Translations under genes and position numbers: made by a program
Part shown: piece after piece, positions 1-64,000 of the stretch
Position numbering within the stretch: the first letter of the stretch is position 1
Layout of the letters: every line of letters starts with the position of its first letter
From: an uncultured Desulfosarcina sp.
Lineage (GTDB): Bacteria; Desulfobacterota; Desulfobacteria; Desulfobacterales; Desulfosarcinaceae
Direction: 5' to 3'
Length of the DNA stretch: 64,000 nucleotides
NCBI GenBank assembly: GCA_963674945.2
Contig: CAXXWQ010000003.1
Coordinates: forward strand, 384,001 to 448,000
Notes under the pieces: model-generated
Seen by the model: only the letters and a program-made list of their open reading frames with translations
The model's database searches: none
What the model was told of the DNA's origin: nothing

Positions 1-7
1 TGACCTA

Positions 8-754
8 TTGAGCCCTGAATTACACAGGCAATGCCTCGATGGAGACATGCGAGATAGATTTGGACGTAGTGGTGGGTCCGCCATCGTTCTTGGTCGAGCT
101 CGCTATGCGGAAGATAAACTGGAAAAAGCAGTGCGATCGGGTACGAATCAATATGTCATACTAGGTGCCGGCGGGGACTCTTTCGCATTGAGGCGTCCGG
201 ATCTGATGGAGAAAATCCGTGCATATGAGATCGACCAACCGGGAACCCAAGAATGGAAGCGGGAATGTCTGATGGAGCACGGCCATGCGTTGCCGACATC
301 TTTGGAGTTCATTCCCGCCGACCTTGAACATGAAACGGTCCTTGAGGTTCTGGATCGGTCCTCTTTCAGAAAAGACCAACGCGTATTTTTCTCATGGCTT
401 GGTACGTTAATGTATCTCACCCCAGAGGCGATCTTCGGCACCCTGCGAACTCTTGCTGAAGCGCTTGCCTCGGGCAGTGAAATTGTTTTTGATTATCGTG
501 TACAGACTGAATTTATCGACCCTGATGATGTTGACATTGTCCTAAAAGGTGACGAGGCAACAGCAGCGATGGGGGAGCCCAAAAAATCATTTTTCAATCC
601 CCATACATTTCCAGATGAAATTAAAGCAACGGGCTTCGAAATGGTTGAGAACCTTTCCCCGAAGCAGCTAACCCGGCGGTACCTTAAAAATAGAAAAGAC
701 TTGGTGAAGCCGACAACGCATCAATGGTATGCTCATATACGTCTTTGCAGCTGA
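8..754 (+). CDS. Class I SAM-dependent methyltransferase (LCM family); probably 5'-partial at the window edge
   Basis: Motifs RARYAED, QYVILGAGGDS, YEIDQP, FFSWLG, EIVFDY; the frame is open to the window start. Confidence 0.85.
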   Translation: MSPELHRQCLDGDMRDRFGRSGGSAIVLGRARYAEDKLEKAVRSGTNQYVILGAGGDSFALRRPDLMEKIRAYEIDQPGTQEWKRECLMEHGHALPTSLEFIPADLEHETVLEVLDRSSFRKDQRVFFSWLGTLMYLTPEAIFGTLRTLAEALASGSEIVFDYRVQTEFIDPDDVDIVLKGDEATAAMGEPKKSFFNPHTFPDEIKATGFEMVENLSPKQLTRRYLKNRKDLVKPTTHQWYAHIRLCS

Positions 755-806
755 TTGAATTTTCTGATTCCTCTATCTAATTCAGACCAGGGTGTCTGAA
801 TTGCCC

Positions 807-960
807 TCAGCGGGTGAAGAACTCACCACCACCAACGCCGAATATCTGTCCGGTGATAAAACGCGACGCATCACTGACAAGGAATACCACCACCGGCGCC
901 AAGTCGGCCTCCGATTCTCCGAAACCTCCGCCGAGCGGGATGAATGAGGCAGATTCAGGA
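807..960 (-). pseudogene. C-terminal fragment of a short-chain dehydrogenase/reductase
   Basis: Minus-strand translation [39 protein letters not shown] is a typical SDR C-terminus; no N-terminal part present. Confidence 0.7.
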
Positions 961-1389
961 AGGACCTTCGGGGTCAGGTCTCCACATTACACATTTTGAC
1001 CATTTTTCAATTCTCTCTACCTGCTTTCTCAGATGGCGATCTGTCTTTACCTCATTCAGGAACCAGGAGTAGGATTGGGGAACGGCGGAATCACCGATTC
1101 CGAATCGATCACCAATTGCTGCAAGGATGGCGGTTGTATACTTACGGCACAAAAAAATCTGAACTTTTCTGGAAAGGCTGGGTTTTTCTTCAAGCACCGA
1201 TTCAACGGTTTGGCAGATGCCTGGTAATGTTGCTTGGCGGGTCAACTGTTTCAGCGCCGGATTATTTCGGCCTGACTTCTGGTGGGAAATATATTCATCC
1301 TTATTGAAATCGATAAACGCCTGACTTCCAAGAAGGAAGGAACCAAAGATGTCTTTCATATCAATTCGAACAAAAACGTTTTTTATCAC
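955..1389 (-). pseudogene. Remnant of an IS200-like/REP-associated tyrosine transposase (C-terminal HTH part)
   Basis: FLLGSQAFI and IGDRFGIGDSAV segments; ends at a GGGGTCAGGTCT motif; catalytic HUH region absent. Confidence 0.55.
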
Positions 1390-1664
1390 AACACAAGCTC
1401 GGCAAACACGAATGAAAACAACAGAATCTTAACAAGAATTACCCTCCTGTGAGTGGGGCGATTTTGTTCAGTTAACTTGAAAGCGATTCCAGAATTGCGT
1501 TTTTATGACAGCAAAATTGGACACCTTCTGAACCATCAAACCCGGACAGGGGGAAGACTTAAAAAGGCAGAGCCCCGTTAGCGGCCCTGACGAACACCGC
1601 CAATTCGTTGGAATAACTATATTTCTCTATTTTTTCGAAGCTCTGCCATTCATCCGGTAAAACA

Positions 1665-2198
1665 TCATGCCACGGAAAATCTTACGTTGTATGGGATGGT
1701 ATGAATTGCCTGATCTGCAAGTTGCCGAGTTATTTTGTACTTCGACAAGTTCATGCTGATTTTGAAAAGCCACTTGTAATAAAAATAGGGCATCACGTTT
1801 ACGGTTCTAAGTTCTTCCAACTTCCTGTCAGCCCAGTAATATGCTCGCGTAAAGTTCCAGCAATATGCAAAATATCTGATAGGCGTAACGATGACCTTCG
1901 TAAGGCGTTTCATAATCCACCTCCCGGTGCGATAGACGCTACCCTGCCACATCGATCCCTGGATCACATCCCAAGTGCTCGTCTTTGTTTTCGCATTCAA
2001 AGTTTCTATGTCGGGTATCAACGTGTCCTTCATTATCATCTTTCCCGTAATCTTCTCTTCTATTTTCGGCCATGATATCACCTCTCTGACTTTATGCTTG
2101 GTTGTTGATTTTTCTCTTGTCTGGTCAAAAGAGACGGCATCAACGAAATTGGACAATGTGAGCCGGTTGGTTGTTGAATGGTAGGGAAATACTGCCAA
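1665..2198 (-). CDS. Hypothetical protein (true start likely internal)
   Basis: 177-aa ORF with no recognisable motif. Confidence 0.3.
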   Translation of the reverse strand: MAVFPYHSTTNRLTLSNFVDAVSFDQTREKSTTKHKVREVISWPKIEEKITGKMIMKDTLIPDIETLNAKTKTSTWDVIQGSMWQGSVYRTGRWIMKRLTKVIVTPIRYFAYCWNFTRAYYWADRKLEELRTVNVMPYFYYKWLFKISMNLSKYKITRQLADQAIHTIPYNVRFSVA

Positions 2199-2531
2199 TC
2201 AATAGTAGTGGGCTTGTAGTGCGGGGTATAATGATTTTAAAATCAGGGCTGATGCAAATGATCTATTCATCTTCTGGCGGCGGTGAAAAAATGACGAACG
2301 CTGCTGAACTTGATCAGACCGCGTATGATATTTTGGCCGGCATTCCCCCGATGTTGGGTTCTTTATTTGTCGGCGTTCAGAAAAACCTGCATGTAAAAGT
2401 GTTCCCCCACCGTTATCGTTTTTTCCGGTACCAACGGAATTTATTGTATCAGCTCTTCCGGTGAGTATCTGTTTTCCATTGGGAGGTATTACAAGGAACG
2501 CTTCGAGTGATGTGTGAAATGAAAAGAGATA

Positions 2532-3212
2532 CTATTTCCCCAACCACCTCAATATCCCCCGAAGTAAGGCGGCACTATGGCTGATCTGTTTATAAGCCTC
2601 CTCCCTGGACAGCAACCGGCCTTCCTTTTCCAACTGGTATCCCAGCTTCGCTGACAGATTGGCGATCCTGGCGACTTCCTTTACCAGATCTTCCTCGGAT
2701 CGGATCTCAATGGGATAGATTTCAATCTTAGACCAATTTACCAGGACTTCATTCTCAATAATACCATCCGTTACAGTGTGATTTTTCTGATTGTAGGCAT
2801 TGTAAAGGGTATTGTGAAGAGGCTGGGACAGGTCACCGACGTAGTGAACACAGAATGCCAGATTGTATTCAGCGTATTTTCCTGTTTTCGTGGTAGTCCG
2901 GTATTCTCTGATGGACTGAATGATGGCCCCGCAAAGGTGGCCTTTCTCGTCATCGGGATTGTTGTAGAGATCGGCCTGATTCAGTACCATTTCCGGTGTC
3001 ACCATTGTACCAGGTGGGTTGTTCACGTAGTGGTTCTTATTTTCAACGTCACCGGCTTTGGTTTTGGTGATATCGGCTCCGGCGGCATTATACCATTTCT
3101 CATAGCCGGCAGCCTTGGCGATAGCGAGATGGGTTTCGTCGTTCCAGGCCCAGCCTGATGCGGAGAACACCCAAAGTGTTAGGAACATCAACCATACTAT
3201 AACTCGTTTCAT
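2532..3212 (-). CDS. S1/P1 nuclease family protein with signal peptide
   Basis: Signal peptide MKRVIVWLMFLTLWVFSASGWA, then WNDETH, HYVN, HYVGDLSQPLH zinc ligands. Confidence 0.85.
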   Translation of the reverse strand: MKRVIVWLMFLTLWVFSASGWAWNDETHLAIAKAAGYEKWYNAAGADITKTKAGDVENKNHYVNNPPGTMVTPEMVLNQADLYNNPDDEKGHLCGAIIQSIREYRTTTKTGKYAEYNLAFCVHYVGDLSQPLHNTLYNAYNQKNHTVTDGIIENEVLVNWSKIEIYPIEIRSEEDLVKEVARIANLSAKLGYQLEKEGRLLSREEAYKQISHSAALLRGILRWLGK

Positions 3213-3427
3213 CTTCAGTGCACCGATTGATTGAAAGTTACGCCACACCAAACACACGATTCCAGTTTGAAGGACGGTAATGTATGAACAGGTCTTTATG
3301 CAACGAGACATATCCTCGACCAGGCATCTTGTCAATGATAACCAACCCCTTGACACTAAATGAAATTTTTGCCACTTTGGATCAGTCCCACCTGTCATTT
3401 CCAGCCCAACATTTATGGAGTGACCAT

Positions 3428-3508
3428 ATGGCACTGACGAAAAACGACATCGTTGATCGGATCTATGAAGAGATTGGCTATCCCAAAAACCAAGCCCAGT
3501 TTCCGTGA
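3428..3508 (+). pseudogene. Truncated integration host factor alpha-like gene
   Basis: MALTKNDIVDRIYEEIGYPKNQAQFP* matches the N-terminus of the intact copy at 4060. Confidence 0.7.
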
Positions 3509-3580
3509 TGCTTTCAGAAAACGCCGAAGCCTGGGCCTTGCGGATGGATTCTATGAACGGAATGGAGATAGGTGATCCCA

Positions 3581-3940
3581 ATGAAATGTGAAAAGTGTAA
3601 AGCGATTATCCCCACAAACGACGAACGTGAATTTCATGGCAAAATGATCTGCGAAGACTGCTATATGGTCGCTCTTTCGCCTGCCAAAGCCTGTGATCCA
3701 TGGGCGGTATATTCCGCAAAGTCATTCTCAGATAAAACTGACGCTGAAACGAAGATTACCGAGACGCAGTCGAAAATATTACAGATCTTGAAAGAAACTG
3801 GTGGCATTGAGCCCGATGAGCTATCAGAGAGCCTTCAAATCGGACCGTCAGATCTCGAAAGAGAGGTTGCCACACTCCGTCATATGGAAAAACTCAGGGC
3901 TGAATTGCGAGATGGGAAAAAATTCCTTTGTCTGTGGTGA
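3581..3940 (+). CDS. Zinc-finger plus winged-helix protein
   Basis: CEKC...CEDC, CDPWAV, and a C-terminal HTH-like segment. Confidence 0.7.
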   Translation: MKCEKCKAIIPTNDEREFHGKMICEDCYMVALSPAKACDPWAVYSAKSFSDKTDAETKITETQSKILQILKETGGIEPDELSESLQIGPSDLEREVATLRHMEKLRAELRDGKKFLCLW

Positions 3941-4059
3941 AACTGAAAGGCAAGCCAGGATTTCTTCATTGCCATTTGAACAAAGGCAAACCGCGCTATA
4001 TTTCGGTCTGGAACCATTCACTCCTTTCAACTCCAGTAAACATTTACGGGGCACTCTTT

Positions 4060-4344
4060 ATGGCACTGACGAAAAATGATATCGTCGAAAAGATCCAGAA
4101 CCAGCTTGGCTTTCTAAAGTTTCAGTCCAAAGAGATCACAGAGATCTTACTGAAAATCATAAAGTCGGCGATGGAATCCGGTGACGATGTCCTGGTATCA
4201 GGCTTTGGAAAATTTTGCGTAAGGAAAAAGGCGGAGCGGAGAGGTCGGAATCCTGCTACCGGAGAAGATGCCATATTGCCCGCTCGACGAGTGGTCACAT
4301 TCAAGTGTTCGGGAAAGTTACGGGAAAAAGTGAACGGGGAATAA
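4060..4344 (+). CDS. ihfA: Integration host factor alpha-like subunit
   Basis: MALTKNDIV, VSGFGKF, GRNPATG, RRVVTFK motifs. Confidence 0.9.
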   Translation: MALTKNDIVEKIQNQLGFLKFQSKEITEILLKIIKSAMESGDDVLVSGFGKFCVRKKAERRGRNPATGEDAILPARRVVTFKCSGKLREKVNGE

Positions 4345-4379
4345 CTGTCGAACATGGGTTCAGGAAAATGATGGATTAA

Positions 4380-4533
4380 ACGATCCTGTTCAGGAAATGA
4401 TAAATATCAGCAATAATCCATCAATCCTTTGTATAAAAAGCTTTACAATGCGTAATCGTATCTCCACCGGATACGGCCGGGTCATAGAACGTCTCTTAGC
4501 TCCGGCCTTACTTTTTTCTTTTTAGTTCTCATG
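4380..4533 (-). pseudogene. Probable N-terminal remnant of an IS transposase
   Basis: MRTKKKKSKAGAKRRSMTRPYPVEIRLRIVKLF resembles a transposase N-terminal HTH start. Confidence 0.35.
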
Positions 4534-4831
4534 GGTCACTCCTCTCGATGTAATTTATTTTTACACTCGGGAGTGTTAGCTATTTTCTTAGATTCTCAGC
4601 GCCATAAACTGGCAATTAGGACAACATAGTCGTGGATTATTTTGGATAGAATTGGAAAACTGGAAGCAAGCACTATCTGATTTGAATAGGGCTCTCAATC
4701 TCGTTGGTGGAGATGAAAAAGAAATTCCAGATATAGAATTCCACATCTATGAGGCAAAAAATAATTTTCCGGGGCAACGATGTAATTACGGTGGGATGAC
4801 GATTACAGATAGACAACAATTCTGACCCTTA

Positions 4832-4933
4832 TCATATAGCATTCATATCAATGGACCATGGTGCATTTCCTTTGAGTGGGAAGATGGTGAGGCAGTGAGG
4901 ATTAATCTCGAACAATATCTTGAGGTAAAATAA
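4832..4933 (+). pseudogene. higB: 3' fragment of a HigB (RelE-like) toxin
   Basis: YSIHINGPWCISFEWEDGEAVRINLEQY directly upstream of higA; 5' part missing. Confidence 0.75.
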
Positions 4934-4936
4934 AAT

Positions 4937-5281
4937 ATGGTTGAATATATGGTCAGACGTCCTTTAAAAAGGTCTCCGGTACATCCTGGCGAAATTTTAC
5001 GTGAAGATGTTTTAAAGAGTCTCGATTTGACGGTAAGCGAGGCAGCAAGACGACTCGGTGTCTCTCGTCAGCAACTTCACCGCATATTGGCCTGTACACA
5101 TCCAATTTCAACAGAAATGGCGCTTAGACTTGGAAAATTTGCCGGTAATGGGCCTGGGTTATGGCTACGTATGCAACAGGCTGTAAATTTGCACACAAAC
5201 TCAGAATTTTTTGCAGATAAACTCAGAAATTTTCAGCCATGTAAAAGCCAGTACGCAAAACACCTGCTCGAATCAAATTGA
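4937..5281 (+). pseudogene. higA: HigA antitoxin interrupted at ~5181 by the prophage end; ORF runs on into phage DNA
   Basis: PVHPGEILREDVL...EMALRLGK...LWLRMQQA, after which homology stops exactly at TGTAAATTTGCA. Confidence 0.85.
5182..5232 (+). repeat. Prophage end (Mu R-end equivalent): TG plus two tandem ~22-bp transposase-binding sites
   Basis: TGTAAA TTTGCACACAAACTCAGAATTT TTTGCAGATAAACTCAGAAATTT. Confidence 0.85.
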
Positions 5282-5297
5282 AGGATTCGACAGGTGT
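5260..5297 (-). terminator. Hairpin downstream of the methylase gene
   Basis: ACACCTG-C-TCGAATC...GATTCGA-CAGGTGT inverted repeat, followed by Ts on the minus strand. Confidence 0.45.
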
Positions 5298-5328
5298 AAA
5301 TTATTAGAATTTTGGGGTTAAATGCCTC

Positions 5329-6087
5329 CTAAAAATTTGTAATCAAAAGCTCATTTCCAACCGTCTGTTTGCCCTTCGAAACTGTGTATTTCAGCGCAAC
5401 AGGTTTAATTTCGAAAGCTTTAAATACCTCCCTGATATCAGAATGATCATTGATGCTTAATATGAATTTGCCACTGATTTTTGAAAGAATCTCTGCAAGT
5501 TTTTCGAAGTCTGCAAACCCAAAGTTATAGGCATAATATGGACATTTATAATAAGGAGGGTCGCAGTAAAAAAAGGTTTCTTCCCTGTCAAACCTCGGGA
5601 TAAATTCATCCCAAGGAAGGTTCTCAATCGTAGCATGAGCAAGCCGCAAATGAACTTCAGAAAGCGTTTCCTCCATGCGTAACAAGTTAATCATTGGCCG
5701 TCTCATCGGGCCTGAGCCATAGACCCTACTTTTTACCTTTCCTCCAAAACATAGCCGCTGCAGATAGTAATATCTGGCCGCGCGCTGGATATCCGTAAGC
5801 CCTCCGGCATCCTGTTGCCGATTCCAGTCCTCGAACCACTCCCTGGATGCCAAAAGCCACTTGAACTGCTTTAAAAATTCCTCCAGATGGTTCTGCAGCA
5901 CCCTGTAGAATGCGACCAGATCGCCATCCAGGTCATTGATCACCTCGTATTTGGATTGCTCCTTCCTGAAAAACACCCACGCGGCGCCGGCGAACACCTC
6001 ACAATAGCTTCTGTGTTCCGGGATCATTTCGATGATTGTCTTTGATAATTTCGATTTTCCGCCGATATAGGCCAATGGACTGTTCAC
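5329..6087 (-). CDS. dam: DNA adenine methyltransferase (Dam/D12 class) in the mom position
   Basis: YIGGKS, EVFAGAA, INDLD, DPPY motifs; GGAGG RBS before GTG at 6087. Confidence 0.9.
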   Translation of the reverse strand: MNSPLAYIGGKSKLSKTIIEMIPEHRSYCEVFAGAAWVFFRKEQSKYEVINDLDGDLVAFYRVLQNHLEEFLKQFKWLLASREWFEDWNRQQDAGGLTDIQRAARYYYLQRLCFGGKVKSRVYGSGPMRRPMINLLRMEETLSEVHLRLAHATIENLPWDEFIPRFDREETFFYCDPPYYKCPYYAYNFGFADFEKLAEILSKISGKFILSINDHSDIREVFKAFEIKPVALKYTVSKGKQTVGNELLITNF

Positions 6088-6209
6088 GAAAACCTCCAAG
6101 CACGTTTCTTTGGCCACAAGGGCCGTCTGAGTTCAGATGTCTGGTTGTCCGCATACAGCCATTCGCCCCGGGGATGTTGGCGCATCCACCAGGGCGGCCC
6201 TTTTCGTAT

Positions 6210-9200
6210 TTATGGTGTTGCGTTGGTAACCGTCTTGAATCCGGTCACGATCATATCGTCCCCGTCCGTAGCATCGACGATTGTCCCCTTGGCGGAATAA
6301 TTGATTTGTACCGTCTGGCCGCTGGTGGCCGCCGTGGTAGCGGTGAATGTCCTCGTCGCTCCGGAACCGCTGGGAGAGGACAGATTGATCGGCGTATCGA
6401 TATCCCAGTCGTAATAGAGGAAGAGATCTCCGGTGCTATACGACGATGTGTCGACCGATTGAGACCACGTGACCGATACGCTCGATCCATTGATGGAAAC
6501 CGCAGTGATGTATGGCCAGTCAACACCGAAAGAGGCATTGTTCGTTGCTGCCCATCCCTCAACGATCCCGCTGGTGACAGTGTTGTCATGGGCATGGTAA
6601 TTGACATTATCGACATAGATGCGATCCGAAACGGTATTGCCGTAAAACTCGATTTTATGCATCAACGTCACACCGTAGGAATCGGAACAATGCCCCGGAT
6701 TATACACAAACGCGTTTAGGTCGTTCCCAGTTGAGTTATTATAAAACAGCCCATTCATCGGGACGCCAAAGGAGCAATTTCCGGTTACGGAATAATCAGA
6801 GGGGTATCCGCTGAAAGCCGACTGCATCGTCATCCCACCATAGCCAACAACCGGGGCGGAGTTCCCCTCGAACATCACCCGATAGGCTGCTCCAAACACC
6901 AGCGGGCAGGAATTCCAGGTATGGGTAATCGTGTTAAACCCAAAATACGTGTTGATCGCAGGCGCACAGATGACCACTTGATCCCCGACAGAAGCGGAAG
7001 AGACATTTTCGCTGAAAGTAAAATCATCATGTACGTGCGTTAGGATCTTATACGTTTCGCCGATCAAAGCACCGTCAAGGAACACCATATAATACCCGGA
7101 AAAATCCCTCGACGTACTATCCCAATTTGCATGGGCCAACTCGATGGTGTTTGTACCAACTGCGGAAATCACATCCCGGTCAAATGTGGTAACGTCCGGG
7201 GTGCTGCTATAAACCGCATCATAGGAGGCACCCTCTTCTCTTGGATACGTGATTGTATTACAGGCAATGATATTATTTTCGAGCACGGAGCCGTTGCCGG
7301 TAATCCCGCCGCCACCAACAGTGGCCCCAGCCTTGAGAATAATACCAACAAAACCGCCATCGATCGTATTTCTCACAATCCGGTTGTTCTTTCCGGCCCG
7401 GATCTCGATATTATGACCAACCCCCTCGCTATTGTCCGAATCGATATTGTTGTAGTAAATGATCGCATTGTTCGCGTATGGCAGATAGATGCTGCCAAGC
7501 GTCGATCGATGTAATTCGCACCGGCGCACCTCTATCCCGTCCACCGGTACGGCGTTGGTGCTCTGGATCGCCCTGGTGTAGTTGGGCGCCCATCGAAAGT
7601 CCTGTATGCGGATATGGTCGTTCCCGCCGATATTGAGAAGCGTTGCGCCCATGTAGGCGGAAGATGAGCAGGTCGACACAACCGGCTCGCACGTTCCGCC
7701 AGACCACCCGTCCAGCGTGACCGGGTTTCCGCTCGTGCCGTAAATGTTCACATCGAGGCTGTCCTCGGTGATCGTGCCGGAAAAGAAAAACACATCTCCG
7801 CCGTAATCGCCTGTCAGGGCCTCGAACTGGGAAATGGAATAAGGAGAACTTTCCGACCCGTCGCCGCTCGCCCCATCGGCCACGTAATAGGTGTTCGCAG
7901 CAGCTTCTACGCCCACCGAGACGGTCCATCCCAAAGTGGTTGTAAGGGCGGTGTAGGCTGCATCCGATGAGGACGTCCGATTCGCGTTGCCGGTCAGGTT
8001 GATGTTGCCGCCGGTGGCGCCATGGGCCGCGAGGTCGATCAGGATATTGTCCACCTCCGTGGCATCCAATCCGAGATTGTCGAACGTGAGGATTGCCCCG
8101 TTTCCGGTGTTGAACGGCCACGAACCGCCGGTATAGTCGTCAATACCGCAGCCGGAGAGAAAGATGCTGGTTGCCAGAGACGCCGGCAAATCCGCGATGT
8201 CCCCGGCTATGGCTGTCCCTTCCAGGTTGAGCACGCCGGTCGGAGATATGGTGATATCGTCAGCGGCCCCTGTGACGCTGGTGTCTTTCAGGTTTACAAA
8301 AGAAATAAGGCCGCTCGGTAAACCCGTCACACTGCCGCCGATGTTGGTTGAATTGATCGCCAGGCCCCCGGTAAGGTTGCGCGGCAGGTCGGCCAGAGTT
8401 GAGCCACCTGTGAACGTCACACCAACCAATCCTAAAAAATCCGTAAGACCGGATGGGAGATCCACGGCATCAAGAGACAGTCCGGCCTCGTTATTTGCTG
8501 CCAGGTAGGTGACGGAGTTCCAGTCGCCCGTAATGGTGCCATTAAACGTCGTCGCCGACGCATAGGTGTGCTCGTAAAGGGTTTCGGTCACAGGCCCTGT
8601 CACGGTCGTGCTGGTCGAATCCCCCCAATCGATCTGGATCTCTCTTCCGGAGGGCAATGAAACAGTGAAACCGAGCGTAAGATCAACGGCCCCATCCTGG
8701 GCAAACGTCATTTCCTGCGAAGGCTCTCCGATTGTCCAGCCCAGAATATTGGACAGGTTTTCGAAGGCAGAATCGGAGGCGGTTGTCCTGGTCGCGTTGC
8801 CGGTCAGATCGAGAGTTCCATTCGTGATCGTGCCGGCATTCGCATAGGTGTTCAAATCAATGAGAAGATTGTCCACTTCCGTTGCATCCAGACCGAGATC
8901 GGCAAATGAAATCGTCCTGCCCGATGCCGTCTGCATCGGCCACGTTCCGGATGTATACGTGTCGACGGCCGTATTGCTGATATCGACGTCTCCGGTAATC
9001 GTGGATGGAAAGCCCGCGATGTCACCGCCAATGGCGGTGTTCGATGCGTAAAAATTGCCGGAAAGCCCGCTCCACAGATCGCCGATAGCACCGTTTACCT
9101 GCGTTCCCGTTATATCAAGGTCATAAACGACATGCGGAAGGGCCGCCAGCGCTCCGGTCGCGGCGGTGCTCCTGAGATAAAGGCTGGTGATGTTCTGGGA

Positions 9201-10103
9201 AAGAGACGTCGCGTCTCCATAGGCCAGCGTATTGTCGAGGTTGAGAATGCTGCTGAGGCCGGCGGGCAATTCGGAAAGGTTGATTGTCAGGCCGGTTTCG
9301 TTGGCCGCATGAAAATAGGTGACATCGTCCAGATCGTACCGGATCATGCCGTTGTGGGTGTTGCCGGCAGGATAGGTGTGCGCGTAATTCTGTGCCGTGA
9401 CCGGGCCGTTGACGGTCGTGATGTCCCCGTCCCCCCAGACGATCTCCACGGTGCTGTCGGACGGCAAAGAGAGGGTAAAATCAAGATTTGCATCCCCGGT
9501 CTGCGAAAACGGCATGTAATCGTAATTGATCTCCGGGATGCGGTACGTGACCATCAGCGTATAGCTGTCGGTTTCGGGAACGGGGGTATTGTCCACGTCG
9601 AAGCAAAGCCCCTCGCCGGTGGCAAGCGTGTTATCGCCCGTGACCGTGTAGATCCTCGTCTGCTCCGATCCCGAACTCGCCGCGACCACGGAATGGTTCA
9701 TCGGGGTCCCGCCCCTGTCTTCCAGAGAGATCTCGGCGGTGGTCGTGCAGGTACCGGAACAGTGAACCCCGAAGGACTCGATGGTCATCGGCAGGTTGGC
9801 GATGAAAAACTCGTAATTGTCGTCTGCTGCGGCCAGTTTGTCTTTGCGGTATGTATATGTGGATATGGTGACCTGGTTCGCCAGCGCATTCTTATTGGCG
9901 GCGATATCAGCCGCATGCCGGGAAAGGGTATCGGCGTTGTTTGATATTTCGCCGGCGTTGGCGTCTATTTGATCTTGCACATTTTCTCTGACACCGCTCA
10001 GGCGATCAATCTCTTCACCCGTCGCTTTGCCTGGAAATTGTCCGGCAAGGGCTGCACTGACAGGCAGCAGAAGCAAAGCGATATAAAGAATCCATCTTTT
10101 CAT
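6210..10103 (-). CDS. Large secreted-type adhesin/tail-fibre-like protein: signal peptide, 2x (PKD-like + LRR-like) repeat, parallel beta-helix
   Basis: MKRWILYIALLLLPVSAALA; two ~265-aa repeats (WGD...YxHTY...NATRT/NANRT...LGWT); TYYVA...GDGSESSP and Asn/Ile ladders. Confidence 0.65.
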   Translation of the reverse strand: MKRWILYIALLLLPVSAALAGQFPGKATGEEIDRLSGVRENVQDQIDANAGEISNNADTLSRHAADIAANKNALANQVTISTYTYRKDKLAAADDNYEFFIANLPMTIESFGVHCSGTCTTTAEISLEDRGGTPMNHSVVAASSGSEQTRIYTVTGDNTLATGEGLCFDVDNTPVPETDSYTLMVTYRIPEINYDYMPFSQTGDANLDFTLSLPSDSTVEIVWGDGDITTVNGPVTAQNYAHTYPAGNTHNGMIRYDLDDVTYFHAANETGLTINLSELPAGLSSILNLDNTLAYGDATSLSQNITSLYLRSTAATGALAALPHVVYDLDITGTQVNGAIGDLWSGLSGNFYASNTAIGGDIAGFPSTITGDVDISNTAVDTYTSGTWPMQTASGRTISFADLGLDATEVDNLLIDLNTYANAGTITNGTLDLTGNATRTTASDSAFENLSNILGWTIGEPSQEMTFAQDGAVDLTLGFTVSLPSGREIQIDWGDSTSTTVTGPVTETLYEHTYASATTFNGTITGDWNSVTYLAANNEAGLSLDAVDLPSGLTDFLGLVGVTFTGGSTLADLPRNLTGGLAINSTNIGGSVTGLPSGLISFVNLKDTSVTGAADDITISPTGVLNLEGTAIAGDIADLPASLATSIFLSGCGIDDYTGGSWPFNTGNGAILTFDNLGLDATEVDNILIDLAAHGATGGNINLTGNANRTSSSDAAYTALTTTLGWTVSVGVEAAANTYYVADGASGDGSESSPYSISQFEALTGDYGGDVFFFSGTITEDSLDVNIYGTSGNPVTLDGWSGGTCEPVVSTCSSSAYMGATLLNIGGNDHIRIQDFRWAPNYTRAIQSTNAVPVDGIEVRRCELHRSTLGSIYLPYANNAIIYYNNIDSDNSEGVGHNIEIRAGKNNRIVRNTIDGGFVGIILKAGATVGGGGITGNGSVLENNIIACNTITYPREEGASYDAVYSSTPDVTTFDRDVISAVGTNTIELAHANWDSTSRDFSGYYMVFLDGALIGETYKILTHVHDDFTFSENVSSASVGDQVVICAPAINTYFGFNTITHTWNSCPLVFGAAYRVMFEGNSAPVVGYGGMTMQSAFSGYPSDYSVTGNCSFGVPMNGLFYNNSTGNDLNAFVYNPGHCSDSYGVTLMHKIEFYGNTVSDRIYVDNVNYHAHDNTVTSGIVEGWAATNNASFGVDWPYITAVSINGSSVSVTWSQSVDTSSYSTGDLFLYYDWDIDTPINLSSPSGSGATRTFTATTAATSGQTVQINYSAKGTIVDATDGDDMIVTGFKTVTNATP

Positions 10104-10158
10104 TGCAGGCCTTTCGATTGGCAATCAATATCAGGTAAGGGGTACGCGATTTCAATCA

Positions 10159-11088
10159 TTATTGACGCGCCCCATAACCGCACAGAACCAAATCTCCATT
10201 GATGGTGGTAAAATCCGTTTGCGGCGACACTATGATTTCAAATGATCGCCCGGTCACCTGGATTTTCTTCGATACCGAACAGCCGGCGGCGCCGCCGCCA
10301 TCAGAATCGATTCTATCCGTTACGCGTGCGATAATTCTCGATGTCTGGTTGGCGACCGAAAATTCGTCACCGCCGATGTTCCGGGCATAAAGGCTCAAAT
10401 CCGCTGTGGCGCCGGCAGTTCCTCCGGTAGTAATGTAGCAGAGCATATTGATTGTGATTTCCACCCAGGCAGCATTTTCCGGTATCGCATCCAAAGCGCT
10501 CCAGACAAACGAGCTTTGATAAAGAGTTTCAAATCCGACACCGGTAAGGGCACTGTCCAGCGCAACGAGCGGCGGGCTGCTCTCGAAGGTCATATGTATC
10601 CAGACCGTAGCGCTAAACGAGATTCTTTCCACCGTAACATTGCCGGCGCCGTAAACGGTTTCCAGCTCGGCCTGGATCGTCGCGGCGGTTGCATCGAAGG
10701 CGATCGGACTGGTGTTCGTCGAACCATCTCCGAGTGTGAACGTCCCGCCGGTGATGTCGATCATGGCAAGGGTCCAGCGCTCCTTCGTTCCCGTCGGCCC
10801 GACGATCGTCCATCCGGCGCTTTCGATATCGTCAAATTCGAACTGCTCATCGTCGATGTTGGGAGATCCGGATGCATTGGTGACAAACACACCGAACTCG
10901 TCGATGGAGGCCTCCGTCCACTTGAGCCATCGATCGATCAGACGAAACGCCCAATTAAAATATTGAAACGGCGGTTTTTCATTCGATACCCAGCCTGCCA
11001 GTTTTTTCGCCCCGGAAGGTTCCGCGAATTTATCGCCATCATCGTCGGTTATCCAGTCCAGGTGGCCTGTCGTCGGTTTGGTCGCCAA
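10159..11088 (-). CDS. Tail fibre proximal protein
   Basis: GW...EKPPFQYFNWAFRLIDRWL N-terminal motif of myovirus fibres; lies after the baseplate genes. Confidence 0.75.
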   Translation of the reverse strand: MATKPTTGHLDWITDDDGDKFAEPSGAKKLAGWVSNEKPPFQYFNWAFRLIDRWLKWTEASIDEFGVFVTNASGSPNIDDEQFEFDDIESAGWTIVGPTGTKERWTLAMIDITGGTFTLGDGSTNTSPIAFDATAATIQAELETVYGAGNVTVERISFSATVWIHMTFESSPPLVALDSALTGVGFETLYQSSFVWSALDAIPENAAWVEITINMLCYITTGGTAGATADLSLYARNIGGDEFSVANQTSRIIARVTDRIDSDGGGAAGCSVSKKIQVTGRSFEIIVSPQTDFTTINGDLVLCGYGARQ

Positions 11089-11100
11089 AACGCTCTCCTT

Positions 11101-11787
11101 TTACTCCTTCACGATGTAATACTCGCCATTGGGCAAGATGTAGTAGTCGCCGCCGGCCTCCACATAAGCGGTACCCGACGGCCCGGCGTGAGACAATTCG
11201 GCCCCCTGGATATAGGCAAGCTGTCCACCGGCATCGGGATCATCAACATCCCCGAATCCGCCCACCGTGTCGTCATCCGGATCGAAACCGAAATCATTGG
11301 ATGCCGTATAGATGATCGCCGGAAAATCGATTTCCACGCCGCCGGCCGGCACTTTTCTCATCATGGTGAAAATGAATTGGATCAGGTCCTCGTCCAGAGG
11401 TACGTCGCAGTAAAGATCGACCTGGCCGGGATATACCTCCAAAACATGGATATTGTCCGCCTGCGACAATATCTTCCAGACGCCGATGATCTCCTCGATG
11501 GTGCCGCGGCTGACGAGCTGTGCGCACCGGGCCGTTAAAAGAACGCGGTAGACAGCATCCTCCCACCCGGCCCGCTCGGTACCGACAATCCGGCCGATGC
11601 CGTTTAGCTGTTCTCCCGCAGAGCCCTCGATATCCAGCCGGCCGTACATGGATGAGACAACATCCTCGATTTCCTGCACCGGGGACAGCAATGCATCGAT
11701 CAGAGCGGAAAGATTCGGCCGGTCCTTATACTGCATCAGCAGCCTGGACCGGGCATCGGCAACATGGGTGTCGATGGGGAGGATCAT
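11101..11787 (-). CDS. Baseplate wedge protein (DUF2612-like)
   Basis: LLMQYKDRPNL, AGEQLNGIGRIVG; follows baseplate J. Confidence 0.8.
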   Translation of the reverse strand: MILPIDTHVADARSRLLMQYKDRPNLSALIDALLSPVQEIEDVVSSMYGRLDIEGSAGEQLNGIGRIVGTERAGWEDAVYRVLLTARCAQLVSRGTIEEIIGVWKILSQADNIHVLEVYPGQVDLYCDVPLDEDLIQFIFTMMRKVPAGGVEIDFPAIIYTASNDFGFDPDDDTVGGFGDVDDPDAGGQLAYIQGAELSHAGPSGTAYVEAGGDYYILPNGEYYIVKE

Positions 11788-12992
11788 GATGTCGCCACCG
11801 TTATGTTCTCAGCCGACCAGAGCGACATTTCCACGGTCCCTCCGGAGCCGTCATCGATGTCGATGTTATCGTCGCCCGTCGGGCTTTCCGTTCTTCCGAT
11901 TCTCACCGTCACATCGACAATCCCGCCAACGCCGGCAAGCTGGGCCACCAGTGCGGGATAAACGACGATATCGACACCGGCGCCGAGGCTGTTTCCCCAT
12001 TTTACGACCAGCTCCTTGACCAGATCGTCCCCGTTGCCCGGATAGTCGCCGGTTGTGGATAGATCCAGCTCCAGGTAAACCGGCACCGATACCGGCCTGG
12101 AAAACCGGCAGGTGCGTTTCTGGCCGTCACTGGAAACGACCTCGACGGCAACATCGCCGTGGGGTTTTATCCCGGCCGGTTTGGACGTCAGCATGATCGC
12201 ATCGGCGATCTCCTGGTCCCGGTCCGTAACGCCTCCGGCCTGGTACACCACGACGGCGATCGATTTGCCGGGGATGCCCCGGGAATCGGTCTCCAGTTCA
12301 AAGTTTTCGAAAACGCTGCAGTGCGTGATCGTCGCCCTGGTCGTGTCCTCGTTCAGGGCCAGGATGGCTTTTCGTATGGCCTCCGTCGGCCCCGCATTGG
12401 AAATGACCAGGTTGGTGCTGCGCCGGATCCGCGCCTCGGCATCGGTTTCCCGGTTGCGCCCTTCGATGGCCGCGGTCGGGTTGGTGACAGAGTTCAGCCC
12501 GGATATGGGTGTCACGATATTGGTAAGGGCGCCGGCGGCAACGGATATGGGGCCGGTCTGCTGGGCGATGCAGTCGACGGCGGCCGCAGTGCCGCTGATC
12601 GTTACGGCCGACTCGGTGGCAAATACTACATCGGCGGCGCCTTCCACGGAAAACAGGGTCCCGGACGGCACCACGGTCCCGTCCGTGCCGGTGAGCGTCA
12701 CACCGTTGCAGCGGCTGTAGGATGCGGCAAGGCGCTTTACCGCGGTGATCGCCAATACATGATCCAGGCTGGCGCCGCCGGACGTGTCCGGGTATTGAGC
12801 GTTGTAAAGGTCCTCGAGCGCTTCCCACAACAGCGCCTCGCGTTCGGCGAAAATACTCTTTAACTGGCCGAACACGGAAGACTCCGTGGTGTTGATATGC
12901 ACGCCGAAGGCGGCGCGCAGTGCCGCCTCGATCTCGTTTTCGCACTCGACCAGGGTCTTTCCGACAAATCCGCTTTCGGTCATTCCGCTCAT
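11784..12992 (-). CDS. Baseplate J/gp47 family protein
   Basis: GASLD, GTVVPSGT, GRNRETDAEARIR motifs. Confidence 0.9.
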   Translation of the reverse strand: MSGMTESGFVGKTLVECENEIEAALRAAFGVHINTTESSVFGQLKSIFAEREALLWEALEDLYNAQYPDTSGGASLDHVLAITAVKRLAASYSRCNGVTLTGTDGTVVPSGTLFSVEGAADVVFATESAVTISGTAAAVDCIAQQTGPISVAAGALTNIVTPISGLNSVTNPTAAIEGRNRETDAEARIRRSTNLVISNAGPTEAIRKAILALNEDTTRATITHCSVFENFELETDSRGIPGKSIAVVVYQAGGVTDRDQEIADAIMLTSKPAGIKPHGDVAVEVVSSDGQKRTCRFSRPVSVPVYLELDLSTTGDYPGNGDDLVKELVVKWGNSLGAGVDIVVYPALVAQLAGVGGIVDVTVRIGRTESPTGDDNIDIDDGSGGTVEMSLWSAENITVATS

Positions 12993-13348
12993 GGCAACAC
13001 CTCGTCGAAAGAAATCTGCTCTCCGGACTCTGACGTGGCGGTAAATGTCAGCTTCAACCGTCGCGTCCGCCGTTCGACGGAAAGATCAAAAAAGGTCAGC
13101 TCGACGATCCCGGGCGTATTGATGATCGCACTTTTAAAAACACCGTCCAAAACCACAGGGTCCGGGTTTTTCACCAGCACGTGCTGCAGGTACGGCACCC
13201 CCTTTCGCTGGTCTCGGAACCACTCCCCCAGCCATGTTTTCAATCGTTGGGCAAGATGCTGGACGATGGCGCTTTCGCCGGTCACAACGGCCAGGTCGCG
13301 ATCGGCGATCACCAGGTCCCAGGTATCCTTGTCCAGTGCCAGATCCAC
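12989..13348 (-). CDS. Baseplate protein (gp46/gp25-like sheath initiator)
   Basis: QRLKTWLGEWFRDQRKGVPY motif; synteny. Confidence 0.75.
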   Translation of the reverse strand: MDLALDKDTWDLVIADRDLAVVTGESAIVQHLAQRLKTWLGEWFRDQRKGVPYLQHVLVKNPDPVVLDGVFKSAIINTPGIVELTFFDLSVERRTRRLKLTFTATSESGEQISFDEVLP

Positions 13349-13572
13349 TATTCGAGATCTCCTTTTCCGGTCAAACCACCGCCCTGGCTATCCAGAAAGG
13401 TTCCGGGAACGGCATGGCCGTTTGTCTTGATGTGGTTTACGATCGCCGTGCAGATCACCTGCCACTGCTGGGTCATGACGGCCTGCTCCGATCCGTCCAA
13501 TTGTCCGCCGGGCGCCGTTGCGGCCAGTGCGGCCGCCACTTCCGATCCCATTTGATTGCCGTTTAGGGCCAT
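13348..13572 (-). CDS. Small baseplate/spike-tip-like protein
   Basis: ICTAIVNHIK...GGLTGKG; lies between spike and gp46-like genes. Confidence 0.55.
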   Translation of the reverse strand: MALNGNQMGSEVAAALAATAPGGQLDGSEQAVMTQQWQVICTAIVNHIKTNGHAVPGTFLDSQGGGLTGKGDLE

Positions 13573-13574
13573 GA

Positions 13575-14225
13575 TCAAACTCTCTTTATGGTTGCCAGCC
13601 TTGCCCGGTCGGCTTCAAGGTCCGTGATGGTCGTATGGTAAAACGGCATCGCCCCCATGGCCGTTGCCACACGCGCGTTGATCAAGTGCTCTAAGATGCC
13701 GTCCACGATAGTCAAAAACTCCTCGCTGGCCCCGGATATGGAGATCTTCCCGGAAGGGTCCATCTCGATACGCATCTGCCCGTTTTGCAGCACGGCGTTC
13801 GATGCGCTGGTACCGGAAAGCGGGCTGCCGAACGGCCGCAGACCGGGGATGAAGATCGCGTCCTTTAATGCATGGATTCTCACGTCATCCGGGCTGACGA
13901 TCTGCCCGGTACCGGATAGCCAGTTGTCCAGGCTGCGGTCCGCAAAGACCAGCATCCCCGGATCGCCGGCAGCCAACGGCAGGTGAAGATACGCCGTACC
14001 GCCGGCGGCAGACGGCCACTGCACCGGCACATTGGTGATGACGGGCAGTTGGGCCGCACCGATTTCGACATACTGTTTTTTCAAAAGCGGTTTCACATCG
14101 GCGCGCTGCTCGTCTTCGTCGTACTTCTCGATACGGCCGGGCAGGCACACGCGAAGATCCATCATCTGCCGGCGAATGGCGTTTTTCAGCCCCTTTGCAA
14201 ACGATTTGGCCGCCTTTTGTGTCAT
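13575..14225 (-). CDS. Baseplate puncturing spike (Gp138-like)
   Basis: CLPGRIEKYD, LPVITNVPV, GDPGMLVFADRSLDNW, HALKDAIFIPG. Confidence 0.85.
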   Translation of the reverse strand: MTQKAAKSFAKGLKNAIRRQMMDLRVCLPGRIEKYDEDEQRADVKPLLKKQYVEIGAAQLPVITNVPVQWPSAAGGTAYLHLPLAAGDPGMLVFADRSLDNWLSGTGQIVSPDDVRIHALKDAIFIPGLRPFGSPLSGTSASNAVLQNGQMRIEMDPSGKISISGASEEFLTIVDGILEHLINARVATAMGAMPFYHTTITDLEADRARLATIKRV

Positions 14226-15064
14226 ATCGCCACCGCCGTCCCGTTGGCGTTCCAAGCCTGCCCGTGGGTGTCCCCGGAAAAGTTCACGCTTTCCACTTTG
14301 TAAAACCCGTTCACCGTCTTGTTTTGCTCACACCGAATCCGCACCAGACGGCCCGGGGCGATCTTAGGAACGATAAGGCACTGAAACTCCACCCCGGTCT
14401 TTTCGTATTTCGTGTCGCGCAGCACCGGAACGTCAACCAGGCCCGTTTCGGGTGTGAGAAGAATCGCATCGTCGGCAAGCGCCTGGTCCTTTGGATTGAC
14501 CTGGAGCGTGTTATTCTGGATCGACCACTCCAGCCCCTGGTTTTCCGTCAGCCGGTCGAGCTCGTCCTTGCTCGCACCGGATACCACGTCCCCGCGCCGG
14601 GCGATTTTCGACTCGATGCCGAGAAGAGAGCCCAGCGCCACCTTGCCTTCGTCCACCAGTGTTTTGGCCACATCCCGGATGATCGTCTTGTAATCCGTTC
14701 CGGCCGCATAGCTTTTGTCCACGCTTACCCGGCGGATGGCGTTGAGGCCGTCGCCGCACTCTGCCGTGGTCACCCAGTCCGGGCCCTGTCTGGAAATGTA
14801 GGCCCGCGAGATGTCGCCCACGTACAAAATGCTCAAGTCTCCGCCATAGCCCACCTCGAGCATCACGAACGGATCTGTTGCGCGAACCAGGGCCCGGGAG
14901 GATTCCGCCAGGTTGTAAATGCTGATCTTGGCCGTATTGGGAAAGCTTTCCGAGGTCTTTTCCACCTGGAAGATCGTTCGAAGGCCGATGAATTTCTTCG
15001 CATCGCCCGTCTTCCGGCTGCCGATGGTTACCGCGACGCTTCGATCAAACAGCACCCGGCTCAT
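14222..15064 (-). CDS. Baseplate hub protein
   Basis: PNTAKISIYNL, LEVGYG, WSIQN, LTPETGL, FSGDTHG. Confidence 0.8.
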   Translation of the reverse strand: MSRVLFDRSVAVTIGSRKTGDAKKFIGLRTIFQVEKTSESFPNTAKISIYNLAESSRALVRATDPFVMLEVGYGGDLSILYVGDISRAYISRQGPDWVTTAECGDGLNAIRRVSVDKSYAAGTDYKTIIRDVAKTLVDEGKVALGSLLGIESKIARRGDVVSGASKDELDRLTENQGLEWSIQNNTLQVNPKDQALADDAILLTPETGLVDVPVLRDTKYEKTGVEFQCLIVPKIAPGRLVRIRCEQNKTVNGFYKVESVNFSGDTHGQAWNANGTAVAI

Positions 15065-15381
15065 GCGGCCTCCTGGTACACGATGCCGACGTCGCGCCCG
15101 AAGTTGTCCCGGTCCGCTTCCGTGTATTGTTCGGAGAAGTTAACAACAAACAGCCGGCCGGCGGGAAACCGCGCGTCCGAATAGGGGGCCAGAAGATCCA
15201 CTCCCAGCCGGACGGCGATGCCGGCCGCCAGGATTTGCTCATCGGCGGACCGGATGGTCATCATCCATGCTTCGGCCCGGGTGTTGTACAAAAACGAAAA
15301 TCCGTACACCGCGCCGTCCAGCGCGATGGTGAACCGCTGTTTGGGAACGTCCGCCGATATGGGGAGTGCGACGATGGCCAT
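15061..15381 (-). CDS. Baseplate plug-like protein
   Basis: QRFTIALDG, YNTRAEAW, GVDLLAPY; synteny. Confidence 0.7.
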   Translation of the reverse strand: MAIVALPISADVPKQRFTIALDGAVYGFSFLYNTRAEAWMMTIRSADEQILAAGIAVRLGVDLLAPYSDARFPAGRLFVVNFSEQYTEADRDNFGRDVGIVYQEAA

Positions 15382-15383
15382 GA

Positions 15384-16106
15384 TCAATCCAACAAAGATG
15401 GAAACACCTTTCTGGTTAACTTATAGGCCCAGCTTTCCGCGACCTTGCTTTTGGCATCGTCCAGTGCCTTGGGCAGCATACGGCCGCTGTCCTTTACATC
15501 CGCGCCCATGTCCCGCGTATCCTCGCTGAGGGCCTCGGCCGGCACGGCCACGGTCTGGCTGGTCACGATCTTCGCCTCTTTGAAGGCCGCCGAGAAAACG
15601 AGCGAACCTGCGGTGTTTGCCGTGCGCACGGGAGAAAACCGCTCCATCACCATGTTGGTGTAGGTGTCCAGCCCGGTGATGATCGTAAGAAGGAGCTTTT
15701 TCTCCCGGATCTCCTTGAACACGTCCAGCGCCGCCTTTGCCGGCTGTGCGGATTGGCTCACCAGCTTGTTGCCGACGAGCACGCCCGCGGCCGTGGCAAC
15801 GGTCTTGGCAGGACCGGACAGGGCCCCGCCGATCACGCCGGCCACATTGCCCACCATGGCAGTCGAAAGGTTGATCGGATGATTGCTGACGATGCCTTCC
15901 AGCGTCAGCCGTGACGGCTTGAGGATGATATGGTCGGAGACCACGGCCCCGTCCTCGATGGGAAATTCCGTCACCTGGGACGCCATCTCGGGCCGTTCCG
16001 ACGGCGTGCAGTCGAGCTGCAGCAACACGCGTTCGGCAGTGCCGGAATTGTACTGCAAGGTCACCCGGCGGGGAAAAAACGTGTTGGTTATGCTCTCGAA
16101 CGCCAT
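15384..16106 (-). CDS. Phage baseplate/Dit-like protein
   Basis: VTEFPIEDGAVVSDH, TGLDTYTNM motifs. Confidence 0.8.
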   Translation of the reverse strand: MAFESITNTFFPRRVTLQYNSGTAERVLLQLDCTPSERPEMASQVTEFPIEDGAVVSDHIILKPSRLTLEGIVSNHPINLSTAMVGNVAGVIGGALSGPAKTVATAAGVLVGNKLVSQSAQPAKAALDVFKEIREKKLLLTIITGLDTYTNMVMERFSPVRTANTAGSLVFSAAFKEAKIVTSQTVAVPAEALSEDTRDMGADVKDSGRMLPKALDDAKSKVAESWAYKLTRKVFPSLLD

Positions 16107-16109
16107 GGG

Positions 16110-17597
16110 CTACTCCTGCTCGGTCGGTTCCAGAAAGTTGAACGTGTCGCTCATGATCCGGCGAAACTCGTCGGAAACACCGTGCAGTACTGCCTGGCTT
16201 ACCGCCGATGGGGGTTTTCCTTCCGGGACGATGACGGTGATCGGTGCGTCTACGCGAATACTTTGCCGTTTGCTGATGTTGCGCGTGGATGACGGCGCAT
16301 TGCCCGGGCCAAGACTCATCATGGAAAAAACGCCCTGGATGGCGTCGCCGGCCCATTTCGTGCCGGTCTCGAGCCAGCCGCCAAGCCGCCTGGTCCCCGA
16401 GCTGATGACTCCTTCCAACGGCCGGATTTTGCTTTTCAGCCACTCGATCTTTTCTCCGATAAAAAGCGCGATGCTCTCAAAGATCTCGAGCAGGGCGTCT
16501 TTTAACGCCCTGGCCGTTTGCTTGATTTTTTCAAACGCGTTTTCGAACTTTTCAACCAGCACACCGGTGACCGATTTGCCATCTTTCCCGAAACGGAAGA
16601 GATCTTCCCAAAACAAAAAATTCGTTGCGGCCGCAATGGCAAGAAGAGACGCTATCGCCAACGGAACGCCGGCAATCTTTACATTGGCGATCAGTCCCGC
16701 CGTGCCCAATGCGTTCATGGCTTTGGTCAGTGTCTGTATCCCCATCACCACGTTGCCGATGGCGGAAGCACTGTAAGCCCCGAGAAAAATACCGGCTGCG
16801 ATCCCTGCCATCCGCAGGGCCCGGGCCAGGTTGTCCAGGTTGAACACCGCCTCCTTGTTCTCTTTCATCCACCCCCGAAACCGCTCCATCCATCCAGTGA
16901 AAACAGGAAGCAATTCGACGCCGATGGCGTTTTTTACACCCACCATCACCAGTTTGGTCCGAAGCAATTCGTCGTTGAACTTCTCGGCGCTTCTCGCATC
17001 CGCATCGCTGATCACATACCCGAGCGACCGGGCCTCGGCCCGCATGTTGCGTAGCGCTTGGCCGCCGTCTCTCAGCATGTTCACCATGCCCACGCCCTCG
17101 GTGTCGAACAGCTTGAAGGCAAGGGCCACCCGCCGGCTCGGGTCCTCCACCCGCGCCATGCCGTCGGCGATGTCGGCCAAAAGGTCCTCGCTCGATTTCA
17201 TGCGGCCGTTTGAATCGGAGACGATCACGCCAAGCTCTTTTAAAGCGTCCTTTGCCTCGCCGGTACCCCGGGCCGCCTCGGCCGCCCGGCGCGTCATGCG
17301 CTGCAGGGCCGTGTCGAACTGGTTTTGCGCCACACCGGCGATCTCGGCCGCGTAGCGCATCTCCTGCAGGGCCTCGATGCCCACCCCGAGCTTGTCCGCT
17401 GTTTTTGCCGCCTGGTCGCCCACGTTCGCCACATTTTTGGCCATACCCAAAAGGATCCCGGAGGCCGCCGTCGCCACCGCCCCCACGCCGAGGATCAGGC
17501 GCTTTGTCTGTTTCAGCCCCTTGTCCAGGGCCTTCAGGTCCTGGTCCTTTACGTCGAACCCGATGCTGACGAACAGATCCCTGAGTTTAAAGGCCAT
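16110..17597 (-). CDS. Tail tape measure protein
   Basis: 495 aa, Ala-rich helical; follows tail chaperones. Confidence 0.85.
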   Translation of the reverse strand: MAFKLRDLFVSIGFDVKDQDLKALDKGLKQTKRLILGVGAVATAASGILLGMAKNVANVGDQAAKTADKLGVGIEALQEMRYAAEIAGVAQNQFDTALQRMTRRAAEAARGTGEAKDALKELGVIVSDSNGRMKSSEDLLADIADGMARVEDPSRRVALAFKLFDTEGVGMVNMLRDGGQALRNMRAEARSLGYVISDADARSAEKFNDELLRTKLVMVGVKNAIGVELLPVFTGWMERFRGWMKENKEAVFNLDNLARALRMAGIAAGIFLGAYSASAIGNVVMGIQTLTKAMNALGTAGLIANVKIAGVPLAIASLLAIAAATNFLFWEDLFRFGKDGKSVTGVLVEKFENAFEKIKQTARALKDALLEIFESIALFIGEKIEWLKSKIRPLEGVISSGTRRLGGWLETGTKWAGDAIQGVFSMMSLGPGNAPSSTRNISKRQSIRVDAPITVIVPEGKPPSAVSQAVLHGVSDEFRRIMSDTFNFLEPTEQE

Positions 17598-17600
17598 GAT

Positions 17601-17786
17601 CTACTTTCCTTTGGGATTTTCCGCGGCCCATTGCTGGGCCTCCTGATGAACGTCGAGCGCCTCGTGCGCGTCGAAAAGGTCGCAAAGCGACCAGCGGGTT
17701 TCGATTTCCGTCAAGGTGGCGATCCTTGCCACTACCGGCCGCCAGAGGTACCACGCGACGTTTCCCGGCCCGGGGTCATACCCTTT
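17601..17786 (-). CDS. Tail assembly chaperone C-terminal extension (gpT-like, via -1 frameshift)
   Basis: WRPVVARIATLTEIETRWSLCDLFDAHEALD; slippery heptamer A AAG GGT at 17786-17780. Confidence 0.65.
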   Translation of the reverse strand, partial: KGYDPGPGNVAWYLWRPVVARIATLTEIETRWSLCDLFDAHEALDVHQEAQQWAAENPKGK

Positions 17787-18208
17787 AATTTGGCGGCCAG
17801 ACCGCCGGCGACGCCGGACCACGCGTCGAAAAAATCCGAGTACTCCGCTTTCAAAGCCGCTGCGACCACCTTGAACAGATGCGGCAACCTACCCCCGAAC
17901 AGCACGTCGAACTGCCTGGACACCTCGCCGTGGCCTTTGCAGATGGCCTGGGAGAGAAGATCGTCGATGATCGACTCCACCACGTCCTCGTCCAGCCGGT
18001 CGCAAAGGGCGCCCATCACCCGGGAAAGGTCCAGGTCCTTGTCCAGGATGCTCTCCGTGTCGCCTGCCGTTCCGGACACCGCAGCCCCGGCCGGTGCGCC
18101 CAATACCTTGAAGATGCGGACCAGAAGACGCATGGACTGTTTCGGCGGCATCTGGTGAAACGAGTACTCGAGGCCGTCAATGGTCTTTACGATCGTCTCC
18201 CTGGCCAT
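17732..18208 (-). CDS. Tail assembly chaperone (gpG-like)
   Basis: Position between tube and tape measure; FDVLFGGR...EYSDFF. Confidence 0.75.
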   Translation of the reverse strand: MARETIVKTIDGLEYSFHQMPPKQSMRLLVRIFKVLGAPAGAAVSGTAGDTESILDKDLDLSRVMGALCDRLDEDVVESIIDDLLSQAICKGHGEVSRQFDVLFGGRLPHLFKVVAAALKAEYSDFFDAWSGVAGGLAAKLKGMTPGRETSRGTSGGR

Positions 18209-18606
18209 CAGTTACCTCCCACCGTGAACGTTGTAAAAGAACCACGGATCGTCCATTCCCTCTCTCCCGCCTCTTTGCCGTACTCGCTGTCCGCCGGCTT
18301 CACAACGGTCCCTTGGGGCATGACGTGCAAAGAGTTCCCGTTGTTGTCCTTGATGATGCAGGAAAACAGCGCGTCGGAAAGACTGTAGCCGGAAAGGGTT
18401 GCGTTGTCCTGGGACGTCTGCGGCGTCGTGATGGTGATGGCGCCGAGCGTGTTGAGGTTTTTCGTCCGCGTCGGCTCGCCGGTCGTCCCGGAAGAAAAGG
18501 ACCAGGCGTCCTCATCCCGCTTGGCGGAAACCTTGTTCCAGCTTTTGATGATGCTTCCCCCGACGATCAGGCTCACCTGGTCGGGGTCGTACGTTTTCAT
18601 CTCCAT
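18208..18606 (-). CDS. Tail tube protein (DUF3277-like)
   Basis: KTYDPDQVSLIVGG, QTSQDN, YGKEAGEREW. Confidence 0.8.
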   Translation of the reverse strand: MEMKTYDPDQVSLIVGGSIIKSWNKVSAKRDEDAWSFSSGTTGEPTRTKNLNTLGAITITTPQTSQDNATLSGYSLSDALFSCIIKDNNGNSLHVMPQGTVVKPADSEYGKEAGEREWTIRGSFTTFTVGGN

Positions 18607-18677
18607 GATTTCATCCTCCCGTCCTATCGCCTATGGCCCATAGCCTATCGCCTATGACCGATGGCCCATAGCCAGTC

Positions 18678-19718
18678 CTACAACGTCAGCCTGCCGGAAA
18701 TACTCAACTTGTGGATCGCTTCGGCGATTTTGGCGGAAAATTCCACGCCGCTTAGATACCGCTGGGCCTTTTGCGCCGGATCGACCGAATCGATATCCGG
18801 CATGGTGATGGAAATGGTGCCGTCGGCGAGAAAGCCGACATCCACACCCTTTTGCAGCCGGTACCGGATCTGGTTTTCGATCACACAAAAGCCGTGTACG
18901 GTAAACGGGATCTTGTCCGCGTTGATCAGTTCCAGGAAAATACCCTCGGCGATGCGCGCTTTGAGCCAGTCGCACCCGCGAATGGTGTCGATATACTCGC
19001 CGGAGGCCATCACCGCATCGCCTGAAATTGTGTTTTTGCCGGCAATGGTTTCGTAGAAGTTGGCGTTTTTGCTCCCCAGGTTGTCCACGGCCGTGTCCGT
19101 CAAATCGTCGGGGGTGATCCCGGAAAGGCTCTTGTACTTCCACGTGATGCTGCCCGGATCCTCGGGAAGGCATCGGCCCAGCCACGCCCCTTCCGGGTAT
19201 TTCGCATGATCCGCGCTGTACATGATCGCCGTGCGTTCGTAGCCGGCCGCCTTCAGCGTGGAGGCGATGTCCGACGTCGCGCTGGTGAGCATGTCCGCCT
19301 CTGCGATGCAGCCGATGAAGATCTTGTCCCTGGGCTCGATCCAGGCGGCCGCCGCGGCGATGTCCGCGATCTGGTCCGCCTCGACCCCGTCCCGCGTCAG
19401 CATCAGCGCGTACCAGTCGCCGTACGCCTCCTGCATGGCGGACAGCTCGTCGCCGAGCGTTTCGGCCGTATCGAACCTGCCGATGACGATCTTCTCCGGG
19501 CTCACCTCCTGGCCGAACAGCGCGGCCGCCGCCTTCCACTGCTCGGTCGTCGTTTCGAAATCCTCCTCCACGGCCTCGATGGAGCCGTACACCCGGTACC
19601 GGTCGGCAAATTCCGTAAGCGGCCCGAAGACCAGCGGCGTACCGAACCCGGCCTGGGTGATCTTGGCCGTCTCTCTCGTGATGTTGACGACAACGATGTC
19701 ACTGATTTGCGTTCCCAT
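18678..19718 (-). CDS. Tail sheath protein (DUF3383)
   Basis: ISDIVVVNI, PGSITWKYKSLSG, GEYIDTIRGCDW, KIPFT, AIHK. Confidence 0.9.
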   Translation of the reverse strand: MGTQISDIVVVNITRETAKITQAGFGTPLVFGPLTEFADRYRVYGSIEAVEEDFETTTEQWKAAAALFGQEVSPEKIVIGRFDTAETLGDELSAMQEAYGDWYALMLTRDGVEADQIADIAAAAAWIEPRDKIFIGCIAEADMLTSATSDIASTLKAAGYERTAIMYSADHAKYPEGAWLGRCLPEDPGSITWKYKSLSGITPDDLTDTAVDNLGSKNANFYETIAGKNTISGDAVMASGEYIDTIRGCDWLKARIAEGIFLELINADKIPFTVHGFCVIENQIRYRLQKGVDVGFLADGTISITMPDIDSVDPAQKAQRYLSGVEFSAKIAEAIHKLSISGRLTL

Positions 19719-19722
19719 GTTC

Positions 19723-20235
19723 TCACTCCGAATCGATGGTTATGGTTTGGCCGCAAACGGCGCTGGTGATGCCGACCTTGCGGATCTCTCCCGGGGCGTC
19801 CGTCATCTGGTCCGCCCAGGCGATGAAGATGTCGATCACGGCGCGACCCTCGTGCTTTGTGTCCATCAACGCCGTGATATCCGTCGGCGGTTCGTTGCCC
19901 CACACGGCGAATCCGGCCTGGCGCAGCCGGGCCTGATGGGTGGGAAGAAAAAGGGCGTTTTCGATGGCCGCTGCCATGACCAGGGCGTTTTCTCCGAATG
20001 TTGAGATGCTCAGCGTCGCCCGCTTTCTCATCGGGTAGGCGTACGTGTCCTCCGACTCGTAGCGCTCCTCGGGTGTTCCGGTGGACCTCGGTCCCGCAAT
20101 GATGTCCAGTGTCGCAAACGGGATGTGCGGCCGCTTGCCGTCCTCGTGCTCCCAGATCACGCTCACGCCGGTGAGGATCTCCTGTATCCAGGCGTGCAGT
20201 CCGTTCTCCTGTGTGGTGGTCAGTCGCTGCATCAC
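19723..20235 (-). CDS. Neck/tail terminator protein
   Basis: Synteny; VIWEHEDGKRP and EGRAVIDI motifs. Confidence 0.7.
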   Translation of the reverse strand: MMQRLTTTQENGLHAWIQEILTGVSVIWEHEDGKRPHIPFATLDIIAGPRSTGTPEERYESEDTYAYPMRKRATLSISTFGENALVMAAAIENALFLPTHQARLRQAGFAVWGNEPPTDITALMDTKHEGRAVIDIFIAWADQMTDAPGEIRKVGITSAVCGQTITIDSE

Positions 20236-20552
20236 TGTTCCTCGATGCGCATCAAGATCGCCTTGAAATGAGGCAAAGAAAACGCCGTCCAGTCGGACAC
20301 CGCCTGCGCCTCGAAACGAAGGCCGCTCGCCCGGGTCACCACATCGCCGTTTTGCAGCGCGAACGCCGTATAGATCTTAAGCTGCGCGTGCTCCCGGTCG
20401 CCTTCGGGCAGTTTCTGCAAGTCGGTTCCGGACAGCGGCTGGATGTTCCCGGCGGCGTCGTAATTCGTCGGGTCCCCGGCAATCCACCGGCCGCTTACAT
20501 AGCTGCCCGCGGCGGTTCTGGTCACGGTGATGGGTTCGACGGCAAGATTCAT
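20232..20552 (-). CDS. Head-tail joining protein
   Basis: GSYVSGRW, IQPLSGTDLQKLPEG; synteny. Confidence 0.7.
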   Translation of the reverse strand: MNLAVEPITVTRTAAGSYVSGRWIAGDPTNYDAAGNIQPLSGTDLQKLPEGDREHAQLKIYTAFALQNGDVVTRASGLRFEAQAVSDWTAFSLPHFKAILMRIEEQ

Positions 20553-21022
20553 GTTTTCACCTGGTGGGTGATGGATTGACGAAGCCGGCCCTCATCGTTC
20601 AACGGTTTCGGTTCGGTACGACCGCGTTTGATCTTGGCCGCCTTGACCGACGCGGCATTTTCCACATACGGCTCGCCGCCGGCCCGGATCTTTGCCTGCA
20701 CCTTGCCCACGAACCAGATGCCGATCCGGTTGAGAAAGGTTTCCTGCTTTACTTTTCCGGTCACGATGTCGACCTTGGCCTTGTCCACCGCCCTTTCGAT
20801 CGTCTCTTCTTCCTCGTCCAGCGTCGACCGCAAAAAAGAGCGTTTCGGGATCATCACGTTCCGGCTCTTCCCGGCCTTGTCCGTTCCGAACTCATGGGCT
20901 CCGGCGATGATCACCATCTCCGCGTCCTCTTCGCCGAACACACCCACATCCACGCGGCCGTGAAGTTTTTTCACCCGGTCGACGAAATCGTCCATGCCGC
21001 TATCGATGATCGTCACACTCAT
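20549..21022 (-). CDS. Virion morphogenesis/neck protein
   Basis: AGAHEFGT, IPKRSFLR, KPLNDEGRLRQSI. Confidence 0.8.
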   Translation of the reverse strand: MSVTIIDSGMDDFVDRVKKLHGRVDVGVFGEEDAEMVIIAGAHEFGTDKAGKSRNVMIPKRSFLRSTLDEEEETIERAVDKAKVDIVTGKVKQETFLNRIGIWFVGKVQAKIRAGGEPYVENAASVKAAKIKRGRTEPKPLNDEGRLRQSITHQVKT

Positions 21023-21041
21023 TAGGCTATTCCTCTTCCAG

Positions 21042-21164
21042 CCGGGTTCGTAAAACGCCCGAGATCAAGGCTTGCGAACCCAGAGGAGCGAGTCGTACAA
21101 GTAGTACGTCGCAGCGACGAGGGGTGAAGCGTAACGCCGATATCGGGTGCTTTTACGAATCCGG
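21042..21164. repeat. Palindromic MITE/REP-like host repeat, family A, inside the prophage
   Basis: CCGGGTTCGTAAAA...TTTTACGAATCCGG termini; related copies at 43753 and 54468. Confidence 0.7.
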
Positions 21165-21167
21165 AAC

Positions 21168-21515
21168 TCATGGTGTCACCATCATAAATCCGGAAATGGT
21201 GCTTTTCTTAAGCCGTTTGAACTCCCTGCCGTACTTGGTTTCGGAAAGGCCGTCCGCACTGGCATCTCCTGCCGCGTATGTCGTGGAAACATCGCCGACC
21301 TTTTCCGAGACCACTGTCCCGCCCGAAGACGACTTGGCGATCACGGCCAGCTTGTGCGCGACCAGATACCGCTGGGCCATCTCCTGTTTTTCTCCCCAGG
21401 CGGCCGCGGTGATCATGAGCGCTGCATCGGCCAAAACGATGTCCCAGGCGTCCTGGGACACGTCGGCCAGTTCCGGGGCGATGGCCAGCACATTGGCCTG
21501 GGTGGTGTCCGCCAT
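21168..21515 (-). CDS. Head-tail adaptor (DUF4054)
   Basis: APEL, YLVAHKL, VVSEKVGDVSTTY, TKYGREF. Confidence 0.85.
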   Translation of the reverse strand: MADTTQANVLAIAPELADVSQDAWDIVLADAALMITAAAWGEKQEMAQRYLVAHKLAVIAKSSSGGTVVSEKVGDVSTTYAAGDASADGLSETKYGREFKRLKKSTISGFMMVTP

Positions 21516-21914
21516 TTACTCTTTCTCCGCCTTCTTCTTCTCGATCTCGGCGATGGCCTCGGCCTGCTTTTCGATGGCTGCCAGTACTGTCTTTCGCTGT
21601 TCTCCGGACTCTTCGAATGTTCGGTATTCGGAAAGCTTGTCCGCATCGATGGTGCCTTCGATCAGGTCGATGAACTCTTTTGCGTTGAGCTCTTCCACCT
21701 TCACGGTTTTTGTGGTTTCGGTAGGTCCGCCGACCGGAATCAGAAAATTGCCGTAGTGGGCGTCCCATGCCTCTTCTCCGGCCTCTTTCATGACCGCTTC
21801 CAAAATATCCGGATCGATGTTGTTGTTGCCCGGCACAAACGAAAACGTGCCGGTGGATTTGCCCTGTTTCCAGGGCAGGTGGGTAAGGGTCGGGCTCTTG
21901 TTGATGACAATCAT
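21516..21914 (-). CDS. Phage hypothetical protein
   Basis: GAGGAG RBS; lies in the head operon; E..GEQRKTVLAAI C-terminus. Confidence 0.65.
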   Translation of the reverse strand: MIVINKSPTLTHLPWKQGKSTGTFSFVPGNNNIDPDILEAVMKEAGEEAWDAHYGNFLIPVGGPTETTKTVKVEELNAKEFIDLIEGTIDADKLSEYRTFEESGEQRKTVLAAIEKQAEAIAEIEKKKAEKE

Positions 21915-21948
21915 TGAAAGACTCCTCGTTGATGGTTGAAAAGGCGGA

Positions 21949-22902
21949 TCAGATGCCGGTGAAGAACAAAAACGCCAGCGGGTACCGCACAACAACGCCG
22001 CCGATGCGCGACTCGCCGGGCACGATCATCTCCAGCCCCTTTTCCTGGGCCGGATAGATCGTAAGCTCCATGGGAACGCGAAGCTCGAAGTTCTCACGGG
22101 ATTTTTCGTACAGCACCATGCCGTCCTTAGTTCCGGATACGAACGCATTGTCCAGCTCGCCGTACATGGGCTCGATGGTCTTGATGCCGTACTTGTCGGA
22201 TTTGGAAAGAAGGAATTCCAAAATGGTTTTATCGCTGTTGTCGCTTCTCGGCGTACCGGCGATCAGGTCGTACTGCGCATTGGGCAGCAATGCCGTGTCG
22301 GCCTGGTGAATGCCCTTGGACTGGGTGCGCACCTTGGACGTGGCCAGGTAAAAATCCTTGATGATCTCGTCCGGCGTCTTGCTGGCCCAGTCCGGCGTCC
22401 CGGCATCGCCGTTGCCGGCCGCCAAGGTCGGGATGTTGGTGTTGCTCAAAAATCCGGGAATGCCGCTTGCGGCATGCCCGTTCCATGCGATCGCACTTTC
22501 CCGCTCGCGAACGGACCGCCGTTGGGCCGCCGCCTTTTCGGTCTCCAGGCCCACGCCGGCCATCATGGCGGCACGGATCTCCTGGCGGCTGTATCCCACC
22601 GCGCAGCCGATCGAGCGCACCGGGTGAGAATAGGATTTGCCGTACACGTCGGCACGGGGCAGATCCTGGCTGTAGTCGGCGATGATCTTGGCCATGCCGA
22701 TCCGCTCGTACATGATGTAGGTGATGGTCTCCGCGCCGGAGTTGTCCCGGTTGGAAACGGGGATCAGGTTGCGGTATTTTAGTTCCCGCTCCTTGAACCG
22801 GTAAATCTCCGCCTCCACCGCCTCGAGCTGGCGCGACGTGAACAGCGCGGCGTTCTGGTCGATGGCGTCGAGAAATACTCTTACTGCGTCGATTCGAATC
22901 AT
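21949..22902 (-). CDS. Major capsid protein (DUF2184/encapsulin-like)
   Basis: RQLEAVE, DLPRADV, YSRQEIRAA, WASKTPDEI, GGVVVRYP. Confidence 0.9.
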   Translation of the reverse strand: MIRIDAVRVFLDAIDQNAALFTSRQLEAVEAEIYRFKERELKYRNLIPVSNRDNSGAETITYIMYERIGMAKIIADYSQDLPRADVYGKSYSHPVRSIGCAVGYSRQEIRAAMMAGVGLETEKAAAQRRSVRERESAIAWNGHAASGIPGFLSNTNIPTLAAGNGDAGTPDWASKTPDEIIKDFYLATSKVRTQSKGIHQADTALLPNAQYDLIAGTPRSDNSDKTILEFLLSKSDKYGIKTIEPMYGELDNAFVSGTKDGMVLYEKSRENFELRVPMELTIYPAQEKGLEMIVPGESRIGGVVVRYPLAFLFFTGI

Positions 22903-22978
22903 GATGGACTCCTCTTAAAAGGGGTTTTTTTACTGTTGCTGCGGATATCGGGCAAATTGGCCATTTCCGGTCGGATAC

Positions 22979-23455
22979 TTAGGTCAAGTTGAGATCCAGC
23001 AGCGCCACCTCTCCCGCCTCCGCGTCGGTGACAAACTTGGCATTGGGCAGGGCAACGGCGTCGGTGCCGTCGGCATCGCTGCGAAAGGCGCCAAGCTGCT
23101 CCGCCCCTTCGGCGACGAACCGGACGAAGGCCGCGCTCTCCGCTTCCACCGCGTCCTCCACCGGCACCCATACGCGCCCCTTTTTTACCACCGGCATCAC
23201 ATCCTTGTCCGCATACCCCTCGTCCTGGGGTTGGGTATGGCTGCGTGCGACAACGCCGAGGCCGACCAGGCCGGTCACCTCACCTGTGGCGTCAGGCAGT
23301 ACGGCAAGACCTTCGCCGCTGCCCTTGGTGACGAACGAACCGAAGGGGATGATGTCGCCTTGCTCGTTGGCGTACGTCAAAACGTCGGATTTGCCGATGT
23401 CGGCGATCTGCCCGGCAAGGCCGACTTCCATGTTCTCTCTGACTGAAGTCTGCAT
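22979..23455 (-). CDS. Capsid decoration/cement protein
   Basis: GLAGQIAD, IPFG, GRVWV; lies between protease and capsid genes. Confidence 0.75.
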   Translation of the reverse strand: MQTSVRENMEVGLAGQIADIGKSDVLTYANEQGDIIPFGSFVTKGSGEGLAVLPDATGEVTGLVGLGVVARSHTQPQDEGYADKDVMPVVKKGRVWVPVEDAVEAESAAFVRFVAEGAEQLGAFRSDADGTDAVALPNAKFVTDAEAGEVALLDLNLT

Positions 23456-23515
23456 AATATTCTCCCTGGTTTGAAAAGCGGTTGCGTCAGGCGATCTTCA
23501 CGGCGCTATACGGCG

Positions 23516-24676
23516 CTATGAATCTGCGCCGTCAAACAGCGCGTTGGATTTTTCGATGAATTCGGCCCGGTGATCGGTCTTGGTCTCGGTCTTCTTGGCG
23601 TCTGCGATAAACGTGGCCAGACCGTTTTGGGCGCCCTCTTTTTTGGCGGCGTCGAGGATTTCGACAACGGCGTCGAACCGGGCGTTGATGTATTCGTCGG
23701 ATTTTCCGTCGGCAGTAAAATCCGGCGCCTGCTTTTGGATCACGGCCACCTTGACCGCCTTGTTGTCCAGGCCGTCGGTCTTGATCTCCAGGCTGCCGGC
23801 CACGTCCTCCAGGGCCTTGCGATCGGCGATGATGGCCTGGATCTTCTCGCCGGAAGGATCGCTCAGGGCCTCCACATCAGCTTTCAGCTTTGCGCTTTCC
23901 GCTTCCAACGTGTCGACCTTTGCCTGGGCTTCATCGGATTTTCTCGTCATCGCAACGATCCTGGCGGCCTGCGTTTTGATCACATCCACCGCCTCGTCGA
24001 GCTTGGCGGACATGCGGGACAAGACGCCCTGGGCGTCCTTGGGGACCTGCTCCTCGATGGCGTCCATCGAAAAACCGTCGATCTTCAGTGCTTTGCGGAT
24101 AAACGTAAACATGGGGTTTGCCTCCTTCTGGTCGAGTTGAAGTTTGATTTTCTCACCCGCCCGTCCCTGGGCCACGATGGCGACATGGTTGTAGCGGATG
24201 TTTTTCTGCACGGCGTCGTAATGCCCTTCGGTGGGATGCTCGCCGGATATGGGCGCAAGGTCGGCCCGGTACCCGCAGGACAGCTCCACGCCTTTGCCCC
24301 GGGCACGCATGTCCTGCACATATTCGATCACCGCCTTGTCCGTGATCTTCACCCGACACTTGACCACCTCGTCATCGTGGGTGATGTTCTCGCCGGTCAC
24401 ACCGACCTGAAGGCGGCGGATGTTGTCCGTGGTGACGATCTTTTCGCCCGGGTGCAAAAACGTAATGGGCTGCATGGCAAGAGAAGCCAGGGACTGGTCC
24501 GAAAACACCTCTTCCGGCGGCCGTAATTCCCGGATCAGGTTGCCGTCGGCATCGTGGTAGTCGAATACCCCGGTCCGTGTGGCGAACGCATCGCAGACCA
24601 GGTATCCTTCCGGCGTGATCTCGAAGGCGCCGTCGGCCCGGTCCAGGCGGATGGTAAACGTACGACTTTCTTTCAT
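23516..24676 (-). CDS. DUF2213 prohead protease/scaffold
   Basis: TPEGYL, ELRPPEEVF, ELSCGY, YNHVAIV.QGRAG. Confidence 0.9.
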   Translation of the reverse strand: MKESRTFTIRLDRADGAFEITPEGYLVCDAFATRTGVFDYHDADGNLIRELRPPEEVFSDQSLASLAMQPITFLHPGEKIVTTDNIRRLQVGVTGENITHDDEVVKCRVKITDKAVIEYVQDMRARGKGVELSCGYRADLAPISGEHPTEGHYDAVQKNIRYNHVAIVAQGRAGEKIKLQLDQKEANPMFTFIRKALKIDGFSMDAIEEQVPKDAQGVLSRMSAKLDEAVDVIKTQAARIVAMTRKSDEAQAKVDTLEAESAKLKADVEALSDPSGEKIQAIIADRKALEDVAGSLEIKTDGLDNKAVKVAVIQKQAPDFTADGKSDEYINARFDAVVEILDAAKKEGAQNGLATFIADAKKTETKTDHRAEFIEKSNALFDGADS

Positions 24677-25572
24677 GCGGCTTTCTTCTCCTTGGCCTTG
24701 TACTCCATGAATTCGTCCAACACCGGCTCGGCCGTACACCGGCATTGAAAGTCCTCGCCCGGGTGTCCGGTATCCGGCGGATCATCCCATCGAAACCGCT
24801 TTCCGTTGTTGGCAAGGTGCGACGGCCGGTCCGCGCCGTCATTGGTCGATCGCCAGATGTACTCCTCCACGCCGGCCTCTGTCTGGCGAAGCTCTGTCAG
24901 TTTGCCGTTGAGGCTGCTCACCTGGTCCCGGGCGATGAACCGTGCCCGGCTTTTGGTCGTATCCAGCTTTTTTTGAATGGCCTTTTCCAGGGCCCGGACG
25001 CTGTCACCGGCCTCCACCCGGGCCATGATCATCACCTGCAGGTCCCTGGCCGCCTTGTCCGTGATATCCTTGATCAGGCCGACGTTATTGAAAACGAACG
25101 CCTCGATCTTGGGCCGCAGCCATTTCTCCTGGCGAAGCACCGGGATGCCGAGCACGGACGAGAACTGCCCGTCCACCTGCCCCTTGTTGAAATCCGATGT
25201 GCGGGTGGCGAACCGCCCGGCAGCTTCCCGGATGTCCTCGTCCGTTACCCGGGCCGCCACGTTCAAACGGATGCCGTCGAATACCTTGCCGATCATCTCG
25301 CCGTATCCGTCTTCTTTTTGTGAAAACATGGCATCGGCTTTTAAGTCCTCGTTTCTCGCCGAAACGATTTCTCCGAGCACCGGCACCAGCGATTTTTTGA
25401 TCTGATCGAAAAATGGTTCCGTCAGGCGCAACAGTTCCGCCCTGTAGGACCTCTCGATGGCCGTCGGGTGCAATTGCGCCCGCGGGCGCCGTTTTCTCGG
25501 CAACCGCCGGCCGGCGGCCTTCATCATTTCTCGCCGGGCCCGGATGGCGGCCTGTTTGTCGGCAGGCGTCAT
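24673..25572 (-). CDS. Head morphogenesis protein (Mu F/SPP1 gp7 family)
   Basis: RARFIARDQ, YIWRS, RPSH, HPGEDFQCRC. Confidence 0.9.
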   Translation of the reverse strand: MTPADKQAAIRARREMMKAAGRRLPRKRRPRAQLHPTAIERSYRAELLRLTEPFFDQIKKSLVPVLGEIVSARNEDLKADAMFSQKEDGYGEMIGKVFDGIRLNVAARVTDEDIREAAGRFATRTSDFNKGQVDGQFSSVLGIPVLRQEKWLRPKIEAFVFNNVGLIKDITDKAARDLQVMIMARVEAGDSVRALEKAIQKKLDTTKSRARFIARDQVSSLNGKLTELRQTEAGVEEYIWRSTNDGADRPSHLANNGKRFRWDDPPDTGHPGEDFQCRCTAEPVLDEFMEYKAKEKKAA

Positions 25573-26933
25573 TCCATTTCCTCCGTTTCCATGTCGGCGC
25601 CCTCGTTATCCGAGGGATTTTCCCGCCCTTCCAGCTCGATGACAGTCTCCATGCTGTACCCGTCCGGCCCGAACCGGTTGATGGCAACCTCTTCGGGCGT
25701 CAGCACCTGGTTGGTGATGTAGATCGCATCCGTCTCGGCCACCGTCTTTCGCGTATCGGCAAGCTCCTTTTCCGTGGACTGCCACAGCGGCGCGAAAGAA
25801 AAGGACCAGTCGCCGCCGGCTTTGCCATGTTCTGCCAGGATCAGCTCGATGACGCGCGTCAACGGATAGCGGATGTGCTTTTGCTGATACGCCTTGACCC
25901 GGTCGTAGTAGTTACGGGTCGTCTCGTCAGCACCGGACAGGGTTCCCAATTGCTGCCCGAAAAGCCGGGTCTTCGGAATATCCGAAGCGGCGGACATCAG
26001 GTCCATGTACTTGTCCATCAGCTCGACCAGGCCGGTGATGGGGTTCTGAACCTTTGTAAACTCCTCGTCCGATCCGATCAGGGCAAGGCCGATGGAGGAC
26101 ATCCCCGCGGCGGCGTACTGCATGCGCGCAAACAGCGTCGCCTCTTCGCCGCTTGCGATCAGCTCGGCCAGGTTCGGGATCTTGAGCGTCTTGGTAATGA
26201 AATCCTGAAACAGCACGGCGCCGGACTGGATACTGGTTCCGAACTGCTTGAGCTGCTCGTTGATGGCAACGAACACCGAATCGTGCCAGCCCTGGTTTTG
26301 CAGCCGTTGCCGGTCCGGCAGCCAGCTTCCGTTGAACCGGATCAAGCGCGATTCGTGGATGACGGCGCCGGAGCTCACCTGTGCGGCATTGGCCGCGTTG
26401 ATCCGGTAGGTCTCCGGCATCCCGAAATTGGGTTTCATGGGGTCGTCATAGGTTTTTGCCGGCGTGATCTGCCACCGGTCCAGCACCGTCAAAGACTGCA
26501 ATCCCTTCACGCGCGATGCGCCCAAGGGCTCTTCCGGGTTCCCACCGTCCGTGGTTCCAAGGATGACCGTCGATCCGCCATAAAGCCGGGACAGCCGCAA
26601 CGCCTCTTCGAACACCGGCCAGACGTTGATCTCCTCCATTCTCAGGTTGACTCGCTGCCCTTCCTCCGGGTCCTCGATGGAAAGGTTGATCCGCTGCCGG
26701 CATGCGTCTTCGGGAAGTGCGTTGACGATCCGGCGTGGCAGCCAGAAATACCGGTACATCTCCTCCAGCTCGGTCTGGCTCGGCACGATGCCGCCGACAA
26801 ACTCGGTCCGCCGCATGGGGTCTTTCGGCCCGCCGAACCCGGAAAAGGCGTTCACGTACATGTCCGTGCGCGTATGGGTGGGCTTTCCGCTGCGGGCCTC
26901 GAAGGCGGCCAGTTTTTGGGAAAGGTCCGTCAT
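25569..26933 (-). CDS. Portal protein (DUF1073)
   Basis: SRLYGG, PNFGMPETY, IHESRLIRF, IPKTRLFG, NYYD, FAPLWQ. Confidence 0.9.
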   Translation of the reverse strand: MTDLSQKLAAFEARSGKPTHTRTDMYVNAFSGFGGPKDPMRRTEFVGGIVPSQTELEEMYRYFWLPRRIVNALPEDACRQRINLSIEDPEEGQRVNLRMEEINVWPVFEEALRLSRLYGGSTVILGTTDGGNPEEPLGASRVKGLQSLTVLDRWQITPAKTYDDPMKPNFGMPETYRINAANAAQVSSGAVIHESRLIRFNGSWLPDRQRLQNQGWHDSVFVAINEQLKQFGTSIQSGAVLFQDFITKTLKIPNLAELIASGEEATLFARMQYAAAGMSSIGLALIGSDEEFTKVQNPITGLVELMDKYMDLMSAASDIPKTRLFGQQLGTLSGADETTRNYYDRVKAYQQKHIRYPLTRVIELILAEHGKAGGDWSFSFAPLWQSTEKELADTRKTVAETDAIYITNQVLTPEEVAINRFGPDGYSMETVIELEGRENPSDNEGADMETEEME

Positions 26934-28471
26934 GCGACCATCCTTTGCATCATCCTGCCGATTACACCGCGCGCGCCGAGCCGTTTCAGCGCGTCGGCAA
27001 CCGAAGATCCGCCCTGCTGGAGAAGGGACACGGCGCCCTCCAGGGCGTCGGGCCCGTCATCGTTGACGTTTTTGTTGAGAAGGTAGATCAGTTGTTCGAC
27101 CAGACGGTCCTGGTCGCTGTGGCCTTTTCGAAAACGAAGTTTTCCGAACTCGACGAGATAGGAAAGCGTTCCGATGATCCGCGCCTCCTTGTTCGTGCTG
27201 TGAAGCTTCGGGCGCCAGGGAAGATACCGGCCGGTCTGCTTGGCATAGTTCTGGATCGCCTCGTGGAGAAAATCGTGAAACATGTTCTCTTCGATCCCCA
27301 CCGGGCCGTGGTACTCGTCATGCTGCCGGTAGGCGGCGGCGAACATCTCGGACGGGCTGGCATGCCGGATCCAGGCGTGCAGCACGTAGAAAATCATCGT
27401 GGCCCTGTCCAGCCCGACGGTGACGCACGCCTTGTAATCGTTGTTCTCGCCGCTTTTCGCGCTGGGGTCCGTGAAGCTTGCCGTGCGAAGCTCGATCCCG
27501 GCAATTTCCTCGATTTCGTAGTACCGGAACCATGTCTCGGGAAAAGGCGAGTTTTCTGCGCCGGTGAGGTTGCGCATCTCGGCATTGAAATCCACCGTGC
27601 CCATCTGGCGCTGTTTTTTCTCCAGGCGTTCCGCCGGCCACAGCGCCGGCCACAACGGCCTTTGGGTGGGTTTGCCGTAATCGATCCAGCAGTCGTACAC
27701 CTTGGAGACGTACAGCTTGTTTCCTTCTTCGTCCTTGGCGGCGATGAGCTGGGAGATGACGCTTTTCGGGTGAAACAGGTTCCCGACCATGTTCGCCGTG
27801 TACCCGGCGCCCATGCTGCCGATCACGGCCCGGACCAGCCAGCGCTTTCCCTTTTCCACCTGTTTGGGATTCTCGACATTCTCGTCGTTTTCGAAATCGT
27901 CGATGATGGCGCGATCCGGACGGTGCTGCCGGTTTTTCAGGCCGCGGACCTTTTCTCCCCGGCCCCTTGCCAGAACACGCACCCCGTTTGCCGTCGTAAA
28001 ATCGTTCTTCTTCCAGACCTTGCCGAAAAAATCGCCGAAGTCATGGCGCAAACGGGGATTTTCTTCGAGCTCCAGCCGGATCGGAAGGGTAAACCCGCTG
28101 GCCTGGTCGTTGGTGTCCGAGATGATCAGGATGAACCACCGCAACTGGTACACGATGTCGTGGATCGGCAGGCCCAGTGTGAAGAACGTGGATTTGGCAT
28201 GCTCGCGCGGGGCCCCCAAAAGAACCAGGGCGTCCTTGACCTCGGTCAAGTCCTCCCATTCTGAATGGCAATCGGCGAATGCGACCGGAAAGTAATGCGG
28301 CAGGTACGTCTTGAAAAAATAGAGCAGATCGTACTCGGCCCGCATCTTTCGCTCGGCCTGCTTATCCGGGGTGTCGTTTTCGAACGGCGACACCGATTCT
28401 GCGATCCAGGCCTTGATGTCATCGGCCCAGCGGTCGAAGCGAAGTTCGGTAAGTTTAGGACGCTTGCGCAT
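26930..28471 (-). CDS. terL: Terminase large subunit
   Basis: APREHAKST, RGLK, RPDRAIIDDFE, DPS, DDGPDA. Confidence 0.9.
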   Translation of the reverse strand: MRKRPKLTELRFDRWADDIKAWIAESVSPFENDTPDKQAERKMRAEYDLLYFFKTYLPHYFPVAFADCHSEWEDLTEVKDALVLLGAPREHAKSTFFTLGLPIHDIVYQLRWFILIISDTNDQASGFTLPIRLELEENPRLRHDFGDFFGKVWKKNDFTTANGVRVLARGRGEKVRGLKNRQHRPDRAIIDDFENDENVENPKQVEKGKRWLVRAVIGSMGAGYTANMVGNLFHPKSVISQLIAAKDEEGNKLYVSKVYDCWIDYGKPTQRPLWPALWPAERLEKKQRQMGTVDFNAEMRNLTGAENSPFPETWFRYYEIEEIAGIELRTASFTDPSAKSGENNDYKACVTVGLDRATMIFYVLHAWIRHASPSEMFAAAYRQHDEYHGPVGIEENMFHDFLHEAIQNYAKQTGRYLPWRPKLHSTNKEARIIGTLSYLVEFGKLRFRKGHSDQDRLVEQLIYLLNKNVNDDGPDALEGAVSLLQQGGSSVADALKRLGARGVIGRMMQRMVA

Positions 28472-28925
28472 GGTGCTCCTTGAACCGGCTTACGATCGTA
28501 TCGAAATTTCTCGCAAACACCTTCAGACCGCCCGGGTCCACATCCTTGAGGGTTTCTGCGATGAACGCCATGTCTTCGAGAAAAAGCTTGGGACGGTCGA
28601 TCTCCACGGTCTCGGAATCGTTGTTTTTCTCGCTGTCCATTTGCAGCTTGAGAACCTTTAATGCCGCATAGGCTTGTTGCGGATCCTCGGAATCCACCGC
28701 CTTTTGCAGCATCGTGTCCCTAAGCTTGACAAGCTGCTGTTTCAGTGTTCGTTTGCTCGTAAGGTACTTGGCCCGCTTTTCCCGCCAGTGGCCGTCTTTA
28801 GCCCAGCGTTTTAGCTGAGAAACGGAAACTCCGGTGGCATCGGCGACCTGCTCGTAGGTTTTACGCTCCTCTACGTACAGGTCCTCGGCTTCGAACCGGA
28901 TCTTAAGGTCAATTTCCTGTGCCAT
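28455..28925 (-). CDS. Terminase small subunit-like (DUF1804-type HTH)
   Basis: AEDLYVE...GVSVSQLKRW...W; directly upstream of terL. Confidence 0.75.
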   Translation of the reverse strand: MAQEIDLKIRFEAEDLYVEERKTYEQVADATGVSVSQLKRWAKDGHWREKRAKYLTSKRTLKQQLVKLRDTMLQKAVDSEDPQQAYAALKVLKLQMDSEKNNDSETVEIDRPKLFLEDMAFIAETLKDVDPGGLKVFARNFDTIVSRFKEHHAQAS

Positions 28926-29014
28926 TGATTTGTCGAATACGTTCCAGTGTGCGTTCCAGGGCCTTGAGGCTCATGACGAAAGACAAGCGCTGCAATCGGT
29001 ATTTCAGCAGAAAA

Positions 29015-29224
29015 TCAGCCATCTTTTTGTCCCGAAAGATTGGCAGCCATCACGCCCAGCTCCTTGACCAGGTCAACCAGCATGCCGGTCACCCTGTCCA
29101 TGAGGTTGCGGTATCCCTGCCAAAGCCGCCAGATGGCATAAAACGCAACGGCATTGACGGTAAGGCTCAAAAGCAGGGCCGCGTCCTTGCTGCCGGCGAC
29201 ATCCTTGATCCAGTGCCAGTTCAC
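29015..29224 (-). CDS. Small membrane protein
   Basis: 69 aa, one hydrophobic helix; translationally coupled to the upstream gene. Confidence 0.5.
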   Translation of the reverse strand: MNWHWIKDVAGSKDAALLLSLTVNAVAFYAIWRLWQGYRNLMDRVTGMLVDLVKELGVMAANLSGQKDG

Positions 29225-29622
29225 GATCGTTTGGACTTGTGCTTGAGCGCGCTGGATTCTGCGACGTCCCGGGCAGATTCGCTTTGCCGTTTCAGGTCAG
29301 CGGAAATGTCGAACATGTCCAGTGCTCGTTCGAACTCGTTGGCCGTCTCGTTGTCCACCCTTCCGCCGGAGAACAGGTGGCTGGCCGTGGCCATGAAGCG
29401 GCTGGCCAGCCGGTCCCTGGGCGTCTCTTCCTTGGAAATGTTCTCGCCACCGTCTTCCAGGGCCATCAATAGCTGATCCAGCCGGGTGTTCAGGGCCTGG
29501 GCCAGATCCTCCACGGACTGCTCAAGACGCGACAAGTCTCCATAATGCCGGCCGTTGGTGCCCAGATAGCCCAAAACCGCATGTTTCAATTGTTTGATTT
29601 TCTGGATGCTTTGCCGCGTCAT
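29221..29622 (-). CDS. Phage hypothetical protein
   Basis: 133-aa ORF with GAGGAGG RBS in the late operon. Confidence 0.55.
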   Translation of the reverse strand: MTRQSIQKIKQLKHAVLGYLGTNGRHYGDLSRLEQSVEDLAQALNTRLDQLLMALEDGGENISKEETPRDRLASRFMATASHLFSGGRVDNETANEFERALDMFDISADLKRQSESARDVAESSALKHKSKRS

Positions 29623-29833
29623 CTTTCCTCCTCAATGCGTTAAATGACGAAAAGTAGGTGTTAACCGCGAATGGCCTTGATGGCCCCTTCGATGAGTCCG
29701 GCTTCTTACTCGGCCCTCTCCTGCCATTTCAGGCACCGCCGCCAGCCCGGTACCGCCTTTTCCCTTGATCGGCAAGGGCCAGGCCGAGAAAATAATCGGA
29801 CACGGCCTGGCCGTAATCGCCATCATTCATGGA

Positions 29834-30001
29834 CTATTTGAGCATGCCGGTACGAACGAAAACGACACTCAGCGCAGCCAATGATCCCTGGATGGCCTGC
29901 ATCCATGTCGTCTCGCCGGAAACGGCGCCGCCGATCGCAGCAACAGCTCCTGCCACGCCTGTCCAAACCGCCTTGCTCTGGTACCACTTCTTCTTTTCCA
30001 T
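29834..30001 (-). CDS. Putative holin (55 aa; below the ORF-track cutoff)
   Basis: MEKKKWYQSKAVWTGVAGAVAAIGG...SLAALSVVFVRTGMLK; two TM segments, AGGAGG RBS, follows the endolysin candidate. Confidence 0.7.
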   Translation of the reverse strand: MEKKKWYQSKAVWTGVAGAVAAIGGAVSGETTWMQAIQGSLAALSVVFVRTGMLK

Positions 30002-30010
30002 GATGCCTCC

Positions 30011-30436
30011 TTAAAAACATTCGAGTATGGTTAAATGAGCGCGATCGAAACCTCGCATGGCAGACATGAACGAGCGAAAGGCATCTTTCGAAGATAAAAC
30101 CCCGCGATCCTTTTCGATGCGTCCGTACTGCCGGGCAAGAAGGATACAGCCGTCGGTCTCGACGGCACGATTGCCGGGATGGAAACGGATCAGGTCCCGG
30201 AAGGGCACGTCGCAGACCTCGAAGGTCTCCCCGAACCGGCTGGACTGTATCCGTTTGAGTTTGTACTGCTGTGCCGGGATGGATGAGCGATTGCGCTGGT
30301 TTTCTCGATCGGGAGGCTCAAGCGTGACGCAAAAGACCTGCTTGTTGATCCGGAGAACGCCGAATGTTCCGTGCTCGGAATCTTCTTCCAGCCGGATCAA
30401 CTCGATGATGGGGATAAGATTGTGGTCGGGTGTCAT
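30011..30436 (-). CDS. DUF5675 family protein, putative endolysin
   Basis: GTFG.L, CVTLEP, SIPAQQY, IRFHPGN, TDGCIL; first late gene. Confidence 0.75.
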   Translation of the reverse strand: MTPDHNLIPIIELIRLEEDSEHGTFGVLRINKQVFCVTLEPPDRENQRNRSSIPAQQYKLKRIQSSRFGETFEVCDVPFRDLIRFHPGNRAVETDGCILLARQYGRIEKDRGVLSSKDAFRSFMSAMRGFDRAHLTILECF

Positions 30437-30458
30437 TTGCCGCTCCCTGAAAACAAAA

Positions 30459-30503
30459 CGAGCCGGTCATCCTCGATTGACAGTTCGAAGGATGACCGGC
30501 TCG
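30459..30503 (-). terminator. Terminator-like hairpin in the late-operon leader
   Basis: CGAGCCGGTCATCCT...AGGATGACCGGCTCG followed by TTTTGTTTT on the minus strand. Confidence 0.6.
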
Positions 30504-30779
30504 ATTGTGTCGCTTCCGGTCGCGGGTCTTATTGCAACCCTTCCCACAATAAAACGGAGGGCATTTGGTTTGTGATGATTAGTTTAAGCAGTATTTCTCT
30601 TTGTGGTCAAGCCATTTTTTGGTAGTGCTTCTATTTTTCTTTTTTTATTCCATATTCGTCTCATATGCTGCACGCTTATCGGGGCAATCTCTTCAATAGC
30701 CCATTACCCCATCGCCTCTTGCCAGATTAAGGCCAATTCCTCGGCACTGTTGATGCTCCGCATGATGGGCAGAAGAGTT

Positions 30780-33050
30780 TCAAGTTTTTTCGCTTCTTAA
30801 CTTTCGCAACAGATCATCAACCATTGCCTCTTTTGGTGATTGGATTTCACGAAAAAGAACAAGTGCCTTCTGGAACATCTCCTCTGTACGATCAAGCTCT
30901 CCGCGGATCATATACAAACTCCCGAGGTTGCTGTAGTCACTTGCCATGCCCTCTTTACCTCCGAGCATCTTATTGATGGCCATCGACTTCTGGTACATCT
31001 CCTCTGCACGATCAAGCTTTCCGCAGGTCTGATACAAGGTCCCGAGGTTACCATAGTCAATTGCCATGCCCTCTTTGCCACCGAGCGCCACGTTGATGGA
31101 TAGTGATTTCTGGTACATCTCCTCCGCTCGATCAAGCTTTCCGCAGGTCTGATACAAGTTCCCGAGGCTACCGTAGTCAATTGCCATGCCCTCTTTACAA
31201 CCAAGCGTCTTGGTAATAGCCAGTGACTTCTGGAGCATCTCCTCTGCTCGATCAAGCTCTCCGCGGATCTGATACAAGGCTCCGAGATTGGTGTGTTGAC
31301 TTGCAATGCCCTCTTTACGACCGAGCACCTCGTTAATGGCCAATGATTTCTTATACATTTCTTCCGCACGATCGAGCTCTCCGCGAATCTGATATAAGGT
31401 TCCGAGGTTACCGTAGTCAATTGACATGCTCTCTTTACGGCCGAGCGCCTCATTGATGGCCAGTGATTTTTTGCACATCTCCTCTGCACGATCGAGCTCT
31501 CCGCGGGTCTTATACAAGAGTCCGAGGTTGCCATATTGACTTGCAACGCCTTCTTTACAACCGAGCGCCTCGTTAATGGCCAGTGATTTCTGGTGCATCT
31601 CCTCTGCACGATCAAGCTCTCCGCGGATCTGATACAAAATTCCGAGGATACCGTAGTCACTTGCCATGCCCTCTTTGCGACCGAGCGACTCATTTATGGC
31701 CAGTGACTTCTGGCACATCTCCTTTGCACGATCAAACTCTCCACGGATTTTATACAAGAGTCCTATATTGCAGTAGCTATTTGCCATCCCCTCTTTATGG
31801 TTTAGCACCTCGTCGATAGCCAGCGACTTCATGTACATCTCCTTCGCTTGATCAAGCTCTCCGCGAATTTTATACAAGTTCCCGAGGTTACCGTAGTCAA
31901 CTGCCATGCCCTCTCTACGGCCGAGCGTTTCGTCGATGGCCAGTGACTTCTGGTACATCTCTTCCGCTCGATCAAGCTCTCCGCGAATTTTATACAAGTT
32001 CCCGAGGTTACCGTAGTCAACTGCCATGCCCTCTCTACGGCCGAGCGTTTCGTCGATGGCCAGTGACTTCTGGTACATCTCTTCCGCTCGATCAAGCTCT
32101 CCGCGGATCTTATAAACGTTCCCGAGGTTGCTTAGGGCTTCCGCAGTTTCTATAGTCTTATTCTCAGCGCCACTTAGACTTATCCATTTTTCAAGAACCA
32201 TAGCCGCAGAATCCAAATCGCCGGTACGGTAAAAAAATTCATACCCGAGAGACAATATCCGTATATCCGTAGTCTCTGAAACAAGCTTCGTCAGCTTTTC
32301 TCTTGCAAACTCGATTTTGCCTTCCTTTGAAAATTTCGCAGCATCTTCAGCAATCTGTAGCTGCGTGGTTTCCAATTCTAAACGAACCTTTTCTGCAGCA
32401 TCATTCGCTTTCTTTGCTTCCTCAGTTTTCTGAGAAGCTATCTTTTTAGCTTTCTCTACCTCCTCTAAAGCGGCTATTGGAAGTACAATCATATCAAAAC
32501 ATTGGTCGGCCTTCGGCAACGCATCTTTGGCATAGGCCCTGAGATGACGATCAACTTCGTCCAGGAAAGATTGAGGGGAATCGAAATAGTGGTATAGTAT
32601 TTGTCTTGTTTTTTCCAAGTGCATCCTGAAGTCCATCACTTTGCGCAACTGAGGCCCCGGATCACCCTCAGATTCAGCATCCACTCGCTTGAAGAAAACG
32701 AAAATTTCAGGCGCGCGACTGTTCCTCCAGCGCTCTAATGCCCTATGAAACTCCTCTTCGGTGTAGGAGGAATACGGTTTAGCGTCCGGAGCGGGTTGCC
32801 CCCAGCGCCTATGCATCGCCAAAATAAAGACGTCGCAACTGTCGATTTCTTCATTGATTACACTTTGGTTTCGCCGGCCGGTAGATGCCAGTGTGTCTTC
32901 CCAACCCAAAGGCTCATATTCCACATTGGCTCCATCACCGAACCCTACATTGAGCTGATTAATCGCTTTCCTGAATATCCTACGCTCTTCCGCCAGATCA
33001 CCTGGCGAAGCGATAAAGACTCTGATTTTTCTTTTCACAGTTTCACTCAT
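30780..33050 (-). CDS. DUF4062 (TIR/NDT-like) plus TPR-repeat protein
   Basis: IRVFIASPGDLAEER, CDVFI, SYTEEEF; about eleven 40-aa TPR repeats. Confidence 0.85.
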   Translation of the reverse strand: MSETVKRKIRVFIASPGDLAEERRIFRKAINQLNVGFGDGANVEYEPLGWEDTLASTGRRNQSVINEEIDSCDVFILAMHRRWGQPAPDAKPYSSYTEEEFHRALERWRNSRAPEIFVFFKRVDAESEGDPGPQLRKVMDFRMHLEKTRQILYHYFDSPQSFLDEVDRHLRAYAKDALPKADQCFDMIVLPIAALEEVEKAKKIASQKTEEAKKANDAAEKVRLELETTQLQIAEDAAKFSKEGKIEFAREKLTKLVSETTDIRILSLGYEFFYRTGDLDSAAMVLEKWISLSGAENKTIETAEALSNLGNVYKIRGELDRAEEMYQKSLAIDETLGRREGMAVDYGNLGNLYKIRGELDRAEEMYQKSLAIDETLGRREGMAVDYGNLGNLYKIRGELDQAKEMYMKSLAIDEVLNHKEGMANSYCNIGLLYKIRGEFDRAKEMCQKSLAINESLGRKEGMASDYGILGILYQIRGELDRAEEMHQKSLAINEALGCKEGVASQYGNLGLLYKTRGELDRAEEMCKKSLAINEALGRKESMSIDYGNLGTLYQIRGELDRAEEMYKKSLAINEVLGRKEGIASQHTNLGALYQIRGELDRAEEMLQKSLAITKTLGCKEGMAIDYGSLGNLYQTCGKLDRAEEMYQKSLSINVALGGKEGMAIDYGNLGTLYQTCGKLDRAEEMYQKSMAINKMLGGKEGMASDYSNLGSLYMIRGELDRTEEMFQKALVLFREIQSPKEAMVDDLLRKLRSEKT
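30850..32130. repeat. 120-bp tandem repeats encoding TPR units
   Basis: Period 120 bp; 31861-31980 and 31981-32100 are identical. Confidence 0.9.
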
Positions 33051-33106
33051 TTCCGGTTTTTGAGGAGCCTCAAATCGTCGAACGATCTATCAGACATAAA
33101 AACGAT

Positions 33107-33580
33107 TTAATCAAAGGTCTGGCCCTTCGGGACCGCTGAATTTTCAGGTTGGATTTTTTTTCGTCTTCTGAAATTTCGCCATTCATTTTTGTCCAAGTAA
33201 GCAAATGATTGCGGTGCATTTGCCAAGGTTTTGCATTCATTCAAAGGTATCGCTTTATTGAACGACTTAGGATTATCAAGCAAATAGCATTTGCCAATCT
33301 CATATCCATAATAATATTTTGAAAAGTCCTGGTAGTTGATGAACCCTAAACTTCCAAACTCTTTCCATAATTTTTCAGGTGAATCGATAATGCATTCTTT
33401 TACATCACAGTAGCCTAATATTTCTTGGTCTGGTTTCGTTGAATAGATAACGATCTTTTGAATGTTGGACGGTACTCCATTGCGCCTGAATTCGACTGTT
33501 TTCTTGCCAGACAATATTGCTCGCGCATATATTGGATTTATTGATAAAATAATTATATGCTTAGTCTTGTTTTGATCCAA
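33107..33580 (-). CDS. ASCH domain protein
   Basis: ILSINPIYARAILSGKKTVEFRR, IYST.P, APQSF. Confidence 0.85.
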   Translation of the reverse strand: MDQNKTKHIIILSINPIYARAILSGKKTVEFRRNGVPSNIQKIVIYSTKPDQEILGYCDVKECIIDSPEKLWKEFGSLGFINYQDFSKYYYGYEIGKCYLLDNPKSFNKAIPLNECKTLANAPQSFAYLDKNEWRNFRRRKKIQPENSAVPKGQTFD

Positions 33581-34927
33581 TTTACACCCTCTTGTTTTAG
33601 CTTCATAATTGATTGTGGGGCACCCTTTACAACCCCAGATCGTTTTAGCTCTTTTAACCCTAAAGGTGTCGTTAACCCTTTTACATATCGGAACCTAATA
33701 GCTAAAGTCGGTTTGATGCAAAACTCGGCTATGCTATTATAACTATATACAGTTCGTGAGCCAACATGTCTGGCTATTTCATTAGGATTTGTAGTACGTA
33801 TAAAATCTTCGACGGATCCTATTGCAGTAATTCCTTTAACATCTTCAGATCTATAGAAAAAAATGTTGTCACCAGTCTTAATTTGTTTATTGAGGGAATG
33901 GCATAGATATGCTTTTTTAATGCTATTTCCACAAGGACGAGTCTCGTTGAATATCTGGATTTGTGATTCCAGCTCAGGAAAGAGAGCTGAATGAAATATT
34001 GGTTTAATAGGAATTAAAAACGTATTGTTTCCTTTAAATAGAACACGCCTAGGACCATATTTGATATGGAATTCAAGAGGCGACATATCTTCAATATCTT
34101 GAGATGAATAAGTAAGTTTTTTATAAACGATTAATTCCCCGTTTTTACATTGTTTATTAAATACGCTGAATCCGAATGATTCTGAAAATGCGATTAAGTC
34201 ATCGTATTTTGGAAACGTTGTGAAATAGATATAGTCATAATTATTGTTGTCAGCATAGTCGAACACCGCCTTGAATAAAAGCTCGCCAAATCGCTTTCCA
34301 AATTCCATTTCGGATATCTTAAAGGTGCATAATTTTAAAGTCCGGCCTCTATCACCAGTTGGAACTTCTTCTTCGCTTTTAATTATACAAATTCCTGATA
34401 AACGAACCATTCCATCACTACATATCACATACGCTTCTCGATGATCTCTCTTGCATTTCGTCAACCACTTGTCAAACTTGGGGGAATAGTCTTGGCGTAA
34501 TGAGTTAAAAATTGGATCATTTTCATTCAGCTCGTATATATAAACTTTTTTAACGGATGGCGGTGGTGGCGGCGATTTATCAAAAAGATCAAGTAAAAGA
34601 GCTATCGCATCTTTAAGAAAGAACACTCTCGATTCAATACCTGATCGGTGGGCTTTACGGTGTAGCTTTTTATCTTCCGTGATTAGAAAATCAACTGCGT
34701 CACCTTTTACCGATGCCAGAAGGCAATTATCTACATAATCGTTACTGCCCAAGACAGGCTCGCCAACTATGTCTGGATCTAAAAGAGATAATGGAGGTGG
34801 GGATTCTATTCTTTCATATTTTTTTATAAGCCTTTTTCTTAACGTAGACCTTTCAGTATTCCTATCCCGATCTAAATCAAATCCGACAGCAGGATGAACA
34901 TAAATAGTGTTTCCTGACTTTTGAATT

Positions 34928-36493
34928 GTACGCATTCACAGGGTAACACCCATTGGATTAAATCCAGGAAAGGTTTGGCTCTAAATTTCGAAAATAGGAA
35001 GTAATGCACTCCACGAGAAAAGGAAAAGTCTGCTTTGCTTGTAAGCGACAGGTTTCTTTCAGTGACAATATCCGCTCAACCCAACGGTTTCCTTTCTCGC
35101 TTTGGGTGCCAAGGCTTCGTTTCCGCCACAATACACCAAAGCGTAGCGCTCTTTCGGCACGATTGTTTGTGGGATCGACGCCCTTGTGATCCATAAACAC
35201 CCATAGGTTGTTCATTTCCCGGATGATCTGCCGAGCGAGTTTTCCTGCATCCGTTTTATCGGGTTCCCAAAGGGACACGGTAAACAAGAAGAATGTATAA
35301 AAATCCGACCATTGCTTTGGGTCGGGTGGCTCTTTGGCAAACGATACCAGTTGTCTCAACCAAGCGGCGACGATTTCTCCGAAGCGACGTAAATCCGGCT
35401 TCTTTCTCTCCGCCAGAGAATCGGCCTTACGGATTAGATGAGCCAGGCACGTCTGGCGGTGAACCCATTTTTGATACAGGCCGTAACCGTCGCTGACCAG
35501 AATGCCGTTCCAGTCCTGGATGAGTGCTTCGAAAGCCACCTTGGAGCGATGCGGGTCTATGCGATAGAAAGCAACCCGCTCGTTGACCATGGCCCACAGC
35601 CAGTGCAGATCGTTTTCTGTAAACCAGGAGGTCTCATCGATATAATTGCACCAGAAACTTCTGGCGATACCCCCGATACGTTCATACACAGGCAAAATCG
35701 CCATTGAAGTGCGGTCAACGATTTTTTGGATCGTCCCCGTAGCAATGGGAATGTCTAACACAGAGTCGCATAACTGCTTTACGTCCATTCGGCTCATCCC
35801 TTTAATACCGCTTAATTCACCAACAAATGCGGTAAATCGGGGACCGTATCCGCTCGACAGGGCAGATGGCAGCTTGGCTTTGACAACCTTCCCGCAATTG
35901 GGGCAATCGCACTTGTGCAGAATATAGTGGCTGACTTCCATTTCGATTTTGGGAAGTTCGATCTGTTGATGGGTGTAAAAAGGCTTCATCTTTTCCTGAT
36001 CGAACACCGAATGACCACAACTGCAGCATTTTGGCATCAACGAATGTTGCTTTGTCGGCTCGAGCAGTTGTTGCTGGTGCGGTTTGTGTCCTTTTTGTCC
36101 GCCTTTGGATCGCTTGCTCTTTTTCTGTTTTCTTTTCTGCTTGCTAAAAGGCGGATCGGATGAGGGCGGTTTACTGGAATTACGAGAATTCATTTTGGTC
36201 TGGACTTCAAGTTTCTCTATGCGTTTTTCATGGGTCTCAACCCATTTTTGCATATCATGAAGCGCCTGTTCCAGATATAGGATGTAATTTCTCACCGCCT
36301 CTGGTGTCAGTTGCCAATCGAGTTCTGAAAATGGTCTTTTGAGTGCCATGAAAAGCACTCTAACATAGTTAAAAGAAAAAATCTAGATTTATTTTAAATT
36401 ATTTCAGGCAGTTACGGTGCACACAATTTATGCTTTGTTTTCAATGGGTTAAAGGCCATGATGTCAGCCCTAAAATGCCCCGTGAACGGTTAC
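34928..36493 (-). mobile_element. IS66-family insertion sequence (single-ORF type)
   Basis: Ends GTAACCGTTCAC / GTACGCATTCAC; 8-bp TSD TTTGAATT at 34920-34927 and 36494-36501. Confidence 0.92.
34958..36358 (-). CDS. tnpC: IS66 family transposase
   Basis: NSRNSSKPPSSD, GGQKGH, DETSW, LVSDGY, CLAHL, PTNNRAERALR. Confidence 0.92.
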   Translation of the reverse strand: MLFMALKRPFSELDWQLTPEAVRNYILYLEQALHDMQKWVETHEKRIEKLEVQTKMNSRNSSKPPSSDPPFSKQKRKQKKSKRSKGGQKGHKPHQQQLLEPTKQHSLMPKCCSCGHSVFDQEKMKPFYTHQQIELPKIEMEVSHYILHKCDCPNCGKVVKAKLPSALSSGYGPRFTAFVGELSGIKGMSRMDVKQLCDSVLDIPIATGTIQKIVDRTSMAILPVYERIGGIARSFWCNYIDETSWFTENDLHWLWAMVNERVAFYRIDPHRSKVAFEALIQDWNGILVSDGYGLYQKWVHRQTCLAHLIRKADSLAERKKPDLRRFGEIVAAWLRQLVSFAKEPPDPKQWSDFYTFFLFTVSLWEPDKTDAGKLARQIIREMNNLWVFMDHKGVDPTNNRAERALRFGVLWRKRSLGTQSEKGNRWVERILSLKETCRLQAKQTFPFLVECITSYFRNLEPNLSWI

Positions 36494-36694
36494 TTTGAAT
36501 TAACCTATGAAACTCCAGGGCATGATCCGTGTTAATTCCAAAATCGGAAATTGTCCCTGGTTCTAATGGGACAATGATGTTTGTATCAATTAAGAATTTC
36601 ATTGGTCATATTAATTCAAGGCCAGCACTCTGGCTCTTAGGTAAGGGCCTCTTTTTATATATAATTCTTGAGTAGCCGATTGTTTGGCATTCAT

Positions 36695-37483
36695 TCAAAT
36701 ATATAGCGGACTCTTATAGCTGTTTTTTGTTAACCATTTCTCATATCCATCTATCTCTGGACCACCGAGATTCATTGCATATTCAACACCAAAGATTGCA
36801 AAAACAACAAAGAACTCACTGTCAGAGGTGACAAGGATTTTAAACTCATGAAGAACCTCGTATGGTTCCCCGCCAGGCTCGCAAAACAGAAAATCGCTTG
36901 GGTATATCCGTCGGACGCTTATAGGCCAGTCGTTATGCCCGCAGTTCCATCTGACAAAGTTACGCAGATCACTTAGCTCTGGTTTGAAGGCAATATCATA
37001 ATTTGCACCAGCCACATTAAGCGCACGGTGAGCAAGCACCTCAAGCCCAACCTTACCAATGAACCGTGCAAGTGAAGGACAGGGTTCTGGCATCGGTGTG
37101 TGGGGCAGTAAAAGAGTCCCGAAAGTGTTCTTTGTATAAGATTGAATCCAACGTGAAGGATCTTCATCTCTCGCTGCACCAACTGCAAGCCCTTCTCCGT
37201 TAGGTAAGTGGAAAGCCTCAATTTTTGTGCGAGATTGGACATGGAATCCCGTGATATATGGGATTCTTCCCCGTTTATTTGGGACGGCCATTTGAAAACG
37301 GGCCTCTGTAAGGTGCAGAGATTCTAAAAAGGGTTTTTCGATCTTAATCGAAAAATAATGGTTGCATTTGTCGCATACCCAACCACGTGGAAGAACATGG
37401 TCAGTGTTTCCAAGAGACTCAGGGATGATATGCTCCACAGACTTTGACGAATTAGATACTGATTGGCAAAAAATGCAGTTCAT
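36695..37483 (-). CDS. HNH endonuclease (gene cassette)
   Basis: CIFC...SVEHIIPESLGN...VCDKCN; begins just after a GTTCGGC core site. Confidence 0.85.
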   Translation of the reverse strand: MNCIFCQSVSNSSKSVEHIIPESLGNTDHVLPRGWVCDKCNHYFSIKIEKPFLESLHLTEARFQMAVPNKRGRIPYITGFHVQSRTKIEAFHLPNGEGLAVGAARDEDPSRWIQSYTKNTFGTLLLPHTPMPEPCPSLARFIGKVGLEVLAHRALNVAGANYDIAFKPELSDLRNFVRWNCGHNDWPISVRRIYPSDFLFCEPGGEPYEVLHEFKILVTSDSEFFVVFAIFGVEYAMNLGGPEIDGYEKWLTKNSYKSPLYI

Positions 37484-37493
37484 TGTCTAAGTT

Positions 37494-37610
37494 GCCGAAC
37501 GCTGCTGTTCACCAGGCGGGCGGCGCCAAAGGAAAGCCGCCATAAAGCGAAAAAAAATACTTAAAAAAACGCCGAGGTAGCCCGCTCAGTGTGCAACAGC
37601 CTTGTTATGG
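37494..37610 (-). other. attC integron recombination site
   Basis: Minus strand: CCATAAC..GCTGTT(G)CAC...GTGAACAGC..GTTCGGC; extrahelical G and variable terminal loop. Confidence 0.8.
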
Positions 37611-37624
37611 TTTTTTAACTTTGG

Positions 37625-38791
37625 TTAATTCAGTGTTTCAATGTTTTGAAAGGCTTGGTTCAATTCATCAACGTTTTTAAATCTTATATCGTTGTCTTTG
37701 TGAAGACCTTTTTCAATAAAGTCTTTTAGGTTTGGCCTAACTTTATCAAAGTTAGTTTTCCCTGTTAGTACGAAGTAAAGGATACGAGTTAAGGCGTATG
37801 TCTCGTGTAAAATATTATAATTGTTAAACCCTTCAACTAATAAATTGGGGTCATTCAAATATCCTTTAAACTCAGTACTTAGCGACGTAAGGCTACTATT
37901 GGGTATTCTAACCAGACCAAAGTCAGCAATTTTAACAACAGGAACATCATCATATAGCTTCAGTAATATATTTTTCGGGCTGATATCTCTGTGTAATAAT
38001 TTTTTTGAGTGTATATACCTGAAAGCTTGGATAATTTGATTTCCGAGTTTCTTTTTCTCTTGAAACGAAAGCTTTGTGTTATTTGCGATTATATAATCCT
38101 TCAAAGAAATATCCATAAAATCCATAATATATTCTTGTTTCTTGTCGTTATAACTGAAAACTTCGAGAATATAAGGAGAATTTAGAGAGTTCATTTGCTC
38201 AAACTCCCTCTTGAACCTTTCTATTTCTTTGTCATTCAAATCTTTTTTTGCTCTTTTAAGTGCAAAAGTTTTTTGGTAAAAATCGTCAAAATATTTAAAG
38301 ACTAGAGCATAAGAACCTTCGCCTATCAATTTTAAATTTTTTACAGTCTTTTGATTTTCAATAACAATTGATTTTTGAGGAATGAAAATCGGTATTGTAT
38401 AATATAGTTCAATTTTATCTGTATTTGGTGGAATTTCACTACCACCACTTCTACTTAAAAAAGACTTACATAAAGATATTATTTTTTGATAATTTTCATC
38501 AATTGTGAACGCAAGTTGTGAATGTTTAAGAGACCTTTCCAATGCTTCGATTATTGAAATAATATTAATTAATTCACGACTTGGATCTGCCCAGAAATGA
38601 GCCATACTACCATCGCTTGTTGGTAACCTCTCATTCATTGTGTCAAATAGGTCAATCAACTTAGCGTGAAGTGTCGAAAACAATTTTTTAAGCTTTTCGT
38701 TGCTGAATGACTCGTATAAATCTTCGTATTCATTGCTTAACGAGTCTATCAGCTTTCTATAATGAGATTCAATTGAGTTTTGAGTTTTCAT
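37625..38791 (-). CDS. Ser/Thr protein kinase with uncharacterised N-terminal domain (gene cassette)
   Basis: GEGSYA, ALK, HRDISPKN, DFG; very AT-rich. Confidence 0.9.
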   Translation of the reverse strand: MKTQNSIESHYRKLIDSLSNEYEDLYESFSNEKLKKLFSTLHAKLIDLFDTMNERLPTSDGSMAHFWADPSRELINIISIIEALERSLKHSQLAFTIDENYQKIISLCKSFLSRSGGSEIPPNTDKIELYYTIPIFIPQKSIVIENQKTVKNLKLIGEGSYALVFKYFDDFYQKTFALKRAKKDLNDKEIERFKREFEQMNSLNSPYILEVFSYNDKKQEYIMDFMDISLKDYIIANNTKLSFQEKKKLGNQIIQAFRYIHSKKLLHRDISPKNILLKLYDDVPVVKIADFGLVRIPNSSLTSLSTEFKGYLNDPNLLVEGFNNYNILHETYALTRILYFVLTGKTNFDKVRPNLKDFIEKGLHKDNDIRFKNVDELNQAFQNIETLN

Positions 38792-38836
38792 ATTTCATAA
38801 CAACACTTCATTTAAACCGTTTGAGTTACTTCCAAA

Positions 38837-38902
38837 CCAGAACGTGCAGGTAACTTGCCGGGCGCGTCGTTTTGCCCGGTCAAGTTCACTTGCTGGTTAT
38901 GA
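38837..38902 (-). other. attC integron recombination site
   Basis: Minus strand: TCATAAC CAGCA AGT(G)AACTTG(A)CCGGGC..GCCCGGCAAGTTACCT GCAC GTTCTGG; two extrahelical bases. Confidence 0.85.
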
Positions 38903-38912
38903 AATTTTGTTG

Positions 38913-39401
38913 CTATTCATATAGTGGTTGATGAAAATAATGTTTCACTTTGTCATCTATTTCCATCAGTTCACATAAAATCAGTATTGAGTGTTTTATT
39001 AGCTTCGTATCCCGAGAAATTTCTTTTGAAGAACCATGTTCAAATTTTCCACCATGAAAAAGATTGTTACGAATACGACAAATCATTGTTACCAAAAAAT
39101 GTATTGTTGGAGTATTTTTATCTAATGGGAAATCCTGCCATTCTAAATGACCATCCACAATAGCTTGTTTTTTAGGTGGAGACTTTTTTATATACTCAAC
39201 GGCCTGTTTGAAAGCATCAGATTTATTTTCATTAAAATCAGGACGAATTTTTTTTGCAAATTTTTGCCAATTGGCCGATACATAATCCTTATTTTCTAGA
39301 AATCCAGATGCTTTCAATGCATACTCAGATCTTGAAAAGATGTAAAAAAACTGTTCCGCATATGTTTTCTTCACTTTTAAGCAATCTGTGATTGTTTTCA
39401 T
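38913..39401 (-). CDS. HEPN-like protein (first gene cassette)
   Basis: FSRSEYALK and RNNLFHGGK (RxxxxH) motifs; bounded by GTTATGA and TCATAAC. Confidence 0.7.
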   Translation of the reverse strand: MKTITDCLKVKKTYAEQFFYIFSRSEYALKASGFLENKDYVSANWQKFAKKIRPDFNENKSDAFKQAVEYIKKSPPKKQAIVDGHLEWQDFPLDKNTPTIHFLVTMICRIRNNLFHGGKFEHGSSKEISRDTKLIKHSILILCELMEIDDKVKHYFHQPLYE

Positions 39402-39411
39402 ATTTTGTCTT

Positions 39412-39505
39412 TCATAACATTAATATTCTATAGGACTTAAAATAGATGATTTCATACTACCACGTATTTAGAACCAGTTCTTTATCAGGAAATTGGAAAT
39501 GTAGA
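39412..39505 (-). other. attI-like leader of cassette array 1
   Basis: Ends CTATAGAATATTAAT|GTTATGA; homologous to 49788-49857. Confidence 0.6.
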
Positions 39506-39510
39506 TGGAC

Positions 39511-39539
39511 AGAATATCCAAAGATATTAAATATGTCAA
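39511..39539 (-). promoter_or_regulatory. Sigma70 promoter driving cassette array 1 (Pc-like)
   Basis: TTGACA-17bp-TATTCT. Confidence 0.7.
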
Positions 39540-39630
39540 TTACAGGCTGGTATGGTTTCGAACGCGCAGAATTTGGTAGGTAAGCACCCTTGCCCAAGGG
39601 TTGCCACGAGTATCATCGTTTTTCCTATTA

Positions 39631-41286
39631 CCTGTTTCCGTGGCACAAAACCTGATTAAAACACTATAACCAATTGATAAAACATATATATTATGGTAAT
39701 ATTAGGGCACTAAACGCTCACTTCGGAGGTGAAATCAATGCGGCGTCCGATCACCATAAAACACGAGATGGAAAAACTTGCCAGTCATAGCGGATTGATC
39801 AATATCGGCGCATTACTTGATGCGATAAATTTCAGGTTCCGTTTCGAAAAGATCAACGGCGTCCATTGTGTAGACCCGAAAATTTCTCATGGTGACATTT
39901 TAGCTTCGATGATTGCTCTCATGAGTATTGGTAAACCTGATTACGATGCGATCGAGATTTTTCGTGAGAAGCAAGAATTTTTCAACAAGGCCATTGGCAA
40001 TCGTGCATGCCCGTCAAGCCCGACATTGCGTCAGCGAATCGATTTGATCGGCAACCAAGCCGATAAGCTGATTAAGGATGCAGGCGTTGATTTGGTTCGA
40101 TCCTGCGCTCCGGCGATTTCACCCATCCAAACCAGTGCGGGTGATTTCCTTCCTTTGGATATGGATGTGAGTCCGTTTGACAACTCAAAGACTCAAAAGG
40201 AAGGCGTTTCCAGAACCTACAAAGGCACGGATGGCTTCGCTCCGATCTTTGCCTACCTGGGCACCGAGGGGTATCTGGTGAATCTTGAGTTCAGAGAAGG
40301 AAAACAACACTGCCAGAAAAACACCCCCGAATTTATCAACGCCACCTTGGATTATGCCAGGCAAATTACCGATCAGCCTATTTTGATGAGGTTGGATTCA
40401 GGAAACGACAGTCAAGACAACTTTCCTGACGATTCACGAAAGAATGTCCACTTTATCATCAAACGCAATTTGCGTAGAGAATCTGTTCAAAAGTGGGTTG
40501 ATCTGGCAAAAAAATCCGGCAAGCAACAGCATTGCCGCTCAGGAAAATGTGTATGGATCGGAAAGACGATTGAAGACATCAACGGCAATCCATTGCGCTA
40601 CCCAATCATCTTTGAGGTTACCGAAAGGCATACCAAAAAGGGCCAAGTACTGCTGTTCCCCGAGTATCAGATCGATACCTATTGGTGCAGCCTCGCACAG
40701 TTGCCACCGGATGAGGTGATTCGACTTTATCACGATCACGGTACCAGCGAGCAGTTTCACTCCGAACTCAAATCCGACATGGGCCTGGAGCGCTTGCCGA
40801 GCGGTCATTTTTCCACCAATAGCTTGATTCTTCATTTGGCGATGCTGACGTACAACATGCTACGGATTATCGGACAAATCAGCATCGAAGAGAGTGATCC
40901 GACTGAATTGCCCGGTATACGCCGGAAGAAAGTTACCCGGCGTCGAATCCGGACAGTCATGCAGGACTTGATGTATATGGCCGGTCGATTAGTAACCAGA
41001 AGTAGAAAATGGTACATATCCTTTGGCCAACTCAATCCATTTTCCAAACTGATGGATCGGATTTATCTTCGTCTGAATTTGCTTTCCGCTATGAAGTAGC
41101 TATAATTTTTAAAAGAACAATTTTACAGGCATTTGCTTGGTGATTTGCTATGGCTAAAGAATGAGAAACAGGAGCAAAATTCCTTCGAAATTTGAAAATA
41201 GTGAGAAAAATTATCAACAAATGATGGTGTGTGAGGCAATCGCCCCGCGCCAATCCTAACAGCAAAAATTAGGCCACTGATTCAGG
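39631..41286 (+). mobile_element. IS1380-family insertion sequence
   Basis: IRs CCTGTTTCCGTGGC / GCCACTGATTCAGG; 5-bp TSD TATTA at 39626-39630 and 41287-41291. Confidence 0.92.
39729..41099 (+). CDS. IS1380 family transposase
   Basis: PSSPTLRQR, LDMDVS, RLDSG, YHDHGTSEQFHSELK. Confidence 0.92.
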   Translation: MKSMRRPITIKHEMEKLASHSGLINIGALLDAINFRFRFEKINGVHCVDPKISHGDILASMIALMSIGKPDYDAIEIFREKQEFFNKAIGNRACPSSPTLRQRIDLIGNQADKLIKDAGVDLVRSCAPAISPIQTSAGDFLPLDMDVSPFDNSKTQKEGVSRTYKGTDGFAPIFAYLGTEGYLVNLEFREGKQHCQKNTPEFINATLDYARQITDQPILMRLDSGNDSQDNFPDDSRKNVHFIIKRNLRRESVQKWVDLAKKSGKQQHCRSGKCVWIGKTIEDINGNPLRYPIIFEVTERHTKKGQVLLFPEYQIDTYWCSLAQLPPDEVIRLYHDHGTSEQFHSELKSDMGLERLPSGHFSTNSLILHLAMLTYNMLRIIGQISIEESDPTELPGIRRKKVTRRRIRTVMQDLMYMAGRLVTRSRKWYISFGQLNPFSKLMDRIYLRLNLLSAMK

Positions 41287-41371
41287 TATTAACTATAGGC
41301 TCCCCGCTCTCAGTTCCAAGCTAAACCCCTCATCACTCATAACGCATCACACATCACCGCCGCAAAGCGGC

Positions 41372-41989
41372 CTAAAGTACCGCAATATCCAACGCCACCG
41401 GAGCCCATCGATCATCCGGAGAAACACGCTCGTATATCCTCAAATAGCTTTTGGATCCGACAACCTGCATACTGTCGCTGATCGCATTCATGGCCCGAAG
41501 CCATTTTTCGTCATCAATGGCCAGGCGACGAAGCCCAAGAATACGGCTGGTATTCAAACGCCCCTCCTTGTCAACCTGGAATGCATCCATGATGATGGTC
41601 TTGATTTCGTCCCGGCTGCCGTCCGCCCACTCCGTTATGCATTCGTCCACAAGCGCTTTTGCCGCCTTTAGTCGTTCGTCGAATGTCAGATGTTCGCTGA
41701 TGGCGATCTGGACCTTTGTTTTTCCGTCGAATGATACGAGTGACGTGTTCCCCTTGCGCCCCCCGAGAATGACGTCATATTTCTCGGCGGATAGCTCGAC
41801 GAACGCCTGGACATCCCCCATCGCCCTCGCCTTGAAATCGGCGATCTTCAGTTGAAGGGATTTCGCCGCATCCGCGATCTCGCATACCAGTTTATGGCGT
41901 TCCTGGTCGATCTCCGGGATCATGGACTTGGGTACCAGGCGGCCATGGGCGTCTCTCATGTAATCGTTCAGGTTCAGTTCTTCAGACAT
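41372..41989 (-). CDS. DUF3164 family protein (Mu-like early gene)
   Basis: YMRDAHGRLVP, GGRKGN, FDERLKAAKALVDEC, AFQVDKEG, SKSYLRIYER. Confidence 0.9.
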   Translation of the reverse strand: MSEELNLNDYMRDAHGRLVPKSMIPEIDQERHKLVCEIADAAKSLQLKIADFKARAMGDVQAFVELSAEKYDVILGGRKGNTSLVSFDGKTKVQIAISEHLTFDERLKAAKALVDECITEWADGSRDEIKTIIMDAFQVDKEGRLNTSRILGLRRLAIDDEKWLRAMNAISDSMQVVGSKSYLRIYERVSPDDRWAPVALDIAVL

Positions 41990-42002
41990 CGTTTATCCTC
42001 CT

Positions 42003-42215
42003 TTAAATTTCGTCACAGGCTTTCTTTTTCTCGATATGCGAATCCTCGACAAGGTCGTCGGTCCTGCATTTTAAAATGTAGCCGGCCAGCGCCGATTTCA
42101 GGCACTCCGCTAGGAAAAACAGGTTTTTTACGGCTTTCGGTGAAAGTGAACCGTTCAAGGATTCCCCCTGCCGTCCGATCACCTCCACAATCTCCTTCAC
42201 CTTCCGATACCCCAT
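42003..42215 (-). CDS. Phage hypothetical protein
   Basis: 70 aa; GGAGG RBS; in the early operon. Confidence 0.45.
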   Translation of the reverse strand: MGYRKVKEIVEVIGRQGESLNGSLSPKAVKNLFFLAECLKSALAGYILKCRTDDLVEDSHIEKKKACDEI

Positions 42216-42243
42216 CGTAATCCTCCACGCTCCATGCTCTCAG

Positions 42244-42516
42244 CTATGAGCTCTCAACTCTCAGCTTTTCCTCATACAGTTTCCGGCTCAGTACGCTCAC
42301 CGCCTTCTGGTCGATATGATCGATGGAGATGATCACATCCATGTCCGGGTGCCAGTACAGGGCCAGGCGCCGGTACTCCTCGCCGTTTTTCAGGCGAAAC
42401 GACTTGCAGCTTTGCACCCGAACGCTTCGCCGGATGATTTCCCGGATCAATAGCTCCGTCGGGGCGCCCCCGACGCGCTGTCGCCAGTTATCGATGAAAT
42501 GCCAGGAAAACTTCAT
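42244..42516 (-). CDS. Phage hypothetical protein
   Basis: MKFSWHFIDNWRQRVG; coupled to gemA. Confidence 0.6.
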   Translation of the reverse strand: MKFSWHFIDNWRQRVGGAPTELLIREIIRRSVRVQSCKSFRLKNGEEYRRLALYWHPDMDVIISIDHIDQKAVSVLSRKLYEEKLRVESS

Positions 42517-42932
42517 CGTGCGCTCACCTTCCTCTTACCGCGTGCCCGCCTCTGGTGGTACGTCAACGCGGCAACGATCTTCCGCAAGCCATCCGGATCG
42601 CACCACTCCACCATATCCGCCCCGCACATCCGCTGGGCCATGCTGTCCACATAGGATCGTGGCAGGTTCATGTCCAGGCACATGGCGTTGATCTTGGACA
42701 TCAGCCGCTTTTTATACTCCGTAACGGAATTGAATCCACGCAGCCTTTTCCTCTTTTTAAAACCAAGGTGCTCGAAATGTTCGAGCACGCTTGAAAAGGT
42801 CCTGTCGTTCAGATCCCTGCTGCTCCTGGCGCCATTGCCGTGGGCGGCCAGGATGTCCTGGTACTCGGCATCACTCAATCCGAGCTGAGACTTCGCCACA
42901 TGGATGAGCGCTTTCTTCCCGTTGCTGATCAT
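42513..42932 (-). CDS. gemA: Mu gp16/GemA family protein (DUF1018)
   Basis: LIHVAKSQLGLSDAEY, SSRDL, KINAM, LRKIVAAL. Confidence 0.85.
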   Translation of the reverse strand: MISNGKKALIHVAKSQLGLSDAEYQDILAAHGNGARSSRDLNDRTFSSVLEHFEHLGFKKRKRLRGFNSVTEYKKRLMSKINAMCLDMNLPRSYVDSMAQRMCGADMVEWCDPDGLRKIVAALTYHQRRARGKRKVSAR

Positions 42933-43110
42933 GTCCCCTCCACGGTTGCAGTTTGTTGAGAACAGCCCTGGGCATGACCCACGTGGAAATCGGCCACACG
43001 CTGATGGATCCGCAGACCGGGCACGTGCTGTCATCACGGCGGTCCTTCGCGTCGAAAACCATGTCGCAATTGGCGCAGAAACAGGCGCTCTCGATCCGAA
43101 ATGCGTTCAT
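42871..43110 (-). CDS. Small zinc-ribbon protein
   Basis: CANC...CPVCGS; AGGAGG RBS. Confidence 0.55.
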   Translation of the reverse strand: MNAFRIESACFCANCDMVFDAKDRRDDSTCPVCGSISVWPISTWVMPRAVLNKLQPWRGHDQQREESAHPCGEVSARIE

Positions 43111-43138
43111 ACAGCCTCCTTTAAATCCTTTCCGATCG

Positions 43139-43708
43139 TTATTCATCGATCGCCTCCACCACGGCCACGGCAACGTCCAGGCTTTCCTGGATCGCGTGCA
43201 GGGCCTCTCTTGCAGTCTTTTTTAATTCCCGGATCTGTCGCATCTTCTCCGCGTTCTCATCGTTTCGTACCAGGTTCGGCCCGGGGTCATCGATCATCCG
43301 GTATTTGGACGGCTGATTGTCCGGCATCTTGATCATTCGCATCACACCCCGCCGGACCAGCATCTGCAGATACTCCTTGGCAGTGTTCTCCTCCACCTTG
43401 CAGTTGGCCATCAGGTCGGTAACGGAAATGGTGTTCCGCCGGTTCGCCCGGATCAAACGGTACATGCATCTGGTTTTCGTGGCCGGATGGGGATCGTACC
43501 GCTTGCCCGTGTACCGGATCACGCCGGGACTGATCCGGACAACCTCATCACGCTTGATGAAATCCCGCATGGCGTTGTAGAGACGCTGCTTCTCTTTGTC
43601 CTCGATCATGTCCAGCCGCTCTGCGATTTCCTGATATGTAATCTGGTCCCGGTCCTTGAAATCGATGCGCATGATGTCTCGGATGCGTTGGGCGAAAGAT
43701 ACGGTCAT
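43139..43708 (-). CDS. Winged-helix phage protein downstream of MuB
   Basis: Two wHTH-like segments (AKEYLQMLVRRG...YRMIDDPGP); AGGAGG RBS. Confidence 0.65.
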   Translation of the reverse strand: MTVSFAQRIRDIMRIDFKDRDQITYQEIAERLDMIEDKEKQRLYNAMRDFIKRDEVVRISPGVIRYTGKRYDPHPATKTRCMYRLIRANRRNTISVTDLMANCKVEENTAKEYLQMLVRRGVMRMIKMPDNQPSKYRMIDDPGPNLVRNDENAEKMRQIRELKKTAREALHAIQESLDVAVAVVEAIDE

Positions 43709-43752
43709 GGAGACCTCCTGATGTTGATGACCTCGTAAAAAGCTGCTGTTCG

Positions 43753-43820
43753 GACGGATTCGTAAAAAGCCCGAGATCAAGGATTGCGAGTCTCGAGGTC
43801 GGGCTTTTTACGAATCCGTC
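43753..43820. repeat. Family A palindromic repeat (short copy) overlapping the MuB stop
   Basis: GACGGATTCGTAAAAAGCCCGA...TCGGGCTTTTTACGAATCCGTC perfect 22-bp IR. Confidence 0.75.
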
Positions 43821-44574
43821 AATGTTTGGCCCAGCGGATGGCCGCCTTGATGCCGTCCGTTGCGATATCCGGCGTGATTTCCTCGATATTTTTTGCGTTG
43901 GCGTACTGAACGCAGTAATGCAGGGCGCGCTTTACCAGACGGAAATTGCCGTCGGTGGTATACTTTGTGGCGGTTTTATGCAGGATGGCCGCGACATCCG
44001 CAGTGATCTGAACACCGATGGCTTCTTTTGCGAAAATGATCACGTCGCTCTGTTTCATGGGGGAGAATTTCACAGGACTGAAGGTGCGCGTCTGGATTCC
44101 GTCTTTGCCTCCTTGTTTAAGGAGGTTCATCAGATTATGCTCACCGATCAACACAATCGGGCACGTGGTCACGCGTGTTATATCGCGCATCAACTCGAGG
44201 TGGCCCGGTTTCAGCCTGCCTGCCTCATCGATAAAGATTATCGTATCCTGGTGATCGAACAGATAATCGTTTATGTCGTTGAAACATCTTCCTTTGCGGC
44301 TGGCAACGTTTTCGATTCCCAACTCGAAGCAAAAATCCCGCAGAAATTCCAGCTCGCTTGAAATCCATATTGCCGTTGATTCGAGATATATCGTGTTGTT
44401 GTGATTGGCGTGGTACCATTTGATGGTTTCGGATTTACCGAGTCCGGCCTTTCCGTATACGACACCGAATTTTCCCTCTCCGACATCCATTCCGAGATCG
44501 TCCATCATGATGACAACATCCCGGACGTTCTTTGTCTGAATGAAAACCGAATGAGATATACTCAATTTCGTCAT
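43819..44574 (-). CDS. MuB-like AAA transposition ATPase
   Basis: GKAGLGKS, IFIDEA, PIVLIGE, GNFR. Confidence 0.9.
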   Translation of the reverse strand: MTKLSISHSVFIQTKNVRDVVIMMDDLGMDVGEGKFGVVYGKAGLGKSETIKWYHANHNNTIYLESTAIWISSELEFLRDFCFELGIENVASRKGRCFNDINDYLFDHQDTIIFIDEAGRLKPGHLELMRDITRVTTCPIVLIGEHNLMNLLKQGGKDGIQTRTFSPVKFSPMKQSDVIIFAKEAIGVQITADVAAILHKTATKYTTDGNFRLVKRALHYCVQYANAKNIEEITPDIATDGIKAAIRWAKH

Positions 44575-44617
44575 ATGAACACTCCCTCCAATAAACGGTT
44601 AACCCCTTTCAGATTTG

Positions 44618-46750
44618 TCACGTCGTCCCCGTCATCACCGACGCGCAAACGCGGGCCTGCTCCCAATACCCGCTCTTTGCAAGCGTCTTGTATTTCGGGG
44701 TCTGCTCGAAATACCGCATGAAGGTGAGCCACTGTTTCGGGATCATCACGCCGCTCGCCGCCAGGTGGACAAGCGTTTCATACCGGTCCGGTTCATCCAT
44801 GCCGTCGAGCTCGGCGAAAACGTTGGGCTCTTCTTTCTCGTGGTTTTCGAAATACGCCGCGGCCTCCGCCTCGATCTGCTTTTCGTCGGCTGCGGTGAGA
44901 TGCTTTGGAGCGGATTCTCGATCGATTATCACTGGGCCGGTAGGCGTTACACCCTCACGCAGTAGTTGCCGGCGGTGGGCCGGCAGCACCTCTTTTTCCA
45001 ACAGCAGCTTGGACAGGCCGCTGGCCAGCTTGTACTGGTGGTTTTTGATCGCGAGCTGTCGGTCCAGTTGATCCACATCCTCTTCGGTGCCAAGCGGTCT
45101 TGCTGCCGGGTGGGTCTTCTCCTGTTCAAAGGCGAGGCAGACGAATTCATCCTCTTCAAACACCGCGATATAGCTCGGGTCCTGCAGATCGTACCGCACC
45201 TCGACGCTATGGTGGCGGCCGCACAGTTTGTCATGGTAGTAGTAGCTGCCCATATGAGAGATCCGGCTGGCGCGGACCACCGCGTCCTTTCGGGCCCACA
45301 TCAAAGCGGTCAGTTTCGCCGGATCGATTCCCTTGCCGCGGCCCGGTTCGAAAAGATCCATCGGCGCCCAGCCCTTCAGGTACTTGCTGCGCGGTTGCGG
45401 ACGGTGGGCGTATTCGTCGAACCATTCGGCCACCATTTGGTGGGCCATTTCCATCGTCACATACTCGCCGCCCATCACCTTTTCATAGACCTTCCTGTGC
45501 AGCTTCTCCCCCCGGTTCATGCGCGGCGGCTTCTTGGCGATGCTGGTTCCGGTGTAGCTCGGCGATTTTCTCTCCATCTCCGCCATCGTTCCGAAAAATC
45601 GCTCCACGGTCTTGCTCTGCCCGTGATACCCCCACGCGAATATCGTCTGGATGCCGAGCTGGTCGTACAGGCCCTTGAGCCCGGCCTGCGAAAGATCGGT
45701 GTTCTGGAAATAGTTGGCCTTGAACGCCTTGCCGTTGTCCAGGTAGACGACGCGAGGGATCTTGCCCAAAAATAGGATGGCCCTGCGAAGTGCGGAGGAA
45801 ATTGCCACGGTGTTTTCCGTCGGCATGATCTCCCATCCGCACGGCATGCTCGATCGCATGTCGTAGAAAGTGATCAGCGTCATCCGCTTTGGTTTGCCGG
45901 TCCACGGATTCAGGATGTTGAAATTGAGCTTGTGCCCGTCCGCCACCAGCACATCGCCGACATTGATCAGTTCCGGGTTCCGCTCGATGGACAGGCAGCA
46001 CTCGTCGTTCCACCGCTTCTTGCCGCCACGCTGAAAACACCAGATATCATAATTGTGCTCTTTGAAATCCATAATCCACCGGCGGTACGTGGATGGGTTG
46101 TGGCCGTTGGGGATGCCCACCGCCGACATCCGTTTTTTCGCCTCCCGGATCACCTCCGAAATGAGCAGAGCGTTGGGATGAAGTGCCACCTGGAGAATGA
46201 TCGCGGCCTGTTTTGCCGTGATGATCCGCTTCCCTTTTCGCGCCTTGCCCCGCCGGTCCGCCAGGTTCCCGCCGTCCCGCACCGTCCGCTTCCATCCCTC
46301 GATGGTCTGCCAGGACACCGGCCCGAGGATTTCGTGGATCTGTTGATAGATGAGCCCGTTGTTGTAGGCCGTCATGAAGTTGTCCCGGGCCACCGCCTTC
46401 TTACCGTGACCGGCGGCGGATATGGTCCTTACATAATGACCGAGAAGATCGGCCTTGGCGCCGAACGTTCGCCGCTGCGCATCGCTCATCTCCTCCACCG
46501 GCGTCTTTTTCGCCGGAAGATGGGATGAGGATTCTGCGGGCAGGTTGGAAAGCCGGTCCTTATTATAAAGGACGCGGATATCCTCCGGCAGATTGTCGAC
46601 CGGGTACCGCCGGATCTTCCCCCCGCGCCCCTTGCCCGGCATCTCCATGAAATGCCACCCCTCCTTCGATGCGCGTGCCTGGAGGGACCGCACGCCGACA
46701 CCGGCGAATTCGTGGATCTGCTGAATGGAAAGGGTCGTCTCGCCAGTCAT
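44618..46750 (-). CDS. MuA-like DDE transposase
   Basis: N-terminal Mu HTH (RASKEGW..GRGG..YPVDNLP), LVADGH, YLDNGKAF, SKTVERFF, VRYD C-terminal domain. Confidence 0.92.
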   Translation of the reverse strand: MTGETTLSIQQIHEFAGVGVRSLQARASKEGWHFMEMPGKGRGGKIRRYPVDNLPEDIRVLYNKDRLSNLPAESSSHLPAKKTPVEEMSDAQRRTFGAKADLLGHYVRTISAAGHGKKAVARDNFMTAYNNGLIYQQIHEILGPVSWQTIEGWKRTVRDGGNLADRRGKARKGKRIITAKQAAIILQVALHPNALLISEVIREAKKRMSAVGIPNGHNPSTYRRWIMDFKEHNYDIWCFQRGGKKRWNDECCLSIERNPELINVGDVLVADGHKLNFNILNPWTGKPKRMTLITFYDMRSSMPCGWEIMPTENTVAISSALRRAILFLGKIPRVVYLDNGKAFKANYFQNTDLSQAGLKGLYDQLGIQTIFAWGYHGQSKTVERFFGTMAEMERKSPSYTGTSIAKKPPRMNRGEKLHRKVYEKVMGGEYVTMEMAHQMVAEWFDEYAHRPQPRSKYLKGWAPMDLFEPGRGKGIDPAKLTALMWARKDAVVRASRISHMGSYYYHDKLCGRHHSVEVRYDLQDPSYIAVFEEDEFVCLAFEQEKTHPAARPLGTEEDVDQLDRQLAIKNHQYKLASGLSKLLLEKEVLPAHRRQLLREGVTPTGPVIIDRESAPKHLTAADEKQIEAEAAAYFENHEKEEPNVFAELDGMDEPDRYETLVHLAASGVMIPKQWLTFMRYFEQTPKYKTLAKSGYWEQARVCASVMTGTT

Positions 46751-46752
46751 TT

Positions 46753-47358
46753 TTATCCCTCGAGCAATCGTTTCAGGCCGTCGATGATCTTGATCATCTT
46801 TTTCCGGTCGACTCCCTCGAACCTGTTTTTTCTCGCATCCCGAATACTCTGAATCAGATCCTCGAACGCTTTTTTGAAGATGTCGGGGAGCGTTCCGATG
46901 GAATTCTCGATCATATTCCTCGTTCGTGGCTGCGGGTTTCCACGCAGAAGGTCCACCGCCCACACCACATGCTTGGACATCACCACGTCCGCGCCGGACT
47001 CCTTCGCCCGGTTGATGGCCATGTCCCAGGCCTTTGCCTGCTCTTCCGGTTCCAGCTTCGCAAGCGGCCGTGCCAGTGACTCTTTTTCGGGCAGCACCGG
47101 ACAGGTTTTGTCCGCATTGCGGACATTTTCGATCACCTCAACACCGGTGATCAGTTGGTAGGCCGTCGACCTGGCGCAGTCGAATCGCTCCTTGGTGTAC
47201 TGCTCGAAAGTCGCGTGGGACATCCGGTACAGCTTCCGGTCCCGGATCTCCCGCAACGCAAACCCGACCTTCATCCACGACACCATGTTGTCCTCGACAA
47301 CCCTCTCAAGCCGGTCCAGGTCGTTGATTTCGTTCATTGATAGTTGTGTTTTGTCCAT
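46753..47358 (-). CDS. Phage early protein (DUF3102-like)
   Basis: VGFALREIRDRKLYR..TFEQY..ERF, ESLARPL. Confidence 0.65.
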   Translation of the reverse strand: MDKTQLSMNEINDLDRLERVVEDNMVSWMKVGFALREIRDRKLYRMSHATFEQYTKERFDCARSTAYQLITGVEVIENVRNADKTCPVLPEKESLARPLAKLEPEEQAKAWDMAINRAKESGADVVMSKHVVWAVDLLRGNPQPRTRNMIENSIGTLPDIFKKAFEDLIQSIRDARKNRFEGVDRKKMIKIIDGLKRLLEG

Positions 47359-47430
47359 CTTATCTCCTTTGTAACTTTTTTGATTTCCTGTTATGTTTAA
47401 TTCATTGACAATTCATCTATCCCGGAGGTT

Positions 47431-47841
47431 GTGGTGTCGAAAAAACAGAAAAAGATGGAATACAGCTCAGACCAGTCTCTTGGTATGCTTGCAGGTTGCC
47501 CGTTTAGTGGATTTGGACCATGCCAGGCAGAAAAGTGCGTTTTTTTCGTAGCCGTTCCACCTGACTTAAAAGAAAGAGCGTGCGTCATTACTGCGTCCTA
47601 CGTTTTTCAATCCATGAAGGATGTACTTGAGACAACGGTATTTTTGGAAAGGACGTTAGAAAAAGACGGCATCCTTCCCAAGAGTCATGTAGCCGCTCAA
47701 GTTGCCGAATCTCTTGTTGGATGTTTGGATCGTCTTGACGGTATCTACGGTCATCCAAAGACTGACGAATCATTGAAAGAATTGATTCGCACATTGAAAG
47801 GCCAAATTCGGTACCGCCTAGAAACCTTTGCTGAATCATGA
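47431..47841 (+). CDS. Hypothetical protein, antisense within the early operon
   Basis: GGAGG RBS; CPF...C....C motif; lower GC than neighbours. Confidence 0.55.
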   Translation: MVSKKQKKMEYSSDQSLGMLAGCPFSGFGPCQAEKCVFFVAVPPDLKERACVITASYVFQSMKDVLETTVFLERTLEKDGILPKSHVAAQVAESLVGCLDRLDGIYGHPKTDESLKELIRTLKGQIRYRLETFAES

Positions 47842-47883
47842 TGCTGCTCCTTTTCGTTTTCGTTATTCCAAGAGGATTCGTCA

Positions 47884-48141
47884 TCATGCCGCGTCCTGCT
47901 CCCAGAAACGTTCACCCAGACGCGATTCGATAAATTCTCGTATCTCCTTTGCCTTTCGCCGCCCGTTCACCACCTGGGAGATGTATTGGGGGGACACGTT
48001 AAGATGGTCCGCCCATTCCGCCATCTTTTCCCCTTTCCGGATGGCCGTCGCCCGGATCCGACGGGCGATGATCTTCCGCCCGACGGCCTTCCGGTCGTCC
48101 TTCTCGTCAACAAAAATCGTGAATGTCACTTTCCGCTTCAT
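47884..48141 (-). CDS. Cro/Ner-like HTH regulator
   Basis: MAEWADHLNVSPQYISQVVNGRR...IREFIESRLG..FW. Confidence 0.75.
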   Translation of the reverse strand: MKRKVTFTIFVDEKDDRKAVGRKIIARRIRATAIRKGEKMAEWADHLNVSPQYISQVVNGRRKAKEIREFIESRLGERFWEQDAA

Positions 48142-48569
48142 TACAGCTCCGCCTCGATTTTCCGGACAAGCCGGTTTTTCTCCTTGATGGCCAGCTTGGC
48201 CTCGGCCAGCCTGATGAGTTTCTGCTCCCGCTCGCCGACAACTCTCAGATGCAGCGGCTGGGCGATGGCGTCGAGAACGGAGCACCGCCCCACCGCCGCA
48301 CAGAAAATCGGAACCGCCTTGAAAGGGATGTTCCTCGTCGGCTCGTTCAGGTTCAGCCATTTTTCAAACGTGTCGATGGTCAACTGCTTGCCACTGCCGT
48401 TGACCAGGCCGACACTGTAGCTCACAGCCAGATCGTTCATCTTGTCCACGATCTGCTCACGGGAAAGTCCGCAGGCGCGGACATCTTCGTTCATGGCCCT
48501 TTTGACGGGCCGGACAACATTTAAGGTGGGTCGATTAAAGAGGTTCAGTTGGATGGGTTTGTTCGTCAT
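48141..48569 (-). CDS. Phage regulatory protein (CII-like)
   Basis: GLSREQIVDKM, TFEKWLN, PIFCAAVG; first gene of the early operon. Confidence 0.65.
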   Translation of the reverse strand: MTNKPIQLNLFNRPTLNVVRPVKRAMNEDVRACGLSREQIVDKMNDLAVSYSVGLVNGSGKQLTIDTFEKWLNLNEPTRNIPFKAVPIFCAAVGRCSVLDAIAQPLHLRVVGEREQKLIRLAEAKLAIKEKNRLVRKIEAEL

Positions 48570-48671
48570 GTCCGCCTTCCTGGCGTCCGCTGTCCGAAAT
48601 TAGGGATCATTCGGACATTGACAGTTTTTACCCTTCGGGATAGGGTAAATTTGCGCGTTAACTTGTAAAGC

Positions 48672-48700
48672 AAGATACTACCCTTTAAGTCTGTCGTCAA
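48672..48700 (-). promoter_or_regulatory. Early lytic promoter (Pe-like)
   Basis: TTGACG-17bp-TATCTT. Confidence 0.6.
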
Positions 48701-48723
48701 GCAAAAAGTGCGTAAAAAGGCAG

Positions 48724-48815
48724 TTCGTTAGTCGAAATGCCAATTGTACGTATAAGTGTTTAAAAAATTAGAAGAAAATGACTAACGAAATAGATTCGTT
48801 AGTCATTCGTTAGTC
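48724..48815. promoter_or_regulatory. Operator-like repeats TTCGTTAGTC
   Basis: Direct copies at 48724, 48795, 48806 and an inverted copy at 48780, between repressor and early operon. Confidence 0.65.
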
Positions 48816-48820
48816 GAGAT

Positions 48821-49300
48821 ATGACAAACGAATTAGAAAAATTAGATTTCCCAGCCAGACTTGAAGCCCTTATAGACCACACAGGACTACCTAAAAAGGT
48901 ATTCGCAAAAAATTGCGGGATAAAAGAAAAACAACTGTTCGTTTATCTAAGAGGTGAAGCTGAGCCGGGTATGAAGGCTTTGCGTGGCATAAAAGAATAT
49001 TATCCAAACGTAAGTATCGACTGGCTAATATCAGGCATCGGTCCATCTTACCTTGAACAAAAAAAACCGGCGCCTTCAACTGTGCAGGATATTAAGTATG
49101 AAAGTGTCCTCAATGAATTTGAGGACAAGGATTTCGCGATAAAGGTCAATCAAGCACTGGCGGCCATAGAAAAGTTGTCGATGAAGGTTTTCTATGAGGT
49201 GGGTGGATATATAAAGAGAGCCGCTCAGGAAGCAAAGCAGGAAGATCAAGCCTTCGATGAAGATCGATTGACTGGCACGGATGACAATTCAAAAAAATAG
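48821..49300 (+). CDS. Prophage repressor (XRE HTH)
   Basis: FAKNCGI...YLRGEAEP...VSIDWLISG.G; divergent from the early operon. Confidence 0.85.
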   Translation: MTNELEKLDFPARLEALIDHTGLPKKVFAKNCGIKEKQLFVYLRGEAEPGMKALRGIKEYYPNVSIDWLISGIGPSYLEQKKPAPSTVQDIKYESVLNEFEDKDFAIKVNQALAAIEKLSMKVFYEVGGYIKRAAQEAKQEDQAFDEDRLTGTDDNSKK

Positions 49301-49398
49301 ATGCTGACGAGCCTTCCCTGTTCAAGCAGAGAGAAAAAGATGATTCCCGTTGTGATCCGCCCGTCAGCATAATCGATTTTCACAGCGGCCATGTAGAA

Positions 49399-49722
49399 AT
49401 GATCCTGAACACCTCTGGCTACATCATCACCGCCAGGGCCTATGGCACCATCGAGAATGCGGCGAGCCATGAACTTTGGTACGCCAGAGGTCGTTATCTC
49501 CAGGATTTTAAGTACCACATCGATGAAATAGATCTAATCATCACCACGATCCAAAAAGCCGCAAATGAATTGCTTGAAACTCCGTTCAATTTTGGATGGA
49601 GAGGGGTCACAAGAGTCGGCCTTGTCACGCCGATAAATGACAGATTCGTTGTCCTGCGGTTATACGCTCCACGTGAAAAGCTGGAAGATACGACTTCGGA
49701 ATTTGATAAAGCAGGAGGGTAG
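49399..49722 (+). CDS. Hypothetical protein
   Basis: 107-aa ORF after the repressor. Confidence 0.45.
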   Translation: MILNTSGYIITARAYGTIENAASHELWYARGRYLQDFKYHIDEIDLIITTIQKAANELLETPFNFGWRGVTRVGLVTPINDRFVVLRLYAPREKLEDTTSEFDKAGG

Positions 49723-49756
49723 CGCCATGAATGTTTTCAGCACTTAACCACCGTAT

Positions 49757-49864
49757 TTCCCGGGATATCTCCAACGCACCTATAATCCCACATCTCCAAA
49801 TAAAGAATTAGCTCCAAAACGATCATAGACTGAAACCGTCTATAGAATGTCAATGTTTTAAGCC
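49757..49864 (+). other. Promoter (-10 TATAAT at 49781) plus attI-like leader of cassette array 2
   Basis: Ends CTATAGAATGTCAAT|GTT; homologous to the leader of array 1. Confidence 0.55.
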
Positions 49865-49894
49865 TACTAAAAATATTAAATTAGGGAGGAAAGA

Positions 49895-50479
49895 ATGACC
49901 GCTAAAGGTGAAAAAGATGCAATTTTGTTTGCATTAGCTGAGTTGTTTGCAGCTTTAAAAGGAAACATGAATGCTAATGCGGTTCGTTTTGATGAGGATA
50001 AAATTCCAACCTATGGGCTCCGTGTTGCTGAGCAGTCTTTTGGAACGGCCTATCAGTTAGTTAACGAACAGTCGATTCCATTACCCAAACCCATCACCAT
50101 CGTTATTGAGGCTGCTATTAAGGGAGCTGGTATTGGAATAAAAGCATGGGCACAATCTATGAAAGATGATTGGGGAATGATAGCTCCGAAATGCGGCGCA
50201 CATTGTAAATTGTGCAATTCGAGAAGTACAGCTCTATACTTTAACGCTATTTCAAAAATATTTGATTATAGTATAAAAAGTAAATCAAAATGGGACAAAA
50301 AAGACGCTCAAAAAGTTTCAACAATAAGCGAAAGTGTCAATAAGTCTTTGGTTGACTATGCTGATGAGGTTGTTAAAACGAGTTCTTTCGCTAATGCCTG
50401 GACTGCATGGGACGCCTTTGGTGATAATCTATTTTCTCTTGCGGAACCATTAGCAAAGCTTCTATCAACTGATTATTAA
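49895..50479 (+). CDS. Hypothetical protein (gene cassette)
   Basis: 194 aa, GGAGG RBS; lies between attI-like and attC-like sites. Confidence 0.7.
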   Translation: MTAKGEKDAILFALAELFAALKGNMNANAVRFDEDKIPTYGLRVAEQSFGTAYQLVNEQSIPLPKPITIVIEAAIKGAGIGIKAWAQSMKDDWGMIAPKCGAHCKLCNSRSTALYFNAISKIFDYSIKSKSKWDKKDAQKVSTISESVNKSLVDYADEVVKTSSFANAWTAWDAFGDNLFSLAEPLAKLLSTDY

Positions 50480-50489
50480 AACATACTGT

Positions 50490-50554
50490 GGCTTATAATA
50501 GTATTAAGTGCGACGGCAAAAAGCCGTCGCACCTTATGCCGAGCTTCGTTAGAA
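50490..50554 (+). other. attC-like site with degenerate R''
   Basis: GGCTTAT..GTATTAAGTGCGACGGC AAAAA GCCGTCGCACCTTATGC..GTTAGAA. Confidence 0.65.
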
Positions 50555-50572
50555 AAAACAGAGGAACAAAAT

Positions 50573-52021
50573 ATGATTACTGATTTGCTATCCCCCCAAC
50601 TTTTCGGGAATGAGGCAGGTGAAGATGAAGATCTATGTCTTCTGAGCTCATACTTTGTCGACAAACCTCTCTTCAAACCTTTTTATAGTGATCAAAACAA
50701 ACTCATGATTGCTCGTGCCAGAAAAGGGATTGGCAAATCGGCACTTTTAAGGAAGACATTTGCTGGAGTATGTGATTCAGATACAGATATTGCTATTTAT
50801 TTAAAAGGTTCAGACCTAATAGCGTTGCAACAAATTGACTCCGATACACCTCACCACTTGATATTTGGATGGCAACAACGTATTTGCTCCAGAATAACTC
50901 TAGAAATTGGAAAGAGACTGAAACTGGCTTTGTCTGATGATACAATAACACTTGTAGAAAGTGCTGAACTGGCAGGATTTAAAGGTAGGAATGTTATTGG
51001 ATCCCTATTAGATCGTCTCAAACTTAAGTTGTCGAATGCAGAAATAGAATTGTCAAAAATAACCCCTGCTGATACAACCCAACTCCTAAATCGATACTTA
51101 GAAAATAAAAAAATTAAAGTTTGGGTTTTTATTGATGATATTGATGCAACATTTATCAACACAGCAGACCAAAAACTTCTGATCTCAACATTTTTTTCAG
51201 CCTGTAGATATTTGGTAAATGATGTTGATGGCCTCATGATCCGTTCATCAATACGGTCTGATGTATGGTCTGTAATTTGCGATGACGAAGCAATGGATAA
51301 ATGCGAGCAATATATGGTTGACATCACTTGGTCAACTCGTGAAACAGGCGACATTTTGAAGAAAAAAATACTCAGCTATTTTCTTACGAAATACCCCAAT
51401 AGCAAAAAATACCAGGAAATGAGAATCTCTAAGAACAAGGGCATCCCTGTCTACAATCTTGTTTTCAAAACTCCATTTCCCTGGGGTAAAAAAATGCTGC
51501 CACCCGACAAACCTATTCATATCATGAGTGCGGGAAGACCAAGATGGGCGGCACAACTGTGTAAGTTAGCAGGCAAGCATGCCGCCACTAAAAATCACTC
51601 TCTCATTCGAATAACGGATGTATCTAAAGTAATGGATGTTTACGGAAGATCAAGGTTAAGCGACTTGTACAAAGAACATGCGCATCAATGCAGTAAACTT
51701 GTTGATATAATTGAATCATTCTCTGGGTGCCAACGCCGATACGCAACAGTAGATTTGTTAACTCACATCACGAACCGAATCATTAAGCGATTCGGCTTAC
51801 CTAAAATTGATGGAATCGAACAAGGTCGAGATAGTTTATATATTTCACACTTCTTGTTCAGAGTTGGATTTATTTATGGTCGAAACGATACAGGTGATGC
51901 GCCACTATCATTTGTAAACTATGATGAAAGGCCTGACCTTCTGGTTTCGACAGCAAATCTTGATGATGGGTTAACTTGGGAGATCCATCCAAGTTACAGG
52001 CAAGCATTAAAAATAAAATAG
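50573..52021 (+). CDS. P-loop ATPase (Sll1717/FunZ-like), gene cassette
   Basis: FGNEAGEDE, ARKGIGKS (Walker A), VFIDDID (Walker B), RPRW, IHPSYR. Confidence 0.8.
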   Translation: MITDLLSPQLFGNEAGEDEDLCLLSSYFVDKPLFKPFYSDQNKLMIARARKGIGKSALLRKTFAGVCDSDTDIAIYLKGSDLIALQQIDSDTPHHLIFGWQQRICSRITLEIGKRLKLALSDDTITLVESAELAGFKGRNVIGSLLDRLKLKLSNAEIELSKITPADTTQLLNRYLENKKIKVWVFIDDIDATFINTADQKLLISTFFSACRYLVNDVDGLMIRSSIRSDVWSVICDDEAMDKCEQYMVDITWSTRETGDILKKKILSYFLTKYPNSKKYQEMRISKNKGIPVYNLVFKTPFPWGKKMLPPDKPIHIMSAGRPRWAAQLCKLAGKHAATKNHSLIRITDVSKVMDVYGRSRLSDLYKEHAHQCSKLVDIIESFSGCQRRYATVDLLTHITNRIIKRFGLPKIDGIEQGRDSLYISHFLFRVGFIYGRNDTGDAPLSFVNYDERPDLLVSTANLDDGLTWEIHPSYRQALKIK

Positions 52022-52070
52022 ACCGAACTCCATTTCTTAATAGACATCAAAAACTGGCGCCAGAGGTCGG

Positions 52071-52183
52071 AAGGGGTCAAGTCTGCTCTTGGCTCATATA
52101 GAGATTGTGGATTGAATTTGCCCTCAATGGTCTTTAAATAGAGCAAGCTTGGATCGGCGATTTTTATCCCTATTTGGGATGTT
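52071..52183 (+). repeat. ~112-bp repeat, copy 1 (copy 2 at 53078-53189)
   Basis: AAGGGGTCAAGTCTGCTCTTG(G/A)CTCATATAGAGATTGTGG...CTATTTGGGATGTT is shared. Confidence 0.85.
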
Positions 52184-52232
52184 ATTAAGGCGTCCATAGA
52201 ATATCAATAATAGTCACAATAAAGGAAAAAAA

Positions 52233-52778
52233 TTGGACTCTTTTGAATCAATTGTGAGAACGATTTTTGAGAGTAAAGGTTACTGGGTGAAGACCTGTTT
52301 CAAAGTTGATCTTACAAAGGAAGAAAAGCGAAAAATTGGCCGCTCATCATCTCCGAGGTGGGAATTAGATGTGGTGGCTTATAAAGGAGGTAACAAAGAA
52401 ATATTAGTCATTGAATGTAAATCCTATCTCGATAGTTTAGGCGTCAAAGCTGAGAGCTTGCAAAATGGAAAATCAAAAGAAAGATACAAGCTATTCAATG
52501 AGGAAACACTTCGAAACGTTGTTTTCGAGCGTCTTATAAAACAATTGGTTGGCTCTGGGGCATGTTCCGAAGACACAAAAGTAAAACTTTGTCTTGCTTC
52601 TGGAAAAGTCTATTCAAAGGAAGATAGAGAACAATTATCAAGATATTTCGAGAAAATGGGATGGGAATTTTTTTCAGATGAATGGATTAAAAACGAATTA
52701 ATTAACTTGGCAGATTCAGGGTACGAAAACGAAGTGGCAACAGTCGCAACAAAAATCATATCAAGAAACAACGGCTGA
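52233..52778 (+). CDS. PD-(D/E)XK restriction-endonuclease-like protein
   Basis: FESIV, ELDVVAY, VIECKS. Confidence 0.75.
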   Translation: MDSFESIVRTIFESKGYWVKTCFKVDLTKEEKRKIGRSSSPRWELDVVAYKGGNKEILVIECKSYLDSLGVKAESLQNGKSKERYKLFNEETLRNVVFERLIKQLVGSGACSEDTKVKLCLASGKVYSKEDREQLSRYFEKMGWEFFSDEWIKNELINLADSGYENEVATVATKIISRNNG

Positions 52779-52803
52779 TGAAAAACAAAAGTAGGAACAT
52801 GCC

Positions 52804-53058
52804 ATGAAGATATTGATCGAAGCAGTGGCAGAAGATCCGAAGGCGGACATCAAGGAAAACACGCGTCGACAGAGAGTTATTGATGCTAATGCGATTCTTG
52901 AGGCACTACTTCTTGAATATGGCGTCGATGCAGCTCTTGAGGCTGTAGTCAATCAAGGATTCAGTGCGGGAGGCAATTATAGCACAATCGCAAAACAACT
53001 GTACGACTTTGCACTGGAACGAAAGGCCGCAAGGATGGGGAAGACGAAGTCGGCGTGA
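52804..53058 (+). CDS. Hypothetical protein
   Basis: 84-aa ORF. Confidence 0.45.
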   Translation: MKILIEAVAEDPKADIKENTRRQRVIDANAILEALLLEYGVDAALEAVVNQGFSAGGNYSTIAKQLYDFALERKAARMGKTKSA

Positions 53059-53077
53059 AATTATGGGGGTGAATGGA

Positions 53078-53189
53078 AAGGGGTCAAGTCTGCTCTTGAC
53101 TCATATAGAGATTGTGGGTTGAATTTGTGCTCAATTTTCTTTAAATAGTACAGATTTAAATCATTTAATTTGTTACTATTTGGGATGTT
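53078..53189 (+). repeat. ~112-bp repeat, copy 2
   Basis: Colinear with 52071-52183; similarity stops at GTT. Confidence 0.85.
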
Positions 53190-53196
53190 GAGCCTG

Positions 53197-53736
53197 ATGC
53201 AAAATAAGTTCAAAAAAAATAGGATTAAGAAGGTCTGCGCTTGTTGCGGAAAATATATGGGCCGTGTCACTTCGAAAAATGGTTCCGAAAATGAGATCAC
53301 TCATGGCATTTGCGGCAAATGTAAAGATAATCTGTTATTCCAGAAGGGTGTCGGTGCTAGCCTTGGTGTGTTCCTTGACAACCTGAAACGACCTATCCTT
53401 GCAGTTGATCGAGAAGGAATAATTGTCATCGCAAACGATAAAGCAAAGACGTTACTTCAAAATGGATTATCAAAAATTGAAGGGCACAATGGTTGCGAGT
53501 TGTTTGAGTGTATCTATGCGCGACTGCCTGAGGGATTTGGGAATACGGTATACTGTTCCGGTTGCACTATCAAAAGGACATTAATGGAGACATACGTGAC
53601 AGGAAGGAGTTTCCTGAAGATTCCGGTCTCACTCAATCGTGACACTTCAAAAGATCCGGATAAAATAAATTTTTTGATCTCCACCGTAAAAAACAATGAT
53701 CTGGTTTTTGTGAGGATCGATCATATGACTGCATAG
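53197..53736 (+). CDS. Cys-rich PAS-like domain protein
   Basis: CACC, ITHGICGKC, PILAVD, AND, FECIYA..PEG.G..YCSGC. Confidence 0.7.
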   Translation: MQNKFKKNRIKKVCACCGKYMGRVTSKNGSENEITHGICGKCKDNLLFQKGVGASLGVFLDNLKRPILAVDREGIIVIANDKAKTLLQNGLSKIEGHNGCELFECIYARLPEGFGNTVYCSGCTIKRTLMETYVTGRSFLKIPVSLNRDTSKDPDKINFLISTVKNNDLVFVRIDHMTA

Positions 53737-53786
53737 CCTAAACACTGAGTTCGGCCGATAAGTTTTTGCACCAATTTAGTGATGAC

Positions 53787-53809
53787 AAATTTCTGAGTCT
53801 ATCTGCAAA
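53787..53809 (-). repeat. Internal transposase-binding site of the Mu L-end equivalent
   Basis: 22/23 match to the reverse complement of 5210-5232. Confidence 0.85.
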
Positions 53810-53918
53810 TCGTTAGACATCCCTAACAGAATCCAGCCAAATTTCTTATTTTTAAATATCCTGCGCCCAGCCGCCGGAATCGTACACAACAAATACCATC
53901 AACGCGCCATAACCTTTT

Positions 53919-54120
53919 GTTATCACGTCATTCCCGACCCACACAAGTTTCACAAAAGGTCCACAAAAGTGCCATCAAATCCCCAATTCAATATTTCTGA
54001 GATAGTCTGCTCCCCCATAGTTATCACGTCATTCCCGACCCACACAAGTTTCACAAAAGGTCCACAAAAGTGCCATCAAATCCCCAATTCAATATTTCTG
54101 AGATAGTCTGCTCCCCCATA
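53919..54120 (+). repeat. Perfect 101-bp tandem duplication containing the terminal transposase site
   Basis: 53919-54019 equals 54020-54120; each copy ends ATTTCTGAGATAGTCTGCTCCCCCATA. Confidence 0.9.
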
Positions 54121-54159
54121 TTCCTTGGAGCCCCTGGCCGTATGCGCAAAGGGGGCTAC

Positions 54160-54198
54160 AAAAAAACAGGGAGAAGCTGTGAAATCGCCTCTCCCTGA
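54160..54198 (-). terminator. Intrinsic terminator after tRNA-Arg
   Basis: CAGGGAGA...TCTCCCTG stem followed by a T run on the minus strand. Confidence 0.65.
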
Positions 54199-54209
54199 TC
54201 ATTTTTATC

Positions 54210-54286
<77 letters not shown>

Positions 54287-54335
54287 GCAAGCGGTAAAGG
54301 CCATTGCGGTCGGGGCAATGGCCTTTTTTGGTTAA

Positions 54336-54412
54336 TGGGGTGAGTGATGGGACTTGAACCCACGACCCTCAGGGCCACAACCTGATGCTCTGCCAACTGA
54401 GCTACACCCACC
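54336..54412 (-). tRNA. tRNA-His(GTG)
   Basis: GGTGGGTGTAGCTCAGTTGGCAGAGC...TTGTGGC...GGTTCAAGTCC...CCA with G-1. Confidence 0.95.
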
Positions 54413-54467
54413 ATAATAAAAGAGTTCAACTAACAGATCGTATGTCCCATTTCAACCATTAATTTTG

Positions 54468-54515
54468 ACGGATTCGTAAAAAGTCCGATATCGGCGTTAC
54501 GCTTCATCCTTCGTC
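54468..54515. repeat. Family A repeat, half copy
   Basis: GACGGATTCGTAAAAAGTCCGATATCGGCGTTACGCTTCA. Confidence 0.65.
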
Positions 54516-54603
54516 TTTTATCTTTCGTCTTCAACCGCCCTCCCCGCCCCCACCTTTCCAGCAGCTATTGACCATAGAAAACGAATCATATACCCTTGCG
54601 AAA

Positions 54604-54756
54604 TGCCAACCCAGAAATGGCCAATTCAATTGTAGCTTGGGCCGATATCGGCGTTGCTTGAAACATTTAATTCTCGGAACATCAACTATATCCTTCCGGT
54701 AAAATTTTTCGGGCGCTTTGATCTCGAACAAGTTTTCCCATTTCTGGATGGACATT
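54604..54756. repeat. MITE-like repeat, family B
   Basis: AAATGGCCAAT..CCGATATCGGCGTTGC...CCGGTAAAATTTTTCG...TTGATCTCGA; similar to 63113-63252. Confidence 0.7.
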
Positions 54757-54834
54757 TGCTTTGGTTTAGGGCTATTTCAAACTGAAACCGAAGCTTGATA
54801 TGATGAATTCAACCAAAGAAGAAAAGGCAGCCGC

Positions 54835-55008
54835 TTGAACGCATTTTATATCTTCATTATCCGGGCCATTTTGGGAGCCGGTTTCGCAGTGATCCTGACA
54901 CGCATGTTTTACCCCGATACGAACATTCTCTACGTCGCCGGATTGGGGGTCATCCTCGTGGGCCTGGCGTATTTCGCAGAATATTTACGCAACCGCAAAA
55001 AACAATAA
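54835..55008 (+). CDS. Small two-TM membrane protein upstream of selB (57 aa)
   Basis: [27 protein letters not shown]...[17 protein letters not shown]. Confidence 0.65.
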
Positions 55009-55036
55009 TTCGGCCATTTTTTGGAGCAGACAGATC

Positions 55037-56950
55037 GTGAAACAGATTATTCTCGGAACCGCAGGACACATCGACCACGGCAAGACCAGCCTCATCAAGG
55101 CAATCACCGGGACCAACACCGATCGCTTGAAAGAGGAACAAAAGCGGGGAATCACCATCGAGCTGGGGTTCGCCGCCCTGGATCTTCCCAGCGGCCGACA
55201 TCTGGGCATCGTCGACGTTCCCGGCCATGAAAAGTTTGTCAAGAACATGGTCGCCGGTGCCACCGGCATCGACATCGTCACCATGGTGATCGCGGCGGAC
55301 GAAGGGGTCATGCCCCAAACCCGCGAACACATGGAGATCTGCACCCTCTTGGGCGTCAAGCACGGCATGGTGGTATTGACAAAGATCGACATGGTGGATG
55401 AAGAGTGGCTCGAGCTGGTCACCGATGACATCATGGAGTTCACCATGGGCACCTTTCTCGAAGAATCGCCCATCGTACCGGTCTCATCGTTCACCGGAGA
55501 GGGCATCCCCAAATTCATCGAGGTGCTCGACGAACTTTGTCAGGATGTGCCCGAACACACCAACAGCGGCCTCTTCCGCCTTCCCGTGGACCGGGTTTTC
55601 ACCATGAAAGGTTTCGGCACCGTAATCACCGGCACGCTGATTTCCGGCCAGATCGCTGTGGGTGATTCCATCATGATCTATCCCGGCAAGATCACCTCCA
55701 AAGTCAGGGGCATCCAGGTACACAACGAGGGGCGGGAAACCGCCGCGGCCGGCATGCGAACCGCGATCAATTTTCAGGGGTTGGAGAGGGCATCCATCAA
55801 CAGGGGAGACATCCTCGCACGCGAGAACACCTTGATACCCAGCTACATGGTGGACCTGGAATTCCACTTTCTCTCCAGCAACAAAAAACCCCTTAAAAAC
55901 CGGACCCAGGTGCGCTTTCATACGGGCACCAGCGAAACCATGGGAAACATCATCCTACTGGACAGAGAAGAGATCAACCCGGGGGAGACCTGCGCGGCCC
56001 AGATTCGTCTGGATGAACCGGTTTCCCTGATACGGGACGATCGATTCGTGGTCAGAAGCTATTCACCGGTTCGGACCATCGGTGGCGGAAAAGTGCTCAA
56101 TCCCATTCCATCCAAGCACAAACGGTTTCAGAAGGATATCATCGATGGGCTCCAGGCCCTCGTGGATGCGGACACCGAGGGCATCATCGATCATCACTGC
56201 AAGATGGCAGGCCCCGCCGGGGTCACTTTCTCTCAACTGCTGCTGATGACCAACCTGCCGGCCAAGGCCCTCGATTCGGCCATCACCAGCCTCTTAAACA
56301 GTCAGAACCTCCTGTTGGCGGACAAGGAGAGCCGCGCTTACATTCACCAGGAGACGTTCAATCAACTCAAGGATCGAAGTCACACGGTGCTGGAACAGTT
56401 CCACCGGGAAAACCCCCTCAAGCCAGGCATTTCCAAGGAGGAACTGAAATCGAAATTTCCCAAGGGCGCAAGTGCAAAACTCTTTACCCTGGTGCTAAAC
56501 CGGATGATCAAAGACAACCAACTGGCGTTGGAGGACGATACGGTCCGTCTCGCCGCGCACACCGTCACGCTTCAGGTGGACGAGCAGGAACTCAAGCAGA
56601 AAATTTTGACCATCTATAAAGAGAGCAAACTGACGCCCCCCTATTTTCGTGAGATCGTCAGGAATCTGGATGTGGACGCCAAAACCGCCAAGGGGGTCCT
56701 GGAACTTCTAGTCGCCGAAAAATCACTGGTCAAGGTCAAGGAAGACCTCTATTACGATCGAAATGTCATAGATAATTTGAAGCAAGAGATTGTCGCACAT
56801 ATCGTGGCGCATGGTGAGATCTCGACGCCCACGTTCAAGGATATGATTGGAATTTCCAGGAAATATGTGATACCGTTAATCGAGCATTTTGATGCAACCA
56901 ACGTCACGATCCGCATCGGAGATATTCGAAAGCTCAGAAAGGGTCAATAA
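55037..56950 (+). CDS. selB: Selenocysteine-specific elongation factor
   Basis: [33 protein letters not shown]-terminal [13 protein letters not shown]. Confidence 0.97.
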
Positions 56951-57004
56951 TCGCGCCACCGGTGATAAAACAGCCAGCCGGTCATTACGGAAAACGGAGT
57001 TGTC

Positions 57005-58342
57005 ATGGGAAACGACGAAAGCAGCCCGAAGGGCGCCGATTTCAAGAAGTTCGCGACGCCACGCATCATCGGTGGAATCGCCATTGCGATCATTGTGCTG
57101 TGGGCACTTTCCCTCATCTTCGGATCAACAGACGATACCCCATCGAAAAATGAGCAGAGGGCTTCCCACGACACCCGGGAAGCGGCACCCCATGCAGCCG
57201 GTGATGAGGAGGGGGACCATGGGGATACGTCCATTGGCGATGAAAACACCGACGACCATGTTGCCACCGACGGCCATGTGGATTCCGAGACCGTTGATAC
57301 CGCGACCTCCCATGACGCGAGCGCCGGCCAAGTTTCGACCGATCGGCAGCACACTGCCGCATCCCATGACGCTGCCGAAGATGAGAAAACAGGGCATGAC
57401 GCCTCTGCCGAACGCGAGGCCGATTCCCACGCAGCCACCAAGGCCGTAAAAAAGGAGACCGCCCACAAAGCCACCTCCCATACATCGAAAAGCGATGCCA
57501 CCGATCACATTGCATCGAAGGATGCCAAACACGACGAAGTTGCCGGGCATCCCTTGCCCGAGACCGTTATGACACCGGCACACAAGCCCACCCCCAAAGG
57601 GGTCGCCTTCGTGGAGGCGTCCATCGCGCCCTTGCGCTACGAACTGGAAGAACGCTGGTGGGGTTGGCGGCCCAATGACCTCATCAGAGTTACGGACAAT
57701 GTCAACAACTTCCAGATGGGTGTACTGGAAGTATCCCGCCGCACCGTCGTGGCCCTTGCCGAACGGATATCGCGGACCGGCACCACCGATGCGTATGACG
57801 AAAATCTCGAACAGGCCATGAACTGGCTCATGGTCAAGGCCAGCAGTTACTGGTTCCCCTCTGCCGAATCCAAATACAAAGAAGCCCTGGAAGAGATGGA
57901 AGTCTATTTGGAGAAATTAAAAAATGGAGGGGCGACGTTCTATACGCGTACGGATAACCTGATCCCCCTCTTGGCCTCGTTCGAGGACCTGCTGGGAAGC
58001 TGTGACGAAAACCTGGTAAAGACGTTTAACGAAGATGGAACACCGGTGAGCTTCTTCGCCGTGGATAACTATTTTTACTACACCCAGGGTGTGGCCAGTT
58101 CCATGGCGACCATACTGGAAGCCGTTCACCACGATTTTCTCCTGACTCTGGAGTCCCGGCACGGCACCGAATTGCTGCACCATGCCATCGTCTCCTGCCA
58201 ACGGGCAGCGGAGATAGAGCCGTGGATCATCCTGGACCGGAAATATAGCAGCATTTTCGCCAACCACCGGGCCAACATGGCCGCGCCCATCAGCCACGCC
58301 CGGTTTTATCTGGGGCAACTGATCAAGACATTGTCTACATAA
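57005..58342 (+). CDS. DUF2333 family membrane-anchored protein with a His/Asp-rich linker
   Basis: TM helix, low-complexity linker, DNVNNFQMGV, DNYFYYTQG, NHRANMA. Confidence 0.75.
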   Translation: MGNDESSPKGADFKKFATPRIIGGIAIAIIVLWALSLIFGSTDDTPSKNEQRASHDTREAAPHAAGDEEGDHGDTSIGDENTDDHVATDGHVDSETVDTATSHDASAGQVSTDRQHTAASHDAAEDEKTGHDASAEREADSHAATKAVKKETAHKATSHTSKSDATDHIASKDAKHDEVAGHPLPETVMTPAHKPTPKGVAFVEASIAPLRYELEERWWGWRPNDLIRVTDNVNNFQMGVLEVSRRTVVALAERISRTGTTDAYDENLEQAMNWLMVKASSYWFPSAESKYKEALEEMEVYLEKLKNGGATFYTRTDNLIPLLASFEDLLGSCDENLVKTFNEDGTPVSFFAVDNYFYYTQGVASSMATILEAVHHDFLLTLESRHGTELLHHAIVSCQRAAEIEPWIILDRKYSSIFANHRANMAAPISHARFYLGQLIKTLST

Positions 58343-58696
58343 TTTGGTTCGGAGTAATATCTTTCGTCTTGGCTTTCCCTGAAAGGCGTGACGCGCAACG
58401 ATTGCTGAAATCCACAGGAGTCAGAAGCCAGAATTCAGGAGCCAGAATGAATCTGATATCGCTTTGCTCCGTCTATTGGATTAGATGGATCGAGCCGAAG
58501 GCGAATACCTGATTCTGGATTCATAATTCTCGTATGAAACTACGCCAAAATGGCATTGTTTCAGTTGTCGTTCAAACCGGCCAAAGGTCGGCGGCGGCGC
58601 TGACTTCTGTCTTCTTGTAAAATCATTCGGCAGTGCCATTTACCTTTTTAACCTGGCCCTGATGACCAAGTTTTATTTATTGAATACACTTACCAT

Positions 58697-59920
58697 CTAC
58701 AATGGACAGCACTCAATCAACTGCCCGGCCACACTTTCCAGAAAGCGCATCCCCCGTTCGGTCAGCCAGACGCACCTTCGATCGCTTTCAAGCAGCCCAT
58801 CTCCCATCAATCGAGACAAAACGGGATCGAAACGTTTGGAGAAATCGTCTTGAAACCGCCGGGTGTAATTTTTCCTATCGATCCCTTCCCTCTTTCTCAG
58901 TCCAAGATAGACGAACTCCATGATCTGCTGACCCCGTGTCAACACTTCACCGCCGGCGGTCGGCGCATCACCGGCTTTCAGCGCCTTCAGGTACCGGTCC
59001 AACGAACGGTGATTCCACCATCGCCGATTTTCCATACAGCTGTGGGCAGCCGGCCCGAATCCCAGGTACGGCAAAAGGTCCCAGTATTTGCTGTTGTGGC
59101 GGGATCGATAGTCGACGTTTTCGTTATCCGTATGCCGGGCGAAATTGGAAATCTCATAGCGAGGATAGCCTTTTTGTCCCAAGACCTCACCGGTCATGGA
59201 GAAAAGGGTCGCGGCCAGCGATTCCGACACGGGAAGAACCCGCCCCTCTTTCACCCATCCGGCCAGCGGGGTCCCCGCCTCCCATGTGAGTGAATAGCAG
59301 GAGAGATGTTCCGGCGCCAGGTCAACGACACGGGCCAATTGATCCTCCCAGCCTTTTTTCGTCTGACCGGGAACGGCGAACATCAGGTCCAGCCCCACGT
59401 TATCCAATCCGGCCGCCCTCGCATCCGAAAAAGCGTCGATTCCCTGCCGGGCCGTATGGATCCTTCCCAGAAACGTCAGGATGTGATCGTCCATAGATTG
59501 AAGGCCGAGGTTGAGACGATTGATACCGACGTTCCGGTATTGCGCCAAACGCTGTCGATCCACCGTACCCGGATTGGCCTCGAGTGTCACCTCCGCATGG
59601 GAGTCCACGGCAAATCGACGGCAAAGGGCGTCGATGATCCGGGCGATGTGTTCCGGCTGCAGCAACGAAGGCGTTCCGCCACCAAAATAGACCGTATCCG
59701 CATGAATCCCTTGGTGATGGTCCCGCTCGATTTCGTCGATGACGGCTGCAACGTAAGAAGAGATGAGATCGTGTCGTGTGGTGGAGAAAAAATCGCAATA
59801 GGGGCACTTGGCCCTGCAAAACGGCACGTGGATGTAAAGGCCGACGGTTGTGATGGAAGAAGAAACGGTCTTCGCAGATGCCGGATGAAAACCGGCAGGC
59901 ATCGGATTTGAATGATCCAT
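58697..59920 (-). CDS. hemW: Radical SAM heme chaperone HemW
   Basis: LYIHVPFCRAKCPYCDF, YFGGGTPS, EANPG, YEISNFA, HNSKYW. Confidence 0.93.
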   Translation of the reverse strand: MDHSNPMPAGFHPASAKTVSSSITTVGLYIHVPFCRAKCPYCDFFSTTRHDLISSYVAAVIDEIERDHHQGIHADTVYFGGGTPSLLQPEHIARIIDALCRRFAVDSHAEVTLEANPGTVDRQRLAQYRNVGINRLNLGLQSMDDHILTFLGRIHTARQGIDAFSDARAAGLDNVGLDLMFAVPGQTKKGWEDQLARVVDLAPEHLSCYSLTWEAGTPLAGWVKEGRVLPVSESLAATLFSMTGEVLGQKGYPRYEISNFARHTDNENVDYRSRHNSKYWDLLPYLGFGPAAHSCMENRRWWNHRSLDRYLKALKAGDAPTAGGEVLTRGQQIMEFVYLGLRKREGIDRKNYTRRFQDDFSKRFDPVLSRLMGDGLLESDRRCVWLTERGMRFLESVAGQLIECCPL

Positions 59921-60007
59921 GTTATCGCATTGTGGCCCGCATCAGTCTTACGACGCAACCCATGATCTTGAAGACGAAACGGTTTTTAATCCCCGGCATC
60001 ACGCCGG

Positions 60008-60556
60008 TCATGCTTCGGATCGGGCCAATTCCAGACCCAACTCCAGCGCCTTGCGGTTCAGGTCGATGAAGCCTGGAGGAATGCGGGTATCCAACACTTT
60101 CATGATGGACTCCGGCTTTACGATCTGGGTCATTCCCACCACCACACCAAGCATGCAGATGTTGAACACGATGGGCTTTTTCACCTTTTCCATGACGCTC
60201 TCGTACATGGGAAACTCTCGCTGGCGGGCATCCACCTTGAGATGGGTCTGGACGAAACGGGGATCTGTGATAAGAAGGCCGCCGGGTCGAATGATATCGA
60301 AGAATGTATTGTAGGCCTCCTGGGTGAGACACACCAGCACATTCGGCTGGATCACCTTGGGGAAATTGATCTTTGCATCGGAGATAATCACGTCAGAACG
60401 CGTGGCCCCGCCCCTGGCCGCCGCACCATAGGCCTGGGTCTGTACGGCCTCCAGATTCTCGTGAAGTACCGCCGATTCGGCCAGGATAATCGCCGCCGTA
60501 ATCACCCCCTGGCCCCCGGAACCCGAAAAAACCATTCTGAGTCTGGATCGTTCCAT
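60008..60556 (-). CDS. korC: 2-oxoacid:ferredoxin oxidoreductase gamma subunit
   Basis: GSGGQGVI, YGAAARGG, NICMLG. Confidence 0.9.
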   Translation of the reverse strand: MERSRLRMVFSGSGGQGVITAAIILAESAVLHENLEAVQTQAYGAAARGGATRSDVIISDAKINFPKVIQPNVLVCLTQEAYNTFFDIIRPGGLLITDPRFVQTHLKVDARQREFPMYESVMEKVKKPIVFNICMLGVVVGMTQIVKPESIMKVLDTRIPPGFIDLNRKALELGLELARSEA

Positions 60557-61363
60557 CTACTTGTTTCCTCCCATGGCCCGTTCGATGATGCGGTTGTACT
60601 CGGCGCAGTACTCGGGCCTTTCTTCCTGTATGAAGATGCCCCGCTCGATCAGCTCCGGATTTTCCTGTTTCTTCTTCGAACCGACGGGAACCGTCATCTC
60701 CTTCATTTGCTTCATCATCTGTACCGCACTGCCCTGCTTGTTCTTTCGACCGAAATAGGTGGGACACTGGGTCATCACCTCCAGCACCGAAAATCCTTCG
60801 TGAAGAACGGCATCGCGGATCAAATCTGCCATCTGCTGGACATGGTAGGTGGTTGTGCGGGCGACGAAGGTGGCCCCGGCCGCCTTGGCCATCTCCACCA
60901 CGTCGAAGCCCTGGTCGATGTTTGAATAGGGCGCCGTGGTGGCCATCATTCCCGGTCCGGTGAGGGGTGAGAACTGTCCGCCGGTCATTCCGTAAATGCG
61001 GTTGTTCATCACGATTGCCGTGATGTCGATGTTTCTCCGGGCCGCGTGAATAAAGTGGTTGCCGCCGATGGAGAGCGCGTCGCCGTCTCCCATGGGGACG
61101 ATCACGTTCAGTTCCGGCTGGCTCAGCTTCACCCCCGTAGCAAAGGCAAGGGCACGGCCGTGGATGGTGTGAAGGGTGTGAAAGTCCACATAGCCGGAGA
61201 TGCGCGAAGAGCAGCCGATGCCCGATACCATCACGATTTCGTTGCGGCTCAGACCCAGTTTCTCAACGGCCCGGATCATGGCGTTGAGCACGATCCCGTG
61301 GCCGCATCCGGCACACCACATGTGAGGAAAAAACCGCTGGCGGATGTAATCCTGTACGGCCAT
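60557..61363 (-). CDS. korB: 2-oxoacid:ferredoxin oxidoreductase beta subunit
   Basis: WCAGCG, SGIGCS, HGRA, GDGD, NNRIYGMTGGQ. Confidence 0.92.
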   Translation of the reverse strand: MAVQDYIRQRFFPHMWCAGCGHGIVLNAMIRAVEKLGLSRNEIVMVSGIGCSSRISGYVDFHTLHTIHGRALAFATGVKLSQPELNVIVPMGDGDALSIGGNHFIHAARRNIDITAIVMNNRIYGMTGGQFSPLTGPGMMATTAPYSNIDQGFDVVEMAKAAGATFVARTTTYHVQQMADLIRDAVLHEGFSVLEVMTQCPTYFGRKNKQGSAVQMMKQMKEMTVPVGSKKKQENPELIERGIFIQEERPEYCAEYNRIIERAMGGNK

Positions 61364-61364
61364 C

Positions 61365-62513
61365 TTACACCCCCCTTCCCTTGATCAGGCGCAGTATCTG
61401 TTTAATGTCCGTGGGCGAGATGAAAACCCCGTCGATACGGTTGGCCAGAAACACCCGCTCCGGATTTTTCACGGTCGTCTTGACCATCTGGCAGACCTGA
61501 CCCATGTTCATCTCCACCACCACCGTGTAATGGGCATCGTCGCAATATTTCCGCACGATGTCCGCCGGAAAGGGCCAGAGGGTTTGCAGTTCCAGAAGAC
61601 CGATCTTCTCTCCCCGGGTCCGCAGGCTCTGGGCGATGTGCAGGGCGCTGCGGGCCGCCGACCCGAAAGAGACCAGCACCGTATCCGCATCCTCTATGTG
61701 ATAGGTCTTGTAGTGGGCCATCAGGTTGGCCCTGTTTTCGATCTTGTCCACCAGGTGACGCAAAAGCCCGTGGACGACCTTGGGATTGTCCGAGGGAAAT
61801 CCCCACATGTCGTGAACCAGTCCGGTCACGTTGTATCGGTGAACCCCGCCGAAATCGCTCATGGGCAACCGGCCGTCCTCCCGCGGCAGATAGGGATGGT
61901 AGTCCACTCCTTCACGAACGGATGTCCGAAGGCGCTCCACCAAAGGGATTTCCCCCGGCTCGGGAATCTCCAGCCGTTCACGCATGTGCCCCACCACCTC
62001 GTCGAAGAGAAGAATCACCGGCGTCCGATAGGTTTCTGCAATATTGAAGGCCTCGACGGTCATGGCGAAGACGTCCTGGTGATTGGAAGCCGTCAGGGTC
62101 ACGATGCTGTGATCACCGTGGGTGCCCCACCTGGCCTGCATCACGTCCCCCTGGCTCACGTGGGTGGGAACGCCCGTGGACGGCCCGCCCCGTTGTACGT
62201 TGACGATCACGCAGGGAATTTCGGCCATCACCGCATACCCCAGCGCCTCCTGTTTCAGGGAAAATCCGGGACCCGAGGTGGCGGTGAGCACCTTGTGCCC
62301 CGTCAGGGAAGCCCCGATGATGGCGCACATGGAGGCGATCTCGTCTTCCATCTGGATAAACTTGCCCCCCCTGGCCGGCAGCCTTTTGGCCAAATGCTCC
62401 GCAATCTCCGTGGATGGCGTGATGGGATAACCGGCGAAAAAATCGAGACCGGCGTAAAGGGCTCCTTCCACACATGCTTCGTTGCCCTGGATAAATTTGA
62501 TCTGCTTTGTCAT
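61365..62513 (-). CDS. korA: 2-oxoacid:ferredoxin oxidoreductase alpha subunit
   Basis: GYPITPSTE, QMEDE, TSGPG, QRGGPSTG, EMNMGQ. Confidence 0.92.
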   Translation of the reverse strand: MTKQIKFIQGNEACVEGALYAGLDFFAGYPITPSTEIAEHLAKRLPARGGKFIQMEDEIASMCAIIGASLTGHKVLTATSGPGFSLKQEALGYAVMAEIPCVIVNVQRGGPSTGVPTHVSQGDVMQARWGTHGDHSIVTLTASNHQDVFAMTVEAFNIAETYRTPVILLFDEVVGHMRERLEIPEPGEIPLVERLRTSVREGVDYHPYLPREDGRLPMSDFGGVHRYNVTGLVHDMWGFPSDNPKVVHGLLRHLVDKIENRANLMAHYKTYHIEDADTVLVSFGSAARSALHIAQSLRTRGEKIGLLELQTLWPFPADIVRKYCDDAHYTVVVEMNMGQVCQMVKTTVKNPERVFLANRIDGVFISPTDIKQILRLIKGRGV

Positions 62514-62539
62514 TTGTCGCCTACCAATCGGGGTTTTGA

Positions 62540-62788
62540 TTATCCTTGGTCCTCATCCTTGACTTCTTTTTCCCCTTCCGTCCGCTCTTCTGTCACCACT
62601 TCGATGGCCAGATCCGGACACCGAAGTTCACACATCCGACAAGCGATGCAATCTTCCAGTCGCACGGCGACGGCCTTGTCCTGTCTATCCAGCTCGAGTA
62701 CGTTCTTTGGACAAAATTCCACACATATCCCGCACCCCTTGCACCACTCTCGATTGATCCGGTGTTCCTTGAGCTTTGTCTTGGCCAT
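62540..62788 (-). CDS. korD: 2x[4Fe-4S] ferredoxin, delta subunit
   Basis: CKGCGICVEFCP and CIACRMCELRCP. Confidence 0.9.
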   Translation of the reverse strand: MAKTKLKEHRINREWCKGCGICVEFCPKNVLELDRQDKAVAVRLEDCIACRMCELRCPDLAIEVVTEERTEGEKEVKDEDQG

Positions 62789-63112
62789 GATGCTCCCTCG
62801 CCATGATGCTTCCAAAAAGTTATCCAGGCCATATGCGGCCAAACGGTCATACAAAAAAATTGTTTTGCCGCTGGCAAAGATGGGGAAACGTTTTTAATGG
62901 AAATCTTTTTATGTGAACGATGGTATGATGCTACAACCATTTTCCATGAAATTACAAGCCTGTCTGAAAATTTAAGGGGATAAATGGCAAAATCTGCAGG
63001 ACGGTGGGGGGTGACAACGCCCCCTCGAAGGGGGCTAAAATCCAGACGATCGAATGTCTCGCCGGACCGGTCCGAATCTGTACTGGTCGCTGAGGCAGAG
63101 CCCGAGGTTTAA

Positions 63113-63252
63113 CTAGACATCCGAAAATGGCCAATCTGCCCGATATCGGCGTTGCACGAAAAATTATATCCCCGGAATATCAACCATATGCCTCCGGTAA
63201 AATTTTTCGTGCGCCTTGATCTCGACCAATTTTCCTATTTTTGGATAGACAC
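63113..63252. repeat. MITE-like repeat, family B
   Basis: Homologous to 54604-54756; fragment also at 22940-22980. Confidence 0.7.
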
Positions 63253-63261
63253 TAACTGCAA

Positions 63262-63666
63262 CTACCCCGCCTGCACCTGAATTCGCCGGGGCTGGGCCTT
63301 TTCCACCTTGGGCAGCGTAAGACGCAAGACGCCGTCGTTGAGCTTTGCATCGATCCTGTCCTGGGCGATCACCTCGGAAAGGGAAAACTGACGGTAGTAC
63401 CGCCCGCTTTCATATTCCGTATGAACACGCTCACCCGGCGTCGAAAGGTCGGCGCGAACTTCGCCCGTCAGGGTCAGTATGTCATCGCGCAAATCCACAT
63501 TCAGGTCTTCGGCATCCACACCGGGCATGTCCACCAGCAAGGTGATTGCCTGCTCGCTTTCGAAAATATCGACGCTGGGGGTAAACACGAGTCCGGGTTT
63601 GGTTTGCTCGGCCGGTGTCGACAGAGCCTGTTTTTCCCTCACCTTCAGTTCTTTCGTATCCGACAT
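63262..63666 (-). CDS. Hsp20/alpha-crystallin family protein
   Basis: PSVDIFE, DMPGV, YYRQFSL, DGVLRLTLPK. Confidence 0.92.
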   Translation of the reverse strand: MSDTKELKVREKQALSTPAEQTKPGLVFTPSVDIFESEQAITLLVDMPGVDAEDLNVDLRDDILTLTGEVRADLSTPGERVHTEYESGRYYRQFSLSEVIAQDRIDAKLNDGVLRLTLPKVEKAQPRRIQVQAG

Positions 63667-63692
63667 GGTCGTGCCCTCCTTTCTCTGGCCGA

Positions 63693-64000
63693 CTATTGAA
63701 TGGAAATCTGTTTTGGCTTTGCCCTCTCTGCCTTGGGTACGGTAACGGTAAGCACACCGCTGACCAACTTGGCCTTGGTGTTCTCCGCATCGATGTCACC
63801 CGGCAGTGCAATGGCCCGCGAGAACTTTCCGGCCTCCCTCTCCCGGCGATGATACCGCACATCCGCCGCTTCTTTCGATATTTTCCGTTCGCCGGCAATG
63901 GTGATCTGGTTTGCGGTCACATTGAGATCCAGGTCCGGTGATTGCACGCCTGGAAGTTCCGCGCTGATGTAGTAGGCGTTCGAGTCCTCGGTAATGTTGA
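63693..64000 (-). CDS. Hsp20 family protein, 5'-partial
   Basis: AELPGV, YHRRER..GKFSR, GVLTVTVPK; runs off the window end. Confidence 0.9.
   Translation of the reverse strand, partial: NITEDSNAYYISAELPGVQSPDLDLNVTANQITIAGERKISKEAADVRYHRREREAGKFSRAIALPGDIDAENTKAKLVSGVLTVTVPKAERAKPKQISIQ

Follow-up and report, generated by a model that had tools for sequence, protein, structure and literature searches.

An integrase-less array of integron-type gene cassettes behind a putative orphan attI-like leader in a Mu-like prophage of an uncultured Desulfosarcina

Described cassette arrays without an integrase

CALIN elements were reportedly introduced by Cury in 2016. Their presence in phage genomes has been published and one of them, carried by the Shewanella prophage M16-3, has its own attI, according to the available text of Qi et al. 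2023 (PMC9892861). Like the locus described here, it consists of host-type cassettes in a prophage, in an attC cluster that lacks an integrase and starts with an attI. However, as far as the accessible parts of the sources go, M16-3 also has a complete integron and a known host-type attI (PMC9892861) and is P2/lambda-like (PMC8541194), whereas the prophage studied here is Mu-like and devoid of intI, its leader belongs to a separate dispersed family and its cargo is dominated by defence-type genes.

The locus is also comparable to the small arrays located far from intI, CALINs and SALINs (Loot et al., bioRxiv 2022.09.11.507474). In the available sections of that preprint, most CALINs have no nearby intI pseudogene and small CALINs are attributed either to the loss of intI or to short attG sites, whereas a long, multi-copy attI-like leader is found here. 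Mobilisation of cassettes in trans is stated in the portions at hand of PMC9668308 and bioRxiv 2025.06.18.660453. In the same way, displaced attI pieces that still recombine with IntI1 are found in the Delta-attI cassettes of class 1 and 2 integrons; in the accessible text, these fragments bound cassettes inside mobile integrons, whereas whole leaders head intI-less arrays in the present case (PMC12901181). Single-gene defence cassettes of HEPN and HNH type are shared with published reservoirs (Darracq et al., bioRxiv 2024.07.02.601686; Kieffer et al., bioRxiv 2024.07.02.601719). The latter are complete integrons, located on chromosomes or plasmids, whose activity was tested, whereas the genes considered here have predicted functions and fall outside named systems.

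In the full-text literature searched, which is mainly non-subscription, neither attI copies dispersed without an intI nor integrons of Desulfosarcina are described. Phage CALINs, including one with an attI, are already known.

The Mu-like prophage and its cassette island

The window, i.e., the whole stretch of 64,000 nucleotides that was analysed, belongs to a host genome of 7.1 Mb. Genes and repeated end motifs delimit a Mu-like prophage from about 5182 to 54100, which carries a Mu transposase, an AAA B-protein, GemA, DUF3164, a repressor, repeated end motifs and head and tail genes; the domains of the Mu transposase and GemA were confirmed in the window proteins. The flanks at its two ends differ when checked for a target-site duplication. 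The cassettes lie in an island flanked by DUF3164 (41372) on one side and by the late genes (30436) on the other, with a GC content of 0.36 in the cassette part versus 0.55 in the early and 0.58 in the late genes (Table 1). In agreement with the initial annotation, no tyrosine recombinase was found in the window (0 Pfam matches among 68 scanned proteins). With at least two attC sites in the same orientation and no intI nearby, the array has the composition of a CALIN; the intI beside attI that characterizes a complete integron is missing.

Mor was found neither in the prophage nor at the corresponding junctions of its relatives G018 and G044b; since these junctions also lack it, the argument that its absence betrays a dead phage was dropped. 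An Rfam search of positions 29000-50000 gave only two matches, both due to chance. Contigs from four runs, when mapped, revealed neither joints nor circles, but contigs lose rare forms and this result carries no weight.

Table 1. Features of the cassette array and its surroundings (positions in the window)
Feature	Position	Strand	Basis or remark
TPR protein, 756 aa, N-terminal PDC-S60-like domain	30780..33050	-	terminal gene of the low-GC island
Decayed attC at the end of the PDC-M11 pair	33097..33154	-	12.6 bits, E 1.1, weak
ASCH gene (PDC-M11B)	33107..33580	-	PADLOC, E 1e-36
PDC-M11A-like gene (GNAT/EVE part), split by IS66	33553..36602	-	PADLOC PDC-M11A, E 1e-157
IS66-family element	34928..36493	-	8 further full and 1 partial genome copies at at least 99%
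Truncated attC3 (R'' and spacer only)	36670..36688	-	spacer start recurs in intact attCs elsewhere
Cassette 3 gene, 262 aa, HNH nuclease domain	36695..37483	-	PF14279, E 1.4e-10
attC2, 117 bp	37494..37610	-	covariance models and hairpin fold
Cassette 2: 5' core (38801-38795) and Ser/Thr kinase gene, 388 aa	37625..38801	-	PF00069
35-bp spacer between attC1 R' and kinase core	38802..38836	-	maybe collapsed cassette or secondary insertion site
attC1, 66 bp	38837..38902	-	covariance models; R'' exactly complementary to leader core
Cassette 1 gene, 162 aa, HEPN-like predicted RNase	38913..39401	-	homologs, motif, fold
Integrase-less attI-like leader, crossover G/TT at 39418/39417	39412..39545	-	about 70 bp internal deletion vs full-length copies
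Sigma-70-type promoter consensus, candidate Pc	39511..39539	-	10/12 matches
DDE transposase IS	39631..41286	+	PF13701; 25 further copies at at least 99.7%
Mu-type transposase of the prophage	44618..46963	-	Pfam domain, end motifs, relatives
Second leader copy, more deleted, downstream of repressor	49787..49857	+	G/TT at 49855
Decayed left-end array: 194-aa gene, attC remnant (50503-50554), 482-aa P-loop ATPase	49895..52028	+	
Third leader copy, G/TT lost	52141..52208	+	leader profile

Recombination sites of the array

Arrays of complete integrons from the host genome and related genomes provided 78 attC sites. Two covariance models, R1 and R2, were trained on attCs of complete integrons (46 for one model and 24 for the other), no window sequence being included (covariation 0.54 versus 0.12 when shuffled). 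Model R1 gave 37.0 and 30.3 bits for attC1 and attC2 (E 1.5e-6 and 6.2e-5) and only 12.8 bits for its third-ranked match in the window, and model R2 also ranked them first and second. The initial annotation had proposed both sites and such a search as their check: they are retrieved with exactly these boundaries as the top two window matches of both models, and the proposal stands. Furthermore, attC1 belongs to the 13 strict matches of a structural scan of the whole genome. The truncated attC3 has no covariance-model match.

Both sites fold into a bottom-strand R''-L''...L'-R' hairpin with AAC/GTT pairing, an unpaired central spacer and extrahelical bases. PMC5371416 depicts the conserved extrahelical G as part of the bottom strand in its folded form. 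In attC1 and attC2 alike, the extrahelical G previously taken as diagnostic belongs to the top strand, and the recombining bottom strand therefore carries a C. This variant is frequent locally: according to an automated count, the first extrahelical base is a top-strand G in 28 and a top-strand C in 12 of the 78 attCs of complete integrons.

The core sites are GTTATGA at 39418, where it ends the leader as described earlier, GTTATGA at 38801 and GTTCGGC at 37500, followed by an R'' remnant GCCAAAC at 36688. The complementarity claimed between the R'' of each cassette and its own 5' core holds for the three cassettes (exact, one mismatch and one mismatch), but the kinase core is not the R' of attC1. 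The latter is GTTCTGG (38843) and the kinase core lies 35 bp beyond, which makes the attC1/kinase junction irregular. Nothing similar to this spacer was found at E below 0.03 in the genome or in 17 integron-array loci. No close relative of the kinase that could have accounted for the spacer was found in 400 sampled genomes of the phylum or in viral contigs.

Could these sites be hairpins formed by chance, or terminators that separate ordinary moron genes? Mu-like prophages often carry accessory genes of low GC content and terminator-like matches overlap attC2, but the covariance-model scores, the exact boundaries and the permutation test of cores against R'' (see below) refute this explanation, which we regard as extremely improbable. 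By their sequence, the sites belong to a real array of IntI-type integron gene cassettes.

Functions predicted for the cassette genes

HEPN RNases are characterized by an R-x4-6-H motif in a helical bundle. The protein encoded by the first cassette has 1,414 homologs, and an R-N-N-L-F-H motif is invariant in 56 aligned ones. Its structure model (pLDDT 89) matches HEPN-bearing chains with Z of 4.5-5.7, several HEPN chains being in the top ten (best match: Z 5.7, rmsd 4.1, 92 aligned). A Foldseek search of the model at E 0.001 gave no match, a PDB sequence search with the family retrieved nothing, and HEPN_Apea matches are weak and found in 4 of the 56 homologs. The HEPN-like assignment made earlier is thus only moderately supported, the Pfam and fold matches being weak.

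The kinase and HNH domains announced for the two other cassettes are borne out by Pfam. The kinase family is found in distant phyla and on plasmids, with 57-80% identity, and matches only the kinase domains of defence models; a tie to named lactococcal systems was considered and is not established by the accessible parts of the sources. None of the three cassette genes has a full-length match to any defined defence system, which counts against a defence platform. Their predicted role in anti-phage defence is deduced from domain families and published cassette screens.

Downstream extension and decay of the array

The array had been thought to end at 36682. In fact, further genes follow, i.e., a PDC-M11 pair whose first gene has a presumably PIN-like start, assigned from its motif, and which closes in a decayed attC. 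The TPR gene located further downstream abuts a truncated conserved early gene. The multi-copy DDE IS, which we take to belong to the IS1380 family, lies 85 bp upstream of the promoter. Both IS insertions in the prophage are recent. They do not delimit a composite transposon, since they belong to different families and the IS66 element is inside the downstream gene.

Such features would be expected from a captured relic, i.e., the promoter-attI-cassette end of an unsampled complete integron that lost its intI, was moved in preloaded by an IS/Mu rearrangement and is now frozen and decaying. The internal deletion of the leader, the truncated attC3, the decayed attC at 33097, the two recent ISs and the truncated adjacent early gene all fit this scenario; weighed with the data given below, we find it rather unlikely. 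The preferred explanation, developed below, is an orphan promoter-attI platform loaded by an IntI from elsewhere. Under either explanation, present activity of the array is doubtful because the leader is deleted, ISs are inserted and the early gene is truncated; for the same reasons, the reprogrammable hotspot spread by replicative transposition that the initial annotation envisaged is hypothetical.

A dispersed attI-like leader

The promoter consensus TTGACA-17-TATTCT was correctly recognized (Table 1). Promoter-like matches across the region are at chance level (11 versus 11.4 in shuffles); the -35/-10 spacing is kept in the leader copy at C4:1343017 (G000) and in other copies. The leader copy of the array has lost about 70 bp, and with them two of its three repeated motifs. 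The prophage holds three leader copies. The second heads a decayed left-end array, whose attC remnant scores 12.8 bits (E 0.99); an exact 7-mer after the left-end gene (50476) was excluded as R'', being out of register with this remnant.

The promoter region shares 80.5% identity over 113 bp with a second integrase-less array of the host genome; the two sequences are common up to G/TT and diverge after it. A leader profile, seeded partly with host-genome copies, gave 17 matches at 14 different places of this genome, and the reversed genome yielded no match. Most copies outside the prophage are chromosomal. The initial annotation viewed the landing pad as a phage feature; this view is weakened, as the leader is not phage-specific and most genome copies lie outside prophages. 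The leader was also found in 3 of 30 genomes of the genus and in 10 of 300 of the order (two candidates scored per genome), and named Desulfosarcina records carry it together with a related element. It was not found in 50,697 phage records, 72,556 plasmids and, for two patterns, viral contigs. Twenty viral matches to an 18-nt pattern were taken as chance since none reaches 14 bits on the profile, and so were three matches to a 22-nt pattern and one further match.

Scans with exact patterns ending at the G retrieved 48 metagenome and 16 genome loci (54 distinct). TT follows the final G of the motif in 44 of these 64 outside loci and varied bases come after it. The upstream homology has a median of 93 nt in 47 loci. 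The conserved leader is 100-200 bp long and its conservation ends at G/TT. A fixed G/TT crossover, conserved upstream sequence and varying cassettes downstream are the features of an attI; the short GWT core without extended conserved flank that defines an attG is not what is seen here. In the 20 other loci, the crossover is decayed, as expected from relics, which counts against a platform.

A downstream attC was found in 24 of the 64 loci, many contigs being short; five were dropped (three near-duplicates and two without intact AAC). In 13 of the remaining 19 loci, all four variable bases of the core agree with the R'' that comes first downstream, and in 17 they do so within one base, whereas 50,000 permutations gave a mean of 1.1 and a maximum of 7 exact matches. 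A cruder scan matched 8 of 13. In the same way, R'' exactly matches the core at the host-genome copies C4:1342833 and C1:364069, and at C4:565702, where the GTT is decayed, R'' still keeps the old core. A long-attC model, whose training set includes host-integron sites, gives 75.6 bits for the attC of the C4 orphan array. As this docking sequence recurs with different cassettes, a distant host integrase likely loads such sites.

The leader could also be a promoter or regulatory repeat of a mobile element, whose GTT would be used secondarily by IntI as an attG hotspot, insertions being selected by promoter proximity. According to the accessible part of bioRxiv 2022.09.11.507474, IntI inserts cassettes at genomic attG sites, and some of these cassettes are expressed from resident promoters; the leader is unlike intI-linked attI sites, and the kinase core located 35 bp past attC1 resembles a secondary-site event. 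However, attG in the same text has a short GWT consensus, for which there are hundreds of thousands of targets, whereas one position of a conserved 100-200 bp element, at which conservation stops, is reused here. Furthermore, a related prophage has a recognisable attI in the same slot. We therefore hold such a hotspot to be quite improbable.

The host integrase and its attI sites

The initial annotation suggested looking for intI elsewhere in the host genome, and one intact copy is indeed found. This single intI over the family cut-off (C3:2206329, 470 bits, no internal stop) is 1.8 Mb from the array and heads its own IS-riddled array. A palindromic box located upstream resembles a LexA operator.

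The initial annotation suggested an alignment of the leader with the attI beside intI: the best E is 0.58 across 21 intI loci, and only a short block is shared with their attI (E 0.01). The leader thus appears to differ from the attI found beside known intI genes. Complete integrons have a canonical attI, which is also present alone at three further places in the host genome, one of which keeps the upstream operator-like box, as would be expected from relics. Several relatives similarly carry canonical attI at more places than intI genes. Among the 11 outside genomes holding the leader, six have no intI over the cut-off, but they are drafts and two of them hold partial matches.

No IntI-level match occurs near the 64 leader loci (best 31% identity; 44 loci with at least 1 kb upstream), and neither intI nor a fragment of it was found upstream of 21 leader loci tested earlier. 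These counts (0/64 and 0/21) and the heterogeneity of the genes upstream of the leaders across loci argue against captured relics.

A proposed mode of loading

The locus is probably an orphan promoter-attI platform in a prophage, loaded by an IntI from elsewhere and predicted to express anti-phage genes. The initial proposal of a landing pad loaded in trans by a host IntI thus agrees with the IntI-type cassettes, the attI-like entry site and the presence of intI elsewhere, but not with the difference between the leader and known intI-linked attI. IntI, probably SOS-induced, would recombine the folded bottom-strand attC of a circular cassette with the G/TT of the leader. The newest cassette would land beside the promoter and shift the older ones downstream, where their attCs would decay (attC3 and the PDC-M11 site). 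The leader itself could have been brought to the junction as one block, in place of variable early genes, and defence-type genes of low GC content may be retained because they protect the lysogen.

More tentatively, and with the balance tilted against it, Desulfobacterales could harbour a distributed integron in which one SOS-controlled integrase serves many promoter-attI platforms, both on the chromosome and in accessory slots of transposable phages; these would draw defence genes from the host cassette pool and take loaded platforms from one host to another. If so, orphan attI sites would account for many small CALINs and SALINs. Sites of attI located away from intI are hard to detect, and a multi-copy orphan family with a measurable core/R'' signature makes the origin of CALINs testable. 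It would also offer Mu-like prophages a concrete route for filling accessory slots with defence genes. If the array were instead a relic, it would be one more decayed phage CALIN, of modest importance.

Cassette capture in related Mu-like elements

Seven related Mu-like elements were compared across the early region. In the two closest ones, G018 and G044b (92% terminase identity), plain early genes and no array were found at the junction. The array at the early/late junction is thus a lineage-specific rather than ancestral insertion, the slot in common being the left end. G048 gave no match, and no attC match was found in three other Mu-like prophage regions of the host genome.

Different cassettes had been anticipated in related prophages. 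This is the case in G059 and G044c, where the same leader follows the repressor and is associated with other cassettes, although not at the junction of G018 and G044b. In G059 and G044c, the R'' of these cassettes agrees with the core, provided that decay of the GTT is accepted, and the G059 array includes an AriAB-like gene. In the stretches examined, late genes are apparently missing from G059 and G044c, which may be remnants.

The left-end slot of G044a is occupied by a canonical-type attI with three cassettes and without intI; this attI matches those of complete integrons at 71-73%, in register to the crossover. G044a also carries decayed cassettes in reverse orientation after DUF3164, and a PDC-S15-like gene at its junction. 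In G013, a cassette lies at the junction behind a third type of leader, which is shared, at 73%, with the right end of G044a. Cassette capture thus recurs in related Mu-like phages. The sharing of left-end slot and leader by related elements with different cassettes fits loading in place rather than the arrival of a preloaded relic, as does the last attC of two arrays, which ends close to a phage-end motif.

Leader and attI Copies Elsewhere in the Genome

Copies of canonical attI, the type seen in complete integrons, also occur without intI in the genome of the window (G000; Table). The one on contig C1 heads cassettes with an exact match between core site and R'' and runs into a further copy of the leader, the dispersed attI-like element without an integrase. 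A small integrated element (L013), whose genes by inspection include a split integrase as well as excisionase-like and primase-like genes, bears the leader at full length together with two cassettes, and an HNH gene is present in one of these. The host integron opens with a cassette that encodes DarT paired with a NADAR antitoxin.

Within the window prophage, a decayed second cassette region lies 3' of the repressor and holds two further leader copies. Two other loci of the genome, where a leader and its upstream gene resemble those of this region, are probably remnants of related left ends. A short repeated element with a G-run at its start, present at two positions in the window, occurs upstream of several leader copies, and it forms an inverted pair on contig C4.

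Prophage Ends and Related Mu-Like Elements

The right end of the prophage interrupts an antitoxin-like gene, the other half of which is absent from the left end, and no target duplication was seen at the prophage ends. The left end bears a 101-bp tandem duplication and is adjoined by two tRNA-like genes. The prophage also contains two copies of an intergenic repeat that occurs about a hundred times genome-wide.

Another Mu-like prophage exists in this genome as two copies, whose near-identity is consistent with recent transposition. A third leader type, shared at 73% identity by two Mu-like elements, ends in GTT and is followed by a cassette. In a related prophage (G013), the junction between early and late genes bears an insertion of genes that on inspection resemble type I restriction-modification systems and that directly follow a cassette. 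Matches to attC form a long run 3' of the related element of G059 (locus L129).

Table. Positions of the features described.
Feature	Source	Position
Canonical attI without intI	G000	C1:366472-366314; C4:2706087; C4:2962948
L013 element	G000	C4:1338301-1350167
DarT/NADAR cassette (L009)	G000	C3:2204556-2205936
Second cassette region (+)	window	49787-52208
Similar leader and upstream gene	G000	C3:2341800; C4:567688
G-run element	window	52073; 53080
G-run element, inverted pair	G000	C4:1984885-1985256
Prophage end regions	window	4937-5281; 53860-54115
Intergenic repeat, about 120 bp	window	21036-21163; 43715-43798
Other Mu-like prophage	G000	C1:414-424 kb; C3:1991-2001 kb
Third leader type		L131:3880-4100; L123:17960-18140
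Restriction-modification-like genes (L220)	G013	C2:16208-23269

Follow-up and report, generated by a model that had tools for sequence, protein, structure and literature searches.

Putative promoter-attI leaders head two integrase-less cassette arrays in a Mu-like prophage of an uncultured Desulfosarcina

Results

The prophage and its two cassette arrays

We analyzed a 64,000-nt stretch of an uncultured Desulfosarcina genome (G000:C3:384001-448000; hereafter, the window) containing a prophage that combines a Mu-type early region, a divergent repressor and an E217/Pam3-type virion module. The early region (41372..48569, minus strand) encodes a transposase, an AAA_22 B-like protein, GemA and DUF3164, and this transposase/B early module identifies the element as a Mu-like transposable prophage. 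Divergent from the early operon lies a c-like phage repressor (48821..49300, plus strand), which matches PHROG repressor families and has homologues beside ner/TnpA in related prophages. It is followed by ORF X (49399..49722, plus strand), a 107-aa phage gene. In the second Mu prophage of this genome, a homologue (31%) occupies the same position behind the repressor, and X is found behind the repressor in other Mu-like prophages as well. Its homologues were detected solely by tblastn or by eye, in prophages, with no relatives in metagenome_contigs or in the protein database. ORF X was ruled out as an intI relic, as the frames on its opposite strand match no Pfam family and no IntI. The second Mu-like prophage is present in two near-identical copies (G000:C3:1965418-2007111; C1:409362-434175 with C3:1-8021).

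A ~20-bp repeat occurs in three copies at 53790..54125 (minus strand), inverted to two copies at 5190-5235. These are candidate transposase-binding ends and, taken as the phage ends, would put the right array described below inside the element. Inverted repeats are thus present at both candidate ends, where no target-site duplication was seen. The candidate end repeat is part of a ~100-bp tandem duplication (53925-54125) that sits just before tRNA-Arg and tRNA-His, and at the opposite candidate end a higA-like HTH gene (4937-5183) is cut, its remainder not found in the genome. At 30600-30780, the stump of a Mu gene, recognized by eye and whole in the other Mu prophage of the genome, suggests a deletion ahead of the late genes. 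The junction of a Mu-type transposition module with an E217/Pam3-type head and tail module (5329-48569) recurs in G155 (portal 62%, capsid 70%) and G414 (TerL 92%, portal 75%), so the prophage belongs to a lineage of transposable phages whose virion is not of Mu type.

The right leader (49723..49857, plus strand; crossover G49855/T49856) begins at the stop codon of ORF X. The earlier note had placed a TATAAT just upstream, and the hexamer is indeed there (49781..49786, plus strand); as a promoter it is doubtful, having no -35 match, reading TTTAAT in both close paralogs, and lying in a region (49650-49900) in which a promoter scan found none. The leader opens onto cassette R1 (49856..50548, plus strand), whose start core GTTTTAA is complemented by TTAAAAC at 50476-50482 (7/7). 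Its 194-aa protein (ORF 49895-50479), previously taken for an orphan, has six homologues at 53-88% among 177 candidates. The hairpin behind it (50476..50554, plus strand) does end in GTTAGAA (50548-50554), as had been noted, but is a decayed attC: the inner stem is intact and folds alone, and both spacers are lengthened, by 14 and 3 extra bases relative to a near-identical attC of the host integron. The next gene is a P-loop ATPase (50573-52021), rightly recognized as such and now assigned to the Sll1717 family; it makes up the probable cassette R2 (50549..52070, plus strand), behind which no attC was found. With one decayed attC, the right array falls short of the two or more attC sites that define a CALIN, and so is SALIN-like. 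A third copy of the leader family, with a degenerate core (ending AATAAT), lies ahead of a 181-aa ORF at 52071..52211 (plus strand; HMM E 8.6e-7), and a partial fourth begins at 53078.

The left leader (39416..39560, minus strand; crossover G39418/T39417) was thought to mark the opposite end of the phage; its actual position is between the early and the late genes, with 34 kb separating it from the far end, and a multi-copy IS (DDE_Tnp_1_4; 39630..41290, plus strand) separates it from DUF3164. It contains a sigma70-type promoter match, TTGACA-17-TATTCT, at 39539-39511 (10/12). Cassette L1 (38843..39417, minus strand) encodes a 162-aa ORF, pairs its core GTTATGA with TCATAAC (7/7) and carries a canonical attC (38837-38902, minus strand; fold z -4.8). 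Cassette L2 (37500..38842, minus strand) encodes a Ser/Thr kinase and has an attC at 37494-37610 (core match 6/7). Cassette L3 (36682..37499, minus strand) encodes an HNH protein and retains an inverse core (6/7), with the rest of its attC lost, and is followed by an IS66. With two full attC sites, a third, truncated cassette and no integrase, the left array is a CALIN (at least two attC sites). The cargo region behind it contains a candidate defence pair, PDC-M11A/B (33107-34935; E 1e-157 and 1e-36).

Relationship of the two leaders

The letters and coordinates quoted in the earlier note are present in the sequence, and its central observation, that the two leaders are homologous, withstood comparison with shuffled controls. 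Alignment of the right (49720-49900) and left (39600-39395) leader regions gave a local score of 238, against a mean of 145 and a maximum of 208 in 2000 dinucleotide shuffles; under stricter scoring, the alignment reached 30 against a shuffle maximum of 29. When the 90-nt right leader was compared with 141,506 windows of the genome, the left leader came next after two close paralogs, though by a narrow margin (174 versus 166 for the next best). Taken alone, the pairwise match is real but modest; the homology is firm because the family is multi-copy. The leaders flank the early region, both pointing away from it, and both end at GTT, as had been described: G/TT is the cassette entry point, with an inverse-core match of 7/7 on both sides.

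The leaders are 58% identical to each other and have different nearest relatives. In an unrooted tree of ~200 columns, the left leader pairs with a non-Mu copy (C4:1343 kb; 80%, support 0.93) that lies within a tyrosine-integrase island, and the right leader clusters with two other copies of the genome (88% and 81%, support 1.0). The claim of two independent, diverged copies is therefore probably right, and the two leaders are likely to have arrived separately. Two further loci carry the right leader together with ORF X, each with different cargo: one is at C4:568 kb (92% over 415 bp), the other at C3:2341 kb (83% over 452 bp).

Contigs assembled from two runs of one sample carry both leaders without differences and no cassette-excision joint, although contigs cannot show its absence. 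A 49843-52071 joint, considered as a cassette excision, proved to be the C4 paralog. A 1207-nt contig of run X3 matches the window up to 49345 (398 nt, 48948-49345), and may have other DNA behind the repressor in that sample.

A dispersed non-coding family

The leaders belong to a non-coding family whose members end in AGACGTCTATWGAATATYAATG/TT, and both have undergone internal deletion. Across the alignment, members show zero to two palindromic 37-bp units and a fixed 3′ end, with ~170-250 bp conserved. The right leader lacks both 37-bp units, 74 bp having been lost between GTCTA direct repeats, and the left leader has a 62-bp internal deletion. A Hidden Markov Model built from 30 members of other genomes identified 11 places in this genome at E < 0.01, ten outside the window and one at window position 52143; on the reversed genome, the best E was 0.11. 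The same model misses the right leader (E > 1) and gives the left leader E 0.57, a result that counts against the explanation favored below; the scores are weak because 74 and 62 bp of internal palindromic units are missing. The proposed membership of both window leaders rests on their close paralogs and on the terminal 21 nt. The terminal 45-nt position weight matrix (PWM) score of the right leader is 15.5, against a maximum of -18.7 for GTT positions of the genome (1500 positions).

Among 300 other genomes of the order, pattern searches matched 15, in part by chance; they also matched 7 of 40 genomes of the taxonomic family and 34 metagenome contigs. In a phylum-wide sample, one of 400 other genomes matched, and there was no match to the leader pattern in viral_contigs. 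Desulfosarcina variabilis has five matches to the leader pattern; the exact pattern occurs three times in genome_contigs, where the D. variabilis match is a family member and the other two look like chance. At 33 family sites, the nearest upstream genes are mostly unrelated host genes, one being weakly phage-like and two belonging to IS, and no upstream transposase gene is common to these sites. The HMM matches in this genome do not lie at its two Y1_Tnp genes. A RAYT relic upstream of the leaders was sought by six-frame blastp and Pfam, and none was found. The family may resemble dif and REP sequences. Stray attI-type sites, as we interpret these copies, appear to be common in this order.

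Evidence that the leaders are attI sites

We identify the leader family as attI by cassette junctions and homology, with recombination by IntI putative. At both window leaders, the seven bases from the G of GTT have an exact complement (7/7) where the first ORF ends, which is the signature of IntI insertion. We extended this comparison to 54 non-redundant family sites outside the window, 48 of which had at least 700 nt downstream. Thirteen of these 48 show an exact match between the four variable bases behind the core and the inverse core that opens an attC-like hairpin, and 17 show a match when one mismatch is allowed, whereas 2000 rounds of a core-swap control gave means of 0.86 (maximum 5) and 5.2 (maximum 15), respectively; related genomes among these sites are not independent. 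Two of the 13 exact-match sites have a mutated GTT. At the remaining 35 sites, our heuristic found no exact core match, which weighs against an attI identity; the attC calls come from this heuristic, which misses sites and makes false matches in AT-rich DNA, and from folds.

The motif does occur where the earlier note expected an attI, ahead of first cassettes and, in one instance, beside intI. At G356:C2, a long-type intI and the terminal motif are arranged divergently, and the first cassette matches 7/7. Against this, the intI is frameshifted, and the match in G356 extends over no more than the ~35 terminal nt of the main subfamily. (The same frameshifted gene, at L284, G356:C2:19810-21290, heads an array of at least three cassettes.) Three loci without intI (L117, L120 and L309) share the ~230-bp layout of G356, and cease to resemble it near the expected start of intI. 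When a PWM of the terminal 45 nt was applied to 1294 GTT positions upstream of 92 intI genes (mean -56, sd 13), the top score, 11.2, fell on a genuine attI, that of a long-type IntI from G067 (L207), and a second such attI ranked eighth. Among 30 loci chosen for the likeness of their IntI to that of G067, there was no closer attI.

Other observations run counter to the attI reading: the HMM gave one partial match only on the 92 intI loci; no long-type IntI was found in this genome, which has one intact IntI, of short type and ~1.8 Mb away on C3; and the genome's own attI shares the motif only in part. As fits orphaned sites, an IntI lies within 1.5 kb upstream at only one of the 54 family sites (47 of which have at least 700 nt upstream). 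Neither window leader adjoins an intI gene, as attI does in a complete integron, and six-frame blastp and Pfam found no intI relic upstream of them. The sites also differ from attG, defined by a short GWT consensus with no extended platform, in the ~170-250 bp conserved across the family. A -10-like motif is present at 26 of 46 family sites against 13 in a reversed control; in the window, the left leader has its promoter match (10/12) and the right leader none.

The two slots in related prophages

For comparison, we used 18 of 19 related TnpA loci (G481 left out) and two viral contigs. A leader follows the repressor in one of 16 related prophages with at least 4 kb on that side (G392), and the inner slot holds a leader in none of the eight with late genes in view. 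These counts are not those of a conserved module of Mu-like phages. No related prophage among those examined has both platforms together, and no leader is present at seven viral DUF3164 loci. The closest phage, G414 (TnpA 72%, TerL 92%), has neither leader and carries other AT-rich cargo behind its repressor; in relatives, too, these slots are taken up by AT-rich cargo other than cassettes. The genome's own second Mu prophage has X and lacks the leader. Cargo behind the repressor of G155 (L275, G155:C2:4300-6500) shows attC-like relic hairpins by eye, with no family leader detected.

In G392, which belongs to another genus (TnpA 59%), a different family member, 53% identical to the window's paralog, follows the repressor and a small ORF directly at the stop, without the promoter part. 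The slot holds an attC array of at least four ORF blocks in the same orientation as in the window, and its core reads GTA. G392 is a second capture in one slot, and is one point in favor of a weaker form of the phage-design idea. Past the truncated prophage lies a further attC array (L273-L274, G392:C1:731900-745500) that contains repeated ORFs of 450 aa, which are probably copies of a group II intron.

The earlier note had read the pair of leaders as a selected, phage-specific design of two platforms. This is not upheld: the family is scattered over the chromosome and the order, mostly behind host genes; no relative has both platforms and G414 has neither; and the window copies have lost internal repeats, their arrays being broken by IS and attC decay. 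The leaders are real capture points, and not clearly a design of the phage.

Discussion

We consider it probable that both arrays are attI-headed CALINs derived from an orphaned promoter-attI of the long-IntI clade and lodged in two phage cargo slots. The leaders would be orphaned promoter-attI regions of an integron clade with a long (N-terminally extended) IntI, whose intI gene, we infer, was lost. IntI would have put the cassettes in at G/TT of each leader, either before or after the orphaning, and two different leader copies would have reached two cargo slots flanking the early operon, where insertions may be tolerated. The left array may be transcribed from its own sigma70-type promoter. 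For the right array, read-through from the repressor-X transcript is probable in the lysogen, since no plus-strand terminator lies between the repressor and the array, and the TATAAT is neither conserved nor paired with a -35. New capture would need a heterologous host IntI acting in trans. Both window leader copies look partly decayed, and the deleted accessory repeats, decayed attC and IS insertions suggest that they are past an active phase.

It is less plausible that the arrays reflect a selected trait, in which Mu-like phages recruit promoter-attI into the lysogeny-expressed repressor slot, and sometimes the early-late slot, and sample cassettes, for example for defence, with host IntI in trans. 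In G392, a different family member with its cassette array occupies the same slot in the same orientation; two further loci of the genome have the X-leader junction, with other cargo; a window attC resembles one in the host array; and hand arithmetic puts such a coincidence at ~1e-4 under uniform placement (11 copies, ~194 Mb, three informative prophages, 1 kb). Uniform placement is, however, the wrong null, given that the same slots in relatives hold non-cassette AT-rich cargo. The occupancies (1 of 16 repressor slots, 0 of 8 inner slots, none with both), the absence of the pattern from viral_contigs and from the seven viral DUF3164 loci, the GTA core of G392, the decayed right attC and the IS insertions in the prophage all argue against such a trait. 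We would be still more surprised if the motif were not attI-derived, being a dispersed repeat or element end that acts as a hot secondary (attG-type) site. It is multi-copy, has palindromic units and almost never lies beside intI, and according to the preprint account GWT alone suffices for attG insertion (10.1101/2022.09.11.507474); yet the intI linkage in G356 and the graded likeness to attI of long-type IntI favor an attI origin, and there is neither a common upstream transposase gene nor a match at the two Y1_Tnp genes.

We also doubt that the right array lies outside the prophage, in a tRNA-adjacent island of decayed platforms beside the phage. The same succession of X-leader, second leader and end repeat is indeed present at two places that have no phage, C4:564-568 kb (next to a tRNA) and C3:2341 kb; no target-site duplication was seen, and the rest of the interrupted higA was not found. 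X nonetheless follows the repressor in other Mu-like prophages, the leader starts at the X stop codon, inverted end-like repeats lie beyond the array, and G392 uses the same slot. Orphaned promoter-attI regions within two phage cargo slots remain our preferred reading.

Parallels exist for parts of this arrangement. Shewanella prophage M16-3 contains a CALIN with its own attI, described as inactive (Qi et al. 2023, PMC9892861), and is likewise a single prophage with two attI-headed cassette arrays. In that account, one M16-3 array keeps intI and the attI is of host type, whereas both window arrays lack intI, their phage is Mu-like and copies of the attI family are dispersed over many genomes. 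Like CALINs and SALINs as characterized in PMC4889954 and 10.1101/2022.09.11.507474, where 95% of CALINs are given as lacking intI pseudogenes, the window arrays are cassettes with attC and no integrase nearby. Both sources define CALINs and SALINs by attC only and attribute many of them to attG insertion at random; the arrays described here sit behind a promoter-attI leader from a family conserved over ~170-250 bp. The Delta-attI-type cassettes of class 1 and 2 integrons treated in PMC12901181 are similarly attI fragments out of their normal place, for which recombination is known, but they occur inside mobile-integron arrays, whereas the window family heads arrays far from intI. Regions of genomic plasticity in Mu-like phages are fixed left-arm slots with low-GC accessory genes that take varied cargo, and the study in PMC4378225 found no recombinase target at them; the window slots hold attI and attC sites. 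Trans action on CALINs is discussed in PMC9668308 and PMC4889954. In the literature we found no description of a dispersed, multi-copy, integrase-less attI family or of its capture by Mu-like prophages, and supplementary CALIN tables could list some of these loci. CALINs headed by attI in prophage cargo slots are thus of a known kind; what is new is a family of stray attI sites spread across the order, together with its second capture, in the slot behind a Mu repressor.

Current tools detect integrase-less arrays by attC alone, and such arrays are taken as debris or random insertions. With a recognizable attI family at the head of dozens of arrays, one could test directly whether a single integrase acts in trans on many distant docks, and also how CALINs arise. 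Should the repeated capture behind Mu repressors prove to be selected, cassettes, defence-like ones among them, would have a means of spread in transposable phages. More speculatively, integrase-less promoter-attI modules might spread as units of their own (for example, as IntI-made circles entering secondary sites) and be active in trans, with many satellite docks per integrase; Mu-like prophages would then repeatedly capture docks behind the repressor, expressing host cassettes in the lysogen. The host integron array itself (L071, G000:C3:2186000-2205999) is interrupted by several IS elements and intron-like pieces, and its first cassette may be a DarT-type toxin-antitoxin pair.
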